Shown in pieces: positions 1 through 64,000 of a stretch of 64,000 bases of DNA. The stretch covers positions 160,001-224,000 of the forward strand of contig CBDDIJ010000005.1 in assembly GCA_965228855.1 (NCBI GenBank), read 5' to 3'. Position numbers and translations under genes: made by a program. This DNA comes from Candidatus Obscuribacterales bacterium (lineage in GTDB: Bacteria; Cyanobacteriota; Vampirovibrionia; Obscuribacterales; Obscuribacteraceae). The notes beneath the pieces are model-generated. The model saw only the letters and a program-made list of their open reading frames with translations, made no database searches and had not been told where the DNA came from. Each line of letters begins with the position of its first letter. The stretch's first letter is position 1.

Positions 1-111
1 CAACTAACAGTAAGTAAACAAACAAACAAACAAGCAGCATTTAGCGATTGAGAATCAAAAATTTAGAACCAGACTTGAGATCTGCCAACGCAATTGCAGA
101 GACTCGCACCA

Positions 112-396
112 TTAGTTGTCGGTGTTGTCGATAACGCTCACGATAATTTGACGCATTCTCTTATGCGCAACTCTTGCCGCATCAGCATCATTGCTATCCT
201 CGTGAAGTTCAACCAGCTCCAGAAGAACAACCGCAACGGGAATGCTCATCAAACCGAAACGGTCTTCTGCTTTTCTCAATGCATGTTTCAAGAGCGTTTC
301 CGCAGCCTTGAGGTCTCCCTTCTTGCGACATCGTCCAGCTATGCTCACGAGTCCGTGAAGCTCAGAGTTCAAACAACCTTTCTCCATATTCATCAT
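112..396 (-). CDS. Small TPR-like helical protein
   Basis: 94-aa ORF with GAGG upstream; helix-turn-helix pattern GDLKAAETLLKHAL...FG...VAVVLLEL resembles kinesin-light-chain-type TPR. Confidence 0.6.
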   Translation of the reverse strand: MMNMEKGCLNSELHGLVSIAGRCRKKGDLKAAETLLKHALRKAEDRFGLMSIPVAVVLLELVELHEDSNDADAARVAHKRMRQIIVSVIDNTDN

Positions 397-686
397 TTCT
401 GCACCTCGCTATTAAAAGGGGTTCCGCTGAACCGCCGTCGCTGTGTCGGCGGGCGAAAGTGCCGTAGACAAACTGACTGCATACTTGCTTCTGTGTTCCG
501 AGCAATCGATTAAATTCAGAGAGAATTTTTTGTTCGGCTGCCGGGCGGCTAATAATTCAATCCTAGATGGCGCCTTCGTTCCCAGACATCCACCTTTTGG
601 CAAAAGTCCATCCGTCATTTGACGGATGCGAAAATAGGTGACCGGATCAACAACATCGGAGTTCCCGAAAATGGCTTCCGAACAGC

Positions 687-3161
687 TTATACACGCGACT
701 GAAGCGCTTCCAAAAAGTTCTGTTCAGTCAGGCGAGCACTCAAAATTTCGCTTTGTACGCTTAAAATTGCGAAACTTTCGTCCGCCGGAGCCACATCCGC
801 GCGTACTAGAGCGATGGTACAGCCCTCGTCCAGCGGACAATCAACAAACGGTTGAAATTTGTTTTGTACAAGGAAATTCAAATCAGCTGCTACCAGACCA
901 ATCGGCGCTCCACCTTGTTTTAATACGCTTGCAGTTGTCGCGAACGTCCAGCGAGACTTTTCTCCCGCACCGCAAGCATCCTGATTCTCAAGCTCAGAAG
1001 GAAGATTACCATCGCAAAGATATCCGCGAATACCAACGATCTCAGAAACTTGGTCTGTTCCCAACTGCGCACAATCGCTCATTACTCGAAGTGCGACAGG
1101 CAAGCTGAAAGGGCGCTCAGCGTCGCCAAAGCTGCGATAGACGATTGTTCTCACATTGGGCATCGTTTGGTTTATCGCTTGCAAAATATCGAGCAAACTA
1201 GCTCCGACAAAATTCGCGTCGATAAAAATGGCGGATGGTTTGACGGATTCCGTTACAGGCAGCGCATCTTCCGCGCGCGAGACCCGGCGACAGCCGATGC
1301 CGTTCTTCATCAGTGCCTTGTGCATGATCTGGATCACTGCGTCGTTATCACTAACCACGAGTGTATGTTTAATCGCATTGACGATCATCGTTCCACTGGC
1401 TCTAGGAGCGCGTCCAAGTGCTTTCAGCTCAAACCAGAACGTACTACCTTTGCCTTCTGCGCTTATCAAACCGACTGTTCCATCATGCTGCTGAACGACG
1501 GATTTGCAAATTGCCAGGCCCAGTCCTGGTCCAGTGAGTGATGAAGGCGTGGAAGAATGTCCGATGTTATGAAATTTTTCAAACAGCGTTGGCTGCTTGT
1601 CGGCAGGAATGCCCTTGCCGCTGTCGACCACTGAAAATCGGACGTTGCCGCTCTGCCGCAAAACGGCTTGGACCTGCACTTCACCGCCTTCATCGGAGTG
1701 TTTCACTGCGTTCGAAATAAAGTTCGTCAGTACCTGTATTATTCGCTCGCGGTCTGCCGATACAAATGCCTCTTCGGCAAGAGCGATGGTGATTTTGACG
1801 TTACGACTGTCGGCAAACTTCTGCATTCCGAGCACACTTTGATTTATTAGCTCTTCAACCTTAACCACCTCACGGTGAAACTGCATGCGCCCCGCCTCGA
1901 GTTTCCGAACATCGAGAATGTCGTTGACAATCTTCAACAGCTTCTCCGTCCCCTGGCGCGCAATCTTCAGCATTGCACGACCGTCTTCGGAATCGAGTGT
2001 TACCAGTCCCTCGTCGAGCAGCGCGAGAGAACCACGAAGCGAAGTGAGCGGTGTTCGCAATTCATGAGACACCATGCCGTATAGATCGGATACATGAGAC
2101 TCGGCTTCCTTCTGTCTGGTTACGTCCCGCGCCGTTAAGGAAATGATCGCGGTATCGCCTGCAGTGCCTACAATCTCCACGATGCTGGTTGACACAAAAA
2201 GCAAATCCCCGTCACGCGTCTCGAATTGCACTTCAAATGCCGGTAAACGCGGAAAGTTTCGCAGCTCGGAGACATTGTTCCAATATGTCTTTCGATAATC
2301 TTCAGGCAAAATCGTATTGAGATGTTTCCCCTTGATCTCAAACTTGCTATACCCGAGAAGCTGCTCAGCCCCCAGGTTCCAACTGGTAATCTTTCCTTCG
2401 AGGTTATGGAAAATAATAGCGTCACTGCTGTTTTTAACTAAACTGGCATATCGGTTATTGCGCTCGATTTCCGTTGTTTCAGCCTGGGACGCGGGTGGCT
2501 CAAAGCTGTCTGCACTGTCCGAAGACATTGGTCGACGATTGGAGTCGTCGAATTGCAATTCAAGCTCGGCATTCTCAAATGTTTCACTCTGCACCTTCCA
2601 ATCTTTAGCCTGGTAGTGACTGCAAACTGCCAGGCATATCGCACTCTCAAGGGCTAGAAACAGCAAACAGACGGTTGGAGGCGAATAAATCTGAAGCGAC
2701 GTGATCCAGAGAAGAATCAAAACAGAAACAACAGCCTGCACAACGGCAACCTGAGTGTTCCGATATAGCCCGGCAAGCAACATCGCGAGCGCCAGTCCAC
2801 ACAGAAGAACGTCGCCACTCCTCAGCACAGCCGCTGCCGCAATTGAGAGGAGCGTCTGAGATGCTACTACCGCCAACGCGGACCAGCCGGCGTTAGCATG
2901 CCTGCGGAGCGTGAGGCTAGTAACAACCAGAATAGAGATTCCTAAAAACGCATAGAGACAGCCCGATAGCCAGTGTTGCTGAACCACCACAAAAACGGTA
3001 GAAAGCATTGTTTCCGCAATCAGAAATTTGAAAAGGTAGTTCTTTCCAAGGTCATAGGCATACCTGGACCGAACATCCTCGACCAACTCGGGGAGTGTCC
3101 TTACCTGTCCATCGATCGTTGCAATTCGGCGAGGCATATCGGCTCTAACGAGGGATGCCAT
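687..3161 (-). CDS. Membrane-bound PAS sensor histidine kinase with C-terminal degenerate receiver-like domain
   Basis: Several N-terminal TM segments; PAS (SSDAII..ITSWNLGAEQLLGY); H-box VSHELRTPL; N-box NFISNAVK; G-boxes DSGKGI and GLGLAI. Confidence 0.92.
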   Translation of the reverse strand: MASLVRADMPRRIATIDGQVRTLPELVEDVRSRYAYDLGKNYLFKFLIAETMLSTVFVVVQQHWLSGCLYAFLGISILVVTSLTLRRHANAGWSALAVVASQTLLSIAAAAVLRSGDVLLCGLALAMLLAGLYRNTQVAVVQAVVSVLILLWITSLQIYSPPTVCLLFLALESAICLAVCSHYQAKDWKVQSETFENAELELQFDDSNRRPMSSDSADSFEPPASQAETTEIERNNRYASLVKNSSDAIIFHNLEGKITSWNLGAEQLLGYSKFEIKGKHLNTILPEDYRKTYWNNVSELRNFPRLPAFEVQFETRDGDLLFVSTSIVEIVGTAGDTAIISLTARDVTRQKEAESHVSDLYGMVSHELRTPLTSLRGSLALLDEGLVTLDSEDGRAMLKIARQGTEKLLKIVNDILDVRKLEAGRMQFHREVVKVEELINQSVLGMQKFADSRNVKITIALAEEAFVSADRERIIQVLTNFISNAVKHSDEGGEVQVQAVLRQSGNVRFSVVDSGKGIPADKQPTLFEKFHNIGHSSTPSSLTGPGLGLAICKSVVQQHDGTVGLISAEGKGSTFWFELKALGRAPRASGTMIVNAIKHTLVVSDNDAVIQIMHKALMKNGIGCRRVSRAEDALPVTESVKPSAIFIDANFVGASLLDILQAINQTMPNVRTIVYRSFGDAERPFSLPVALRVMSDCAQLGTDQVSEIVGIRGYLCDGNLPSELENQDACGAGEKSRWTFATTASVLKQGGAPIGLVAADLNFLVQNKFQPFVDCPLDEGCTIALVRADVAPADESFAILSVQSEILSARLTEQNFLEALQSRV

Positions 3162-3267
3162 TGGATTCGGTTTCTTGTTAAATTATTCGCGAACTGCAGC
3201 AGTTTAAAACCTCCCACCGACTATCTGAGAGCCGTTGGGAGGTTTGAAGATTGGCGTGAAACAGTCG

Positions 3268-4539
3268 CTAACGGCCCTGACGGCGGTCGCCGCGCGGCTG
3301 CTGCTGTTGCTGCGGCGGGATGCGCGGAACTTCGCGATGCTGCTGCGGCTGTGGACGGGGCATCTCGCGATGAGGTTGAGGCTGCGGCTGGATTCTCGGC
3401 ATCTCCCGGTGAGGCTGAGGCTGCATTCTCGGAATTTCGCGGTGTTGCTCGTGTCTCCGGTCATCGCGCGGTTGAGGCTCAAATCGCGGCAGGGGAGGCT
3501 GCTCACGTCGCTGGATCGGCTGTTGATCCGGACGGCGATCGAACCGCGGCTGGTCCTGGCGCCAGTCACGACGCTGATCGGACTGATCTTGTCTGGGAGG
3601 AATTTCGAGGCGTGGACGGCGTCCGTCGTCTTGCCGAGGATGTTGCCAGCGAGGCGGCGGTTGCTCGCCAAAACGAGGCGGTTGTCTGTTGTCTTGTCCC
3701 TGCTGTTGCTGCCTCAGGCGCTGTTGCTCTTGCAACCATCGCATCCGCTGTTGCTGCTCCTGCTGCCAATCCTGTTGGCTCTGCTGCTGGCGCCATCTCT
3801 GACCTTGATCGTATCTGGGATCCTGTTGACGCCAACGCGGGTCCTGCCCCTGGCGCCAGGGCTGCTGTCCTTGATTCCACTGTTGGTGTTGACCGCCATT
3901 CCAGAAATTTGGATTCCTCTGAACATATTGCTGGCTGCGATCGAAATAGCGCCGGTAGTTGCTGTCATCCTGATACGGATAATCTCGATACTGGCGTCCC
4001 CACTGACCGTCATTCTGCGGATACCAACCACCCTGGCTGTCCATCCAGTTCTGCCGGTAGTGCGGGCGATTTTGCCAACGACTGAATTGGCCGTTTAGTA
4101 GATGACCGACGAACATCGATGTGATCATTGCGAAAGGGTCGAAACGATTAGCTTCGATGTATCGGCCATCGGAATATCTTGGATAGGGCTGCTCAGGCGC
4201 ACCTTTGATGATCGCAACTTGCTCCTGACCATACTTACGGCTATCTACAACCACGCTGCGATCGCCTGTGTCAATCCAATCAACGCCACCATTCGGGCTT
4301 GGGACCTGACGCACCATTGGTTGTATTTTGAGATCAGCACCGACGTTAGGTTCATCATATTGTTGTATTCGCTGCAACAGGTCGATCGCCAGTGGCCCTG
4401 GTCGGTCGTATAGTTCTTGACGAATGACATCCGCGGCAGTGCGTGGGTCTTGCTGGTCGAGCATCAACCCGATTCGATCTGCTGTTCGTCTGTTTTCGTC
4501 GCAGGCCTGCTGTCCGAATTGTTCGCAGTTCATGCCCAT
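3268..4539 (-). CDS. Hypothetical protein with long Gln/Arg/Pro-rich low-complexity C-terminus
   Basis: GAGG RBS before ATG 4539 (MGMNCEQ); globular-looking N-terminus followed by repeats such as (H)RE(M/I/V)PR..PQPQ. Confidence 0.7.
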   Translation of the reverse strand: MGMNCEQFGQQACDENRRTADRIGLMLDQQDPRTAADVIRQELYDRPGPLAIDLLQRIQQYDEPNVGADLKIQPMVRQVPSPNGGVDWIDTGDRSVVVDSRKYGQEQVAIIKGAPEQPYPRYSDGRYIEANRFDPFAMITSMFVGHLLNGQFSRWQNRPHYRQNWMDSQGGWYPQNDGQWGRQYRDYPYQDDSNYRRYFDRSQQYVQRNPNFWNGGQHQQWNQGQQPWRQGQDPRWRQQDPRYDQGQRWRQQQSQQDWQQEQQQRMRWLQEQQRLRQQQQGQDNRQPPRFGEQPPPRWQHPRQDDGRRPRLEIPPRQDQSDQRRDWRQDQPRFDRRPDQQPIQRREQPPLPRFEPQPRDDRRHEQHREIPRMQPQPHREMPRIQPQPQPHREMPRPQPQQHREVPRIPPQQQQQPRGDRRQGR

Positions 4540-4933
4540 GCAATGCCTCTTTTTGTGCCAGGGTGACAATGAAAATGATGCCAGCGAAACGAGTGAAGAG
4601 GAATGGTGCAATCACGAAGTTGACGACATTATTTTCGCGAAGCTTTTGACAGCTCAAAACACTGTATCAGCCAGCCTTTCGAGAGAGCAGACCCGTTCTC
4701 ACAAAAACACTATAATACCAGATATGGTAGCGCCCGCGGTGCAGACGCTACGAAACACGATAAAGTCAAAATCCAAGTGACCTGACGATAACTTTCAAGC
4801 GTGACGGTATCGTGACCTCAAGCAGGTCGGCCGGTGCGATTGTACAAAAACTTGAAATACCGATGCTCTTGGGATATTCGATATACTTGGATGGGAATAA
4901 ACAGAAGCACGCAGAGGTTTTCTCAGGACTGTT

Positions 4934-6115
4934 ATGTACAATACGGCGGGCAAAACGTTTAAAGAATTAGCTCTGGATATTAACTTCTGGAGACAGCTCA
5001 ATCCGGATTTGACGATCACGGAATACTCGCGGTCTGATTGGGGTCCTTATCGACTGACTGCGCAGCAGAAGAAGGATGTTCGCGAGAGCCTGATCGAAGA
5101 AGGCTACTTTCACCTCAATTCGGTTTTCGATCCCGCGGAGCTAAAGAAGCTGGCAGACGCCGCCAAAGTATTGCATAGAGAGCAATGGCCAACAGTATTC
5201 GCTTTTGTTTACGACGAGTTCTGGCATATACAAAATCGCTACCGGGACATTCTCACCGAGATGCTCGGTAAGGAACACAGATTAATGCCCAATATCTGGG
5301 TGTTCTACATAAACCCGGATAACGAAAGCAAGGGCTGGGGGCCCCATAGAGACCGGCAAAAGATTGTGAATTTGAGACCGGATGGAACACCCTTATCAAT
5401 CAACTTCTGGACACCGCTCACAGATGCCACTCCATTAAATGGCTGTATGTATGCGCTCCCCGCAAATCGAGACAGATATTACTCGACCAATACAAGCACA
5501 ACCTTGGCCGAGGACCTTCAGGACATTCGCGCGTTACCTGCACCAGTTGGTTCCGTGCTGGGCTGGAATGAGACAGTCTTCCACTGGGGAGCGCGTTCCA
5601 GCAATCGAGCTAGCGAGCCGCGCATTGCGATCGCCTCAGTTTTTCAAAGCACCGAATGCGGTGCATTCGAGACTCCACTCTTGCCGGTAGGGCAACTGTT
5701 GCCGTTTGAGATGCGCGTTGGTTTAATCGCACAACAGTTTTCTAGATTTATCGTGCAGGACAGCTTTTCTCCCGCCGTGCAACAACTATCTCAAGAGCTT
5801 GCCCCATACTTTGGCGAAACCATTCGAATTCTCGACGACGGCTGGCGGTACTGGGACATAATGAGTGATGAGCCTGATCCGCTGAAAGAGGAAGCGATTG
5901 AAAAAACCGGTTCCAATCAGCTTCCAACACCGCCACGAGGTTTCGAGAAGGGTCGTGTGTTCAAGTCGACGTTTGAAGAAATTCGCCAGGCGCGGAGCAA
6001 TCCCAGCGAAATCGACGAACCCGGCAGTAAAAAGACTTCGGCGGACGGCGCTACTGGAAGTGATGAACAAAAGGCCGAGTCAAAAAACTGGCTCGAAAAG
6101 CTGGGTCTGAAATAG
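4934..6115 (+). CDS. Phytanoyl-CoA dioxygenase-family Fe(II)/2-oxoglutarate oxygenase
   Basis: HxD motif WGPHRD, WTPLTDATPLNGCM, distal His VFHWG and Arg in EPRIA. Confidence 0.85.
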   Translation: MYNTAGKTFKELALDINFWRQLNPDLTITEYSRSDWGPYRLTAQQKKDVRESLIEEGYFHLNSVFDPAELKKLADAAKVLHREQWPTVFAFVYDEFWHIQNRYRDILTEMLGKEHRLMPNIWVFYINPDNESKGWGPHRDRQKIVNLRPDGTPLSINFWTPLTDATPLNGCMYALPANRDRYYSTNTSTTLAEDLQDIRALPAPVGSVLGWNETVFHWGARSSNRASEPRIAIASVFQSTECGAFETPLLPVGQLLPFEMRVGLIAQQFSRFIVQDSFSPAVQQLSQELAPYFGETIRILDDGWRYWDIMSDEPDPLKEEAIEKTGSNQLPTPPRGFEKGRVFKSTFEEIRQARSNPSEIDEPGSKKTSADGATGSDEQKAESKNWLEKLGLK

Positions 6116-6285
6116 GTCTCCCATCGGAACGTATCGTTCACGAAAGTTTCACCTAGTGCCCCAAAAGCCCCACAGGCGAACAATATCACAATCAACAATG
6201 CGTAAATTCCCCAGTGACTTATTGGTTAAATAAGTACACAATACTGTTCTCTTACGCTCCTGTAAAAACGTTGGCGAGTGAAATC

Positions 6286-8802
6286 ATGGACGGTGTGCCC
6301 CTGGATTCCAGGCAAGGCGCAACTTTTGCGCCGGTTATAAACGCACTCGATGCAGCCTTCTCTGAGAGGTCATTGCGCGAGTTAGATAAGGACGCAAAGC
6401 TCGACGGTAAGAACGTCACGATTCAGAATGACAAAGTTCAGTCGCTTCCACTGTCCGGCGACTTTTTGAACGGCAACATCAAGATCGATTCGCTCGATTT
6501 AAAGAAAGAAGTCAAATTTGAAATCGACCAGAAGTCGAAAACCGCATCCAATATAAGCGGCGTAACCTTGAACCTGACCATATTCGGATCGCCCTATGAG
6601 ATGGAAGTTTCCAAAGTTCGCCTGGGTCACGACGCCAAAGGACAAAAGACTCTATTTACGGAAATGAAAAATCCTTTGCCGGAACCCGGCCAGAGGATTG
6701 TCGGAATGCCTCCCTCATTCTCGGTTGAAATTCCAGTCACTGATAATGGTCTGCAAGCACCACTACTGAGTAAGGTCTTCGCTGACGCCGCCTCCTCGAC
6801 CGGTCCTTCGATAGCAGGTCTTTTGTCTGCAGACGCACTAAACGAAGCATCGAATGTCGCATTATTTGTCGAATCCAATCCGAAGTGGGTTCAGCACGTT
6901 GTTGAGCCAGCTTTGCAGGACATTCTTAGACATCTGGTGACGAAGCCCGCAAACACTGGAGGACGTATTGACGCCGCGCTAGCGCAACCTGCCCGTCCGA
7001 CACCACCCATGGTGACACCCGTCAGCTTCCCTGGTAACGGTCAATGGAAGCCGACACCGGCAGCGGTATCAGCGCCATCAAAACTCGACATCACCAAACC
7101 TGGTGATTATCTTCAGACGATGACAATTGAGGGGGCGGAGCGCAAGTATCACGTTCACGTTCCGCCCAGCTATAACGGCAAGACTCCAATGCCAATGGTC
7201 ATCTTGCTCCACGGCCACGGTCAAGACGGAAAGACGATCGCGCAACACACGAAGTTCGATCAGATGGCCAATCGCGAAGGTTTCATCGCAGTTTACCCTG
7301 ACGCAAGAAGTTGGGCCGGTCGGGACGAATGGCGCGCGTGGGACACTGATAACGGTTTGATCCCACCGGGAGCTGACGCCGACGATGTTTCGTTCATGCG
7401 CCAGATCATAGACCGTACTGAGAAAGACTACAAAGTCGACCCGAAGCGAATCTATATGGCTGGACTTTCCAACGGCGGAATGATGAGCTTTCGAGCAGCC
7501 GGTGAACTGTCGGATAAGCTCGCGGCGATCGCAGTCGTTAGCGGGGCCATGAGCGGCAACGAACCGCCGCCGAAGCAGCCACTTTCAGTCATGAATATTC
7601 ATGGCACCGAAGACGGTATCGTTCCCTACGACGGGTTGAAGAACGTCCCCTCCTCGCTGGCGGCGATCGGTCTGCCTCGGTTTAAGCCGATGGATTATGC
7701 CACCAATTTCTGGGTCGAACAGAACAAAATTACGAATCCACCGATTGTGCTACGCAATGAGAATGTCGTGGAGCGTCGATTCATTAACGCCGACAATGGC
7801 ACGGAAGTCAACGAATACACCATCAAAGGCGGCAGACACGTTCCCGATCAGATAGATCAACTGACAGGTGAAATTTGGAAATTCTTCGAGGCACACCCGA
7901 AAGCGAGCGGACAAACATCAGGAACGCTTCAGCTTAAGGACGTCCCATTCGACTTGACAAAAAAACTCCGAACACATATCCAAACGCGTGGTATCAACGG
8001 ACTGCAAATCGACGCCGGCGACATGCTTAACGAAGTCAAATACTTGCGCGACGGAAGCCTGTCACCATCAGGCCTGATATCCGACTTTGAGAAACAATCG
8101 GGGACTACACTCAGCGATACCGCAAGTCTGTTTTTGAAGTCCACAAATTCCATTTCGAAGCAGGGACAACGCATTAAAATTGAAATGGAAAAACCTCAGG
8201 AGATTGAGATAAAGAGCGGTGGAAACCCGGTCGAAGTTAAATCGGTTCGCATCGATAATACAATGTTCGATCTGGAAAGCGAAAAGGGTAAAACGTCGTT
8301 CACCGACATTTCAGGTGTCAGTTTTAACGTGAGAGCATTCGGAACGGATATGAACGTTCCGGTCTCTGAAGTAACCCAGAAGCTAGACGGCAAGGGGGTG
8401 CCCTACTATCGTTTGAAGGCACAAAACCCGATTGGATCTTTCGCCAGAGCGGTGCTCATAGCGGACAAAGACATTCCGATAGAGATGCAATTCAACTCCA
8501 TAGGCAATAGTCAACTTCTAAATCAGCGCGAATTGAAAGACGCATCACTCGGTGTAAACCCAGTTACGAGGGGATACATAGACATCGGCCAACATGGATA
8601 TAGCATGGTCACTCAACCAAGTTGGGGATCTGCCTTACACCTGACCAAAGACGTTGGTATCATGGGCGGTTCCGCATACGGAACGTACAAACTAGCGTCG
8701 AGACTTGGAACTAAAGGACGCGTAGGTGCAGCGCTCGGAGTTGGTCTCATAGCTGCACCTGCGGTTATTCACGGCATTGAACGTCTGATCGGCAACGACT
8801 GA
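6286..8802 (+). CDS. Large protein with central PHB-depolymerase/LpqC-type alpha/beta hydrolase domain
   Basis: LLHGHG, AVYPD, nucleophile GLSNGG, IHGTED, GGRH; start moved to ATG 6286 (ORF is open from 6214). Confidence 0.85.
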   Translation: MDGVPLDSRQGATFAPVINALDAAFSERSLRELDKDAKLDGKNVTIQNDKVQSLPLSGDFLNGNIKIDSLDLKKEVKFEIDQKSKTASNISGVTLNLTIFGSPYEMEVSKVRLGHDAKGQKTLFTEMKNPLPEPGQRIVGMPPSFSVEIPVTDNGLQAPLLSKVFADAASSTGPSIAGLLSADALNEASNVALFVESNPKWVQHVVEPALQDILRHLVTKPANTGGRIDAALAQPARPTPPMVTPVSFPGNGQWKPTPAAVSAPSKLDITKPGDYLQTMTIEGAERKYHVHVPPSYNGKTPMPMVILLHGHGQDGKTIAQHTKFDQMANREGFIAVYPDARSWAGRDEWRAWDTDNGLIPPGADADDVSFMRQIIDRTEKDYKVDPKRIYMAGLSNGGMMSFRAAGELSDKLAAIAVVSGAMSGNEPPPKQPLSVMNIHGTEDGIVPYDGLKNVPSSLAAIGLPRFKPMDYATNFWVEQNKITNPPIVLRNENVVERRFINADNGTEVNEYTIKGGRHVPDQIDQLTGEIWKFFEAHPKASGQTSGTLQLKDVPFDLTKKLRTHIQTRGINGLQIDAGDMLNEVKYLRDGSLSPSGLISDFEKQSGTTLSDTASLFLKSTNSISKQGQRIKIEMEKPQEIEIKSGGNPVEVKSVRIDNTMFDLESEKGKTSFTDISGVSFNVRAFGTDMNVPVSEVTQKLDGKGVPYYRLKAQNPIGSFARAVLIADKDIPIEMQFNSIGNSQLLNQRELKDASLGVNPVTRGYIDIGQHGYSMVTQPSWGSALHLTKDVGIMGGSAYGTYKLASRLGTKGRVGAALGVGLIAAPAVIHGIERLIGND

Positions 8803-8853
8803 CAATCAAGGTCAAAAGGCTCAGGACTGTGACTAGAGAATAAATAAATCGAA

Positions 8854-8877
8854 GGGGCGACACATGCGCATCGCCCC
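8854..8877 (-). terminator. Intrinsic terminator between convergent genes
   Basis: GGGGCGA...TCGCCCC stem, followed on the minus strand by a T-rich tract. Confidence 0.7.
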
Positions 8878-8904
8878 ATTCCATCTTTATCGCTCTAGAA
8901 ACAA

Positions 8905-9894
8905 CTAGTCGTGCCTATCGCGTTTGATTTTATTATCCAGCTTTTCCTGGCGTCTATCGAGCTTTCGAGCTTCTTTGTTAGTGAGACCGCCACCGGAAGC
9001 CTCCATGCGATCCTGCTGACGCTGCAACTTTGTAGCGTCCTGTCTTATATCGCGAGCTTCCTTTTTGGTGATGCCGGAACCAGGTCGATTGTCATTTTTA
9101 TTTTTCCAGTCATCACGATTGTTGTTGAAATCGCGCTTCGCATCTTTGATGTCATCCCGCATATCGCGCTTCCATTGCTTGTTTGCTTTAGCCGGCCGCC
9201 AGGAATTTGTCCAACCAAGCGGCTGCTTACCGAGCCAACGACTTCTGTCACCGTCGTGACCTTCTTTGTAGATTTTCTCAGCAAGCCGATCGATCTCACT
9301 ATCAAGTTTGACGCGTTCGGCGGGGCTCATGCCGCCGATACTGAGCTTGCGTTTAAGTTCGTTAACCCGAGCAAGCTGGCCCCGAAGCCGATTCGCCTCT
9401 GCAGAGGTAATGGAACCGTTTCGGACTCCGGCGTTAATGCGGGCCTCTTCATCGGTCGTCATCGTGTCTAAATTCCAGTGTTGCCACGCATTCAAATTCA
9501 TGTAGTTGTTGAGCCGTCCGCCGTTTCCACGAGCCCAATCCCAGGGCTTGTTGCCCAGCCATCTTTGCCTGTCACCATCTTTGCTTTCTTTGTAAATTTG
9601 TTGTGCCAGATTGTCGAGTTCTGCATCGAGCCTCAATCTCTCGGTTTTATTTAAACCATTTACGCCCAATCTGGACTTTAAACTGTTAATTTGATTCAGG
9701 CGATTTTGAAGTTTGTCAGCCTCAGCCTTGGTTAATGAACCGTTTTTGACTCCAGCCGTTATACGGGCTTGTTCGTCCGTCGACATGGTGTTCAAATTCC
9801 AGTGCTGCCACGTAGGTAAATCAAGAAAGTTTTGCGCGCTGGCAGGAAGGGCTATCGCAGCCCAAAGAACCACAGATAACGCTGTTCGTTTCAT
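8905..9894 (-). CDS. Secreted helical repeat protein
   Basis: Signal peptide MKRTALSVVLWAAIALPASA; two long internal repeats WQHWNL.TM.TDE.ARI.AGV.NGS.T.AEA. Confidence 0.8.
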   Translation of the reverse strand: MKRTALSVVLWAAIALPASAQNFLDLPTWQHWNLNTMSTDEQARITAGVKNGSLTKAEADKLQNRLNQINSLKSRLGVNGLNKTERLRLDAELDNLAQQIYKESKDGDRQRWLGNKPWDWARGNGGRLNNYMNLNAWQHWNLDTMTTDEEARINAGVRNGSITSAEANRLRGQLARVNELKRKLSIGGMSPAERVKLDSEIDRLAEKIYKEGHDGDRSRWLGKQPLGWTNSWRPAKANKQWKRDMRDDIKDAKRDFNNNRDDWKNKNDNRPGSGITKKEARDIRQDATKLQRQQDRMEASGGGLTNKEARKLDRRQEKLDNKIKRDRHD

Positions 9895-9967
9895 TTTAAA
9901 AATCACTCCTCGCTGTGGCTGACTAGATTACTCTATGTTCGCGCGAGAAACATTACCTTGCAGGCTA

Positions 9968-10756
9968 TTATTTATCGTCGTACATGAAAGCGCCCCAGCC
10001 GTCTTTGACGACGGTCTGCACACGAGCCCGATCCTTGGCAGCCAGGTCTTTCTTGCCGAGTTTTTCATATGCCAGGGCACGACTGGAGTAATACTTTTCA
10101 AAATCGACATCGAGACCATTCTTGCGAGGAACTCGATCAATTGCAGCCGTGTAGTCGGCCGCAGCCAGGTCGTATTTGCCCATCTGCATATAGATGTCGC
10201 CGCGAGTTTTGTAATTGGCTGCAACTTGCGGTTTCTGAACACGAATTGCACTGCTTGCGTCTACCAGTGCTTTCTTTTCATCCTTGAGAATTGTCCACAT
10301 CTTGGACCTGACGCGATAGTAAAGGTCGCCAGCCGGATCGATTTTAATTGCCCGATCCAGAGCTTTGATGGCGCCACGAGCATCACCATTCTGATAATGG
10401 GCGCGTGCGGCAATCTCGTAATAGTCAGGATTTTTGTCGGAACCTTCCAGCGCTACGGCTTTGTCGATGTCTTTTATCGCGAGAATGTTTTTGTCTTGCG
10501 CACAGTAGATGTTAGCCCGTAAAGCGTAAGCGGGACCGAAGCCTGGAGCGCCCCTGATTTGACGATTCACGACCTTTAGTGCGTCAGCAATCTGGTGACG
10601 AGAGTACAAACGAAGTGCAACGTTATAGTCGTGGAGGTCAATAGCGCCGACTGGAAGAATGCTCCAGGCGACGCAAACGCTTGGCAAAATGAGGTGGAAA
10701 AAGCTTAGTTTGCTCTGTCGCTTCACTAACAACCCCACGGCAAGCCACAAAACCAA
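9968..10756 (-). CDS. TPR repeat protein, probably exported
   Basis: Repeated A..D...AI...P TPR pattern; hydrophobic N-terminus; start uncertain. Confidence 0.85.
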   Translation of the reverse strand: MVLWLAVGLLVKRQSKLSFFHLILPSVCVAWSILPVGAIDLHDYNVALRLYSRHQIADALKVVNRQIRGAPGFGPAYALRANIYCAQDKNILAIKDIDKAVALEGSDKNPDYYEIAARAHYQNGDARGAIKALDRAIKIDPAGDLYYRVRSKMWTILKDEKKALVDASSAIRVQKPQVAANYKTRGDIYMQMGKYDLAAADYTAAIDRVPRKNGLDVDFEKYYSSRALAYEKLGKKDLAAKDRARVQTVVKDGWGAFMYDDK

Positions 10757-10939
10757 TTTAACCGAACCACTCCAATTATGCCAGTCGCTAATAACGTGAA
10801 TGGTAGAAGCCCGAACTACACCTTAATTTCACCGCCCGCCCCATCAAGCCATAAAACAGCTGTGAAACTGTTTGCCCTCTGCCGGTCTTGTGCAAAGAGA
10901 CGCTACATTGGAAAAGGTGACATATTAGAGGCGTTATCT

Positions 10940-11659
10940 GTGATTGTTCTGAAAAAAGTTCTCAGTCATCGAATCGAGCAAGAGAAGGAAGGTCTCTGGC
11001 GAATTGTATTTCATCTGCCGACCTCGACAAACTGCTGGGTGCTCGAAGAAAGTGACGGCTTAACTTTGGTTGATGCAGGATGCGAATGGAATGCTGGCAC
11101 CATATTCGATACTATAGGAATGATAGGTAAGCCACTGCGACGTATAGCGATCACACATGCTCACCCTGACCATGCTGGAGCTGCCGCAGAGCTCGCGCGA
11201 ATGACAGATGCATCAGTTTTCATACATGAGCTAGACATGCCGTTTCTCACTGGCAGCGACAGCCTGGGTGAATTGTCGGGAAACACACTCTCGCATGCGT
11301 TTCATAGAGCTGCGAATTGCCTGGGTCTGTTAAACCCACCGGCAGTTGAGAGGCCGGTTGCAGTTCAGGAAGGAGATATGATCGGCGATCTAAGAGTGAT
11401 CCATACTCCCGGACATACGCCAGGCAGCGCCTCCTTCTGGTCCGAACGGCATCAGGCTCTATTTGTCGGAGACAACGCAAGCAATCGATTCAATTTGTTA
11501 TCGATCAATTTGTCTGTATTCACTCTTGCCCGACCGCAGCTAGTAGAAAGTTTTGAAAAGTATAGAGACTATGATGCCAGGCTCATTTTACCCGGGCACG
11601 GTCGCGCACATCATGCGCGAGATGCTACCGCAAATTTACTGCGTTCGGCGAATATGTAA
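10940..11659 (+). CDS. MBL-fold metallo-hydrolase
   Basis: THAHPDH, HTPGHT, FVGD, LPGHG; GAGG before GTG 10940 (ORF is open from 10778). Confidence 0.9.
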   Translation: MIVLKKVLSHRIEQEKEGLWRIVFHLPTSTNCWVLEESDGLTLVDAGCEWNAGTIFDTIGMIGKPLRRIAITHAHPDHAGAAAELARMTDASVFIHELDMPFLTGSDSLGELSGNTLSHAFHRAANCLGLLNPPAVERPVAVQEGDMIGDLRVIHTPGHTPGSASFWSERHQALFVGDNASNRFNLLSINLSVFTLARPQLVESFEKYRDYDARLILPGHGRAHHARDATANLLRSANM

Positions 11660-11726
11660 GGCTAAGCAACTTTCGTGAACTATTCCAGATTCTTTAATTG
11701 CTCGTCAATGTGCTACACGATTGGTA

Positions 11727-13115
11727 ATGAAAAATGGACCGAACCACACGCCTACTGAAGTGCCACATCTGTTGCGCCGAGCCAGGGGACAGCTTTCGAA
11801 GCTGTTAGGAACCTACTGGTTCATACCATCACTCATGTGTCTGGGCGTAATTTTGATGGCTTCAGCCATCACCTATGTCGACACCAACTTGCACAGCAGT
11901 TTCGACATTCCATGGATCTACATAAACAGTCCAGAAGGCGCCCGTTCTGTTCTATCTACGATTGCCGGCTCGGTGATAACCGTTGCGGGTGTCGCATTCT
12001 CGATTACTATCGTCGCCCTAACAGTCACGTCCACACAGCATGGTCCACATGTGGTATCGAATCTGATGCGCGATAGAGGCAACCAATTCGTACTTGGAAC
12101 GTTAACATCAACTTTCCTTTACTGCCTTCTGATTTTACGAACTGTTCACAGCGGGAGTGACGAATTTCCCCTCGCCCTTTCGATCGTGGCGGCGGTGCTT
12201 CTGGCACTTGCCAGTATCGCCATGCTAATTTATTTTGTCCATCACATCTCAAACTCGCTACGCGTAGAAAGCTTGATCGAGCGAGTCACAATTGACTATC
12301 AGGATTCGCTTGAGCGGCTGTACCCAGAAATCATCGGCAAAGAGGCAGCGAAAAAGGTCAAAGAGAACTCGGAGCTCCCACCCTCTATGGACGAGTCAAC
12401 GCCCATTTTTGTTCGAAAAAAAGGTTATCTTCAAGAATTGCGTCCAGAGGAAATTATGGACATTCTAGTCGAGTACGATGCCGTTTTGACGCTTGTGAGA
12501 CAACCCGGTGATTTTCTAATTCCGGGGGAAGTCCTTGGACAGGTCGTTTTAAAAGAACGAAAAAAACTGAGAGACATAGAAAACGACATTAACGGAGTTA
12601 TCGCTGTCGGCAGAGGTCGAAACGCAATTCAGGACTTGCGCTATCCCGCATCTCAACTTCTGGATGTTTCCATGCGTGCTCTATCTCCCGGAGTCTGCGA
12701 CTTGCTGACAGCGATTCTGTGCATCGATGAAATGGGCGCGGCACTATCGGCGTTGATGGAGCGAGAATATCCGTCGCAGTTTCGAGCGGACAAGGACGGT
12801 GCCATACGTCTGATTGCCAGACCTGTCGAGTTTGCGGATCTGCTCCAACTGACTCTTGGAAGTTTGATACCTAATGTGCCACCGGAGCAGTTCATTGTTG
12901 GGTTGCGAATCATGGAGATCCTGGGCACTTTGTCGCAGAAAGTCACATCGAAGAAAGATTTTGATCTCATTCGCACACTCGCTGACGAGTTATACACGCA
13001 GTTTTCTTCAGGACTCAACAGCGACTTGCAGAAATCAAGGTTATTTCAATGTTACTCTAACGTGTTGACGTCGTATGGTCGTGAATTATTTTCCAGCCAG
13101 CCGATGTATTCTTGA
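11727..13115 (+). CDS. DUF2254-family predicted membrane protein
   Basis: GARSVLSTIAGS..TVAGVAFSITIVAL, FVHHIS, RALSPG motifs typical of the family. Confidence 0.85.
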   Translation: MKNGPNHTPTEVPHLLRRARGQLSKLLGTYWFIPSLMCLGVILMASAITYVDTNLHSSFDIPWIYINSPEGARSVLSTIAGSVITVAGVAFSITIVALTVTSTQHGPHVVSNLMRDRGNQFVLGTLTSTFLYCLLILRTVHSGSDEFPLALSIVAAVLLALASIAMLIYFVHHISNSLRVESLIERVTIDYQDSLERLYPEIIGKEAAKKVKENSELPPSMDESTPIFVRKKGYLQELRPEEIMDILVEYDAVLTLVRQPGDFLIPGEVLGQVVLKERKKLRDIENDINGVIAVGRGRNAIQDLRYPASQLLDVSMRALSPGVCDLLTAILCIDEMGAALSALMEREYPSQFRADKDGAIRLIARPVEFADLLQLTLGSLIPNVPPEQFIVGLRIMEILGTLSQKVTSKKDFDLIRTLADELYTQFSSGLNSDLQKSRLFQCYSNVLTSYGRELFSSQPMYS

Positions 13116-13539
13116 GCACAAGAGTGAAAACACCTTCTAGCGGCTGCTTCTCTTTGCGCTCCAGATGCCAATGTCCGACGCAATAGGCGCTATCTGCTCC
13201 TACGTCAATAACCTTAAGTTCCGAAAACTCGAGCGTCCCCATGGTATCACGACTGGTACCATAGGATTTCGTGTACTTCTGCCTGAGAGCCTCATATCCC
13301 CAGTACTCCTGACCGCCTGATGTATAAGAAGTGTCGGGCGATTCGTAGTATCCGGTCAAAAACGTATCGAGGTCTCCGGAATTCCAGGCATTCTTTTGCA
13401 TGTCAATCACTTTTATGATGGCATCACGCGAAGCTGATTCGGATGCAGGCATCGCCGCGACCGTTCCGTTCACAACTGACAAAGCTAATACCACGGAGAA
13501 GGCCACAATTGTGACGACCTGAATTGTCTTAAACCTCAT
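13057..13539 (-). CDS. Exported NTF2/SnoaL-like (DUF4440-type) protein
   Basis: GGAGG RBS; signal peptide; QKNAWNSGDLDTF, MGTLEF, GWKIIHDHT. Confidence 0.88.
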   Translation of the reverse strand: MRFKTIQVVTIVAFSVVLALSVVNGTVAAMPASESASRDAIIKVIDMQKNAWNSGDLDTFLTGYYESPDTSYTSGGQEYWGYEALRQKYTKSYGTSRDTMGTLEFSELKVIDVGADSAYCVGHWHLERKEKQPLEGVFTLVLKNTSAGWKIIHDHTTSTR

Positions 13540-13555
13540 GCTTTTTCCTCCTGAC

Positions 13556-15478
13556 TCATTTCCCTTTGACGAATTCATGGAAACCAGACTTCGATTCCTC
13601 AATGAGCATCGTGAAACCTTTGCTCTTGAGATAGTCGATCTGCTCTCGCGATACAAACTCCTGCGGAGAGTCGCAATACAGATTGAGTATGATCTTTATC
13701 GGAGCCTTAGATGGCATCGTCCCTAATGCTTTAATATCGTCGTCAGACAGCTTGATAAATTTCAAATCAATACGATGCAAGCCCCTCAGCTTCGAAATCT
13801 GCTTAACAGCATCCCGTCCCAGTTTCGTTCCATCCAGCTTAAACTCACGCAGTTTCGTTAGTGACTGACAAGCAGTCCAGTCGAGATTCTCACCCCCCAA
13901 GCATCGGTTCAGATCTAACCGTTCTATGTGGGGAAGTGAACAAATGCTGTCCAAGATTTCTTGAGTAAGAGTGACTTCGTGAATACCAAAACCACTCAAC
14001 TTTGGAAGTTCTTGAAGTTCACGTAACGCATCGGGATCAACTTCATTTGTCTCACCCAGTTCAATAATCCGAACATTGGAGAGACGAGCCAACTGCCGCG
14101 TCATTGCATGGTTGATCGGACGGTCGTGAAAATAGAGTTCGATTATTCTGCAGTTTTTTAGGGCGATTAGACCTGCAGGTGACACGTCACAGCTACTCAA
14201 ATCAATATTGAATGGAGCTTTGGGAGCAAGCTCCTTTACGAAACGAGCGAGCTGCTTGTCATTGACGCTGGTGTCCGGCTCCCACGTTTTATTCCTCAGA
14301 TAAAACAGCTTCTCGATCTTGATCTTATCGAGAGGGTCAACTCGAGCGCCGCTCACCTTAACCTCATCGCCATGAGGAGCTCCCGTCAACGACGAACTAC
14401 TGAGGTCGCCTGCTTCCATTTTGGGTTTGTCGCTGTCGGCTCGCTTTACCAGCGACATCCAGCCTATCCCGACAATCAAGGTTAATCCCAAAATTAGACT
14501 GGCAAAACCCAGTTCTCGTCTGGATAACGGCCGCAAACCCGATTTTGCCTCAGAGAGGGTTAGTGAAACGTCTTCGGCGCCGATCGACGAAATCTCCCGT
14601 TTCAAGACCTCGATTATCACATCAACTTTCTGCTGGCGCTTGTCCGCATCTTTAGAGAGAGCGGTGAAGACCATGTCTTTGAGAACGTCCGAGAGAGGCT
14701 CTTCGTTTGGATTTTCCAGCGCCGGCGGTTCCTCATTCAAGTGCATTGAGATGGTATCGACAGCGGTGCGACCAAGAAAAGGAGGTCTGCCCGTTAAAAC
14801 TCGATATATCAAACAACCAAAAGAGTAAATGTCGGAGCGATGGTCGATCTCTGCTTCTCCGCGGATCTGTTCCGGCGACATGTAGGTCGGTGTTCCTACG
14901 CTCGCGCCGGGAGCTGTTAGACGCTGCTCTTCTCCCGTTGCTTTCGCCAAACCAAAATCAACTATCTGAGCCACAATCGTGTCATTAGTTTTGACAAGCA
15001 TAACATTGCTTGGCTTTATATCCCGATGAATAATCGAACGATTATGCGCGTGAGACAAACCTTGCGCGATCTGGAGAAAGAGATTGAGCGCCTCACCGAG
15101 CGGTAATAGTCCTTTGCGTTCAAGACGCTCAGCAAGACTTTCACCCTTTACGAACGACATGACCAGATAAGGATCATTCGTTTCCGTCAGACCAAAGTCC
15201 AGAACACTCATTACGTTAGGATGGTTCAACGCACCGGCCAGCTGAGCCTCGCGTTGAAAGCGGAGCGCCTCATTCTGACTTGCTGCGCGCCTGAGCATCT
15301 TAATCGCAACAAGTTTATCCAGAGTTGTATCTCGGGCTTTATAGACAACTCCCGCTCCGCCCTGACCAAGAATTTTTAAGATCTTGTAGCGCTCCGGCAG
15401 TGCAGTCGGCAAAGCTGCAGCGTCGATGGATGGCGCGTCTCCGCCGGTTGTCTCGTCAGTCCCCGAAACATCCGTCAC
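13556..15478 (-). CDS. Hanks-type Ser/Thr protein kinase with TM helix and C-terminal leucine-rich repeats
   Basis: GQGGAG, VAIK, HRDIKPSN, DFG, YMSPE; TM FASLILGLTLIVGIGW; LxxLxL repeats. Confidence 0.95.
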   Translation of the reverse strand: MTDVSGTDETTGGDAPSIDAAALPTALPERYKILKILGQGGAGVVYKARDTTLDKLVAIKMLRRAASQNEALRFQREAQLAGALNHPNVMSVLDFGLTETNDPYLVMSFVKGESLAERLERKGLLPLGEALNLFLQIAQGLSHAHNRSIIHRDIKPSNVMLVKTNDTIVAQIVDFGLAKATGEEQRLTAPGASVGTPTYMSPEQIRGEAEIDHRSDIYSFGCLIYRVLTGRPPFLGRTAVDTISMHLNEEPPALENPNEEPLSDVLKDMVFTALSKDADKRQQKVDVIIEVLKREISSIGAEDVSLTLSEAKSGLRPLSRRELGFASLILGLTLIVGIGWMSLVKRADSDKPKMEAGDLSSSSLTGAPHGDEVKVSGARVDPLDKIKIEKLFYLRNKTWEPDTSVNDKQLARFVKELAPKAPFNIDLSSCDVSPAGLIALKNCRIIELYFHDRPINHAMTRQLARLSNVRIIELGETNEVDPDALRELQELPKLSGFGIHEVTLTQEILDSICSLPHIERLDLNRCLGGENLDWTACQSLTKLREFKLDGTKLGRDAVKQISKLRGLHRIDLKFIKLSDDDIKALGTMPSKAPIKIILNLYCDSPQEFVSREQIDYLKSKGFTMLIEESKSGFHEFVKGK

Positions 15479-16270
15479 TTAGTACGCTCCTTGCTGACTT
15501 ACTCCTCGCGGAATGTAATTGGACATTCCGTTTGATTGAAGGTAATTATAAAAGGACTCGCGAAGCTCTTCTCGAGGGACAAATGGACCGGTTTTGAAGT
15601 AAACGGTTGTGCCTTTAAATGCAATTGTTCGTTTGCCAAACTCGTCGTAAGCGGATTCCGTACTCCGCGATGTGATCGAACCGTCAGGATTTGGCGTGAG
15701 CACTTTCAGCGCACGCGACTGCACGACCTGCTTGATTCTTCGAGTCCTCGCGTCCACAGTTATTGACATTCCCTCGCCACTGTAGCTAAGCACGTCCGGA
15801 CGCGGTGGTGAGTAGTTCTGCGTCATCCAGATCGAGTAAGAAACCTCGCCGCCCCCCTGACCAAAGCCGACCGCTGGCAGCGGGTAACAATGCCAGACGT
15901 TGTTTGCGGAATCAACCTGACTGCCCCAGCTGGTGCTTGATTGAATCTGACGAGAGACACGGCTTCCATCAGCGTATTCAATCATCTCGACGTTTCTGGT
16001 CCAGCGACCGGCAGCCCACGCGGGCACGATCACCCAATTGTCGACTTTGGATTTCTCCAGCGAATTCGGATCAAAAATCTGTCCAGGACGGTATTGATCG
16101 GGAACCGGATGGATGACATCCTCGCTCACTCCGCCTTGCAGAGGCAGTGCGAAAACCGGTGCGAACAGCGGATATGTCGCCAACGCTAAACCAATAGCTA
16201 AACATCCTGACAGTGGTCGCCGCAACTTTCGGACAACGTCAACCATGAATTGCACTTTCAACAGCTCCAC
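15479..16270 (-). CDS. Hypothetical exported protein
   Basis: Signal-like hydrophobic stretch ending VFA-LPLQGGVS; abuts the kinase start; start uncertain. Confidence 0.7.
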   Translation of the reverse strand: MELLKVQFMVDVVRKLRRPLSGCLAIGLALATYPLFAPVFALPLQGGVSEDVIHPVPDQYRPGQIFDPNSLEKSKVDNWVIVPAWAAGRWTRNVEMIEYADGSRVSRQIQSSTSWGSQVDSANNVWHCYPLPAVGFGQGGGEVSYSIWMTQNYSPPRPDVLSYSGEGMSITVDARTRRIKQVVQSRALKVLTPNPDGSITSRSTESAYDEFGKRTIAFKGTTVYFKTGPFVPREELRESFYNYLQSNGMSNYIPRGVSQQGAY

Positions 16271-16385
16271 TTACCTCGGATTCACCAGATTACTCGGATG
16301 TCATAGCTCTCGCCCATTCTACAACTTTCGTTGAGGTTTGCTATTTAGTGAGAGCAAAAGGACGTTCCAAGTTTAGAATGAAAGC

Positions 16386-18110
16386 ATGATAGACAAATTC
16401 GAAATCGCAAACTTACTGCGCGAAACCGGCGTTTTACTCAGCGTTCAGGGCGGTAATCCCTTTAAATCCAAGGCATATCTAACAGGCGCAAACGCACTTG
16501 AAAGCCTGTCGGAGGACATAGAAACAGTTATTTCCGAAAATCGTCTAACCACTGTTCCGGGCATCGGTCCCTCCCTTTCCGCCTTTATTAAAGAGCTATT
16601 TGAGACAGGGGAGTCGAAGGTTCTGAATCGCCTGCGGGAAGAATTGCCGGCGGGAGTAATCGAACTATCACAGGTCCCGGGCCTGACTTTGAAACGCATT
16701 CAAGCACTCAATTCGGAACTCGGAATTACCAGCATCGAGCAACTCGAAGCCGCATGCCAGGCTGGTCATGTACGAAACATCAAAGGCTTTGGAATTAAAA
16801 CCGAAAAATCTATCCTTAGCGGAATCAAGTCTTACCGGGAAAACCGCGCCAAAATCCATTTGTTCAATGCGCAAAAACTGGCCGCAGAGTTTCGCAAACA
16901 CGTTAAGAACTCAGCCCGCCTGAAGCATATTGAAATTGCAGGCAAGATAAGAAGATGGCACGAAGTTATAGATGAAATCGAAATCGTTGCGGAGTCAGCA
17001 AAACCACAAACTGTTTTCTCTGTAGTGCAATCGTTTCCGACAGTAACCAGAATTGAGGACGAAACAGATAACAAGATTTCCGTACGCCTCGCTGATGGTA
17101 TCACTGCAACTGTTTATGTCACGGAACAGTTTGGAGCGAAATTAGCAGAGCGCAGCGGGTCAGGAGAGCATGTAGAGAAACTGAAAGAGCTCGCCAAGAG
17201 ACAAAGCCTGGATTATACGGGCGATGAACTTTTGAAAAACGGTCAGACGTTAGAATCAAAGACTGAAGAGCAGTTTTTTAAACACCTGCACATTGCTGTG
17301 ATACCGCCTGAATTACGAGAGGGACTGGACGAAATCGATCTAGCGGCTCAAGAAAATTTCGAAGACTTGATTCAAATTTCGGACATTCAGGGCATGACTC
17401 ATTGTCATACGACCTTCTCCGATGGAAGAGATTCGGTTTTGGAAATGGCTCAGGCTGCCGAAAGAATGGGAATGCATTTTCTCACGATAACGGATCACTC
17501 ACCCACAGCTCACTATGCAGGCGGACTGCCTGCAGACGAACTGAAAGCGCAATGGCGCGCTATCGATGAAGCTCAAGAACAAGTTGGCATCAAACTCTTA
17601 CGCGGCACCGAGTGCGATATTCTCGCTGACGGTCAATTAGACTACCCGCCGGAAATTCTCTCGCAGTTTGATGTAGTAATAGCGAGTGTGCATTCGCGGT
17701 TCCGTTTAGACCGTAAGGATATGACGAAAAGACTGATTAACTGCATGCAAAATCCACACTTCAAAATCTGGGGGCATCCACTAGGTAGATTGATTTTACG
17801 TCGCGACCCAATTGACTGCGACGTAGAAGCGATACTGGATGTGATGGCAGAGTCGCCAGCGGCCATTGAAATAAACGGCGATCCATATCGCCTGGACATA
17901 GAGCCGAAGTGGGCACGGGCAGCTAAAGAACGCGGAGTCAAATTCATAATCTCCACAGACGCACATTCCACTCGCGACTACAACAACTTAAAGTTCGGAA
18001 TACACCAGGCAAGGCGCGCCGGACTGAGGCGCAACGACGTTTTGAACGCTTTGCCGGTGGAGGAATTCGCCACGTTTGTAAAACCCGACAAGTCACGCAA
18101 TACGACCTGA
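16386..18110 (+). CDS. polX: DNA polymerase X family/PHP-domain protein with non-canonical polymerase active site
   Basis: NPFKSKAY lyase domain, HhH motifs (VPGIG, VPGL, IKGFG), PHP motifs HCHT, TDHS, ECD, STDAH; catalytic DxD position reads EIE. Confidence 0.93.
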   Translation: MIDKFEIANLLRETGVLLSVQGGNPFKSKAYLTGANALESLSEDIETVISENRLTTVPGIGPSLSAFIKELFETGESKVLNRLREELPAGVIELSQVPGLTLKRIQALNSELGITSIEQLEAACQAGHVRNIKGFGIKTEKSILSGIKSYRENRAKIHLFNAQKLAAEFRKHVKNSARLKHIEIAGKIRRWHEVIDEIEIVAESAKPQTVFSVVQSFPTVTRIEDETDNKISVRLADGITATVYVTEQFGAKLAERSGSGEHVEKLKELAKRQSLDYTGDELLKNGQTLESKTEEQFFKHLHIAVIPPELREGLDEIDLAAQENFEDLIQISDIQGMTHCHTTFSDGRDSVLEMAQAAERMGMHFLTITDHSPTAHYAGGLPADELKAQWRAIDEAQEQVGIKLLRGTECDILADGQLDYPPEILSQFDVVIASVHSRFRLDRKDMTKRLINCMQNPHFKIWGHPLGRLILRRDPIDCDVEAILDVMAESPAAIEINGDPYRLDIEPKWARAAKERGVKFIISTDAHSTRDYNNLKFGIHQARRAGLRRNDVLNALPVEEFATFVKPDKSRNTT

Positions 18111-18203
18111 AGAATATAGACCTTGCGGCAGACGAGAAATCACACGTTTAAAGATTACGAGCGAAACGGTTTTACACTATTGAAAAAAACAGGATTGCAC
18201 CAG

Positions 18204-19238
18204 ATGTCTAACGACAAACTGAATTTAGATTACGCACCAATGGAAGCGGAATTGAAAAACGCTCTGCCGCCTGGTGATAAGTGGATTTTTGAACCAAAGT
18301 GGGACGGATTTCGCTGCATTGCTCACAGAGACGGGGATGAAATCAACCTGATCTCTAAAAGTGGACAGAACCTCGGTCGCTATTTTCCGGAAGTAGTTGA
18401 GACGCTGTCCAAGTTGCAGGCAAAAACCTTCGTGATCGACGGAGAATTGGTTGTTCCTGAAGGCAACAGCTTTTCTTTCGACAATCTTCTTCAGCGCATA
18501 CATCCGGCGGAGAGCCGCGTAAAAAAACTTTCGAGAGAAACGCCGGCATTGTACATCCTGTTTGACATACTTGAAAGCGAAGATGGAGAAGTTATAGTCC
18601 AGTTGCCGTTCGAGCAGCGTAGGGCAAAGCTGGAAGCGTTTGGAAAGCGCGTACTAAAAGATCTGAAGACGATTATAGTGACGCCGATTACCACTGACAG
18701 AGATACTGCTGATGCGTGGTTTAAAAAGAACTCCGAGTTTAACGACGGAGTCATCGCCAAGCGCGCGGATCTGTCCTACCAGAGCGGTAATCGCAAAGGT
18801 ATGATCAAGGTTAAGCGGCAAAGAACCGCAGATTGCGTCATCGGGGGGTTTCGCTTCGCTAGCGGTTCATCCACCGAAATTGGTTCACTACTTCTGGGAC
18901 TCTACGATGACGAAGGTGAATTACATCACGTTGGATTCACGTCAGGCTTTGCTTCCGTCGACAAGAAGAAATTGTCACAAGAATTGCTCGAGTTGAAAAC
19001 GGATGTTTCGTTCACAGCCAACGTACCGGGCGCGCCGAGCCGGTGGAGCACCGCCCGTAGTACCGAGTGGGTGCCGGTCAAACCGCAGATAATCGTAGAG
19101 GTTCGTTTCGACCATCTCACCGGCGGACGCTTCAGGCATGGCACGAAGCTTCTTCGACTACGCCCGGACAAAAGGCCAAAACAATGTACCTTTGAGCAAT
19201 TGGGCAAGCAAAGCGACGACCGGCGTGATTTGATTTGA
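18204..19238 (+). CDS. ATP-dependent DNA ligase (stand-alone LigC/LigD-ligase type)
   Basis: Motif I EPKWDGFR, IDGEL, FDIL, DGVIAK, KVK, and OB-domain GSLLLGLYD...RFRHG. Confidence 0.93.
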   Translation: MSNDKLNLDYAPMEAELKNALPPGDKWIFEPKWDGFRCIAHRDGDEINLISKSGQNLGRYFPEVVETLSKLQAKTFVIDGELVVPEGNSFSFDNLLQRIHPAESRVKKLSRETPALYILFDILESEDGEVIVQLPFEQRRAKLEAFGKRVLKDLKTIIVTPITTDRDTADAWFKKNSEFNDGVIAKRADLSYQSGNRKGMIKVKRQRTADCVIGGFRFASGSSTEIGSLLLGLYDDEGELHHVGFTSGFASVDKKKLSQELLELKTDVSFTANVPGAPSRWSTARSTEWVPVKPQIIVEVRFDHLTGGRFRHGTKLLRLRPDKRPKQCTFEQLGKQSDDRRDLI

Positions 19239-19304
19239 GTTTCATTCTATAATCGGATCGGGAGACCTGTTCGAACTCAGTCCGTTACATTCTCGGAAAT
19301 CAGG

Positions 19305-21269
19305 ATGCAACTTAAAGTTTCGCTCGCGTTAATTTCCGCAATTGCGATATCGTTTTACGCCTCGTGCAGACCGGCACCAGCAGTCGATATTGGTTCACAG
19401 TATGCAGCCGGCGTAGAGCAGTACAACAAACGCAATTTCAAGGTAGCACTGCAACACTTCCAGGCATCGCTTGCGCAAGGAAACGGTTCTGCTGCGAACT
19501 ACATCTACATGGGTCATTCTTACGCGGCTCTCGGCAACAGAGAGCAGGCTGTGAAGATGTACAGGAAAGTCCAAAAGTCGTTCAAGGGGCTACCAGCCGC
19601 GACACAGGCAGCCCAATTTATACAAAAGATCGATCCGAAAGGCTTATACCCGGATACCGATGCGACTGCGAATCAAGCCGCGCAAACAGCGATCATCACC
19701 ACTCCTGGCGCTCAGTTGAGACTAAACGAACAGAATCGAAAGGGAACTCGCGGGCCTTCGTTGATAAACAGAATCAACGTAATTGCGCCTACTGTCGCCG
19801 GTCACCCACCGGTCAGCGGTTCAACAGTAGCAACAATCCGGTCCGCAATTTCGAAGATGCACAATAGCACCTATTCCCTATTAGACAATGCCGGCATAAC
19901 GATAAACATCGCGCCCAATTTCAGCGACAAATGGCCTGCGCTTGCCGGTCAGTCAAAGCCGGGAGTGGAGCGCTATACTTACGCAAAATTTCCAGGTCAT
20001 ACCGATGGGCTGGATGTTTATATCTTTGAACGCATGGCGGATGATGCTAGCGGAAAGGAGTTGGAAGAGCCGTTCTCCGCCGCCCAATTGGAAGAAGAAT
20101 TATATATCCAGCTCGGTCATGCTTTAAACAATGCCCTGAGTATTTCCAAAGATCCTGCGTTTATAGCACAGTACGAGCTTGATAAAAGCGCACTTGGAGC
20201 CGACGATAAAAAACGCCAAACACTCTTCGTACAGCCTGATGGAAAGGGAGAAGAAGAGGTATGCGCCACTTCAATTGGCGTGACTTTCGGAGCCGGACCA
20301 TATCGCAATCTCGACAAGTTTTTCAAAAATAGTAAAGACTGGGTCGCGTCACGCATAGATCAGGAGTACAGGGCGCGCTCTAGCATGAGCACGCGAGGTG
20401 CACGCTCGGTCCTTCCCGCAAAGGGCACCACTGGTAGTGTGGTCCTCAAACCGACTGTTCCTGTAACGCCGCAAAAAACGGATCCACCGAAAGAAGCAAC
20501 TCTCGAAATGCCATCGCAGGAACACGTTCCATACACCCGCGACCAGGGAAATCATTTATATGTACGCGGCGCAATCAATGGAAAACACGCGGACATAATG
20601 ATCGATACTGGAGCCTTCAAGGTCCTTATTGGGAAACAAGATCTGCTCGCACTGGGCATCAAAACTCCGGACGGACCATCGGAAATTATAGGTGCCGGAG
20701 CATCCGGCGCTCTGCGCGGCTGGACGATGCCGCTAGAAATTTCCGTTGGAAGAATAAAGCGAAAAATGGATGTGCAAGTGCTCGACGGCCGGCAAACAAT
20801 GCTTCTAGGACAGCCTTTTCTGAGAGGCATGCACTACCAAATCGATCGCAGTCGAGGTTACATTCGGTTTATGCGCGATAGCAGCGATGTGGACAAAGAA
20901 ATTGGGAATGCCGCTTCCATTCCTTTTCGCATGATCGACGGCAACATGATGGTGGAAGCGAAGATCAATGGCGTCAACACCGAAGTGAACTTCGATACAG
21001 GAGCGCCATATACCCTTCTAGCGATGGATGCTATCTGGAAATTCGGTCTGCGCCCGCAAGGAGCGGCGAGAATTGGCGGCGCAGGCGGTAGCGGCAGCAT
21101 GGGCTATGTGAGCCGAGCCGACAGTATTGAGATCGGTCCAATCAAGAAGCGAGACTTCCAGGTCGTCATCGGAACCGCAGTGGGACAACACGTCCTCGGG
21201 CAAGATTTCTTCGGGAATTTGAAGTTTATCGTCGACAACGAGAAGCATGTGATCAGAATCAGGGAGTAA
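19305..21269 (+). CDS. Exported TPR + zincin-like + tandem retropepsin-like aspartyl protease
   Basis: Signal peptide; TPR; two DTGA motifs (IMIDTGA, VNFDTGA), each with a downstream LLGQ/VLGQ. Confidence 0.85.
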   Translation: MQLKVSLALISAIAISFYASCRPAPAVDIGSQYAAGVEQYNKRNFKVALQHFQASLAQGNGSAANYIYMGHSYAALGNREQAVKMYRKVQKSFKGLPAATQAAQFIQKIDPKGLYPDTDATANQAAQTAIITTPGAQLRLNEQNRKGTRGPSLINRINVIAPTVAGHPPVSGSTVATIRSAISKMHNSTYSLLDNAGITINIAPNFSDKWPALAGQSKPGVERYTYAKFPGHTDGLDVYIFERMADDASGKELEEPFSAAQLEEELYIQLGHALNNALSISKDPAFIAQYELDKSALGADDKKRQTLFVQPDGKGEEEVCATSIGVTFGAGPYRNLDKFFKNSKDWVASRIDQEYRARSSMSTRGARSVLPAKGTTGSVVLKPTVPVTPQKTDPPKEATLEMPSQEHVPYTRDQGNHLYVRGAINGKHADIMIDTGAFKVLIGKQDLLALGIKTPDGPSEIIGAGASGALRGWTMPLEISVGRIKRKMDVQVLDGRQTMLLGQPFLRGMHYQIDRSRGYIRFMRDSSDVDKEIGNAASIPFRMIDGNMMVEAKINGVNTEVNFDTGAPYTLLAMDAIWKFGLRPQGAARIGGAGGSGSMGYVSRADSIEIGPIKKRDFQVVIGTAVGQHVLGQDFFGNLKFIVDNEKHVIRIRE

Positions 21270-21272
21270 CTG

Positions 21273-21668
21273 TCACGCGCTTGGCTTATTTCTCATTGCC
21301 GCCAGAATTGCAACCGCCACTCTGTTGCCATCGAACGCGTCCTTGATCAGATAGTTGTCGGCGCCTTTGTTCATCGCCTCTGCAAGCATCTCCCGATCAT
21401 CATTACCTGTAATTATGATAATCGGAAGTTGCGGCGAGTGCGCTCGAAGGGTCTCGTAAGTCGTAATACCAAACGAGTCTGGTAAGCCCAAATCCAGAAT
21501 TACAACGTCCACGTTGTCCGAGTCGATTTTCTTCATGCCTCCACCTAGATCAGTGGAGTGAGCAATGTCGAAGTTGATTTCGTTTACCCGTTTCAAAAGA
21601 GATGAAAGCAGCTCCGCGTCAGACGGGCTATCTTCAATTACCAGCAATTTGATGTTCTTGTTTTTCAT
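21273..21668 (-). CDS. Single-domain response regulator
   Basis: VIEDS, ILDLGLPD, IITG, YLIK. Confidence 0.93.
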   Translation of the reverse strand: MKNKNIKLLVIEDSPSDAELLSSLLKRVNEINFDIAHSTDLGGGMKKIDSDNVDVVILDLGLPDSFGITTYETLRAHSPQLPIIIITGNDDREMLAEAMNKGADNYLIKDAFDGNRVAVAILAAMRNKPSA

Positions 21669-21782
21669 ATCACGGATTCCTATTCACCTTCGGCTGCTGC
21701 CGATACCTAAATATCCGTCCGAGTCGCATGAGGTGTGCGCAATTTATCTTCGGATCTTTAGACGACGCCATGGTTTCCTTTA

Positions 21783-22229
21783 CTATCTGTCGCCGTTTGG
21801 CGGCAGGGTAACGATGTTGAAATAAAACTGACTGATGCCTTTAGCGACATCAAGGAATTTTTCGAACTCGACCGGCTTTGTAATGAATGAGCTAGCCTGA
21901 AGTTCGTACGATCTCAGGATATCGTGCTCGTCCTCAGAAGTCGTCAGAATTACCACGGGGATAGTTCGAAGACCTGGATCCTTTTTGATCTCTTCAAGCA
22001 CTTCCCGCCCGTCTTTCTTTGGCATGTTTAAATCGAGAAGAATAACGTCCGGTCTCTGTACATCCTTATACTCACCTTCTTTGCGCAGATAAGCCAATGC
22101 TTCGACGCCGTCTTTGACAATCGTCAACTCATTCAACAACTTGCCGTTTTTGAACGCTTGCCGCGCGAGTTCCGCATCAGACGGACTGTCCTCAGCCATC
22201 AGAATCCTAATCGCTCTCTGTTCTGCCAT
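21783..22229 (-). CDS. Rcp1-like response regulator
   Basis: AEDS, PDVILLDLNMPKKDGREVL, VVILTTS, FITKP. Confidence 0.93.
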   Translation of the reverse strand: MAEQRAIRILMAEDSPSDAELARQAFKNGKLLNELTIVKDGVEALAYLRKEGEYKDVQRPDVILLDLNMPKKDGREVLEEIKKDPGLRTIPVVILTTSEDEHDILRSYELQASSFITKPVEFEKFLDVAKGISQFYFNIVTLPPNGDR

Positions 22230-23661
22230 CTTCCTCTCCTTCGATCGCGGTTAATGACGCATTAGTCGGTATTGTGAAATAAAAGGTAGAGCCTTTACCT
22301 ATCTCGGACTCTGCCCAAATGCGGCCGCCGTGGCGCTCGATAATCTTCTTGCACAACGCCAAACCGATTCCTGTGCCTTTATACTCTTCGCGCCCGTGAA
22401 GTCGCTGGAAGATAATAAAGATCCTGTCTACATGCTCTGGTTCAAAACCGATACCATTGTCCTTCACGCTAAACAGCCACTCATCGTCTTTTTGGGTAGC
22501 TGACACGTGCACCTTTGGTTTCTCAGAGCCCTTGAATTTTATTGCATTGCCGATCAGATTCTGAAAAACCTGGGACAGCTGCCCCTCATCGCCCATAAGT
22601 TCAGGCAGATCGGACGATGTCAATTCAGCTTTACTTTCTTCTATGAGCACACTCAAATCGCGCTTCGCTTGATTGAACGCTTTATTTGTATCGATCAGTT
22701 CAAGAGGCTTGCCGCGCGATTCGACACGAGCGTATGCAAGTAAATCATTGATTAGATTTCTCATTCGCGTGGAACCTTCCACAGCGTGATTTATCCAACC
22801 TTCGCTCTCTTCGTCCAGAGTCCCTTTGTGCTTGCTTGCGATCAGAGTAACGAAACCTGCCACCGCGCGTAGTGGCTCCTGGAGATCGTGAGAAGCGACA
22901 TAGGCAAACCGCTGGAGGTCGGCGTTGGAACTAGTAAGTTTTGCGGTCGTGAGTTGCAAAGCCTCTTCGGTCTTCTTACGCTGCTCGATTTCCTCGACCA
23001 GCGTGGTATTCAGCTCATTGAGCAAGTCGACTCGCCGTTTCTCGTCCTCAATTGCCGTTCGAGTGATCGTGAACACCCAGCCGAGGAGACCGCCGCCCAG
23101 AACCGTGAGCATGCCGGTGGCGACCCATAGCGCGGCCTGAGCATTCTGCAAATCACGAACTCGCGCATCCAACAACGACTGCTCGGCGCTAATCATCTCG
23201 TTAACGAGAACTCGATACGCATCCATGATGCGTTTTCCCTTACCCTCACTTACCAGAGTTTTAGCGATGTCAGTTTCCACAGCAATAGTTTCCGCTGCGA
23301 ACTGCAGCTTCTCCTTTGCGAGGTCGCGTAATTTCTGGACACGCTGCTGCTGCTCGCGGTTATCATGGGTCAACTCTTCAACCCGGGCGATGTGCTTAAG
23401 GATCTCAAGTCGGCCTCGATTATACGGGGCCAAATACTCCGCGTTTTTCGACAGTATGTAACCCCTGTCTCCTGTTTCGACGTCCAAAAGTGCTGTCAGC
23501 GAATCCTTGAGTTCGCCAATAACCTGATGCGTATGAATCGTCCACCGATCAAGGTCGGCAAGCCGAAACGACAGAAACCCGAGCCCGCCGAGAGTTATGA
23601 GAAATATGACTCCGGCAGCAATTAAGCCGTGCAAAGTCTTCTGTATGACTGTCTGCGTCAT
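22207..23661 (-). CDS. CHASE3 sensor histidine kinase (Cph1-type kinase core)
   Basis: TM-CHASE3 (HTHQVI..LLDVETGDRGYIL)-TM; FAYVASHDLQEPLR; FQRLH; GTGIGLA. Confidence 0.95.
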   Translation of the reverse strand: MTQTVIQKTLHGLIAAGVIFLITLGGLGFLSFRLADLDRWTIHTHQVIGELKDSLTALLDVETGDRGYILSKNAEYLAPYNRGRLEILKHIARVEELTHDNREQQQRVQKLRDLAKEKLQFAAETIAVETDIAKTLVSEGKGKRIMDAYRVLVNEMISAEQSLLDARVRDLQNAQAALWVATGMLTVLGGGLLGWVFTITRTAIEDEKRRVDLLNELNTTLVEEIEQRKKTEEALQLTTAKLTSSNADLQRFAYVASHDLQEPLRAVAGFVTLIASKHKGTLDEESEGWINHAVEGSTRMRNLINDLLAYARVESRGKPLELIDTNKAFNQAKRDLSVLIEESKAELTSSDLPELMGDEGQLSQVFQNLIGNAIKFKGSEKPKVHVSATQKDDEWLFSVKDNGIGFEPEHVDRIFIIFQRLHGREEYKGTGIGLALCKKIIERHGGRIWAESEIGKGSTFYFTIPTNASLTAIEGEEDGRTESD

Positions 23662-23923
23662 AAACCCCCACAGGCAATTATCCTTGCCTCACATTCACTC
23701 GCGTAATTTTGGGGCAACTCCTAAATTCTAACCACACTCCTATTTATATGGTGGAGATTTCGGGATAAAAATTTTTTGGGACATTCCTGGCTCTGCTCAA
23801 AATGGACAAAACCTGTATCCAATTAACGACAGCCGAAAACGGTAGCGGGTTTACCGATATCGCCACGCAAACGTAGCCGATATGCGACGCTCGCTTTCCG
23901 CAAATCGCCACCGGATATGGTAT

Positions 23924-26900
23924 CTAATTGGCGACGACAGCCTCTGCGGTTTCCGGCGTCAAAGTTTTTTTGCGGCGAACAATATATTTCGCAACTACTG
24001 GCAACAAAAACAGCGTCAGAATTGTTGCAGGCAAAATTCCGCATGAAATCACGATAGCGAATGGCTTTTGGCTCTGCGAACCGATGCCGTTCGACAGTGC
24101 CGCCGGAGCCAACCCCACAGCCGCAACCAGAGCAGCGATCAGCACGGCGTTGAGTTTGTTGCGGGCGGCAAGAGCGATACTTTCCTCAACACCAGCGCCA
24201 CCCGTCTGTAAGAGATCCCGCATGGTCGAGACGATTATTACAGCATTTTGAATCGAGAGCCCGAAAAGAGCGATAAGTCCCACACCGCTTGAGATGCTCA
24301 CATGAGTTCCCGAAACGAAAAGAACCACTAACGCCACAGCCGCGGCGACGGGAACTGCCGTCATAGTCAATAATGCCAACTCGGCAGAGTTGAAGGCGAA
24401 GTAGAGGAGGGTGAAAATCAGGAGCAAAGTAACGGGAACCACAACTGCAAGTGTTTTTCCAGCGGCCTCCGCTCTAGTAAACTCCCCGGCATAAGAGAGC
24501 GAGTAACCGGCCGGCAGCGCAATTTGAGATTTGATCTTCTGCTGTGTTTCGAGGACCGCGGATCCCAGGTCCCGTCCTCGAATATTCGAATAAACAGCGA
24601 TTCTGCGCTTGTTCGACTCCCTGAGAATCGAATTTGCCCCTTCAACCATTTTCAAACTGGCAAGCTGACGAAGTGGAATTTTGACGCCACTTGGAGAAGA
24701 CACCAGGAGGTCGCCCACATGAGTGTAGTCACCTCTATAAGCCTCTTTGGCCCGCAAGACGACATCGAAGCGCCGCTCGCCATCGATGACCCGAGTGACA
24801 GCTTTGCCGCCAATCGAGGTTTCGACAATGTCCAAGATGTCGGATGTCGAGATTCCATGGCGCGCCGCGCGCTCGCGATCGATTTCAATTGTCAATTGCG
24901 GCTGCCCGGTCAAATTATCGTGAGCAATGTCGACGATACCAGGGACGGTGCGCAAAACATCTGAGACTTCATCAGCCAGCGATTCCAACTTGTTTATGTC
25001 CGGTCCGAATATCTTGACTGCGTACTCACCATTTTTAACCCCGGACATGGCTTCTTCCATGGAGTCCTTGATGCACTGTGAGAAGTTCATGATTAACCCC
25101 GGGACTTCTCTGTCCAATTTTTTTTGCATCGAATCGACAAGCGCTTCTTTACTCGGGAATTCCTTGCGCCACTCCTCCTGCGGATTCAAATTTACAAGAA
25201 CCTCAATCATGTTATAGGGGTTTGGATCCGTTCCATCATCGGGTGAACCAATCTGCGTCAATGCGCTTTTGGTTTCAGGAAAAGAACGCATTACGTGACG
25301 AATGTCACGAGCTATTTCGACCGAGCGCTCGAGGGTGACACTGGGAGGCAGAATGTAAACGGTCAGCCAAATGTTGCCTTCTTCCAGCTCAGGTATAAAC
25401 TCGGAACCGAGAAACGGCACCAGGCAACCAGCAGTAGTGGCGAGAATGAGAAAACCGGCAATAACGGTCTTGGAGTACTTTTGAAGTTTCGGCACAACCG
25501 CACCGTAACAGTGCTCCAACATTAGCACGACGGGACTTTCCCTGGGTTTCGGCGGACGATTTTTAAAGACCACATAACACACCACAGGTAGTACCGATAT
25601 GGTCGTGATTGCGGCGACGACCAGCACGAGATTCATCAAAACTGCCAGCGGTTTGAATAATCTTCCCTCAACGTGTTCGAAGCTGAGGATGGGCAAAAAT
25701 GTCATCGCAATGATTAGCGTTGAAAAAATTACAGGCTTCGCAACCTCAGCAGCGGCAGTGCAAATTGCGTCTCTGACTTCCCTGGGTGACGCGTTCGGGA
25801 TAGTGCCGAGACGACGATTGATGTTTTCAATCATGATGACAGCGCCATCAACGATGATACCGAAGTCGATGGCACCAAGCGAGAGCAGATTAGCAGGTAT
25901 GTTCATGCCGCGCATGAGAATGCTTGCGCCTAATAGAGCGCATGGAATGACGATCGCGCATATCAACGCGCTACGAATTTGCAACAGGAAAAACATCAAA
26001 ATGAGAACGACCAGGACAATACCCTCGCCAACGTTGTGACCGATTGTTCCCACGGTCTTATTGACTAAAGCTGTTCTATCCTGCAAAACTTCCATGTGCA
26101 TGCCCTTCGGCAACTGGCTCTGGAAGTCGTTCCACACCTCATTCAAGTTGTTAATCACTCGCGAAGGGTTGTCGCCACGTCGCATCATCAAGATGCCTTC
26201 GACTGCATCATCGTCTTCGTTTAAACCAACTTGGCCTTTGCGCACAGCGTCTGAAATTTTCACATCAGCGACGTCCTGAACCCTTATAGGAACGCCTTCT
26301 GCGCTGTTGCGAATTACAACATTGCCGACATCCTTTGCTGACTTCAGTAGTCCCAAACCACGAACCATATATCTTTGATCGTTATGGACGATGTAGCTAC
26401 CGCCGGTAGAGTCATTGGCTCGGGCTATAGCCGCAGAAACCTCGTTCTGACTCAATCCCAGAGCCTGCAGATGCCCAGGGTCCATTTCAACGAGATAAAT
26501 CTTGGTCGGTCCGCCGAAACCCGTCGAATCAACAATCCCATCGACGGATTTGAAGAGACGCGCCAGGAGCCAGTCTTGAACCTCCTTACGGTCACGCGAC
26601 GACCAATCTTTTCCCTGCAGCGTATAGCGAAAAATTTCACCGACGGCGCTTGCGTTTGGATCAAGATGCGGCTCGACATAATCGGGAATATCGGCCTGCG
26701 ATATGCGTTCAAGAACCTGTTGTCTAGCTGTATAAGGCTCAACCTCATCGTCGAAAACAATCGTAATTACGGATAATCCAAAAATCGAAATCGAGCGTGG
26801 CGGTTTCGCATGCGGAATGCCGTTGACCTCTTTTTCAATCGGAATAGTAACGAGGCGCTCGACTTCTTCAGGCGCTTTTCCCGGAAGCTGAGAGATGACC

Positions 26901-27067
26901 CGAACCTGCATGTTCGCGACATCCGGATAAGCCTCCAGCGGAAGGTTCTTATAAGATATTACGCCGAGAATAATAACGGCGATTACGACGAAAAGAACAA
27001 AATACTGCTTCGATATCAGCGCGCTGACGAAACGGTAGAAGAACGGTTTATTGTTAGAGGTTTCCAT
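23924..27067 (-). CDS. czcA: CusA/CzcA-family heavy-metal RND efflux pump
   Basis: 1047 aa; LPLEAYPDV, ANLLSLGAIDFGIIVDGAVIMIEN, GSEFIPELEEG. Confidence 0.92.
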   Translation of the reverse strand: METSNNKPFFYRFVSALISKQYFVLFVVIAVIILGVISYKNLPLEAYPDVANMQVRVISQLPGKAPEEVERLVTIPIEKEVNGIPHAKPPRSISIFGLSVITIVFDDEVEPYTARQQVLERISQADIPDYVEPHLDPNASAVGEIFRYTLQGKDWSSRDRKEVQDWLLARLFKSVDGIVDSTGFGGPTKIYLVEMDPGHLQALGLSQNEVSAAIARANDSTGGSYIVHNDQRYMVRGLGLLKSAKDVGNVVIRNSAEGVPIRVQDVADVKISDAVRKGQVGLNEDDDAVEGILMMRRGDNPSRVINNLNEVWNDFQSQLPKGMHMEVLQDRTALVNKTVGTIGHNVGEGIVLVVLILMFFLLQIRSALICAIVIPCALLGASILMRGMNIPANLLSLGAIDFGIIVDGAVIMIENINRRLGTIPNASPREVRDAICTAAAEVAKPVIFSTLIIAMTFLPILSFEHVEGRLFKPLAVLMNLVLVVAAITTISVLPVVCYVVFKNRPPKPRESPVVLMLEHCYGAVVPKLQKYSKTVIAGFLILATTAGCLVPFLGSEFIPELEEGNIWLTVYILPPSVTLERSVEIARDIRHVMRSFPETKSALTQIGSPDDGTDPNPYNMIEVLVNLNPQEEWRKEFPSKEALVDSMQKKLDREVPGLIMNFSQCIKDSMEEAMSGVKNGEYAVKIFGPDINKLESLADEVSDVLRTVPGIVDIAHDNLTGQPQLTIEIDRERAARHGISTSDILDIVETSIGGKAVTRVIDGERRFDVVLRAKEAYRGDYTHVGDLLVSSPSGVKIPLRQLASLKMVEGANSILRESNKRRIAVYSNIRGRDLGSAVLETQQKIKSQIALPAGYSLSYAGEFTRAEAAGKTLAVVVPVTLLLIFTLLYFAFNSAELALLTMTAVPVAAAVALVVLFVSGTHVSISSGVGLIALFGLSIQNAVIIVSTMRDLLQTGGAGVEESIALAARNKLNAVLIAALVAAVGLAPAALSNGIGSQSQKPFAIVISCGILPATILTLFLLPVVAKYIVRRKKTLTPETAEAVVAN

Positions 27068-27099
27068 TTAAACCGGTTGGCAGCAATAGAAGTGCAATT

Positions 27100-28467
27100 T
27101 TAATAGCGTCCCTGCTTCAGTGCCTGCGACCTCAAAGTGAAAGAGCCATTGACGACAACTTTGTCGCCGGCTTTGAGACCCTTCAAGACTTCGACAAAAC
27201 CGCCGGCATCCTCGCCGACTGTGATTCTCCGTTCTTCGAACTGACCGTTTGAGAGCGGGATGTATACGACCTTTTCGGAACCTGCGTCCTGAATCGCCGA
27301 TGCGGGAATCGCTAAGACCGCGCGTTTTTCTCCGAAGACTTTCATACGGGCGAACATTTTCGGTTTTAGCTTAAAACCGGGATTACCCACGATTGCCCTG
27401 ACTGCGAGCGTTCGTGTGTCCGGATTGATCGTGCCGGCTACATAATCGAGTTTGCCAGTGAACGTCTTGTTCGGAAAGCAATCAACTTTGAATTCGATAT
27501 TTTGACCAGCTTTTACGCTCTGGACGTCCTGTTCGAAGATGTCCGCCACAAGCCAGAGATTATCAATATCGTCTACAACGAACAATGAGTGGGAAGGGTC
27601 CACAAGTTCGCCGAGATTAACATTCCGTTCTAAGACAATCCCGGCCTGCGGGGTTTGAATCGGAATCATGTTGATTACACTGCGATCCTTCAGGATTTTG
27701 CTAATCGTACTGCTCGGCATCCCAAGCACCATAAGCTTCTGCTCGAGAGACTCGCGCGCGAGACGTTTCTTGTTGTCAGCTATGGCTTCTGCCTTCGCCT
27801 TCTTCTGGTTAAGAGCTTCAATAGTCAGACCATGCTGCTCGAACTCCGTTTGCGCCGATTCGAGAGCGGCCTGGGAACCAATCTTTTCATCGAGAAGGAG
27901 CTTGGCGCGCTCGAACTGTTTGCGACACAATGCTAGCTGCGACTCGGTCTGTTTCAAGTCAAAATCAATTTGCATCTTATCGCTGGCAAGCTGAGAATCA
28001 ATGTCGGTTTCTGCCTTAAACAGATCGGTCACCAGGGAGCCGATCTCCTGACTGGTGATGGTGGCGAGGACCTGACCCTTTTTCACAGTATCACCCAGAT
28101 TCGCCGACACAGCCGTGACTTTGCCGGAGATGGGCGGACTTACACGGGTTACAGCATTGGCGTTGGCCTGAAGCTGGGCGGTTGCTTCTATAAGATGATC
28201 CAGAGCGCGTGTTCTGGCAACATCGACTTTAATTTTAGACAGGGCATTAGGCTGTTCGGCGAGCGAGACTATCGTCCTGGTGGATGGCTTCGGCGCAGGG
28301 ACAGGCGAGCCACTGTAGGCGTGTACGGGATGGACGTTCAATAAGGTCTCAGACTTACAGCCGGTCAATAAAACTGCAGACAAGAAGCTCATGCTCAACA
28401 AGCATTTACGAACGTCGGCGACTTTTATACTCGGCTTCGGCAACTCTGGTTTCCCCGCTTCTGTCAT
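27100..28467 (-). CDS. czcB: RND periplasmic adaptor (CzcB/CusB-like), probable lipoprotein
   Basis: LLTGC lipobox, lipoyl half motifs (GDTVKKGQVL), TRTLAVR, LKPKMFA. Confidence 0.9.
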   Translation of the reverse strand: MTEAGKPELPKPSIKVADVRKCLLSMSFLSAVLLTGCKSETLLNVHPVHAYSGSPVPAPKPSTRTIVSLAEQPNALSKIKVDVARTRALDHLIEATAQLQANANAVTRVSPPISGKVTAVSANLGDTVKKGQVLATITSQEIGSLVTDLFKAETDIDSQLASDKMQIDFDLKQTESQLALCRKQFERAKLLLDEKIGSQAALESAQTEFEQHGLTIEALNQKKAKAEAIADNKKRLARESLEQKLMVLGMPSSTISKILKDRSVINMIPIQTPQAGIVLERNVNLGELVDPSHSLFVVDDIDNLWLVADIFEQDVQSVKAGQNIEFKVDCFPNKTFTGKLDYVAGTINPDTRTLAVRAIVGNPGFKLKPKMFARMKVFGEKRAVLAIPASAIQDAGSEKVVYIPLSNGQFEERRITVGEDAGGFVEVLKGLKAGDKVVVNGSFTLRSQALKQGRY

Positions 28468-28477
28468 AATTGTAGTC

Positions 28478-28519
28478 ACTATAAAACGCCCCGCAAGCGC
28501 TTCTGTGACAGGCTTGTGA
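28478..28519 (-). promoter_or_regulatory. Putative czcB promoter with OmpR-type tandem repeat
   Basis: Minus-strand TCACA-N6-TCACA (11-bp period, 28504-28519) near the -35 position, with TATAGT -10 at 28483-28478. Confidence 0.45.
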
Positions 28520-28905
28520 TCGTTTCCAATAATTATTTTCGCGATACAAAACCGCTTAGCGGAAATCGTTTTTTCTAGATTGCTGGTGTTGGCTCTATTA
28601 CATCCTACTAATCCGTGACTTGCAAACGGCTTTCGCTGTTTCTGAAAGGTTGAAAGGACAATTCTTTCGCGGCGAAATCAACGCTTGAGAAGGACACGAA
28701 TGGAATAGAGTCGCAGAAGGTTTGATTACAGGTTTGTAATGGTTTAGGACGAAAACATTGGAACTTATGATCGACTTATGATCAAAGGTTACAACGGACA
28801 CCGCATTTAGTACCATGGCAGTGTCCTGGCTCGTTTTTGGAAAAACGCACTTGCGATTGCAAAGCCTCGACATAATAAAACCCGCCCATCATCCGCTTAA
28901 CTGAT

Positions 28906-29589
28906 ATGAGAATACTGGTCGTCGAAGACGATTTTCGCATCGTTAAACCCTTGAAAGAGGATTTGGAGCACCAAAAATATGTCGTCGATTATGCGTTAGA
29001 CGGCGAGCAGGCTTGGGAGCTCTGCAATTCGGAAGCGTATGACCTCATACTGCTCGATTGGATGCTGCCGAAGCTAGACGGTGTCACACTCTGCCAAAAA
29101 CTGAGACAGAACGGTTACGCAGGCAAGATCCTGATGCTGACGGCACGCGGTGAAAAGCTGGACAAAATATATGGACTGGATGCCGGTGCCGATGACTATG
29201 TAGTGAAACCATTCGACCTGGAAGAACTTGGCGCCAGAATTAGAGCCCATCTTCGCCGTAACAGTCAAACAAACACAACCTTGAATGTGGGCGACTTAAA
29301 AGCTGACCTGAAATCGGCCGATATCAAATATAGAGGCGGAAAAGTTGACCTCACACCAACCGAATATCGGCTTTTGTTGACCTTCTTGCGTAATCCGGGA
29401 CAGACGTTCAGTGCTCGAGATTTAATCGAAAAACTCTGGCACTTCGAGGAAGCGCCCACTGAATCCGTGATAAAGTCTCACATCAAAGGTTTGCGCAACA
29501 AGCTATTCCGCGCAGGCTGCCCGAAGAATACCGTTGAAACTGTTTTCGGCTTCGGTTACCGATTAAAATTGGTCGACAGCAACTATTAA
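28906..29589 (+). CDS. OmpR-family response regulator
   Basis: MRILVVEDD, LLDWMLP, DDYVVKPF, winged helix VETVFGFGYR. Confidence 0.96.
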   Translation: MRILVVEDDFRIVKPLKEDLEHQKYVVDYALDGEQAWELCNSEAYDLILLDWMLPKLDGVTLCQKLRQNGYAGKILMLTARGEKLDKIYGLDAGADDYVVKPFDLEELGARIRAHLRRNSQTNTTLNVGDLKADLKSADIKYRGGKVDLTPTEYRLLLTFLRNPGQTFSARDLIEKLWHFEEAPTESVIKSHIKGLRNKLFRAGCPKNTVETVFGFGYRLKLVDSNY

Positions 29590-30869
29590 TGAAAAGAAGC
29601 CTGGAGCGCAAACTCGCCATCTATAACACTGCCGTTTTTGCGGCAGTTCTAATCGCGTTTTCTTCGGTTCTATATCTGGTTGTTCGCGAAGGGTTTTATA
29701 ACGATGTTCGCTCACACTTGCAGAGAATGACAGATGGCGTGGTCTCATCTATTGATTACGATAGAGAAGATCACGAGGAGCCGCTGCCGGATCTGATTGT
29801 GAGTCAGCTGCCGGCGTCAGCCTCCGAATCGCTGGCTGACATGCGTTTACAATGGTTCGATAAAAACCAGAAGCTGAGGATTGAAAAGGGCGCGTTGTCT
29901 GTTTCGATGCCGCTGATTGTCGCTGGCGGTTTTCAAACGCAAGATAACCCCCGCGCAATGCTATTTACTAAAGCCGTTAATGTTAACGGTAATTTGTTGG
30001 GATATGCGCGAGTCGCGCAACCGCTCAGCGAGCTCGAAAGGGCAATGAACCATCTCCAATTCGGACTAACGATATCAGTCGTGTTCGCGAGCCTACTGAG
30101 CGGACTGGGTATCACATTCTTGACGAGCAAATCACTTCAGCCCGTTTATCAAAGTATTGAAACACTAAAACAATTTACGGCCGACGCTTCGCATGAGTTG
30201 AAAACTCCGGTGACGGCAATCAGCGCAAACAGCGGCGTAGCGTTAAAGTACGATGAAGGAATGCGGCAGTCGGACCGTGAAAAATTCGAAATGATTTCGA
30301 GCGCAAGCTCGCAGATGAATCACCTCGTTAGTGCCTTGCTACAGCTCAGCCGATTGGACAACACACTTACTGAACACCGAACAGCACCACAAGACGTGGG
30401 GAAACTTCTGCGAGAAGTTTGCGATTTAACTCGATGGCTAGCGAAAGAAAGAGATATTCAGGTTGTTAGTAAAATTGCTGAGAATTTATACGTAGAATCA
30501 GAAGAGGACGAGCTTAGACAGGTCTTTCAAAACCTTGTGGAAAACGCATTGCGATATACGCCAAGTGGTGGAAGAGTTGAGATTTCGGCTGAGCGTAAAA
30601 ATAGCGTTATCGAGGTTTCAGTCAGCGATACCGGAATTGGTATCAGTCAGAATGATTTGCAGAAGGTTTTCGAGCGATTCTGGCGCGCTGATAAAGCTCG
30701 CTCGAGGCAGCATGGCGGCAGCGGTTTGGGTCTATCAATCACTCAGGCGATCGTGACAAGACTTGGTGGGAGTATAGACGTACAGAGCAAAGTCGATATA
30801 GGATCGACATTCACAGTCAGATTACGAGCAGTCTCAATCAAGACTGCAAGCGGCGTTCCAGTTGCTTAG
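29589..30869 (+). CDS. Sensor histidine kinase
   Basis: Two TM helices; FTADASHELKTP; NALRY; GSGLGL; TAATG overlap with the regulator. Confidence 0.96.
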   Translation: MKRSLERKLAIYNTAVFAAVLIAFSSVLYLVVREGFYNDVRSHLQRMTDGVVSSIDYDREDHEEPLPDLIVSQLPASASESLADMRLQWFDKNQKLRIEKGALSVSMPLIVAGGFQTQDNPRAMLFTKAVNVNGNLLGYARVAQPLSELERAMNHLQFGLTISVVFASLLSGLGITFLTSKSLQPVYQSIETLKQFTADASHELKTPVTAISANSGVALKYDEGMRQSDREKFEMISSASSQMNHLVSALLQLSRLDNTLTEHRTAPQDVGKLLREVCDLTRWLAKERDIQVVSKIAENLYVESEEDELRQVFQNLVENALRYTPSGGRVEISAERKNSVIEVSVSDTGIGISQNDLQKVFERFWRADKARSRQHGGSGLGLSITQAIVTRLGGSIDVQSKVDIGSTFTVRLRAVSIKTASGVPVA

Positions 30870-30954
30870 CACGAATCGGATTTCTCTACCGAATCTCTAC
30901 CAGCAAGGACTAATATTGCAAGTGGCGTTCCCCGTATGAGCGAAACTGGCAACC

Positions 30955-32586
30955 ATGAATTTCTGTTCGAGCCTCTCCGATGAGCCTGACTGTAAAACTC
31001 TCTGGAAGATATTCGTCCTAGCATGCTTAATGTTTTTCCCAGCATTAGGCTCCGCCGGTCTGGTTAATACCAGCGATGCGTATTACTCTGAAGCCGCCCG
31101 CGAGATGCTGAATCGGGGGGACTTCATAACTCCATATTTGAACTTTACGCCGTTTTACGACAAACCAATATTGACCTATTGGTTGATTATCGCATCGTAC
31201 CTGAGCTTCGGCGTCAACACTTTCGCCGCGCGATTACCCTCCGCTCTATGCGCAATCGCAACCGCTCTTGTAGTCTATTCGCTAAGCAGAAGATTCGTTA
31301 GCCGCCGAGCCGCATTCTTAGCGGCGCTCGCATTGGTCGCGATGCCACTGTTCGTCATCGTCGGGCACGTCGCTCTGACGGACATGCCGTTGACCTTGCT
31401 CACAACCGTAACCAACCTGCTCTTGCTCGCCTCGCTGATCAAGGGCAGTTCAAAGTGCCTGATTCCGGCATACGTGTCGTTAGGTCTGGCGCTGCTATGT
31501 AAGGGACCACTGGCGATAGTGGTTGTGGGAACTTGCGTAGGAGGTTTTCTTCTCTGCACCAGCCGCACACCCGAACACTTTTATAAGAGATTCTTATCTC
31601 TCAAACCGCTGGTCGCTATCGCGGTACTACTGGCAGTGGCGCTGCCGTGGTTCGTCGCGGAACACATTGCTTCTCATGGAGAATTTACTACCTACTTTTT
31701 TATCAAACAAAACTTCGGACGACTGATGGGACAGTTGCCTTCACACCTGTACCCGGTCTGGTTCTACACCCCCTTTCTGCTTGGCGGATTTGTTCCCTCA
31801 CTCCCGCTGCTCGTGGGAGCTCCGATTGTCTTTCGCTTTAGAAAGAACCGCAGATTTTCGGAGAGCCCGCGAGTTCAACTAGTCATCGCAGCTTCTTGTT
31901 GGTTCGTCGGAACGCTTGTTCTACTGACGATATCATCATCAAAACTTCCTACTTACCTTCTTCCGCTGGCACCACCGATCGCCATCCTCGCAGGAATTTA
32001 TCTCGATACGATAATTCGGCTCGGCAAACGTCGCTTCATTTTATGGGGTGCTCCCGTTCTCGTTCTCGGTGGACTGGGCAGCTTGTTCGTATTCCCGAAG
32101 ATGTTTGATGGAGCATCAGACTTGCAATCACTTGCAACAATCTGCACCGTGCTCTTCGTTTTGGGCTACACCGCATATGGTGTCTTAGTTTACAAATCCA
32201 AACTGCATCAGGGCATCATTGCGCTTTTCGTTTCCAGCCTTCTGGCGTGCGCAGCGCTAGTGCCAATCGGCATTCAGCAAACATACAGACTTGGTCCGGC
32301 AGCCCTCGAGCAAGTCGTAAAAGCCGCAGCGAGCGACCGCAATGCGAGCATCGCGGTTATCGAACAAGAGAGCCCCAAAGCGGCGTTCTATGCACAGCGG
32401 AAGGTGTTTGAAATCAACGGACCGCTGGACTTCCAGAAATTTTTAGAGACGACTTCCGGTCCTCATTATCTAATTCTCGATGACAAAAATTTCGCAGTCT
32501 TGCAGCCGTTTTTTCCGACGCATTATCATTCAGTGAAGAAATGCGGGAAGTGGAATTTGATGACGTTGGACGAGTTGAGTAAGTAG
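30955..32586 (+). CDS. ArnT/PMT family (GT-C) glycosyltransferase
   Basis: DAYYSEAAREM, DKPIL.YW, ARLPSAL, KGP, SKLPTYLLP; multiple TM segments. Confidence 0.92.
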   Translation: MNFCSSLSDEPDCKTLWKIFVLACLMFFPALGSAGLVNTSDAYYSEAAREMLNRGDFITPYLNFTPFYDKPILTYWLIIASYLSFGVNTFAARLPSALCAIATALVVYSLSRRFVSRRAAFLAALALVAMPLFVIVGHVALTDMPLTLLTTVTNLLLLASLIKGSSKCLIPAYVSLGLALLCKGPLAIVVVGTCVGGFLLCTSRTPEHFYKRFLSLKPLVAIAVLLAVALPWFVAEHIASHGEFTTYFFIKQNFGRLMGQLPSHLYPVWFYTPFLLGGFVPSLPLLVGAPIVFRFRKNRRFSESPRVQLVIAASCWFVGTLVLLTISSSKLPTYLLPLAPPIAILAGIYLDTIIRLGKRRFILWGAPVLVLGGLGSLFVFPKMFDGASDLQSLATICTVLFVLGYTAYGVLVYKSKLHQGIIALFVSSLLACAALVPIGIQQTYRLGPAALEQVVKAAASDRNASIAVIEQESPKAAFYAQRKVFEINGPLDFQKFLETTSGPHYLILDDKNFAVLQPFFPTHYHSVKKCGKWNLMTLDELSK

Positions 32587-32624
32587 ATGGAACAAACTAC
32601 GCGGTGGAAAGCATTTACGCCGAT

Positions 32625-32647
32625 GCCGGCTCATTGAACCGGCTTTT
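32625..32647 (+). terminator. Probable intrinsic terminator after the arnT-like gene
   Basis: GCCGGCTCA-T-TGAACCGGC followed by TTTT. Confidence 0.55.
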
Positions 32648-32726
32648 GGGCGCTATCCTAGTACATCTATTTTCCCACCATCTCACCACTGCTGGTGTCA
32701 GCTATTGAGCATGAAACCGCTATCTG

Positions 32727-32996
32727 TCAAAATCGGCACGCTGGAAACCAAAGCGTTCCATCAGTCTCATCCACTCGTACTGCCGGAAGTGCTGGATTTC
32801 TCTCTCGTGCTGCTAGATTGAACTGTTTCATGTTTTCCAAAGCTGGCCCAAGATCCTGCCGAGGCATGGTCAAAATGTACTCGGAGAGCAGTTCGCATTT
32901 TCCATATTCATATGCGATTTCAAGCTTTGCTCCGTTTTGTATAGCCTTGATACTGTTTGCTTCTGGGGTGTTGCTGTCCATTTTCACTTCCTTCAA
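32727..32996 (-). CDS. Hypothetical protein
   Basis: 89-aa ORF; its 3' end is duplicated at 33590-33683. Confidence 0.4.
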   Translation of the reverse strand: MKEVKMDSNTPEANSIKAIQNGAKLEIAYEYGKCELLSEYILTMPRQDLGPALENMKQFNLAARERNPALPAVRVDETDGTLWFPACRF

Positions 32997-33085
32997 TAGT
33001 TAATGCATCTTCCGGCGGTAATAGAATGCGCAAATTCGGTTTAGAACCAAGAACTTCTTGCCACTAGAAAACCCTTGTATTGGGC

Positions 33086-33460
33086 TTAGTCTACAAAAGA
33101 CACATCGCATTCTGCGCCCGGTTTTGGTGTTATTACCATTTGTCCCTTGGGGCTAACTTTCACATCTATGTGACAGCCGCTTCCACCGATAACTAAGCCT
33201 GTACCCTTTGGTACAGTAACCTCTAGATCTTGTCCCGGATTGTCTACTGCAACCTTGTCGCTTTTCTGTTCAGAGTCTAAAAACGAAAATTCGGAGGCAT
33301 TCACAAATCCAGGACTCATAGTCGGCTGTGCAGCAAAAGTTCTAAGCTCATCCAGGCTACAGGAGGTTAGGCTAAAGGTGGAATCGTTTTCCCTCCTTTC
33401 CGCAAAATCAGTTTTCGCATCCTTTGTATCAGGTAATAACATTGCATGTGACACATCCAT
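33086..33460 (-). CDS. Hypothetical protein
   Basis: 124-aa ORF with GGAGG RBS. Confidence 0.6.
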   Translation of the reverse strand: MDVSHAMLLPDTKDAKTDFAERRENDSTFSLTSCSLDELRTFAAQPTMSPGFVNASEFSFLDSEQKSDKVAVDNPGQDLEVTVPKGTGLVIGGSGCHIDVKVSPKGQMVITPKPGAECDVSFVD

Positions 33461-33792
33461 AAGTGAGCCTCCAGCGATAGAAGAGAATCGTGCAGAACTT
33501 AAGCAAGTTCAATTTAACTGTAATACAGAGCACATCAAATTCACGTCAAATGAGGCGAGGTCATTTTCATTTCTCATAAAACTGACCGTTCTGTCAAAAT
33601 CCGCACGCTGGAAACCAAAGCGTTCTATCAATCTCATCCACTCTCAATGCCAGAAGTGCTGGATTATTCTCCTGCTGCTAGATGTAGCGAGCATATCAAA
33701 TCATTCCTCCAATAACATTCCGCACGGAACAATCGGCCGGTATCACAGCACGCCTAAAGGTCTTCGAACGGACGGCGATTGCAGAGCAACGA

Positions 33793-34812
33793 TCATATAA
33801 CTCGAAAAATTTGGCGAAAGTGATATCGCAGAACGTCGATTGCCGAGCCAATGTAATCGCGAAGCTGGTACCGCAATTTTGCTCGCGCCCAATAAATGTG
33901 AGCACACTCACCGTGCGCATTGCCGTTTACTCCAGCGAGACAAAGGGCCAACCTATAATCATCGGCGGCACGATCCTTGTCACCGATAATCTCACATGCT
34001 TGCGCATGCGCTACTACATCAGGGACTGTAATCGCCATATCCTCGGATATTACAATCTTGCTCAGCCGTCGAGCCGCCTCCACGTTTCCCATGGATAACA
34101 GAACACGCGACTGGAGAGCGATCGCTGGAATGAAACCCGGCGTCAATCGCTCTGCATCTTGTGCATCACGCAGAGCCCCCTTACAATCGCGAAGGAGCAA
34201 ATAACGCAGTAAACCACGCTCGGTCAACGTGGCGGCATCTCGTTTAATTTCTATCGAGGTGGAGAAGTCTTCGTATGCAGCTTTGGACTGACCTATGCAG
34301 CCGCGGCTCCATGCACGAGCGCGGTAGTACAAGGCTTCCGTAGGGACAAACTTGATAGCGCCATCAAAATCCTTGATAGCGAGTTCGTGCAAGCGCTCAT
34401 TGCTGTATACGAGGCCACGGTAATAGAACGCATCAGCACGAGGTGACAACTCGATCGACTTCGATAAACACTTCATTGCCAATTTGTTCTCGCCAAGCCT
34501 CGCCCAAACGGCTCCAAGCTGGCTATAGGCCTCGGCGGAAGACGGATTGTACAAGATTCTTTCACTATAAGCATCGATGGTGTTGCGGGCTTTCTTTCGC
34601 TGCCGCAGCTTCTCAGACGCGAGAAAAGCTTTTAACCAGCGCGGGAAATCTGGATCTTTGATATTCACGACACCCACGTCATTTACGACGAAAGCCGAGA
34701 CTCTGCGTGAATTGCCCATCCGAAGTTGCAGGAACATCGTTAAACACACAGCCAAGACTCCGAACATCATCACAATGCTCATCTGGACATTTGGACGTTC
34801 AAAGATGGACAT
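33793..34812 (-). CDS. Membrane-anchored TPR protein
   Basis: N-terminal TM helix, multiple TPRs; 3 bp from the upstream gene. Confidence 0.85.
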   Translation of the reverse strand: MSIFERPNVQMSIVMMFGVLAVCLTMFLQLRMGNSRRVSAFVVNDVGVVNIKDPDFPRWLKAFLASEKLRQRKKARNTIDAYSERILYNPSSAEAYSQLGAVWARLGENKLAMKCLSKSIELSPRADAFYYRGLVYSNERLHELAIKDFDGAIKFVPTEALYYRARAWSRGCIGQSKAAYEDFSTSIEIKRDAATLTERGLLRYLLLRDCKGALRDAQDAERLTPGFIPAIALQSRVLLSMGNVEAARRLSKIVISEDMAITVPDVVAHAQACEIIGDKDRAADDYRLALCLAGVNGNAHGECAHIYWARAKLRYQLRDYIGSAIDVLRYHFRQIFRVI

Positions 34813-34815
34813 TTA

Positions 34816-36660
34816 TCAATGTTTGCCTCTCTCTACACGAAGACCTTGCTCATAGTCAGCTAGCGCGCCAAAGAAATCAGCAGTTTGAAAGCGCAAGAGT
34901 GCTCGAGCGTTGTAAGCGTTTCGAATCGACTCTTTGCCGTAATGAACAGGATTCGACTCCAGACATTTTGACAGAGACTCAATTGCACCTAACTTATCAC
35001 CCAAGTCTTTTTGAACTTGAAATCGTATGTAATAGTCAGATGGATTCTTTGGTGTTATCTTGACCGCTGCGACTTTGTCAGCATGAGACTTTTCCTCAAG
35101 CCCAAGCTTACTGAAGACCTCGGAGCGCATGCTAAGGGCAAGCAGAAACGAAGGATCTAATTTGATCGCACTCGATAAGTCTTCCAATCCCCAATCTGAA
35201 GTGTGCGACATATACTTAGACCACCCGCGGTTCATATAATGAATCGCGCCTGATGGCTCTAGTTTTATAGCCCTGTCGTAATCGGCAATGGCGTTCGCAT
35301 AAAACGTAGTTGAATCTGAGCACCCTGCAAACCAACAATCATGGCCGCGCTTCTCATAACACCAGGCTCGATACCCATAAATCTCTGTGAGTTCCGGCGA
35401 GTACAGAAGAGCGCCATTAAACCACCTGATCGCGTTAGCATAATCCTTTCGGTTCATAGCAAGATGCGCTCTGCACATGTGCAAAATACCGCTGTTGAAA
35501 TGCCGTATAGATGCTTCCCCGCATAGACGTTCGGCTTCTACGTAATCACCAGCGTTGTAATTCACCCACGCCAGGTAGGCATAGCTAATCGAAGAATCCG
35601 GGTCGATTTCAATCGCTTTGTTGAAGTCAGCAATAGCGGATTGGCTATCTCCTTGGCAGTAGAAGACGTATCCACGCCGAGCCCAGAACTCAGCCGTGGA
35701 ATTGTGCTCTTCTATCAGGCTCGAATATTCAAGCTGCGCGTTGGGATAGTCGCGCATTCCCTCGAAACATCTTGCCTTTCCTAGCCGAGCAGCAAACAAA
35801 TTCGGATTGAGTTTGAGAGCCATTTGATACTCATCGAGTTCCGAGTGATGGCATTTTTCCAATTTCTCTAGCCCATAGGAGTGAAGAACCTCTGCAATCG
35901 CATAATGCGCCAGAGCAAATCTTGGACACCTGATCAAAGCCGCCTTGTAAGCGGCAATAGCAGCTCCAAAGTTTTTAAGCCGAAACTGATTGGAGCCCTC
36001 CTCATATAGCAGAATTGCATCTTTGCTTATTTCTTCACCAAGCCCACGACAGGCGTCGTCAACGAATTTCTTTAGAGTCGCTATTTCATCCTCCGAAAGC
36101 TTGATACGCATGCACGCCGAGGGTGCACCCTCTTTCAGAACTTCGCAGCGATCAATTACTCGGCCGGAACGACCATTCGCAATGGTTAGACGCAGTCGGA
36201 ATTTTTTGTTTCCACAATTTGATTGGTAAGCCACAAGGGCTCCTTCAAACTCAACAATCTCTGGCGCATTGGGATCAGCACCAGCCCAGTCAACATAATC
36301 CCGGCTTCGAAGAACTAAACTTCGAGTTACGTTGTTTGGTTGCGCTGACGACCAGAATATTTTCGCAAACGCTGCTTGCGCCTCCGGTGACATTTTCGCC
36401 CGAGCGAGTTCACGACTTGAGGAGCGCGATTCGATCCAGAAGTCGAACGCCTCATCAAGCCAACCTTCGACAAATTTTTTGGTTTCGTCTAACCGATCTT
36501 GTCGGGCCTTGGTTTCCAATCCGAATTGGACGCGACGATCATGATCCATTTTTTTGAATGAATAACCAACCGTCGACAGCAGAACGATAGTCACTGTGAT
36601 AACAGCAGCGACGGGTCTCACCCTCGGGAAACTAGCTCCTAGCACCAACCCATACATCAA
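34816..36660 (-). CDS. Membrane-anchored protein with unknown N-terminal domain and TPR array
   Basis: TM helix; WL..AFDFW domain shared with the upstream paralogue; many TPRs. Confidence 0.85.
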   Translation of the reverse strand: MMYGLVLGASFPRVRPVAAVITVTIVLLSTVGYSFKKMDHDRRVQFGLETKARQDRLDETKKFVEGWLDEAFDFWIESRSSSRELARAKMSPEAQAAFAKIFWSSAQPNNVTRSLVLRSRDYVDWAGADPNAPEIVEFEGALVAYQSNCGNKKFRLRLTIANGRSGRVIDRCEVLKEGAPSACMRIKLSEDEIATLKKFVDDACRGLGEEISKDAILLYEEGSNQFRLKNFGAAIAAYKAALIRCPRFALAHYAIAEVLHSYGLEKLEKCHHSELDEYQMALKLNPNLFAARLGKARCFEGMRDYPNAQLEYSSLIEEHNSTAEFWARRGYVFYCQGDSQSAIADFNKAIEIDPDSSISYAYLAWVNYNAGDYVEAERLCGEASIRHFNSGILHMCRAHLAMNRKDYANAIRWFNGALLYSPELTEIYGYRAWCYEKRGHDCWFAGCSDSTTFYANAIADYDRAIKLEPSGAIHYMNRGWSKYMSHTSDWGLEDLSSAIKLDPSFLLALSMRSEVFSKLGLEEKSHADKVAAVKITPKNPSDYYIRFQVQKDLGDKLGAIESLSKCLESNPVHYGKESIRNAYNARALLRFQTADFFGALADYEQGLRVERGKH

Positions 36661-38447
36661 TTTATGCGCCTCGCAACACAGCGGATCAAATCTTGCGCAC
36701 TCCCAATAAAGTCACATGTAGCAAATCGAGTTCGTCCGCGATCATCGTACATCGAACACATCAAAGACGAATCATTTGTCTCTATTCGTTGCATCCATCC
36801 GATCGCCGAGGTGTAATCCCTCAGTGCACCAGCGAAATCCTTAAGGTTTGCCTTTGCCCGCGCCCTGAGCTGGAGATCCTGCGGACAGATACAATCCAGT
36901 TTCGAAAGTCTTTCATTAATACGTTGCGATTCCGACAAGCGACCCAAGTCATAGAGGACATCGGACCGGATGCTAAGTGCCACAGGATAACTCGGATCAA
37001 ATAGTAGAGCCCGGTCCAAGCAATTCAGAGCACCTGTGAGATCATGCTTTTCGTAATATCTGATAGAAGCACACTCGGCCAACGAAAAAACATTTGCCCG
37101 TCGAAAATTTCCGATCTCGAAGTTGAAAATAGCCTCATCATAATTTCCGATTGCCAAGTATGCTCGCGCAAGCTCGAAAGAAACTTCATTGCAATCGTTT
37201 AACCGAAAAACTTTTCCGGCTGAAAGATTTACGATCGCATCTTCGTACTGCCGACGTTCGCGATAAATCTGTCCGAGGTAAAAATAGGCATATTCATTTG
37301 GATGCACAGCCAATGATTTCTGCAAGAGAGAAATTGCTCTGTCATCGTGTCCTTGCTTCCATCGAATCCGGCCAAGCTCAGCGTACGCTCTCGGGAAGCT
37401 TGGATTGAAAACAATACATTGACTTAAGTCACTGATAGCGCCCTGAGTATCGTTCAGCTGATACCGAGCAACTCCACGTTTGGTCAGAAATTCAGCATCA
37501 TTAGGACGCTTAGTCAGCGCGATATTACAATCTCTAACCGCTTCGGAATACCGCCCTAGCTCAAAATTACACTCATAGCGAAAGCGTAGCGCACACTCAG
37601 CGTCGTCAGAACAAAGTTGGATAGCTTTCGAGAAGGCGCAGCAAGCCTCGCTGTAAAAGCGCTGCGAGAGATGCGGACGCTCTTTTGCCATTTGATGGAA
37701 CACAAAACCTTTGAACTCGTATGCTCGAGCGAAGCCGGGCGACAATCGACAAGCTTGGTCTAAGTTGAATAGAGCATCAGCATCTTCGCTTTTTACGAAG
37801 TGACTCTGGGCTTCCTCAAAGAATAAAATTGACTGAGCCTCTACAGTTCGCGTTCCAATTTTGCACGCCTTCTTCACAAATTCAGCGAGACCCAATGATC
37901 CCGTATCGATTTGAACAGATTCGATTGTCCTTTTGCCCGCATGATTCCGTACACGAGTCAGTAATTCAATGCTCAAGCCGCCGCATGAATCGTACTTGTA
38001 TATAGACCCTCGAGTTTTCACAGACATTAATCCGGAACCATCATCACTCACTACTTCGGAAGAATCTGAGTTGAATTCAAAGGCCCTCGCGACTCCCTTG
38101 TCCATCTTCGAGGTCCAAAGAACTTTGGACAGCTCATCAGCCGCATCAGCCGACATCATGGCGCTCGCGAATCTATGGCTCAGCTCTGAAGAGTCGGACC
38201 AGAAGTCGAATGCTAGTCCCAACCAATCCTCAGTAAACGCTTTGGTCTGAGTTCGCTCCTTCGTGTCGGGGAGTCCTTCATGTACAAAATAGAACGAACT
38301 TGAGTTCGATTTAGAGGCAGCACTCACGGCTTGCTGGACTCGCATATCGAGAAGGAGACCAGGTCCAAAACCGGCACACAGCAAAGCCAGTGATGAAAAC
38401 ACAGCAAAGCAAAAGCATTGCACCAAAGTTAGACGGACCAGTCTCAT
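36657..38447 (-). CDS. Membrane-anchored protein with unknown N-terminal domain and TPR array
   Basis: TM helix; WLGLAFDFW domain; TPRs; 4-bp overlap with the next gene. Confidence 0.85.
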   Translation of the reverse strand: MRLVRLTLVQCFCFAVFSSLALLCAGFGPGLLLDMRVQQAVSAASKSNSSSFYFVHEGLPDTKERTQTKAFTEDWLGLAFDFWSDSSELSHRFASAMMSADAADELSKVLWTSKMDKGVARAFEFNSDSSEVVSDDGSGLMSVKTRGSIYKYDSCGGLSIELLTRVRNHAGKRTIESVQIDTGSLGLAEFVKKACKIGTRTVEAQSILFFEEAQSHFVKSEDADALFNLDQACRLSPGFARAYEFKGFVFHQMAKERPHLSQRFYSEACCAFSKAIQLCSDDAECALRFRYECNFELGRYSEAVRDCNIALTKRPNDAEFLTKRGVARYQLNDTQGAISDLSQCIVFNPSFPRAYAELGRIRWKQGHDDRAISLLQKSLAVHPNEYAYFYLGQIYRERRQYEDAIVNLSAGKVFRLNDCNEVSFELARAYLAIGNYDEAIFNFEIGNFRRANVFSLAECASIRYYEKHDLTGALNCLDRALLFDPSYPVALSIRSDVLYDLGRLSESQRINERLSKLDCICPQDLQLRARAKANLKDFAGALRDYTSAIGWMQRIETNDSSLMCSMYDDRGRTRFATCDFIGSAQDLIRCVARRIN

Positions 38448-38622
38448 CGTCAGAACCGCACCCGCAAGAGAGTTTCAATCTAATATGCAATGAAATCTCC
38501 CACCTGGACAAGGGTGATTACACGAAGCAGAGCGACATCACCCGGGTGATCTTATGACCCGAGCTAAAGCGAACAACGAAGTTTGCGCATATCGCCGCTC
38601 ATCCGCAAGCTAACGGAAACGA

Positions 38623-38651
38623 AAGGCGACGAACACCTAGCTCGCCGCCTT
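38623..38651 (-). terminator. Intrinsic terminator of katG
   Basis: Minus-strand AAGGCGGCGAGC-TAGGT-GTTCGTCGCCTT stem with G-U pairs, then TCGTTT. Confidence 0.65.
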
Positions 38652-38688
38652 CCAATGTATTGTCTAACACCACTGGTGGTGGTGGCGT

Positions 38689-40977
<2,289 letters not shown>

Positions 40978-41225
40978 CTAAGCAACTTGGACCGACGTCC
41001 AAGCTCTTTTCAAGCACGGCGAGGCTTTCAAACGGATATCCTATCCCTGCCCAGGCTAGCTGTCCACAGTCTCAAGACTGAAGATTGTGGCAAAGTGCTG
41101 TAGCCGATGATAGACAAGGCGTTGGGGAATTTGTCGGACACGAACAGGCGAACCGTTAGAATTGATACCATTTTAGACTAACTCTAATCCGGTTAAACTG
41201 TCAAGCCTTCCACCCAAGCAGCGAT

Positions 41226-41699
41226 CTACCTGGTCAGCCTCTTAGGGCGCTGTTTCGGCGCAGTGCCAACGTCATACTTTGCCATCCCCGCGGTCCACAA
41301 GTACTTGGCGAGGTCCATGCAGCCCTCTTCGTTAAACTCAATTCCCTCTGCTTCAAGTAGTTGCCGCTGCAGGTCGGCGGGCACACCAACTTTATGCGTG
41401 CTGGTTCCGCCTTGAGCGTTGACGACGCGCTGCCACGGCACGGAGTCCATGTCGGGCGAAGTGCTTTTGCCGGCAGCAACCTTAGACTTCGATTGCGCTA
41501 GGTTTTTACTTGAAGCCTTGCCAGTTTTGCCAGAAAGCTTCGCAGACTTTTTCTTGCTGCCGAGCGCCTTTAAAGCCCAGCCGACCCCCTGAGCACTCAT
41601 GCGACCACCAATCATCGCCGAGATGGCGCCGTAAGTTAAAACGCGCCCTTTCGGAATGCTCCGCACTATCTTATAGATCTCGTCGTAAACTCCTGGCAT
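41226..41699 (-). CDS. Alkyltransferase-like (ATL/MGMT family) DNA-binding protein
   Basis: IPKGRVLTYG, VGWAL, PWQRVVN (Trp in place of the catalytic Cys), QRQLLEAEG. Confidence 0.9.
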   Translation of the reverse strand: MPGVYDEIYKIVRSIPKGRVLTYGAISAMIGGRMSAQGVGWALKALGSKKKSAKLSGKTGKASSKNLAQSKSKVAAGKSTSPDMDSVPWQRVVNAQGGTSTHKVGVPADLQRQLLEAEGIEFNEEGCMDLAKYLWTAGMAKYDVGTAPKQRPKRLTR

Positions 41700-41775
41700 T
41701 TCTAATTCTCAGATCACGTTCCGTCGATTCAAATACGGTATGCCCACTTACCCGAGCAAAACCGTCAACCGCAGA

Positions 41776-42531
41776 TCAGGCGATTACAATAGAGGCACCA
41801 TTCTTGCGAAATGCATCGTGATGTTTTTTCTCAATCGAGTCGTCGGTGATTATCATTCCTAGTTCAGAAATCGGTGCCACCTTATATGGTGACACGCGGT
41901 TAAACTTCTGCCCTTCGGCCAGGACGAACGACTCCGCAGACTGCTCTATCATAGCTCGCTTTACCAGCGAATCATCATAGTTTGAAACAGTTCCGCCATA
42001 CTTTAGATCTAAACACTCGATACTGATTAAACACAGATCAGCCTGAATGTTGGAGAGCTCCTTGAGTGTCTCGGGACTAAAGGTCAATAACAACTCGGGA
42101 ACCACATTGCCGCCCAAGAAGCGCACCTTGAGCCGCGGAAGCTCAGACAATCGCATGGCGGTCGGAAGACAATTTGTGATGAATGTCGCAGACAATTCCG
42201 GTTTCAAATGCGCCGCGACCTGAGCTGTTGTGGTGCCACCATCTATAAATATGACTTGTTTGTCCTTGACGAACGACGCTGCCCTTTTCGCAATTGTGTC
42301 TTTCAGGGCCGGAGACTCTTTCTCGCGTTTGGAAAATTGAAAAGTCACCTTGCCGACCGGCAGAGCACCGCCGTGAACGCGCTTGAGCAAGCCAGCCTCA
42401 TCGAGGTCCTTCAGGTCGCGGCGAATGGTGTCCTCCGAGACTTTGAAGTCAGTGACCAGCTCTTGCAAGAGTACGCGACCGTTCTTGCTCAAAGCCTCCA
42501 ATATTCGGTTTTTTCGTTCGTCGTTAAGCAT
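41776..42531 (-). CDS. DeoR/GlpR-family transcriptional regulator
   Basis: VSEDTIRRDL..L...GLLKRVHGGA; IFIDGGTT. Confidence 0.95.
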   Translation of the reverse strand: MLNDERKNRILEALSKNGRVLLQELVTDFKVSEDTIRRDLKDLDEAGLLKRVHGGALPVGKVTFQFSKREKESPALKDTIAKRAASFVKDKQVIFIDGGTTTAQVAAHLKPELSATFITNCLPTAMRLSELPRLKVRFLGGNVVPELLLTFSPETLKELSNIQADLCLISIECLDLKYGGTVSNYDDSLVKRAMIEQSAESFVLAEGQKFNRVSPYKVAPISELGMIITDDSIEKKHHDAFRKNGASIVIA

Positions 42532-42544
42532 TAAATAGAGGGGG

Positions 42545-42591
42545 TTGTCAAATGCAGGTTTACGCTGGTATTATCTTGAACATGCAGGTTT
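42545..42591 (+). promoter_or_regulatory. Sigma70-like promoter of the HAD gene with two ATGCAGGTTT repeats (candidate DeoR operators)
   Basis: TTGTCA (42545) -18 bp- TATTAT (42569, preceded by TG); ATGCAGGTTT at 42552 and 42582. Confidence 0.5.
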
Positions 42592-42624
42592 GCGCCAGTT
42601 TATGCAACAATTATAGGTGATCCA

Positions 42625-43503
42625 ATGAGTCAAGTCCAAGCCCCCATTTTCGAGAAGACAGCAAGACAAGCGTTGCAGACAAAACCAGCAAAACCCGGCA
42701 AACAATATAAACTGGCAGCCATCGACCTCGATGGCACCCTGCTTAACCACGAGCGCGGCATCAGCTCAGAAAACCGCGCAGCAGTCGAAAGACTTCGAGC
42801 AAACAATATAAATGTGGTGCTCGCGTCCGGAAGAAGACACGATGATATTCTGCGATTTCATCAGGAACTCGGCTTGGAGAGCCCAATCGTGTCATGTCAC
42901 GGCGCCCTCGTAAAAGAACCGACCACCGGCGAAGTTATAAGCAATCGCTCCATTCCAAAAGAGATGGTCGAAAATCTGATCGAACTCGCACTCGAAAATC
43001 AATTTTCCTGGATCGTTTACGACAACGGCGGCGTGCATTTGTCAAAGTCTGAATACTGGCTTGCAGAGTACGTTCGCAGATCCGCCTTTGGACTTCCAAA
43101 CGTCTACGATTCGCACACGGATTACGCGTTCACCCATGCAGAAAAAGTGAATTGGATGGGCGACATCGAATCTATTCGCGAGCAGTTTCACCACATGACG
43201 AAAACTTTTGCAGGTAAACTCACCAGCGTCATCACAGATCCCGACCACCTGGAATTCACTCTCCATGGGGCGGACAAATCGACCGGCTTGATGGATTTGA
43301 CGGCGCGGATGGGAATCGAGAGCGAAGAAGTCATCACATTTGGTGACAGCAATAATGATGTACCGATGCTGGCATGGGCCGGTTTGGGCGTCGCAATGCA
43401 TCATGGAACCACCGAAGCGCGCAGTGCAGCGAAGATGGTTTCACCGGCAGGAGACGAGGCGTCAAGCCTTGCCCGCGCGGTCGATGCAATTTTCGATAGC
43501 TAA
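42625..43503 (+). CDS. Cof-type HAD-IIB phosphatase
   Basis: DLDGTLL, ASGR, K in ADKS, FGDSNNDVPML. Confidence 0.95.
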   Translation: MSQVQAPIFEKTARQALQTKPAKPGKQYKLAAIDLDGTLLNHERGISSENRAAVERLRANNINVVLASGRRHDDILRFHQELGLESPIVSCHGALVKEPTTGEVISNRSIPKEMVENLIELALENQFSWIVYDNGGVHLSKSEYWLAEYVRRSAFGLPNVYDSHTDYAFTHAEKVNWMGDIESIREQFHHMTKTFAGKLTSVITDPDHLEFTLHGADKSTGLMDLTARMGIESEEVITFGDSNNDVPMLAWAGLGVAMHHGTTEARSAAKMVSPAGDEASSLARAVDAIFDS

Positions 43504-43581
43504 ACAAATAGGAAGCGCTGGCGGGTACCAAAATTTAGGGAGCCCACGTTTTTAATCACATCCAAGAACTGTTACGCTCTG

Positions 43582-43821
43582 TCAATGCGACGGCCAAAAC
43601 AATTCCATCCTGATTGATGAGATTGCAAAAACCTGCTTTGCTGTTATTTCCATAGAAAGAACAGCAAAGAGCTCTGTGCCCAACTCGACTTGTTCTAAAT
43701 CGGGCAATCCACTACGTCCAAGTTCTTGAACTGTTGAAACTTCGATTCCCTTCTGCCTGAGTCCGGCAGCAACCGCAGCAGGAACGTGCTCATCAAGCAG
43801 AAAACGAATCTGCTCAGGCAC
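43582..43821 (-). pseudogene. Truncated DUF5615 PIN-like toxin
   Basis: RFLLDEHVP...LR..G.EV..V....G..D N-terminus, but no T.D.DF motif; similarity is lost after about residue 45. Confidence 0.7.
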
Positions 43822-44107
43822 TTCGTTTGCCCGGCAGCTTTGATGGATACTCCTTCATCAGCTCCTTCGCAAGCGCGTCGTTTTCAGCAAAGTCAGCTTC
43901 AATTTCTTGCCTATTGTCCAAGTAGTAGGTAAGAGCGGCATAGACATCCGCCAAGGTTATTCCAGGAAACATAGCAATGATTTCTTCAGCCGAGTAGTTT
44001 CGCATCTCATGCCAAACAACTATGTCCATAACACGGACACGATGGCCCTTGATGCAAGCTTTGCCTCCGCAGACTCCTGGCGTCTTTATGATGTGCGTTA
44101 GGTCCAT
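43814..44107 (-). CDS. DUF433 antitoxin-like protein
   Basis: TPGVCGGKACIKGHRVRV..I, DVYAALTYY; overlaps the DUF5615 start. Confidence 0.93.
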   Translation of the reverse strand: MDLTHIIKTPGVCGGKACIKGHRVRVMDIVVWHEMRNYSAEEIIAMFPGITLADVYAALTYYLDNRQEIEADFAENDALAKELMKEYPSKLPGKRSA

Positions 44108-44244
44108 TTGTTTTTTCTACCAACCCTGATTCCGCTGTAAGGGTGTCGAGTCCAAGTATATCACGCACCCGAGAACATCTCGTGCAGCTCAATCGGACAG
44201 GAGACATTTCAATTCTAACTGGCATAGTCGATGCGATCTTATAC

Positions 44245-44943
44245 TCAGAGAAGTTCATCTGGAAACTTACGCGCGTACAACATCTCAAAGTGGTGGCGCG
44301 GACAATTTGTTCCGAACCTCACCCGATTGTTTTCGCATTCAAGAACGCCGCATCGCTCATCGGAAGTCTCCATACTAAGCCAGTTCCGCAGGCGCTGCTT
44401 ATTGATTTCAACGTGCGCCAAAGAAATGTTCTTGAACGCCTCTGAGTTCAAAATTTGCGTCGCCAATTGCTCGTTTCGTGTCGCAAAGAATTCTGAGGAG
44501 TCGATAAAGATGTACGACTCTGCGCTCAAGCTTGTTAAACGTCGGCTGACCACCGATATCTGCGACTCCGTCGCACCGCTATGAATTGAACTATCTGAGA
44601 GGAGCGGCACGTTTAGTTGGGCGACACTATCAGCTGATGGTGCGTTTTGAAAGATGTAAAACTCGTCGTCATTTCCAGAGCCCGGAAAGTCGTCACTTCC
44701 CGAAACCTGTTTTGGATAACCCATCCACAAGTCTGCGGCTTCGGGAGCGGGCTTGAGAGGCGTCAAACGCTGACAATCAAACGACGTCATCACGGCCCAC
44801 TTTCCAACAAATGCATCGGAAATCGAATCGAGCGCATCAAATATGAATCGGTAGTCAGACTGAAACCAAAAAAGGTCGTCTAGACTTCCAGAGTTCACCC
44901 AAAAGGTTTTTTGCTCGTGCCACGTTGGGCGATTCTGTTTCAT
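44245..44943 (-). CDS. Hypothetical protein with C-terminal Cys/His cluster
   Basis: GAGG RBS; 232 aa; C....C..........C..HH near the C-terminus. Confidence 0.7.
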   Translation of the reverse strand: MKQNRPTWHEQKTFWVNSGSLDDLFWFQSDYRFIFDALDSISDAFVGKWAVMTSFDCQRLTPLKPAPEAADLWMGYPKQVSGSDDFPGSGNDDEFYIFQNAPSADSVAQLNVPLLSDSSIHSGATESQISVVSRRLTSLSAESYIFIDSSEFFATRNEQLATQILNSEAFKNISLAHVEINKQRLRNWLSMETSDERCGVLECENNRVRFGTNCPRHHFEMLYARKFPDELL

Positions 44944-45002
44944 TTATGTTCGCCTCTTTAGGCGGGTCTTGCTCTCTGTGCACTGCACTACAGGTGAACG
45001 TA

Positions 45003-45677
45003 TCACTCCGCGGGTGGTAATGGTTGTGGATCTTTGGATGTCGTCCTCGCCACTTTCAAGAACTCTTGCTCGCATTCTCGCAAAACCGGTTCAAAGTCCT
45101 GCGGCTTGGTATGAGACGGAACATCAAAATCGTATACAAGTACTCGAATCAAATTTTCGATGGTCGGTCTAGCTATCGGAAAATGAACCTTCTCCATTTC
45201 TTTGGGACGTGGCTTAAGTCCTCCTTTCCAAATTCCATTCACGTGCAAGTGAGAAAATGGATAGTGTGTTTTTGGCTGCCGGGCCATTTCAAAGCGGAAA
45301 AACTGATCTCTACCAGCATCGTCGCTCTGGTAAACCATTCTGGAGGAGTTGGTCTTCAGAAAAAGATTGTCACTCTTGTCAATAAACACGCTGTATTGGA
45401 GATCTAGGAAGTAGCCATTGTTGAGCTGAAGCGATGTATAAAGCTCGCTGCCTTCCGCGGCGCCTGCGATAGCGTCAAGCGGTCGTCTTGGCGGAGCAAT
45501 AACAAATTCGCTTTTCCAGTCGACGGACTGAACGGATACGAATGATGATTTGTCAAGTACCGTTGCGCCAAGCTGAATCATTATGAGCTCTCTGAACTCA
45601 TGTACGGAGTTCTTTCCGCCTGCGAGCATTGCTTTCACAACGCCCCGCGCTTCTGTCAGCCTCGCGCTATGCGACAA
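45003..45677 (-). CDS. Hypothetical protein, candidate toxin (RxE/HxH motifs)
   Basis: FFRFE...P.SHLHVNG...VHFP; overlaps the upstream small gene by 11 bp. Confidence 0.7.
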   Translation of the reverse strand: MSHSARLTEARGVVKAMLAGGKNSVHEFRELIMIQLGATVLDKSSFVSVQSVDWKSEFVIAPPRRPLDAIAGAAEGSELYTSLQLNNGYFLDLQYSVFIDKSDNLFLKTNSSRMVYQSDDAGRDQFFRFEMARQPKTHYPFSHLHVNGIWKGGLKPRPKEMEKVHFPIARPTIENLIRVLVYDFDVPSHTKPQDFEPVLRECEQEFLKVARTTSKDPQPLPPAE

Positions 45678-45879
45678 GGTCCTTCACGCCTACACCAATA
45701 AGCCGAAGTAATCCCAGAATATCACTATCGCGACAGCGGTCAACACTATCGTCCTCCCGCTTAACCATCTCGACGTAGACGTCAAAAGCTATGCCGTGCC
45801 TTTTCTTCACCAAAACAGAAACAGCATTGATGACTTGCTCGGTTGTCCACTCGCTCTTACTGTTGTCTTGATCGGTCAT
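45667..45879 (-). CDS. Small protein (70 aa), candidate antitoxin
   Basis: AGGAGAGG RBS before MTDQDN; coupled to the downstream gene. Confidence 0.65.
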   Translation of the reverse strand: MTDQDNSKSEWTTEQVINAVSVLVKKRHGIAFDVYVEMVKREDDSVDRCRDSDILGLLRLIGVGVKDLVA

Positions 45880-46400
45880 AACCCTCTCCTGAGCGGCTTG
45901 TTCGCTATAGTATATGCGAGAACTGTATTCTTTTGACCAAGAAAATCCTGACTCTGTTCCCATTTGCAACAAATTCTGCAGAATAGGACAGTACTCACCT
46001 TCCTCAACTTTCATGCCCATTGACGAAAGCAGGCAATCCTATGGTAGCCGCATTGACTGCAAAATATCCGCACTGAGTTGCTTCGGTTAGCTATTGGACG
46101 ATCATTACTGATTAGGACTCCCACCGCAGGCTAGCCTATTCTATACGCTCCTACACAGTCATACCTTGAATAAGTGCTGCAAATTATTAGTCCTCGGGCT
46201 CGTCGCTCGCTCAAGCCTAAGGCCCATCGATACGGCGTTAGTCGCATGAATTCCGAGACGCTATCTTGCACCGTACTCGATACCAAGCAACAGTATTCCT
46301 CTTTCAATCGCGAATGCTCTCAAGGTTTTGCACGCATTTGAACAACGTTGAACCCACTCCTTAGCATGGACTCCACATTTTCAGCGTTTTTTTTCAAAAA

Positions 46401-46448
46401 ATCGGGACGACAGGATTCGAACCTGCGACCTATTGCTCCCAAAGCAAT
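46401..46448 (-). repeat. att core copy 1: 3' part of tRNA-Pro(TGG), from the anticodon arm to the acceptor end
   Basis: Minus strand ATTGC-TTTGGGA-GCAAT AGGTC GCAGG-TTCGAAT-CCTGT CGTCCCGA; no D-arm or 5' acceptor strand upstream. Confidence 0.92.
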
Positions 46449-46621
46449 AAATCCCCACAAAATCGGGGTTTGAAAGAGTTGGAAGAAATATGAACGAATT
46501 ACCCAAAAGTCCTACCCTGTCTGTATAATCAACCTTAAGAGGTTTGAACGAACTTGAACAAAGTTGAATTCACTCCTCTACGCAGCCTCTACATTTTCAG
46601 GTTTGTAGAGAAGAGGTGCGG

Positions 46622-47880
46622 ATGAAGGTAAAGATCAACAAAAGCTTCGTGGAGAAAGTCGCTCACCCGGAAAGCGGACAGGTGTTCTACCGTGATACAG
46701 CTTTGCCAGCTTCGCGCTTCGCGTTACAGCCGGCTCGAAAACTTACATAGTCGAAAAAGTGGTTAAAGAAACAGAAGAGAAACTGCCGTTACACGATTGG
46801 GAAACACCCGGCAATTTCAGCAGAGTCTGCGCGCAGGCGAGTCGAAGAAAAGTTAGAAGAAGTGGCGGACGGCATCCATCTCAACGAACGAGACAGGGAC
46901 GAACAGAAGAAAGAAGAATCTGCGGCATTAACGCTAGGGCAGGTGTGGGACGCATATCAGCGAGACCGCAACTTGCGACCGGCGACCATTAAGGTATACG
47001 GCATTGCGCTAAGGCTCTGCTTCTCGGATTGGCTTGACCAGCCCATAACAACCATAACTAAGGATGCGGTGGTACAACGCCACAGCGAATTACTGAGCAG
47101 GGTTGGACCACGAAGCAGCCAGTCTGGAGCCAAGGCGCATACACACCAGGCAATGCGGGTTCTTAGATCACTACTGAACTATACCGGCGTTGTGTACGAA
47201 GACGAAGAAGGCAAGCCTCTCTTGCCGGATAACCCAGTCAAGCGATTAACACAGGCAAAATTATGGCAGCCCTAAAGCCGCGCAAAGACTTTATAAAACG
47301 CCATCAGCTTCCGCGTTGGTACAAAGCCGTCACAAAATTGAAGAATCCGGTAATTCGCGACTTCCTGCTCTTGTGCCTGTTCACAGGACTGCGAAGAACT
47401 GAAGCAACTCAATTGCGCTGGGCGGATATTGATATGGAAGGCAAGACACTCCGTATCCCCCCTGAGCGAACCAAGAACCACGAAGAACACGTGCTTCCTC
47501 TATCAGATTTCCTCTGCAAGCTGCTAGATGAGCGAATTAGGCAAGTCGGCAATCCCTTTGTTTTTCCCGGCAAGGGTGGAACCGGTCACCTTATCGAGAT
47601 GAAACGCGCCATCACCAACGTGACAAAAGCATCTGGCGTGACATTCAAGACTCACTATCTGCGTCGGACATTTATCACGATCGCCGAAGGAATCGACATT
47701 CCCCACTATGCGCTAAAGAAACTACTCAACCACAAAACAAACGACAGCACATCCTCATACAATTAGCTCGACGAAGAGCGGCTTCGTGAGCCGATGCAAA
47801 GAATCACTAATGCGATTCTAGAATTCTCGAGAAAAGAGACTGAGCCTACAGTCAAGAATATCGAGGTCGACGTCAGCTAA
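46622..47880 (+). pseudogene. Frameshifted P4-like tyrosine integrase with arm-binding domain
   Basis: GAGGTG RBS; MKVKINKSFVE..FYRD..FALRVT; LFTGLRRTE, TKN, HYLRRT, LLNH; frameshifts near 46710, 46780 and 47270, and an in-frame TAG at 47764. Confidence 0.9.
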
Positions 47881-47908
47881 TTTCAATTAGTTGCGCGTCG
47901 GAACTCTT

Positions 47909-48070
47909 TTACTGCTCAGGCTCCAAAATCTTCCGCAGTTCTTCTAGCGCTTCCGGTGTAAAAGCCAACTCAAAGCTCTTTTGGGAAACTTCGTCGCCCA
48001 CTTCCATACACAAGGTTTCTTCGTCCCATTCCCATCTGACTATTCTGTCGATATCAATTATTCGTTTCAT
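47909..48070 (-). CDS. Small acidic hypothetical protein (53 aa, not in the ORF track)
   Basis: GGAG upstream; MKRIIDIDRIVRWEWDEETLCMEVGDEVSQKSFELAFTPEALEELRKILEPEQ. Confidence 0.45.
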   Translation of the reverse strand: MKRIIDIDRIVRWEWDEETLCMEVGDEVSQKSFELAFTPEALEELRKILEPEQ

Positions 48071-48797
48071 GCTCATTCTCCGGGTCGGTATTACACTCTA
48101 AGCGGAGGATAGATTTCTGTGACTGTTGAATTCAACACGGCGCCGGCAAGGGAGGCAATCGCCCTCGGTCGCAGCAGCGAGTATAGCTCAGAGCAGATGA
48201 GTAAACTTAAAGACTAAATACACCGACAGGCAAATTGGATATTCGCTGAGAGTATTTTTGTCCTACGGCGAATTGCTTTTGTGCAGGGATCGTGATACCG
48301 ATAGGATATACTCCAAGAAGCGCGAAAGCCGCATCTGCTGCGGCTTTTACCCTGGTCAACGCTTGACGGTTCGTCGTGCGTTCCTGTAGATTGAAGGGTG
48401 CAAAAAGAATCAAGCCCTCGTAGCATAATAGGACAATGTGCCCGGTCTCGAAGCTGGGGAGATGAAGGTCCGAATCCTTCCGGGGCAATTCTTTTTGCTC
48501 GCGTTATAACGTGCAACAGCATAACTTTCGCTCGAAGCGAATGCAAGCAATTATTTAAGAAAACACTATGTCGTTGCACTCCAATCTGTATATCGCAATG
48601 ACATAAAGCCACGAACTCATGCGGCTTTTCAAACTTGACTAAAGATCAAATTTGCTTAAGTTTATTGGTCGGCACTAATACGATTCACCGGACAGATCCA
48701 AACGAATTCGCAATTAAGAAGAAGTTCGCTCGCTTGGTTTCAAACTGCATAACACGATTTAGATTCAATGAACGATGGCAAACAAAGTGAGGTGGAT

Positions 48798-49202
48798 ATG
48801 AATGACGATCAAAAATTGATTTGCGCTCAGGAATTCGTGCTCGTTGATAGCGAGGGAACGCCGCGCGGACACTGGGGAATTGACAACGGTGGACAAGCCG
48901 CGATGACTTTTTATGACCGCAATGGCAAAGCAAGAATGATTTCTGGGGCCGGCAGAGACGGTGTCGCCGTCATTCGCCTTAATGCGGCCGATGAATCTCC
49001 TACTGCAATTTTAACTGTTGATGCGGTGGGTGATTTCCGATTTGCTTGCTTTGACAAGAGTGGGAACAATCGATATCAACTAACTGTTCGTGGTGATGGC
49101 GCGGCAATTATGAGGCTTGGCTCTGATAAGCCGGATGTACTTCTGGCTGCTGCAGACGGTACTGGTCAGATTTTTATCAATGGTACTAAATACGGCGATT
49201 AG
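48798..49202 (+). CDS. Hypothetical beta-rich repeat protein
   Basis: GAGGTG RBS; repeated (L/F)xD..G..R units. Confidence 0.7.
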   Translation: MNDDQKLICAQEFVLVDSEGTPRGHWGIDNGGQAAMTFYDRNGKARMISGAGRDGVAVIRLNAADESPTAILTVDAVGDFRFACFDKSGNNRYQLTVRGDGAAIMRLGSDKPDVLLAAADGTGQIFINGTKYGD

Positions 49203-49282
49203 CGCCGTCGGATATTCAGCGCAGGCAATTCCTTCACTACCATGGTAGATTTGATCGTTTCCTTATTTAGCGGAGCGGACTT

Positions 49283-49723
49283 ATGCGTTATTTAAAACTC
49301 CATCATGCTCTGACCTTAGCAGTTGTTTTGTCTTTATCGTCCGCAAATGCTCAGCAGCCCAGTAAGAAGCCGCTTAGCCTCCAAGATGCCGAAGCTGAGC
49401 GTATCAGCATGGATCTCATTGTGCACAACAGCGCTGCAAGGTTGGTGTCGACGACAAAAGGCACAGATCAATACAACCCGAATGACAATACTATGGATCT
49501 TCTCGCGGACACCTATCTCAAGGCAGGTCGATACAGGCTCCCTTCTAAGGATATTCTGCGAAGCGCTATTGAGGACATGAAAGATGGCGAAGCATTGGCA
49601 AAGTCGACTTATCAATCGATTGACATGAACATGCGAGCCACGGCGAAATTGGAAGCGCTGCAGGTCGCGCAGAACGGTAGGATGATTGAACTATTGGAGT
49701 ACATTGCGGCGCGGACAAAGTAG
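49283..49723 (+). CDS. Hypothetical exported protein
   Basis: GGAG RBS; signal peptide ending SSANA. Confidence 0.75.
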   Translation: MRYLKLHHALTLAVVLSLSSANAQQPSKKPLSLQDAEAERISMDLIVHNSAARLVSTTKGTDQYNPNDNTMDLLADTYLKAGRYRLPSKDILRSAIEDMKDGEALAKSTYQSIDMNMRATAKLEALQVAQNGRMIELLEYIAARTK

Positions 49724-49827
49724 CGACCACAGCACCATATGCGGTGCGAGCCAAGTGGAAAGCGTGTTTTTTTTGTACTGGCGCGCGAATTTTGGAAGGC
49801 TTGGAATTTTCGTCAAGTGCTCGAACA

Positions 49828-49850
49828 AATTTACCAAGCCTTGGTAAATT
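49828..49850. promoter_or_regulatory. Perfect inverted repeat, candidate operator
   Basis: AATTTACCAAG-C-CTTGGTAAATT, ~100 bp upstream of the small ORF and second integrase. Confidence 0.5.
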
Positions 49851-49954
49851 GTGCTTCTAGACACGTTCTTCGTGTTCCTGTAGATTGGATTTTAGGTTAA
49901 AACAGCCGGTGCCATCACTGGCACCTCAGTTCGTTTTTGCGTGAGGTTTTAGAG

Positions 49955-50137
49955 ATGACTGTAGTTGACTTTGAGCAGTACGTGAAACTCCGCCGGAAAG
50001 AAACTTGGATGGAGTACTCGGATGAGCAGAGAAAAAAATATGATGCATTCAAGCGACGACGAAAACAGTTCGAGCGTAACCGGCGGAAGGATGACGAAGG
50101 AATCGACTTCGAAGGCGACTTGTCGGAGGTTGACTGA
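49955..50137 (+). CDS. Small charged hypothetical protein
   Basis: GAGG RBS; 60 aa; stop lies 1 bp before the second integrase ATG. Confidence 0.5.
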   Translation: MTVVDFEQYVKLRRKETWMEYSDEQRKKYDAFKRRRKQFERNRRKDDEGIDFEGDLSEVD

Positions 50138-50138
50138 T

Positions 50139-50890
50139 ATGCCTACACTCGACGAGTTGTGGTGTCGCTACCTAGAAGGGCACGCCAAGCCACATTTGAA
50201 GACTTGGCGAAACTTGGAGCGTTGCTTCAATCCCTATTTCGATACTCTTCGCGACCGAGATTCGTTGTCCATAAAACGGTACGAAGTGCAACACTGGCAT
50301 ACGCAAATTGGGCAGGAGATCGGCTGGACAACGGCGAACCGTGCATTTCAGTTACTCCGCTCGATTTACTACAAGGCGATCGACTGGGAACTGATTCCGA
50401 ATCACAATCCGACCGTCCGCGTGAAATGTAAAACGCTGCAGCCTCGAGAACGGTTCCTTCAACCAGAAGAGTTGTCGCGGTTCTTCTCGTCGTGCTCGAC
50501 TTTGCGCTATGCCACCACGCGCGACTTCTTCTTGATGTGCCTATTCACGGGCCAGCGTGCCGGCAATGTACGCAATATGCGCTGGGACCAGATAAGCTTT
50601 GAACTAGCGTTATGGTCAATTCCGAACACAAAGAATGGCACCAGTCACAAATTGCCGTTGGTTCCAGAAGCGATGGCGACTCTAAAAGCTCGTCGAAGCT
50701 TGAGCAAAGTCTGGGTGTTCCCTGGTCGAACAACGAATCAGGGGCAATCGTCTGTTGAAAGACCACTTGGAAAAAATGGCTGTCGAGACGCCTGGCTGCA
50801 CTGGTGAACCGTGCCGACCTGCCGGATCTCAGGCTTCACGATTTAAGGCGAACTCATGCAAGCTACGGCTTCTTGGGTGATAAGAACTAG
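50139..50890 (+). pseudogene. Second tyrosine recombinase, frameshifted and C-terminally truncated
   Basis: GGAGG RBS; TANR..LLRSIY, RERFL, LFTGQR, TKNG; frameshift near 50750-50800; DLRLHDLRRTHASY then stop, without the downstream LGH and catalytic Tyr region. Confidence 0.85.
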
Positions 50891-51322
50891 GTCGCGAAAC
50901 TCACCAAACCACAAAAGCCAGTCAGAATGTGCTTTTTCGAGGAGTACCATCGACCCACCGAGGCGCGAGTCTTGAAGTGATATCCATAGGGCAAGACACT
51001 CTGTATCGAGCTCCGCAAGCCGTCTTGCAGAGTGCCGAAGTTCCTGACGGCATCGGGCCGTGTGCAGATTCGTAACCGATGGCACCTCGGTAACTATTTT
51101 TCGAAGGCAGGGGTTAAGCGAGTTGAAGAGCCGCCCAAGCGCCTCGCTGAAATCAGCCGCCATCGGCTCTGGCTCTGGTCCAGCTGGCATGTTTCTGTAC
51201 AAGGCGTTTGATTTTGAATCTATCGCTCCAATGATCGCCGGCGCAGTATCAAGTAATGCTGCAACTCGAACAAGCGTTGTCTTCGCGGCCAGTAAATTTT
51301 CAATCTCGGTCGTCATATTCAT
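50843..51322 (-). CDS. Hypothetical protein
   Basis: Purine-rich RBS; downstream of the excisionase-like gene. Confidence 0.55.
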   Translation of the reverse strand: MNMTTEIENLLAAKTTLVRVAALLDTAPAIIGAIDSKSNALYRNMPAGPEPEPMAADFSEALGRLFNSLNPCLRKIVTEVPSVTNLHTARCRQELRHSARRLAELDTECLALWISLQDSRLGGSMVLLEKAHSDWLLWFGEFRDLVLITQEAVACMSSP

Positions 51323-51335
51323 CCCCTCTCTCACC

Positions 51336-51359
51336 GCACCGAATGCGGTGCTTTTTTTT
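51336..51359 (+). terminator. Intrinsic terminator on the plus strand, antisense to the xis-like operon
   Basis: GCACCG-AATG-CGGTGC followed by eight T. Confidence 0.65.
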
Positions 51360-51645
51360 AGTCAAAACTGATTTGCCCTTCGCGCTGAAGTCGAGCGCAT
51401 TTGCGCCAATCGTAACGAACGTTCCGGCCTAGAGCCTCATACGGAAATCCGGCCTTGCGCCAGCGATCTCTTTGAAGCGAATCCACGCTTCGTCCAACAA
51501 ACATGGACAACGGCACTTCACTTACCATCCGCGGTAACGGATCATTCGGACCAATTCCAAGGACGGCGCGCATAGCGAGCGCGTCTTCGAAGTTCTCCGC
51601 ATTTTCGGTCATGCATGCGGGGGCTGATTCAAATTTCCTTTGCAT
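51358..51645 (-). CDS. Excisionase/AlpA-like HTH DNA-binding protein
   Basis: GGAGGA RBS; SE..LS..VG.S..SLQRDR.R..G.PY..LGRNVRY, typical of recombination directionality factors. Confidence 0.75.
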   Translation of the reverse strand: MQRKFESAPACMTENAENFEDALAMRAVLGIGPNDPLPRMVSEVPLSMFVGRSVDSLQRDRWRKAGFPYEALGRNVRYDWRKCARLQREGQISFD

Positions 51646-51821
51646 AAAAAATATCCTCCAACGACAGGGGTTAGTCAGCGTCTTCAAACGCTTACCTACC
51701 TATGCCTGCCTTGTGCAAATTGTTTTTGCCGTCGTTCGGTGTTGTTCCAATTACACCAAGGAGAGGAACATCAAGAACGCCCCGAATTACCTTGATTTAT
51801 TGAGGTTAATTGAGGGCGGGC

Positions 51822-52682
51822 TTATTTCTGCCACCACCGGCCCATTACGAGTCGATGAGAGTCATTCATCTTTTTGTTCTTGTATTCTTCAACCGTCCGG
51901 GCGATATGTGTACGCGAGAAATCCAAGCGCTTTCGCTTTTTTCCATCACCACGCTGTTCGTATTCAACGCCCAGTACATAAACATTACTTTGTGCCCAAT
52001 CCATCAACTCGTTGGCGCAAATTACAAACTCGCCATTCTTACTCGCTTTGGGCTGCCTATTTTTAATCTCAAACAACTTCCACAGATCAGACAAAAACCA
52101 CCAAAGCGCGAGGCTTTCCGGTTCCCCTGTCCGCACTTGCGGTTTGGCGGACAACGCAATGGACGCTCGCTCGTCAAATAATTGGAAAAGATACTCTCGA
52201 TCACGCAGCAGATTTTGCCAATGCTGTCGAAAGTCATCTGCGAATTGTTTCCAGAATAAATCATCAGGTATTCCGACGAAAACAGACTCAGCTTCAATAA
52301 TCGACTCCTCAAGTTTTTTTGCTTGAGTGCGAATTTGCTGCAAGGCTATCGCTCGCTCATCTTCATTATCGTCGGCAGCATCTGAGGACACTGTGCAAAC
52401 CTCATCTTGCCTATCATCGACGTAACGACCAAGCAGCCTTCTGGACTGCTTGGCTCCGTCTGTTCCGAGTAGCCTCTGAATCTTTTCCTCAAGATCCTTT
52501 GGTGTGGTATTTATCTGTCCAGCCCGATTCGGAAACTTCTCTGAAATCTTGTCTAGTTCAAGACGGCTCCACATATCCGCACTAACCTTTTCTCGATCAA
52601 TGCTGTTCCATTTGATGCGCGTGCATCCATCCTGCTCCACGACTTGCACGACAACGCCATCGCCAAGTGTGACTTCGCCCAT
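51822..52682 (-). CDS. Hypothetical protein
   Basis: ~286-aa ORF between the right att and the xis-like gene. Confidence 0.65.
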   Translation of the reverse strand: MGEVTLGDGVVVQVVEQDGCTRIKWNSIDREKVSADMWSRLELDKISEKFPNRAGQINTTPKDLEEKIQRLLGTDGAKQSRRLLGRYVDDRQDEVCTVSSDAADDNEDERAIALQQIRTQAKKLEESIIEAESVFVGIPDDLFWKQFADDFRQHWQNLLRDREYLFQLFDERASIALSAKPQVRTGEPESLALWWFLSDLWKLFEIKNRQPKASKNGEFVICANELMDWAQSNVYVLGVEYEQRGDGKKRKRLDFSRTHIARTVEEYKNKKMNDSHRLVMGRWWQK

Positions 52683-52805
52683 TTCTCTCAAAGTTTGAAC
52701 TCCAGACTAAAGGAACTCACTTTGATTATATTTGAAACAATCCGAATCTGTTTGAGCCGAGTTCTCTACACCGCCTCTACAAAATCGTGTCTAAGTTCTG
52801 AAACT

Positions 52806-52853
52806 ATCGGGACGACAGGATTTGAACCTGCGACCTATTGCTCCCAAAGCAAT
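52806..52853 (-). repeat. att core copy 2: 3' part of tRNA-Pro(TGG)
   Basis: Identical to 46401-46448 except one T-loop base (TTCAAAT); 5' half absent. Confidence 0.92.
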
Positions 52854-53345
52854 GACCGGTGGAGAATCTTCTCAATTCACGGCGGTACTCGGAGGGAACA
52901 GCGCACCACGGAGAGCGTTCGGAAAAGACGGAGAGCCTATTGCGGCCCAGAGCGAATTCGATATTATTCTTCAATCAATACTCGGTCAGCGCGCACTACC
53001 AGTCGATATTGAGGCTTCAGAAACTATGGATGATATAGAGGCAAGGCGCTATCAGAAAGCGTTGCGCGCGATGGAGTTACAGCTTGGTGATGGTTATGAC
53101 CAGTAGAGGAAGGAAATCCGGAGCCCTGTTGAACAAGTTGATACTCATCGACACCACCGATGGTGCTCATCGGACATATTCGTTCTAAAATGACTAAAGT
53201 CAAATGGTTCTATGATTCGTGCAAAAACTCGCGATCTCGTTTGTTAACACGAAACCAAAATCTTTTAACTATTTTGCTGAAAACACCACTAAACCGTCAC
53301 TCGAAAAACCGGTTCACGCAATTGTTGGTCTTGGGTCAAAGATTG

Positions 53346-54032
53346 TTAGGGCCTTGCTTTAATAGAAAAAAGCATAAATTTTTTGTGTACGGGTAGGACA
53401 TTCTTGGGATTATGGAAAGCAATGGCGCCCTTATTTGGATTACTACCAATCCTCAGAATTGCCGTTTCATCGTTGTCCAGATGATGCACGCCGGGTAGAT
53501 AATGGCCGACTATTGGAGGATGCCCACTCATGGTCCTCCAGTGACCAGGTGCACTAACAACAGCAGTGTTTCCGCCCCAGATCACCCGCCAGGTTGGTCC
53601 ATTCGGAGCTGACGCACCTTGTCTATCGAACGCAGCCCATCCCCACGTATTTTGCGAATTATTCACGCCGCCCCAAACGCAAAGCACCATTTGACTTCCA
53701 TTGGCCAATTTCCAGTAGAAGTTCTGATTTGCAGGAAACGACAATTTACCTGTGTGATTGTTCACGAATTCCAAATGTGCCATGTTTTCCAGCTTATTGG
53801 TATCTCCGGTCGCGGGAGCAAATTCGATCACTTCAAACCAATATGGCTTTCCATCTATGTTATATGTGGATTTTGTGTGAAGCGCGATCTTTCCGCTCGC
53901 ACGCATTTGACTTCCAAAAGGAAGAGTTGCGTTGTTATCGCCTAACTCCGCAAGCGCCGGCACTTGCACAAATAACGTCATTGCTAGAACGGAAAAAGAG
54001 ACCGAGATGGAATTTTTCCATGAACTATTCAT
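53346..54032 (-). CDS. Hypothetical exported protein
   Basis: GAGG RBS; signal peptide ending VPALA; Trp/Gly-rich beta-type sequence. Confidence 0.75.
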   Translation of the reverse strand: MNSSWKNSISVSFSVLAMTLFVQVPALAELGDNNATLPFGSQMRASGKIALHTKSTYNIDGKPYWFEVIEFAPATGDTNKLENMAHLEFVNNHTGKLSFPANQNFYWKLANGSQMVLCVWGGVNNSQNTWGWAAFDRQGASAPNGPTWRVIWGGNTAVVSAPGHWRTMSGHPPIVGHYLPGVHHLDNDETAILRIGSNPNKGAIAFHNPKNVLPVHKKFMLFSIKARP

Positions 54033-54056
54033 TCGATTTACCTCAAAGATAATGAC

Positions 54057-54482
54057 TTATAGAATTCGAATCAGCCAGACCATAGAAAAGTGCGCCGGTC
54101 TGGTCTTTTTTGTGTAGGTGAATTGCGGCGCTGTTGTAGCGGTATACGGCGATGTAACGACGGCGCTGGTGACCTCGAATTCATCTCGATTTCCAAAGAA
54201 GGAGAAACCTGCAGGCATGACGGTGAAATCTGTGATGTCTGTCCTGGGTGTTGTGGGATCCGCTGCTTGACCGAAAATACTTTGTAGAAAGGGAGAGATT
54301 GACAAGTACGGTCTGAGATCCCGATCCGCGCGAACGAACCGCACAGAGCCAATAGAAGGGTCGACTTCGATTACCGGTAAAGAATCAACATTAGCATCAG
54401 CGCTTCGCACCATAATTGGAACGAGACCACCCAGAGGGATTAACGGCCATCCCATGGTTCCAGGGTTGCTGCTATCTGGCAT
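54057..54482 (-). CDS. Hypothetical protein with tail-collar-like terminal motifs
   Basis: GGAG RBS; N-terminal PLGGLVPI and C-terminal TRPAHFSMVWLIRI. Confidence 0.6.
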   Translation of the reverse strand: MPDSSNPGTMGWPLIPLGGLVPIMVRSADANVDSLPVIEVDPSIGSVRFVRADRDLRPYLSISPFLQSIFGQAADPTTPRTDITDFTVMPAGFSFFGNRDEFEVTSAVVTSPYTATTAPQFTYTKKTRPAHFSMVWLIRIL

Positions 54483-54757
54483 TTTGAGTTTCTCCGTAGC
54501 GTCACAGTACTCTTCGGCTTTGGGATTCCTTGAAAATTAGGGAAGCTGGAGATGAATCTCTCTCTCTCCACTCAACCCCAACGAAGTATACCGATCTGAA
54601 CTAGCTGCAGCCGACTTCTAGATGTCATTTACTTCAAATAGGTGATTGGGAGTGACGAAACTCCACGCGGCTCCCACCTTTGATTCCAAACTGCGAACGG
54701 GCTTAGCTGCCGTCGCAATGTGGAATAACCAGAGCACTGCTCTGCGAGACAATCCCT

Positions 54758-56455
54758 ATGAGCGATGATCCGTCCAAGCCCAGAAGAACGGAAGTGCCTG
54801 CTGAAATCGGCGGCACTGACAAGGGTTTGGAAAGCGCTCCAGATGTGCCTGCCGTCAGAAATGCGAGCGTGGACGTCGTTAAGTCTGCTCAACGACTCAA
54901 CCAAGATAACTGGCGCAGTAATGACGGACACTTTGCTATCACAAACGGCGATGAAGTCCTAGCAAGCCAGAATGTTAATGAGTCGAGAAAAGCTCTCATA
55001 GAGAATGTTTCAGAGACTGGAACTCAGCTATCACTCGAAGCCCGAAGCAACCCCGCCCTTGAACCCGTTGCGCTGCTACGGAAGTATGCAGACAAATTGC
55101 CAGAAGGCGAAGAGAAGAGAAGTCTTGTCGAACTCTCCCGGAAGCAAGGTGCTGAGCTTTCACCTTCGATTCGTGAGAGGCTCGAAGGCAGAAGATATGC
55201 CATAGCCAGTAGTGAATTAGATCAAGGTGGAATCCATCACGCGTTGACACCAAATGAGGTGCCACCTGGAGGACTGGGATCTGCATTTCTACACTCAAAA
55301 CCAGAGGTACAGAATGCGCTAATCAAGGCACTTCAAGACTGTCCCGAGATTATGAGTAATCGCTTGGACGTCGCCATCTCGAACGGTGTATATAAAGGAG
55401 TACGAAATTGGACTGACGTGGCCGTCGCGCTTGGATTGACAGTCTGGAGGACTATCGAATTCACCTCCGACGTTATGACGAACAACCCACGTGCCCTGAA
55501 AACTGGCGAGAAAGTTGGCAGCGACATTGGCTCGGCAATAGTTGGGGGAGTGCGAATCTTCGAATTCGCAGACCTGTATTCTCAGAACATTCAGGAGACA
55601 GGGGACTACGAAAAACCGATTCGTGACATCGTCTGGTTAAAAGAACAGCTCAACGCAAAATGGAACCGGATGTCGGAATTTGAGAAGCAGGAATGCATCG
55701 CGGAAAGCACAACAAACCTTGCTCTAGGAGGTCTTCCGACATGGTCTCTCGCAAGGTCATCTCACTTTACCCGTGCAATTGAAGATCTCGGTCAGACAGC
55801 AGCCAAACTTGGTGGTAAGTCTCAGCAAGAGCTTGCAATAGCAATACGGCGCATGATCGATAAGCTTGGTCCGCAAGTCAAAGCGGTGGATGCCGCAACC
55901 GGATTAGAAATCGAAGTTCCTGCTGGCCGGTTTGAAGACCTCTCAATGAGGATGGTCAAACACAAGGGTGACGGAAATGATACTCCGAAGCAGAGAAGGA
56001 GCTACGGTGAGGGCGACGAGATAGTGCGGTCCCCTCACAAGTTTAAGGAGCTTCCTAAGACAGTCGAGGTTCTTCTGCACAATCCCGTCAAATTCGTTTC
56101 GGACAGAATTGACGAACTCAAATCTCAAATTCCAAAGAAAGCGATGGATTTTGGAACAACGATGTCATCAGCAATAGCAAAAGACGCCGACGGTAAATTA
56201 CACGTCTTGGTGAGCACTAATGAGGAAACTGACTATCTCCGCAAGGGAGTGGAGCTTAAACCTTGGGAAAACTTCGTAACCGGAGAAACAGGTGACGCAG
56301 AAATGAGGATAAAACAATTCGCGGAGAATCACGGACTCAAGCTTATTGGAATGGGTGCAACCCGTCCCATATGCGAAGCGTGTGAATCGTGCCTTCGACC
56401 ACTCGGAGTAAAGTTCGCTACAATTCTGAAGTCAGAGGTCAGGAAGAAGCCATGA
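54758..56455 (+). CDS. Polymorphic toxin-like protein with C-terminal deaminase-fold domain
   Basis: C-terminal GDAEMRI...GMGATRPICEAC resembles the [H]AE...PxCxxC pattern of toxin deaminases; ATGA overlap with a small downstream gene. Confidence 0.75.
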   Translation: MSDDPSKPRRTEVPAEIGGTDKGLESAPDVPAVRNASVDVVKSAQRLNQDNWRSNDGHFAITNGDEVLASQNVNESRKALIENVSETGTQLSLEARSNPALEPVALLRKYADKLPEGEEKRSLVELSRKQGAELSPSIRERLEGRRYAIASSELDQGGIHHALTPNEVPPGGLGSAFLHSKPEVQNALIKALQDCPEIMSNRLDVAISNGVYKGVRNWTDVAVALGLTVWRTIEFTSDVMTNNPRALKTGEKVGSDIGSAIVGGVRIFEFADLYSQNIQETGDYEKPIRDIVWLKEQLNAKWNRMSEFEKQECIAESTTNLALGGLPTWSLARSSHFTRAIEDLGQTAAKLGGKSQQELAIAIRRMIDKLGPQVKAVDAATGLEIEVPAGRFEDLSMRMVKHKGDGNDTPKQRRSYGEGDEIVRSPHKFKELPKTVEVLLHNPVKFVSDRIDELKSQIPKKAMDFGTTMSSAIAKDADGKLHVLVSTNEETDYLRKGVELKPWENFVTGETGDAEMRIKQFAENHGLKLIGMGATRPICEACESCLRPLGVKFATILKSEVRKKP

Positions 56456-56892
56456 ATAGACTGGAATCCGTAGCGCCCGAAACAGCTATTGAAGTCGGCC
56501 GTGCTGGTCCTCAAAAGCAAAGACTCGCAGCTATTGAAGCATGCCGACATGCAATTGAGGCAAGCAAAACGAGCGATGAAATCGTCATCCGTGCGTTCGA
56601 TTTACTCTGTCAAGATGGCGTGCTTCCAGCGAAGGTAAGACATGCGCTCGACGATGTAGCAGACGAACTTGATGAAAAATACATGGAGATTTACCAGAAA
56701 ACTCCAGACGCGAGGCACGACTATATTGGCTACTTCAGGCGCGCCAGGACGATCTGCGCAGTCTCCGCTGCCGGCGGCGAGGATCCACATCAAGCTGCGA
56801 TTGATGCAATTTACGAAGCGCGCCAGACGGTTGACGATCAAGACGGTCTCTGCCAGGTCCTATCAGCTTACCTTCGCCGAAAGGCTGACTGA
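56452..56892 (+). CDS. Probable cognate immunity protein
   Basis: ATGA-coupled to the toxin; 146-aa helical protein LDEKY..Y...F.RAR...A...AIYEA. Confidence 0.75.
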   Translation: MNRLESVAPETAIEVGRAGPQKQRLAAIEACRHAIEASKTSDEIVIRAFDLLCQDGVLPAKVRHALDDVADELDEKYMEIYQKTPDARHDYIGYFRRARTICAVSAAGGEDPHQAAIDAIYEARQTVDDQDGLCQVLSAYLRRKAD

Positions 56893-56899
56893 ATTTCGA

Positions 56900-57799
56900 T
56901 TATTCAGAAGGATTATCATTAGTCAGAATGCGTCGCTTCTTAAACGCGCCCATTTTTTCAGTAAATTCCGTTGCGAATGCAACATAGGGATCGGTATTCT
57001 CGATATAAATGGCGTTTACCTGTCCAGGTCCGTAAGAAAGCATTTGACTCTTTAGCTCTCGGCCAATCTGATGTTTTGACCCAGCCCACCTGACGATTCT
57101 CTCGGTAAAGACCTGTTTGGGTAATTGGGCACGCAAATGCAATCCATCCGGAAATACAATATGCGAACTCGCCTCGGAGGACCAAAACTCACTTACACTG
57201 AAAATACTTACGCCTTCGTCCACTAGGCGCTCGGCAGCGCTCACAAACGGCTCTGCTCGCCCTTCGTCAGTCTCTCGATTATGTTCTTCAAACTGCCGAA
57301 GATGTTCCGCTCGCTCATCGGCAGTGCGCACAAAAGTATGCGCCTCGCCCACAAGCACAACTACTTTGGACGGAAGCACGCTCATTATTGTGTCGCACAT
57401 GAATTGTTCGCGTCCGACCTCTGGGCTGTCGGAGTTAGGATCCAAACTGTTGATAAAGAGAAGTTCGCCACCATGTCGGCACCATGTTTTTATTGCCTCT
57501 AACAGCAATTCATCAAAACATTCGAACTGCGAAATCGACTGCTCCCGAAGCTGCTCTTGCAAGTCTACCAAAGGACAATCGCCCCTTACATAACGATCAA
57601 ACGATGTAGTCAGATTCGGTAATAGCTCAAGAGCCAGATACTCAAACCCTTTCCCCCTGAGCAAGGGAAGTAGAGTTAGGACAATTTTTCTAAACTCAGT
57701 CTTAGCTGAATGGGTCTCTCCAAGTAAAACTACGTTTGCGTTTTCCGAGAGAATCTGTTCAACAAGTTGATACTCATCAATGCCACCTTCGGTGCTCAT
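56900..57799 (-). CDS. ChaN/EreA(Tiki)-fold protein
   Basis: VVLLGETH, YLALE, REQFM, VVLVGEAH; ATGA overlap with the upstream ARH gene. Confidence 0.72.
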   Translation of the reverse strand: MSTEGGIDEYQLVEQILSENANVVLLGETHSAKTEFRKIVLTLLPLLRGKGFEYLALELLPNLTTSFDRYVRGDCPLVDLQEQLREQSISQFECFDELLLEAIKTWCRHGGELLFINSLDPNSDSPEVGREQFMCDTIMSVLPSKVVVLVGEAHTFVRTADERAEHLRQFEEHNRETDEGRAEPFVSAAERLVDEGVSIFSVSEFWSSEASSHIVFPDGLHLRAQLPKQVFTERIVRWAGSKHQIGRELKSQMLSYGPGQVNAIYIENTDPYVAFATEFTEKMGAFKKRRILTNDNPSE

Positions 57800-59598
57800 A
57801 TCAAATGCTCCGTCCTTGAGCCGCTGCTCTTTGGAGTCTTCAATCCACGCCTGCGTAAAATCCTTATATTGTATCCATCGAAGTCATCGAACGTGAATGC
57901 TCCTCTCTTGTCGAGCAAATTCTCACGAATATCAATCATGAGACCGAATTTTTGAACTACTCTATAAGCTTTGTGGACATCATCGGTATAAAGACAGAGT
58001 ATTGGTGAAGTCAACGAGCGACGATCTCTTAGTGAGTCAAGCTGCTCTAAGACGAGTGCACCAAAATCGATGGATTCCCTATCCCGACTGACAACCCGAA
58101 ATCCCAGATCTGTGAACAATCTTGCTGAGCGCTCCAGATTTTGCACGAGAAGTGTCACTCGCAAATCCGGTTCTCGTAATGGTCTATCCGGAGCTGTCTC
58201 GTATACCGCGGATTGACGCTGCTCCAGTTGATTGTCCTCGTCTATTTTCAGAGGCAGAGGCTTCGGACTTGCCTTCTTCAGCCTAGTAATGAAGATCGTC
58301 TGCCCGTCTTCAGTTCTTAGTCTACACACAGATCCTTTAACATCTTCTTTGAGCATTTCCACATCTTCGAAAGATTCGACTATGGCAGACCTAGTGTCCG
58401 GAAGTGTGACCTCGCGTTGTTGCGTTGCTGCAAATATTTCACGCCTCAGCGAAGCAAGCGTGACTTGCCGAACTTCTGGAATCGCTTTACGAACTTGTCG
58501 CCGACTAAGGTCTAATGCAATCTGGCGAAGATATGGACGGTCCTGCACAGAATCTAGGCACTCGGTGATCCAATCTGTTCCAAAGACAGCACCAGCAAGT
58601 GATCCGACCATGGCTCCAAGTGTGTCGGTATCTGCATCTTCTAAGAAACAAGCGCGACGAAGACCGGCGTTCGGATTGCCACCACTTTTCGAAACCAAAA
58701 ACAGCGCACCAGCTGTGGTGACGGTGCCCGCGCCAGAACGCTCGCTATCCGAACATCCCAAATGACGAAGAACTTCATTCTCAGTCTGAAGTCCCGATTC
58801 CAATTCGCGTTGAATGTAAGTCAACATTTCCTCCAACTCGTGGACGGTGCTCGTCCATTCATCCAAGTACGAGAGGGTCTTATTTGAATTCGCAGCGTGG
58901 TACCATTCCTCGAACTCAACACACTCTGGTAAGTTTGACCAAACGTCCTTAGCAGCTAGAGTTTGCCTAACTAATTCACCGAACTCTAGTGTCTTCCGTA
59001 GGCGAAGGGCGTACCAACCTGCGTACGCGAAAGCCAGAGCTCCTATCAGCGCCCTCGGATGCCCATGAGTAGTGATGCCATTTCTGAAAACGTCTCTTCC
59101 CAATTCTGCAAAACCATCCGAATCTGCATGCCATACACAGTGTGGAAAGATGCGCATCGCAACGCCATTAGCTCCAGCTTCGAAGTATTTCCGACGGTCT
59201 GATTCGGGTCTATTTAAGGACCAGGGAGGGATATTTAAGCACCATGCTTTAATTGCACTCTTTACGGCTCTTCCGCCGCCTCTCTCGTAAAGACTGAACG
59301 TTGGAAATTCTTGTTTCGTGAGAAACGAAAACCACTCGTCTCCAGTGAACAGACTTCTAGCCGTACTTAGAACGAGCTGTGTGTCGTCGCTGTAGCATCC
59401 AGCACCGATTGATTCTAGATGTGCGTAGCTGTAACCACCAGCTCGACGCCGCCATGCTCGAAATGGTGCCTCCGGTTTATGTGGCAGAAAATTCACAAGC
59501 CCCGAACGATTTTCTTGAGGCCAGCCCAGCGCATCACCGACAGCCCCCCCAACTATGGCGCCTTCCGCTTTCTTTGCTAGGGATAACATCATCGGCAT
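57796..59598 (-). CDS. ADP-ribosylglycohydrolase (DraG/ARH family) with C-terminal VOC/glyoxalase-like domain
   Basis: GDALG, YSDDTQL, NGVAMR, TTHGHP, DTDTLGAMVGSL; C-terminal LLVQNLERSARLF..LGF...FDDFDGY.I; TAATG overlap with darT. Confidence 0.9.
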   Translation of the reverse strand: MPMMLSLAKKAEGAIVGGAVGDALGWPQENRSGLVNFLPHKPEAPFRAWRRRAGGYSYAHLESIGAGCYSDDTQLVLSTARSLFTGDEWFSFLTKQEFPTFSLYERGGGRAVKSAIKAWCLNIPPWSLNRPESDRRKYFEAGANGVAMRIFPHCVWHADSDGFAELGRDVFRNGITTHGHPRALIGALAFAYAGWYALRLRKTLEFGELVRQTLAAKDVWSNLPECVEFEEWYHAANSNKTLSYLDEWTSTVHELEEMLTYIQRELESGLQTENEVLRHLGCSDSERSGAGTVTTAGALFLVSKSGGNPNAGLRRACFLEDADTDTLGAMVGSLAGAVFGTDWITECLDSVQDRPYLRQIALDLSRRQVRKAIPEVRQVTLASLRREIFAATQQREVTLPDTRSAIVESFEDVEMLKEDVKGSVCRLRTEDGQTIFITRLKKASPKPLPLKIDEDNQLEQRQSAVYETAPDRPLREPDLRVTLLVQNLERSARLFTDLGFRVVSRDRESIDFGALVLEQLDSLRDRRSLTSPILCLYTDDVHKAYRVVQKFGLMIDIRENLLDKRGAFTFDDFDGYNIRILRRRGLKTPKSSGSRTEHLI

Positions 59599-60287
59599 TA
59601 CGGCGTCCAAGTTGACTCTCGAGGTGCAGAACCATTCCAAATACAGTTTCGGAGTGCGTCCTTGTCGAACATTTCTCCACAAATCACAAATCGAAGGTCT
59701 GTACAGTCTATTTTCGCATACTCAAACCTTACAAGCTGATCTTGTGCATGGGCTTTTGTCGGAAACACGACTCCAGTCAAATCAGTTATTGCAATTTTGT
59801 CTTTAACCATTACTTCACACTGCATGTCGGTTGGGCATGATGAAAGGTGCGTTGCAGAGCGGCTAAAAGAACCAACTCTACTAGCATAAAGACCAGCGAG
59901 TGCAGGCAAGCTGGCAGGTATAAGATTCGCTCCGGAGCCCTTTGCCGCGTTGTGGGGGCAATACAGCGTGTCATTTAGACCCACGTAGTCCGCTCGAATT
60001 AGCAGGATAACCCAATCGCGGAAAAGTAAGTCCTCTTTTTGCTTCTTTAGAAAGTAATGCACATTCGGGTATTGAATAGATGTTGAAATGTGCCCTTTTC
60101 GACCATCCCACCGCTCAATATCAATCTGGGTGAAAAGGGCGCGTTCATCTCTTTCCAGCATCTCTGTTGCGAGTATTCCGATTTTTCCATCGATTAAATG
60201 CATTAAATTGCGCACGGGAGTGAAATGGCACAGTCTTGAAACTCCTTTTCGCTGAACCTCCTTCAGGAGACCTTCATCTAATGTCAT
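59598..60287 (-). CDS. darT: DarT (DUF4433) DNA ADP-ribosyltransferase, DarT1-like
   Basis: LCHFT..NL, D.ER.DG, S.QYPN, DWVIL, P.NAA, TD.QCEV (catalytic Glu). Confidence 0.88.
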   Translation of the reverse strand: MTLDEGLLKEVQRKGVSRLCHFTPVRNLMHLIDGKIGILATEMLERDERALFTQIDIERWDGRKGHISTSIQYPNVHYFLKKQKEDLLFRDWVILLIRADYVGLNDTLYCPHNAAKGSGANLIPASLPALAGLYASRVGSFSRSATHLSSCPTDMQCEVMVKDKIAITDLTGVVFPTKAHAQDQLVRFEYAKIDCTDLRFVICGEMFDKDALRNCIWNGSAPRESTWTP

Positions 60288-61695
60288 ATTTAAACCTGCT
60301 AACGGTGGAAGAGTCTTTCGGAATTAGCACCGTTCTCTCCTTCGAAAAGGTCATTGTAAGTTCAGTCTTTGCTCGTGTAATTGCAATGTAGAAAAGGCGA
60401 GCATCATGCGCTTCAGCGTCGACCTGACCGAACTGGTTTACGGTACGATCGCTAGGCAAGCGATCTTTTGAGCAATAAGGCATGAACACTGCATCAAATT
60501 CGAGTCCTTGCGACGCTTGATACATACCTACAAAAATTCCATTGCTTTGGACCCAACATGGCATTGTTCGATCAATTTGAGTAAAGCCGCACTTCCGTTG
60601 ACGTAAGCTGCGGACCACAACGTTTACATCATCCTTGGTTCTACACAAGATTGCTACGGTTTTCGAATTGGCATCTGCAATTGCTCGCGAAACGACGTAC
60701 TCTGTTTCGGACGCGTAGTCTCGACAGCGGACGACCCGAGGCTTTGAACCAGCCGCTAAGACATTTTTAGGGGCTACTAAATCAGGCTCGAGGTAGAACG
60801 GCATCAACGCGAGTTCGAGTGCAAACGCGGTAATCTCTGGACTATTTCTATAGTTCTGCTCAAACTTCCAAACGTTTCGCTCCAGAACATCAAGGTTTGC
60901 GGACTTCCAATTTGTTCGGGTTCTAACTCCACGCGTCTGCTGCACAAGGTCGCCAAAGAATGTCAGGCTTCCATCCGCTGGAATTGCTGCAGCCAGTGAA
61001 CGCAACATTTCTGGCGAGAACTGTTGTCCTTCATCGATGACGATGTGGCGGTAGAATCGGGATGTTGAATCATCAGCAAACGCATCTGACACCAGAGTCG
61101 CAATTTCAAGGTAGTCTGTTTCAGTGCGGTAGCGGGTTAACCTTTGTTCTCGATACCTTTCAAGAATCGAGTAGATTTCGCTTCTGAGTGCGGAAGTCAA
61201 TCCTACTTCACGCCCCATTCTATCTGCGTCTAGGTAGTCCTGCTTCGACCGAATTCCATTGTCGACTATCCAGTCAATTTCATCGAGAACAAATTGAGTA
61301 TCAAGTCCTGATAATCTTGAGGTAGTGCGCGTCTTTTTGAAAGTACTGATTAGTGATACTAGAAGCGTCTCGCGTTTGTCATTATCCAACGTCCTGCGTA
61401 CCGGTCTTTTTCGCGAATTTAGATATCCGAAGGCAAATTTGTGGTAGGTGCGAACATCTAAAGGGTTTTTACTTTGTCGCGCGTAGTGATCGAGATACTT
61501 TGTTAAGACATTATTGAATGTGACAAGAAGCGTTCTTCCTGAAGTGGAAGTTCTAGCGTCTGAAAGATATCCCGCTCGAAGTAGTGCCAATAAGGTCTTG
61601 CCGCTACCTGCGGTGCCAAGCACAACACTGTGGCCAAGCGGATAAAGGCTCAGCACATCAATCTGTCGACCTTGAGGTTTGGGTAATCCCTGCAA
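60274..61695 (-). CDS. UvrD-like superfamily 1 helicase
   Basis: GTAGSGKT, VTFN, TYH, IVIDEGQ, FGD..Q, NYRN, GLEFDAV, YIAITRAK; overlaps the darT start by 14 bp. Confidence 0.92.
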   Translation of the reverse strand: MQGLPKPQGRQIDVLSLYPLGHSVVLGTAGSGKTLLALLRAGYLSDARTSTSGRTLLVTFNNVLTKYLDHYARQSKNPLDVRTYHKFAFGYLNSRKRPVRRTLDNDKRETLLVSLISTFKKTRTTSRLSGLDTQFVLDEIDWIVDNGIRSKQDYLDADRMGREVGLTSALRSEIYSILERYREQRLTRYRTETDYLEIATLVSDAFADDSTSRFYRHIVIDEGQQFSPEMLRSLAAAIPADGSLTFFGDLVQQTRGVRTRTNWKSANLDVLERNVWKFEQNYRNSPEITAFALELALMPFYLEPDLVAPKNVLAAGSKPRVVRCRDYASETEYVVSRAIADANSKTVAILCRTKDDVNVVVRSLRQRKCGFTQIDRTMPCWVQSNGIFVGMYQASQGLEFDAVFMPYCSKDRLPSDRTVNQFGQVDAEAHDARLFYIAITRAKTELTMTFSKERTVLIPKDSSTVSRFKYDIR

Positions 61696-61808
61696 GTTGC
61701 CACGTACTCTCTGGATTTTGGGTTGAAACAGGTCACAATAACGAGGACATGCTTCGCGGTCAATCCCCCAGAGGGATGATTAGTTTTGAGCGCGTTTCTG
61801 CACTGGTA

Positions 61809-62549
61809 TCAACCAAGGTTGAATTGGATTCCCGCTGGATGCTGATTTGATACCTCCCAGCCGACTGCGTCTCCCTCTCGGTTGAAGGATAGAAACAGAC
61901 CAAAGCGGTAGATCGGAGACTTTACCGGTTCGCTCGATTCGGTAAATAGCAGCAGTTTTGTCCAATCAAGGAGAAGGCAGGCCGCATTGGTGAAATTTAC
62001 CTTCATCTCGATAATGAGTACGTTACGGCAATTACATCCGCGGGTGTGAATCACGACGTCGGGAACGACCCTTCGGTACCTTCCTTGTGAGGTCTCGATT
62101 GCAATGTCTATTCTCGCCCGTTCAAAGTGCTTCGCAGTAACTTTGAACGGAATTTTTCCTCTAAGACTGTTGAGCGATTTCATCATGTAATCTCGTGAGA
62201 GTTGCTTCGTCAAAGAGCCCGCCCGGTTGTACTCACAGTCTACCGACCAGCCGGTGTACTTCAGTTGGTCAAAGAGAATGCGAGCGAATTGATGCGCGAC
62301 CGCACGCTCACCCACTTCGAGGTAGAACAAGTCCTTTTGCTCTTTTAGCTCCAGAACCGTGTCTCGAAGTATAGCGCGAAGCGAGCGTTTGTCGTTTGAC
62401 GTAATGATCTCTTGGTCCAATGTTTGAGGAATATCGGCAAGATTCCTCTTTGTGCAGTTGTCGCAACTAGGCATGGTTTTAATTTTTTCCATTCGGTTGA
62501 AATCCCTATGCTGAAAATCCAATTGTTCTGTTGCGAGACATGAGACCAA
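61809..62549 (-). CDS. PD-(D/E)XK-like nuclease-fold protein
   Basis: ER..AH, VDCEYNR, VPDVVIH.RG...NVLIIEMK; start uncertain. Confidence 0.7.
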   Translation of the reverse strand: MVSCLATEQLDFQHRDFNRMEKIKTMPSCDNCTKRNLADIPQTLDQEIITSNDKRSLRAILRDTVLELKEQKDLFYLEVGERAVAHQFARILFDQLKYTGWSVDCEYNRAGSLTKQLSRDYMMKSLNSLRGKIPFKVTAKHFERARIDIAIETSQGRYRRVVPDVVIHTRGCNCRNVLIIEMKVNFTNAACLLLDWTKLLLFTESSEPVKSPIYRFGLFLSFNREGDAVGWEVSNQHPAGIQFNLG

Positions 62550-62594
62550 CAGAATTTGCTCCGATCTCTGATACTTCTGACACCAGATCTGATG

Positions 62595-64000
62595 CTAAAT
62601 ACCATTCGACACTCTTATAAAGCGTACAAGGCGTTCTAACTGCGACTGCAAGTCGAGAATGGATAGATCCGCAGGCGCTTGTGTGACGACACGTGCAATC
62701 GCAACCTTGTCCGCCTGTTTTTTCCCTCCGTCCACTTTCATAGTGAGTGCTCGCTCGAACGGTTTTCCAATATTCGGCAATTCTGTTTCTTCTCCGTGAA
62801 CCTTCCTCGCAGCTGAGTCCAGCAGCTTTGGTTCAATATAGTTTTCGATTTCGCGTCCCGCGGATATCCAAGCGAAACCTGGTCCCCTGTCAAACTCACC
62901 TTGAACACGCAACTTAGTTTCGTTAATTGGTTCGGTAGCACTCGACTTATCACGATCTATCACGATGACACCATAGCTGTTTAACCTCCGAAGCGAAATA
63001 AAGTCACTTACCGGCTCGGTCGATGATAACTCGGCACCTTGTGCATTCTCAATATTGGTCAACTCATTGGCGGTGAAGTGACTCAGTAATTTGCCGCCAT
63101 ATGTCATAACCGAATAGTGCAACCCATAAGTGAGACTTGGGTCTAACGCGTTAAGCCAGTGCCTCAGGTAGATACGATCGCTTGGACCTTCCACCCATAT
63201 AACACAGTTTGCCTGCATCAAATCGGATGGGCGGTGCCCTAGAATTCTGCAGATTGATGACTTCGCCTTTGCGGTGTCTGCATGTTCAACTTCCGAATGA
63301 CCGTTCGAATCAATCCGGACATGAAATACACTGGAGTCAGCGATATCCAGAGCTTGAGATGCGTGGGTAGTTATGAAATATTGGTTGTCCGTTTGCTTGG
63401 ACAGAAACTCTAAGAGCGCACGCAGCAAACCCGGATGCAAATGAATTTCCGGCTCCTCAATACAGACGATGCTCTTTTCCCATTGCGTCACAGCGGACGC
63501 CATTAGAACGACTTGATGGATTCCGCGACCCATATGATCTAGTGGAAGCACCTTGCCGTCCAAGTGAACACTAATCTCAAGCTGATTGCTAGCGATCTCC
63601 AATTGAGCAGAGCCGTTCCCCGTTACGCTCTTCACAAACATATTGATTTGAGAGAACTTTTCCTTTGACTGGCGATACTTCGCTGGATCCTGAAAGGACG
63701 GATTCTGAAGTCCCGCGAGATATTTGATAACCCCCGCGCCGGATGGATTGAACTCACTGGCGGAACTATCAATTCTTCTCAGATCGGGGATGGAGTGAAC
63801 GTTTACACTCGCTTCAATTTCGAATAATCGAATGAAATCTTTTAGAATTGTGGAAATATTACCTTCCGGGTTGTGCCGAACGGAAAACGCACCATTGGTA
63901 ACTGCATGAGCTAGTAGTTCCCAATCGTCATCTGTAAATTGCTGATAAAAGTAGTCCTGCAATTCTTTGACGATTGATTCGTCAAAGCGATTACCCAGGT
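62595..64000 (-). CDS. OLD-family ATP-dependent nuclease (ABC ATPase + TOPRIM), 5' end outside the window
   Basis: Signature MGRG, Walker B IEEPEIHLHP, FITTH, TOPRIM VIWVEGPSD and IDRD; frame open to the window edge. Confidence 0.9.
   Translation of the reverse strand, partial: LGNRFDESIVKELQDYFYQQFTDDDWELLAHAVTNGAFSVRHNPEGNISTILKDFIRLFEIEASVNVHSIPDLRRIDSSASEFNPSGAGVIKYLAGLQNPSFQDPAKYRQSKEKFSQINMFVKSVTGNGSAQLEIASNQLEISVHLDGKVLPLDHMGRGIHQVVLMASAVTQWEKSIVCIEEPEIHLHPGLLRALLEFLSKQTDNQYFITTHASQALDIADSSVFHVRIDSNGHSEVEHADTAKAKSSICRILGHRPSDLMQANCVIWVEGPSDRIYLRHWLNALDPSLTYGLHYSVMTYGGKLLSHFTANELTNIENAQGAELSSTEPVSDFISLRRLNSYGVIVIDRDKSSATEPINETKLRVQGEFDRGPGFAWISAGREIENYIEPKLLDSAARKVHGEETELPNIGKPFERALTMKVDGGKKQADKVAIARVVTQAPADLSILDLQSQLERLVRFIRVSNGI

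Follow-up and report, generated by a model that had tools for sequence, protein, structure and literature searches.

Organization of the Locus and Its Island

The window that we analyzed, a stretch of 64,000 nucleotides from the genome of a Candidatus Obscuribacterales bacterium, carries four consecutive minus-strand genes that code for a UvrD/Rep-type helicase, a DarT-like protein, an ARH/DraG-fold hydrolase and a ChaN/TIKI-like protein (Table 1). The genes are physically coupled: darH and darT overlap by 14 bp, darT and darG3 meet in the sequence TAATG, and darG3 and the ChaN-like gene meet in ATGA. The reading frames of the helicase, DarT and the ARH are all open at this locus, and our ORF calls and Pfam searches reproduced the gene order, junctions and motifs given in an earlier note on this DNA. 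Two public contigs contain positions 56,600-62,000 unbroken and with zero mismatches, and may be the window's own source.

Table 1. Features of the locus and its surroundings, in window positions.
Feature	Position	Strand	Description
tRNA-Pro(TGG) 3'-end copy	52801..52852	-	52 nt, 98% identical; likely att boundary of the island
ChaN-like start copy	53126..53170	-	45 nt, 84% match to the first 15 codons; likely remnant
ChaN/TIKI-like gene	56900..57799	-	299 aa; likely passenger, outside the system
darG3	57796..59598	-	ARH/DraG-fold hydrolase with middle domain and glyoxalase/VOC domain; 600 aa, counting from the ATG of the TAATG junction
darT	59598..60287	-	Predicted DNA ADP-ribosyltransferase of the DarT1 lineage; 229 aa
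darH	60274..61695	-	UvrD/Rep-type (SF1A) helicase without subdomain 2B; 473 aa, TTG start
PD-Lambda-3 A-like neighbor, upstream	61809..62549	-	PADLOC PD-Lambda-3_A 4.3e-13, residues 67-118
OLD/GajA-like ATPase-TOPRIM gene, upstream	62595..64000	-	594 aa, start beyond the window; Pfam AAA_15 5.5e-20, TOPRIM 0.0017

The locus adjoins other defense-like genes inside an island of about 37 kb. The tRNA-associated island of the earlier note is real, with the qualification that the tRNA bounding it, a tRNA-Pro(TGG) at positions 249,881-249,954 of the contig (G000:C5), lies beyond the window edge, and that only a copy of its 3' end is found inside. The sole tRNA that ARAGORN called in the window (48,414-48,488, with an odd anticodon loop) is not the tRNA of the island. 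The short repeat of the start of the ChaN-like gene is present also in the two public contigs. We place both upstream neighbors outside the conserved core, as the PD-Lambda-3 A-like protein had no match across 84 related loci and the OLD/GajA-like protein had a single weak one (1e-4). The former was matched when the locus was checked with PADLOC 2.0, while DarT and the ARH were left without any match; PADLOC 2.0 and NCBIfam named no system for either protein, which reflects the dates of the libraries and not novelty.

DarTG1 and DarTG2 pair the toxin with a NADAR and a macrodomain partner, respectively, and the earlier note had recognized neither beside this locus. A NADAR profile search of the island found none, whereas PF22397 was seen in five of five DarT1 control loci, and no macrodomain lies nearby, the single macrodomain match of the genome being about 1 Mb away. 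A search of the whole genome for a DarT1-type NADAR was also negative, although it was a weak one that matched 0 of 14 controls.

Relationship to the DarHTG System

The order helicase-DarT-ARH was kept in all 84 related loci, which belong to many phyla, so the synteny that the earlier note proposed to survey is conserved. Relatives are found on plasmids and next to transposases and integrases. The same composition has been described as DarHTG (Liu-DS3), formed by the 2B-less UvrD helicase DarH, DarT and the ARH-like DarG3 (Liu et al., 2026; PMC13069673). According to that paper, DarHTG protects E. coli against T4, T7, T5, and SSL_2009a, protection is lost in mutants with a changed active site in DarT or a changed helicase ATP site, and a DarG3 mutant could not be cloned. 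The earlier note had put the arrangement forward as a candidate new system and had listed a match to a named one among the outcomes that would count against it; helicase-DarT-ARH has been published and tested under the name DarHTG, and the claim of novelty falls. The anti-phage role that it proposed is, on the other hand, probably right, given the protection reported in E. coli.

Among 5,426 genomes of E. coli, a helicase-DarT-ARH locus is carried by 21, or 0.39%, which agrees with the frequency of "less than 0.5%" given in PMC13069673. This locus, with the proteins WP_000699006.1, WP_000151475.1, and WP_001087212.1, was the only one of its kind found in E. coli and is probably Liu-DS3 itself. 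Profiles built from the window family matched its three proteins, helicase, DarT and ARH, at 6e-49, 1.8e-23, and 2e-68, and the gene order is identical, while pairwise identity is 25% for the helicase, 30% for the ARH and 21% for DarT (E 0.10). A distant BLASTN search, which is insensitive at such divergence, returned nothing in E. coli when its query was a copy from Ralstonia that belongs to the clade of the window. The two types share their composition, a UvrD-like helicase without 2B and an ARH-fold antitoxin. They differ in that the E. coli-type DarT lacks the D.R.DG and YPN motifs, both of which the locus DarT keeps in a separate clade; in that no VOC or winged-helix tail was detected in the E. 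coli type, whereas the locus hydrolase has a VOC domain; and in the ChaN-like gene, which follows only here. In our judgment, the three genes for the helicase, DarT and the ARH very likely represent DarHTG in a divergent form, and the ChaN-like gene very likely stands outside it.

The DarH Helicase

DarH matches the Pfam families UvrD_C (2.3e-20) and UvrD-helicase (6e-11). Relative to E. coli Rep, about 172 residues are absent between motifs IV and V: the aligned blocks are separated by 51 residues in DarH and by 223 in Rep, the loss being scored against what we take to be the boundaries of subdomain 2B in Rep. The spacing from motif IV to motif V is 117 aa in DarH versus 120 aa in the E. coli-type protein. 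Judged by these alignments, the DarH of this locus is without subdomain 2B, as is the published DarH.

The ATP site is intact (Walker A GTAGSGKT with K33/T34; motif II DE, D221/E222), and so are Q253, R283, and R441. DarH departs from the family consensus at four near-invariant positions in motifs II, III, and V (D225Q, Y255R, H393Q, and K396Q); the Gln of motif II replaces an Asp found in 83 of 83 non-gap family rows, and that of motif V replaces a Lys found in 81 of 81. In total, it is off-consensus at 10 of 86 near-invariant columns, a count equalled or exceeded by one of 74 relatives, and equally divergent helicases show 7, 8, 8, and 13 departures. Pairing of the motif II Asp with the motif V Lys, as may occur in PcrA, would make D225Q and K396Q compensatory; a literature search gave no support for this among the papers listed, and we dropped the idea.

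The Predicted DarT Toxin

DarT was recognized by Pfam (1.3e-7), and its sole significant match in the PDB is the DarT1 of E. coli C7 (8baq, 1.6e-12), the toxin of the DarT1-NADAR system DarTG1 and the closest solved structure. The protein carries the motifs HFTPVRNL, DIERWDG, YPN, DWVIL, PHNAA, and TDMQCE, and DarT1 residues H17, F18, T19, R52, D54, S63, N104, Q150, and E152 are all matched in it. Modification of guanine by DarT1 needs R52, D54, N104, and E152, and M71 is essential too (PMC11543638). R52, D54, N104, Q150, and E152 align to R59, D61, N113, Q156, and E158 of the locus DarT, each of them conserved throughout the 84 relatives, and the four residues needed for guanine modification were absent from the patterns with which those relatives were retrieved. 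Four of the five members of the catalytic set are thus present; the fifth, M71, is a Tyr here and in 83 of the 84 relatives. K74 of DarT1 is kept in 36 of 84 and Y75, not kept in the locus DarT, is mostly Ala. DarTG1 further differs in its NADAR partner, in whose place we find a predicted ARH eraser and an upstream helicase. The locus DarT is off-consensus at 5 of 33 near-invariant columns, and none of the 84 relatives equals or exceeds this count.

In the DarT tree, both helicase-linked groups and the NADAR-linked DarT1 fall on one side, opposite the macrodomain-linked DarT2 (100/99). Each helicase-linked group forms a clade of its own (99/98 and 100/99). A tree that unites the two was not rejected (p-AU 0.365), although it was not the best one. 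DarTG2, the thymidine-specific system of DarT2 and a macrodomain DarG, shares with the locus the family PF14487 and a toxin followed by a multi-domain antitoxin, and differs in its place in the tree, in its macrodomain and in the base-binding position, which is His in DarT2 and Asn113 here. Because the guanine-binding Asn and the catalytic Asp of DarT1 are kept and the protein groups with DarT1, guanine is the probable target of the locus DarT. The earlier proposal of a third DarT class, DarT1-like and with a predicted ARH-fold eraser and an SF1 helicase, is borne out. No DarT relatives appeared in a scan of viral contigs, and a word-indexed protein search proved insensitive, with two matches for DarT and one for the ChaN-like protein, self included. 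DS-32 of DefensePredictor (NADAR and PRTase) is unrelated to the locus.

The DarG3 Hydrolase

DarG3 matches PF03747 (ADP_ribosyl_GH, 1.2e-34), and its predicted model (mean pLDDT 88.5) has three parts: an ARH/DraG fold over residues 4-369, a middle domain at about 380-442 that is small and rich in beta structure and had no match in the Atlas, and a glyoxalase/VOC domain at about 475-590. The C-terminal glyoxalase/VOC domain had been overlooked in the earlier note. The closest folds to DarG3 are MJ1187 (Z 36.5), ARH3 (Z 35.2) and ARH1 (Z 34.5), with glyoxalase I at Z 11.7. That MJ1187 and ARH3 come first fits the "archaeal and eukaryotic" matches of the published DarG3 (PMC13069673). Over 4-369 the fold is shared with MJ1187, ARH3, ARH1, Tri1, and DraG (Z 32-36.5, rmsd 2.4-3.1), as are the acidic metal-site motifs, here SDDT (70-73) and DTDT (323-326); E29, D71, D72, D323, and D325 are kept in 81-83 of 84 relatives. 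The pair of additional domains at the C terminus is absent from all of these top matches, and the substrates of the characterized members are protein-linked or phosphate-linked ADP-ribose. A closer affinity of DarG3 to the arginine-specific ARH1/DraG than to ARH3 was favored by sequence search and not separated by fold searches, so we set it aside.

The tail varies: of 80 relatives, 54 end in glyoxalase/VOC and 21 have a winged helix in its place. The DarG3 profile detected no other copy in 106 same-order genomes, and no ARH relatives were found in 50,697 phage records.

The ChaN-Like Gene

The fourth protein matches PF04187 (ChaN) at 1.3e-4, below the Pfam cut-off, and 6 of its 10 relatives likewise have sub-threshold Pfam matches. 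In the Atlas it has a neighbor at 0.91, 60% of whose members carry PF04187; there was no sequence match in the PDB, and the single-sequence model is poor (pLDDT 36). Across 11 aligned rows, self included, the invariant positions are G27-E28-x-H30, E58, R130, and G151-x-x-H154, a set that presumably resembles the metal sites of TIKI/EreA. BLASTP, a phmmer search of 6,858 ORFs and the family profile (best E 0.62) all failed to find the gene in any of the 84 related loci. Conversely, the profile has matches in 32 of 106 other same-order genomes, with no DarG3 match in any of them, and two full-length orthologs occur singly in mobile regions, where integrase, recombinase or transposase genes surround them. 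Since it is absent from all 84 related loci and its relatives occur without the system, we regard it as a passenger, very likely cargo of the same island, and not as the fourth member that the earlier note took it to be.

Discussion

Taken as a whole, the following account seems to us reasonably likely: the three genes form an anti-phage toxin-antitoxin module and a divergent copy of DarHTG. DarT would attach ADP-ribose to guanines of single-stranded DNA, and as long as there is no infection DarG3 would take these marks off again. Once loaded on intermediates of phage replication, the helicase would lay bare the single-stranded DNA required by DarT; whether it supplies single-stranded DNA in this way or acts as a pure sensor is, to us, an even call. 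On infection, marking would outpace removal, so that phage replication stalls and the cell is slowed or killed. That DarG3 removes ADP-ribose from DNA catalytically is likely.

The alternative that fares best, though we think it unlikely, is the same system with another chemistry, in which the target of DarT is not guanine N2 but a different base, the phosphate end of DNA, or a protein, for instance the helicase, hence an eraser of the ARH and not of the NADAR type. The ARH-family enzymes tested, a bacterial ARH-like one and human ARHs among them, cleaved ADP-ribose from RNA phosphate ends and not from guanosine in RNA (PMC11833690), and ARH3 was weak on thymidine-ADPr and inactive in a DNA context (PMC12879935). 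The loss of M71 and Y75 points the same way, and ARH partners also adjoin more distant DarT lineages (L105, L120, and L123). Against this stand two residues invariant among the relatives, the Asn that binds guanine and the catalytic Asp specific to DarT1, and DarT1 as the only significant PDB match. The N2 of guanine, moreover, lies within a guanidine-like group, similar to the bond that ARH1 and DraG cleave on arginine, which also counts against another chemistry.

It is improbable that this copy is impaired, with ATP use by its helicase uncoupled from movement on DNA and the locus left as a DarHTG relic of weak activity or none. The four substitutions in DarH, the high off-consensus counts of DarH and DarT and the lack of a second DarG3 in 106 genomes of the order would suit a decaying copy. 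All three frames are nevertheless open, the ATP-site and associated residues of the helicase and all catalytic residues of DarT and the ARH are kept, and helicases as divergent as this one occur among the relatives. Less probable still is a module that mainly stabilizes its mobile island by addiction, with phage defense incidental: the tRNA-bounded island and the plasmids, transposases and integrases around the relatives are what it would lead one to expect, but in E. coli the system confers protection against several phages, for which its helicase is required (PMC13069673), and the helicase, needless for simple addiction, is kept in 84 of 84 loci. A four-gene system, with the ChaN/TIKI-like protein as a working part, for instance a protease by which the antitoxin is cleaved upon infection, would account for the ATGA coupling and the conserved metal-site-like motifs, yet it is the least credible reading given the absence of the gene from every related locus, its presence in genomes without DarG3 and the mobile setting of its orthologs.

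Within DarHTG, two features go beyond the main text of the published description: the DarT1-type guanine signature and the swappable tail of the hydrolase. The VOC or winged-helix tail could be a regulatory input to the antitoxin, which we put forward tentatively. More speculative is a distinct subtype of DarHTG that combines a guanine-specific DarT1-type toxin and an ARH eraser with an exchangeable tail serving as a plug-in sensor that would switch the eraser off on infection.

The locus is a divergent member of an already named system and not a discovery in itself. Its clade bears on the biochemistry of DarHTG, namely the base modified, removal by the ARH and the role of the helicase, and the modular tail of the antitoxin offers a handle on how the system senses infection. 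The prediction of guanine for the clade conflicts with the data to date, where reversal of guanosine ADP-ribosylation was seen with NADAR enzymes only. If a guanine mark and an ARH eraser were both true, DarG3 would be the first ARH to remove ADP-ribose from a DNA base, and phage counter-defenses of the NADAR and macrodomain kind might need phage ARH enzymes as their match.

A probable divergent DarHTG locus in a tRNA-bounded island

The earlier note described four coupled minus-strand genes in a tRNA-associated island, and the sequence bears this out: the ORFs are where it placed them, the 14-bp overlap, TAATG and ATGA junctions are all there, and so is every motif it quoted. Pfam names the genes UvrD helicase, DarT, ADP-ribosylglycohydrolase and ChaN (the last below the cut-off). 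The proposed novelty of the helicase-DarT-ARH arrangement did not hold, as the three-gene core has already been published as DarHTG (Liu-DS3), which consists of a UvrD-like helicase without 2B (DarH), DarT, and the antitoxin DarG3, which resembles the ADP-ribosylglycohydrolases of archaea and eukaryotes (PMC13069673, available text). The locus has this three-gene composition, is homologous to an E. coli locus that is probably the published system, and has intact active sites; we read it as a new, divergent copy of DarHTG, plus a likely passenger gene. Its helicase likewise lacks a 2B-sized segment, having 51 residues between two aligned blocks where Rep has 223. The stretch absent relative to Rep is about the size of 2B.

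A tblastn search with the window ARH led to a locus, on a Salmonella plasmid, that encodes a helicase, a DUF4433 protein and an ARH. Of the complete E. coli genomes, 5,426 in number, 21 contain this DNA. Because this fits the frequency of "less than 0.5%" given for DarHTG (PMC13069673, available text), the E. coli locus is probably Liu-DS3. Profiles of the window family match the E. coli-type locus at 6e-49 (helicase), 1.8e-23 (DarT) and 2e-68 (ARH), and pairwise identity is 25%, 21% (E 0.10) and 30%, respectively.

The island, of approximately 37 kb, is bounded by tRNA-Pro(TGG), which lies outside the window, and a copy of the tRNA 3′ end. Its GC content, 48.2%, is below the genome value of 51.4%. 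The locus stretch is identical, without a differing letter, in two public contigs, which may be its source.

Features of the locus, its island and the loci opened for comparison (G000:C5, host genome contig; L numbers, loci)
Feature	Location	Remark
darH	window 61695-60274	minus strand
darT	window 60287-59598	minus strand
ARH (darG3)	window 59598-57796	minus strand
ChaN-like gene	window 57799-56900	minus strand
tRNA-Pro(TGG)	G000:C5:249,881-249,954	island boundary
tRNA 3′-end copy, 52 nt	window 52,801-52,852	island boundary
Tandem island, 6.4 kb	window 46,401-52,852	bounded by second tRNA-Pro 3′-end copy (47 nt, 100%) at 46,401-46,447
Tyrosine integrase gene	window 50,022-50,807	inside tandem island
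Odd tRNA-like element	window 48,414-48,488	inside tandem island
OLD/GajA-like ATPase-TOPRIM gene and, 45 bp on, PD-Lambda-3 A-like gene	window 61,809-64,000 and L005:7595-9379	same strand as darH; candidate separate defence pair
DprA/SLOG, HAD phosphatase, second DprA/SLOG, phosphoribosyltransferase	L005:9906-13703	same island, just past window; resembles ShosTA-type DprA-PRTase defence modules
565-aa ORF	window 54,758-56,892 (+)	ends in DAE...PICEAC; no Pfam match; overlapped by 167-aa ORF
Two very large ORFs, 1,877 and 2,265 aa	G000:C5:233,439-245,891 (+)	within island; signal-peptide-like starts
DarT-ARH locus (genome G129)	L120:2-3440	no DarH
DarT-ARH locus (genome G069)	L123	no DarH
DarT-ARH locus, Nostoc plasmid NZ_CP040275.1	L105:3-5320	no DarH
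DarT with partial macrodomain match	L113:1495-2661	one open frame
DarT with partial macrodomain match	L115:925-2154	one open frame
Separate VOC ORF, Hormoscilla	L035:7132-7479	overlaps ARH stop

The end of the 565-aa ORF recalls, by its motif, the tips of deaminase-type polymorphic toxins, and the overlapping 167-aa ORF could be its immunity gene.

Conservation of the three-gene core

A DarT alignment search of GTDB genomes gave 106 relatives. In all 84 loci surveyed (the best 80 of these 106 and four distinct top plasmid matches of 13), the helicase is upstream and the ARH downstream of DarT on the same strand, so that the helicase-DUF4433-ARH order is conserved. In roughly ten of them, one of the genes is split or runs off a contig. 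The hosts include cyanobacteria, alpha-, beta-, gamma- and deltaproteobacteria, actinomycetes, planctomycetes and acidobacteria. The weaker plasmid matches that were examined, five in all, proved to be ordinary DarT1-NADAR pairs. None of 106 further genomes from the host's order gave a DarG3 match at 1e-30, which fits a recent arrival of the system in the island. One locus (L067) holds three DarT-like and two helicase-like ORFs inside 10.6 kb, perhaps tandem DarHTG copies.

ARH genes also lie downstream of more distant DarT lineages, and these loci may be further, undescribed DarT-ARH subtypes. In L120 and L123, DarT has 318-337 aa and follows a frame of at least 478 aa with no Pfam family in the part examined; in L105, an AAA_11/AAA_12 helicase precedes a 531-aa DarT fusion and then BREX pglZ/brxL. 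The DarT-macrodomain frames of L113 and L115 are possible toxin-antitoxin fusions.

Target base of DarT

E. coli C7 DarT1 was the sole significant match in a PDB search with the window DarT. According to the available parts of PMC11543638, DarT1 requires E152, N104, M71, R52 and D54; N104, a histidine in DarT2, holds the guanine, and D54 is peculiar to DarT1. The counterparts of E152, N104, R52 and D54 (E158, N113, R59 and D61) are each conserved in 84/84 relatives and lie outside the retrieval patterns, which included HFT and YPN. The pocket nevertheless differs from that of DarT1, because the M71 position is Tyr in 83 of 84 relatives, K74 remains Lys in only 36 of 84, and Ala predominates at Y75. 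In a tree of 28 rows (27 of the 55 rows of a first quick tree were excluded, the three longest branches among them), the window (10 rows, 99/98) and E. coli-type (4 rows, 100/99) clades group with NADAR-linked DarT1 (5 rows, 96/95) against macrodomain-linked DarT (9 rows; 100/99). Among the three, the window clade may be closest to DarT1 (85/69), and a single helicase-linked clade is not rejected (p-AU 0.365). Since four of the five residues required in DarT1 are kept and the protein groups on the DarT1 side, guanine is our best guess for its target.

The choice of base matters because the ARH enzymes tested failed on guanosine-linked ADP-ribose of RNA: in the available text of PMC11833690, NADARs alone reversed it, and neither the human ARHs nor the bacterial ARH-like enzyme did so. 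ARH3 had weak activity on thymidine-ADPr and none in the DNA context (PMC12879935, available text). These findings are the strongest argument for a less likely rival reading, in which the system is the same but DarT modifies something other than guanine N2; the residues and the tree favor guanine.

State of the helicase

That this copy is impaired is very unlikely, because every frame is open and the residues that bind ATP are intact. The helicase does carry odd residues (Asp to Gln in motif II, Tyr to Arg in motif III, His and Lys to Gln in motif V), and in 10 of 86 almost invariant columns it differs from the consensus. For the median relative this number is 1, although it reaches 7 to 13 in other helicases that are as divergent as this one.

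The C-terminal tail of DarG3

The ARH model (mean pLDDT 88.5) matches MJ1187 (Z 36.5), ARH3 (Z 35.2) and ARH1 (Z 34.5) over residues 4-369. Beyond these, the predicted structure has a small beta-rich domain and then a glyoxalase/VOC fold (against glyoxalase I, Z 11.7, rmsd 2.7, 108 aligned). In 80 relatives the part past the ARH domain is 60 residues or longer (4 of 84 were excluded as cut or split); for these, Pfam found 51 glyoxalase-type tails, 6 winged-helix-type and nothing in 23. Profiles made from the Pfam matches sorted the same 80 into 54 with a VOC domain, 21 with a winged helix and 5 of another kind. The E. coli-type hydrolase, in contrast, matches neither profile. In the Hormoscilla locus, the separate VOC ORF could be a natural split or could result from a frameshift. 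A swappable end domain on an antitoxin may point to a regulatory or sensing role. Within the literature searched, including DefensePredictor and the main text of PMC13069673, where "guanine", "glyoxalase", "VOC", "winged", "ChaN" and "TIKI" have zero occurrences, the tail is undescribed, although Figure S5 of the latter could show the domains of the E. coli protein.

The ChaN-like gene is best read as cargo

The ChaN-like protein had been counted as part of the system, but this could not be upheld: it is absent from all 84 related loci by BLASTP and by unfiltered phmmer over 6,858 ORFs, and its family profile gave a best E of 0.62, no match (two loci extend <200 bp past the ARH stop). A search of 1.84 billion representatives, with an E limit of 0.001, gave 11 relatives, with G-E-x-H, E, R and G-x-x-H invariant in the alignment. 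Besides the host genome, 32 of 106 genomes in the order have a match to the profile, and the two full-length orthologues have integrase, recombinase or transposase genes around them, as seen on visual inspection of the ORFs listed. A 45-nt copy of the gene's first codons close to the island end suggests independent movement.

Proposed mechanism

In the E. coli system, protection against phage was demonstrated, as was its dependence on DarT and on the ATP site; we found no biochemistry of DarHTG reported in the available text (PMC13069673). For the target base, the eraser chemistry and the helicase role we infer, as most likely, that DarT would mark guanines of single-stranded DNA, that DarG3 would remove the marks in cells free of infection, and that DarH would open or present phage replication intermediates, so that marking would win during infection.
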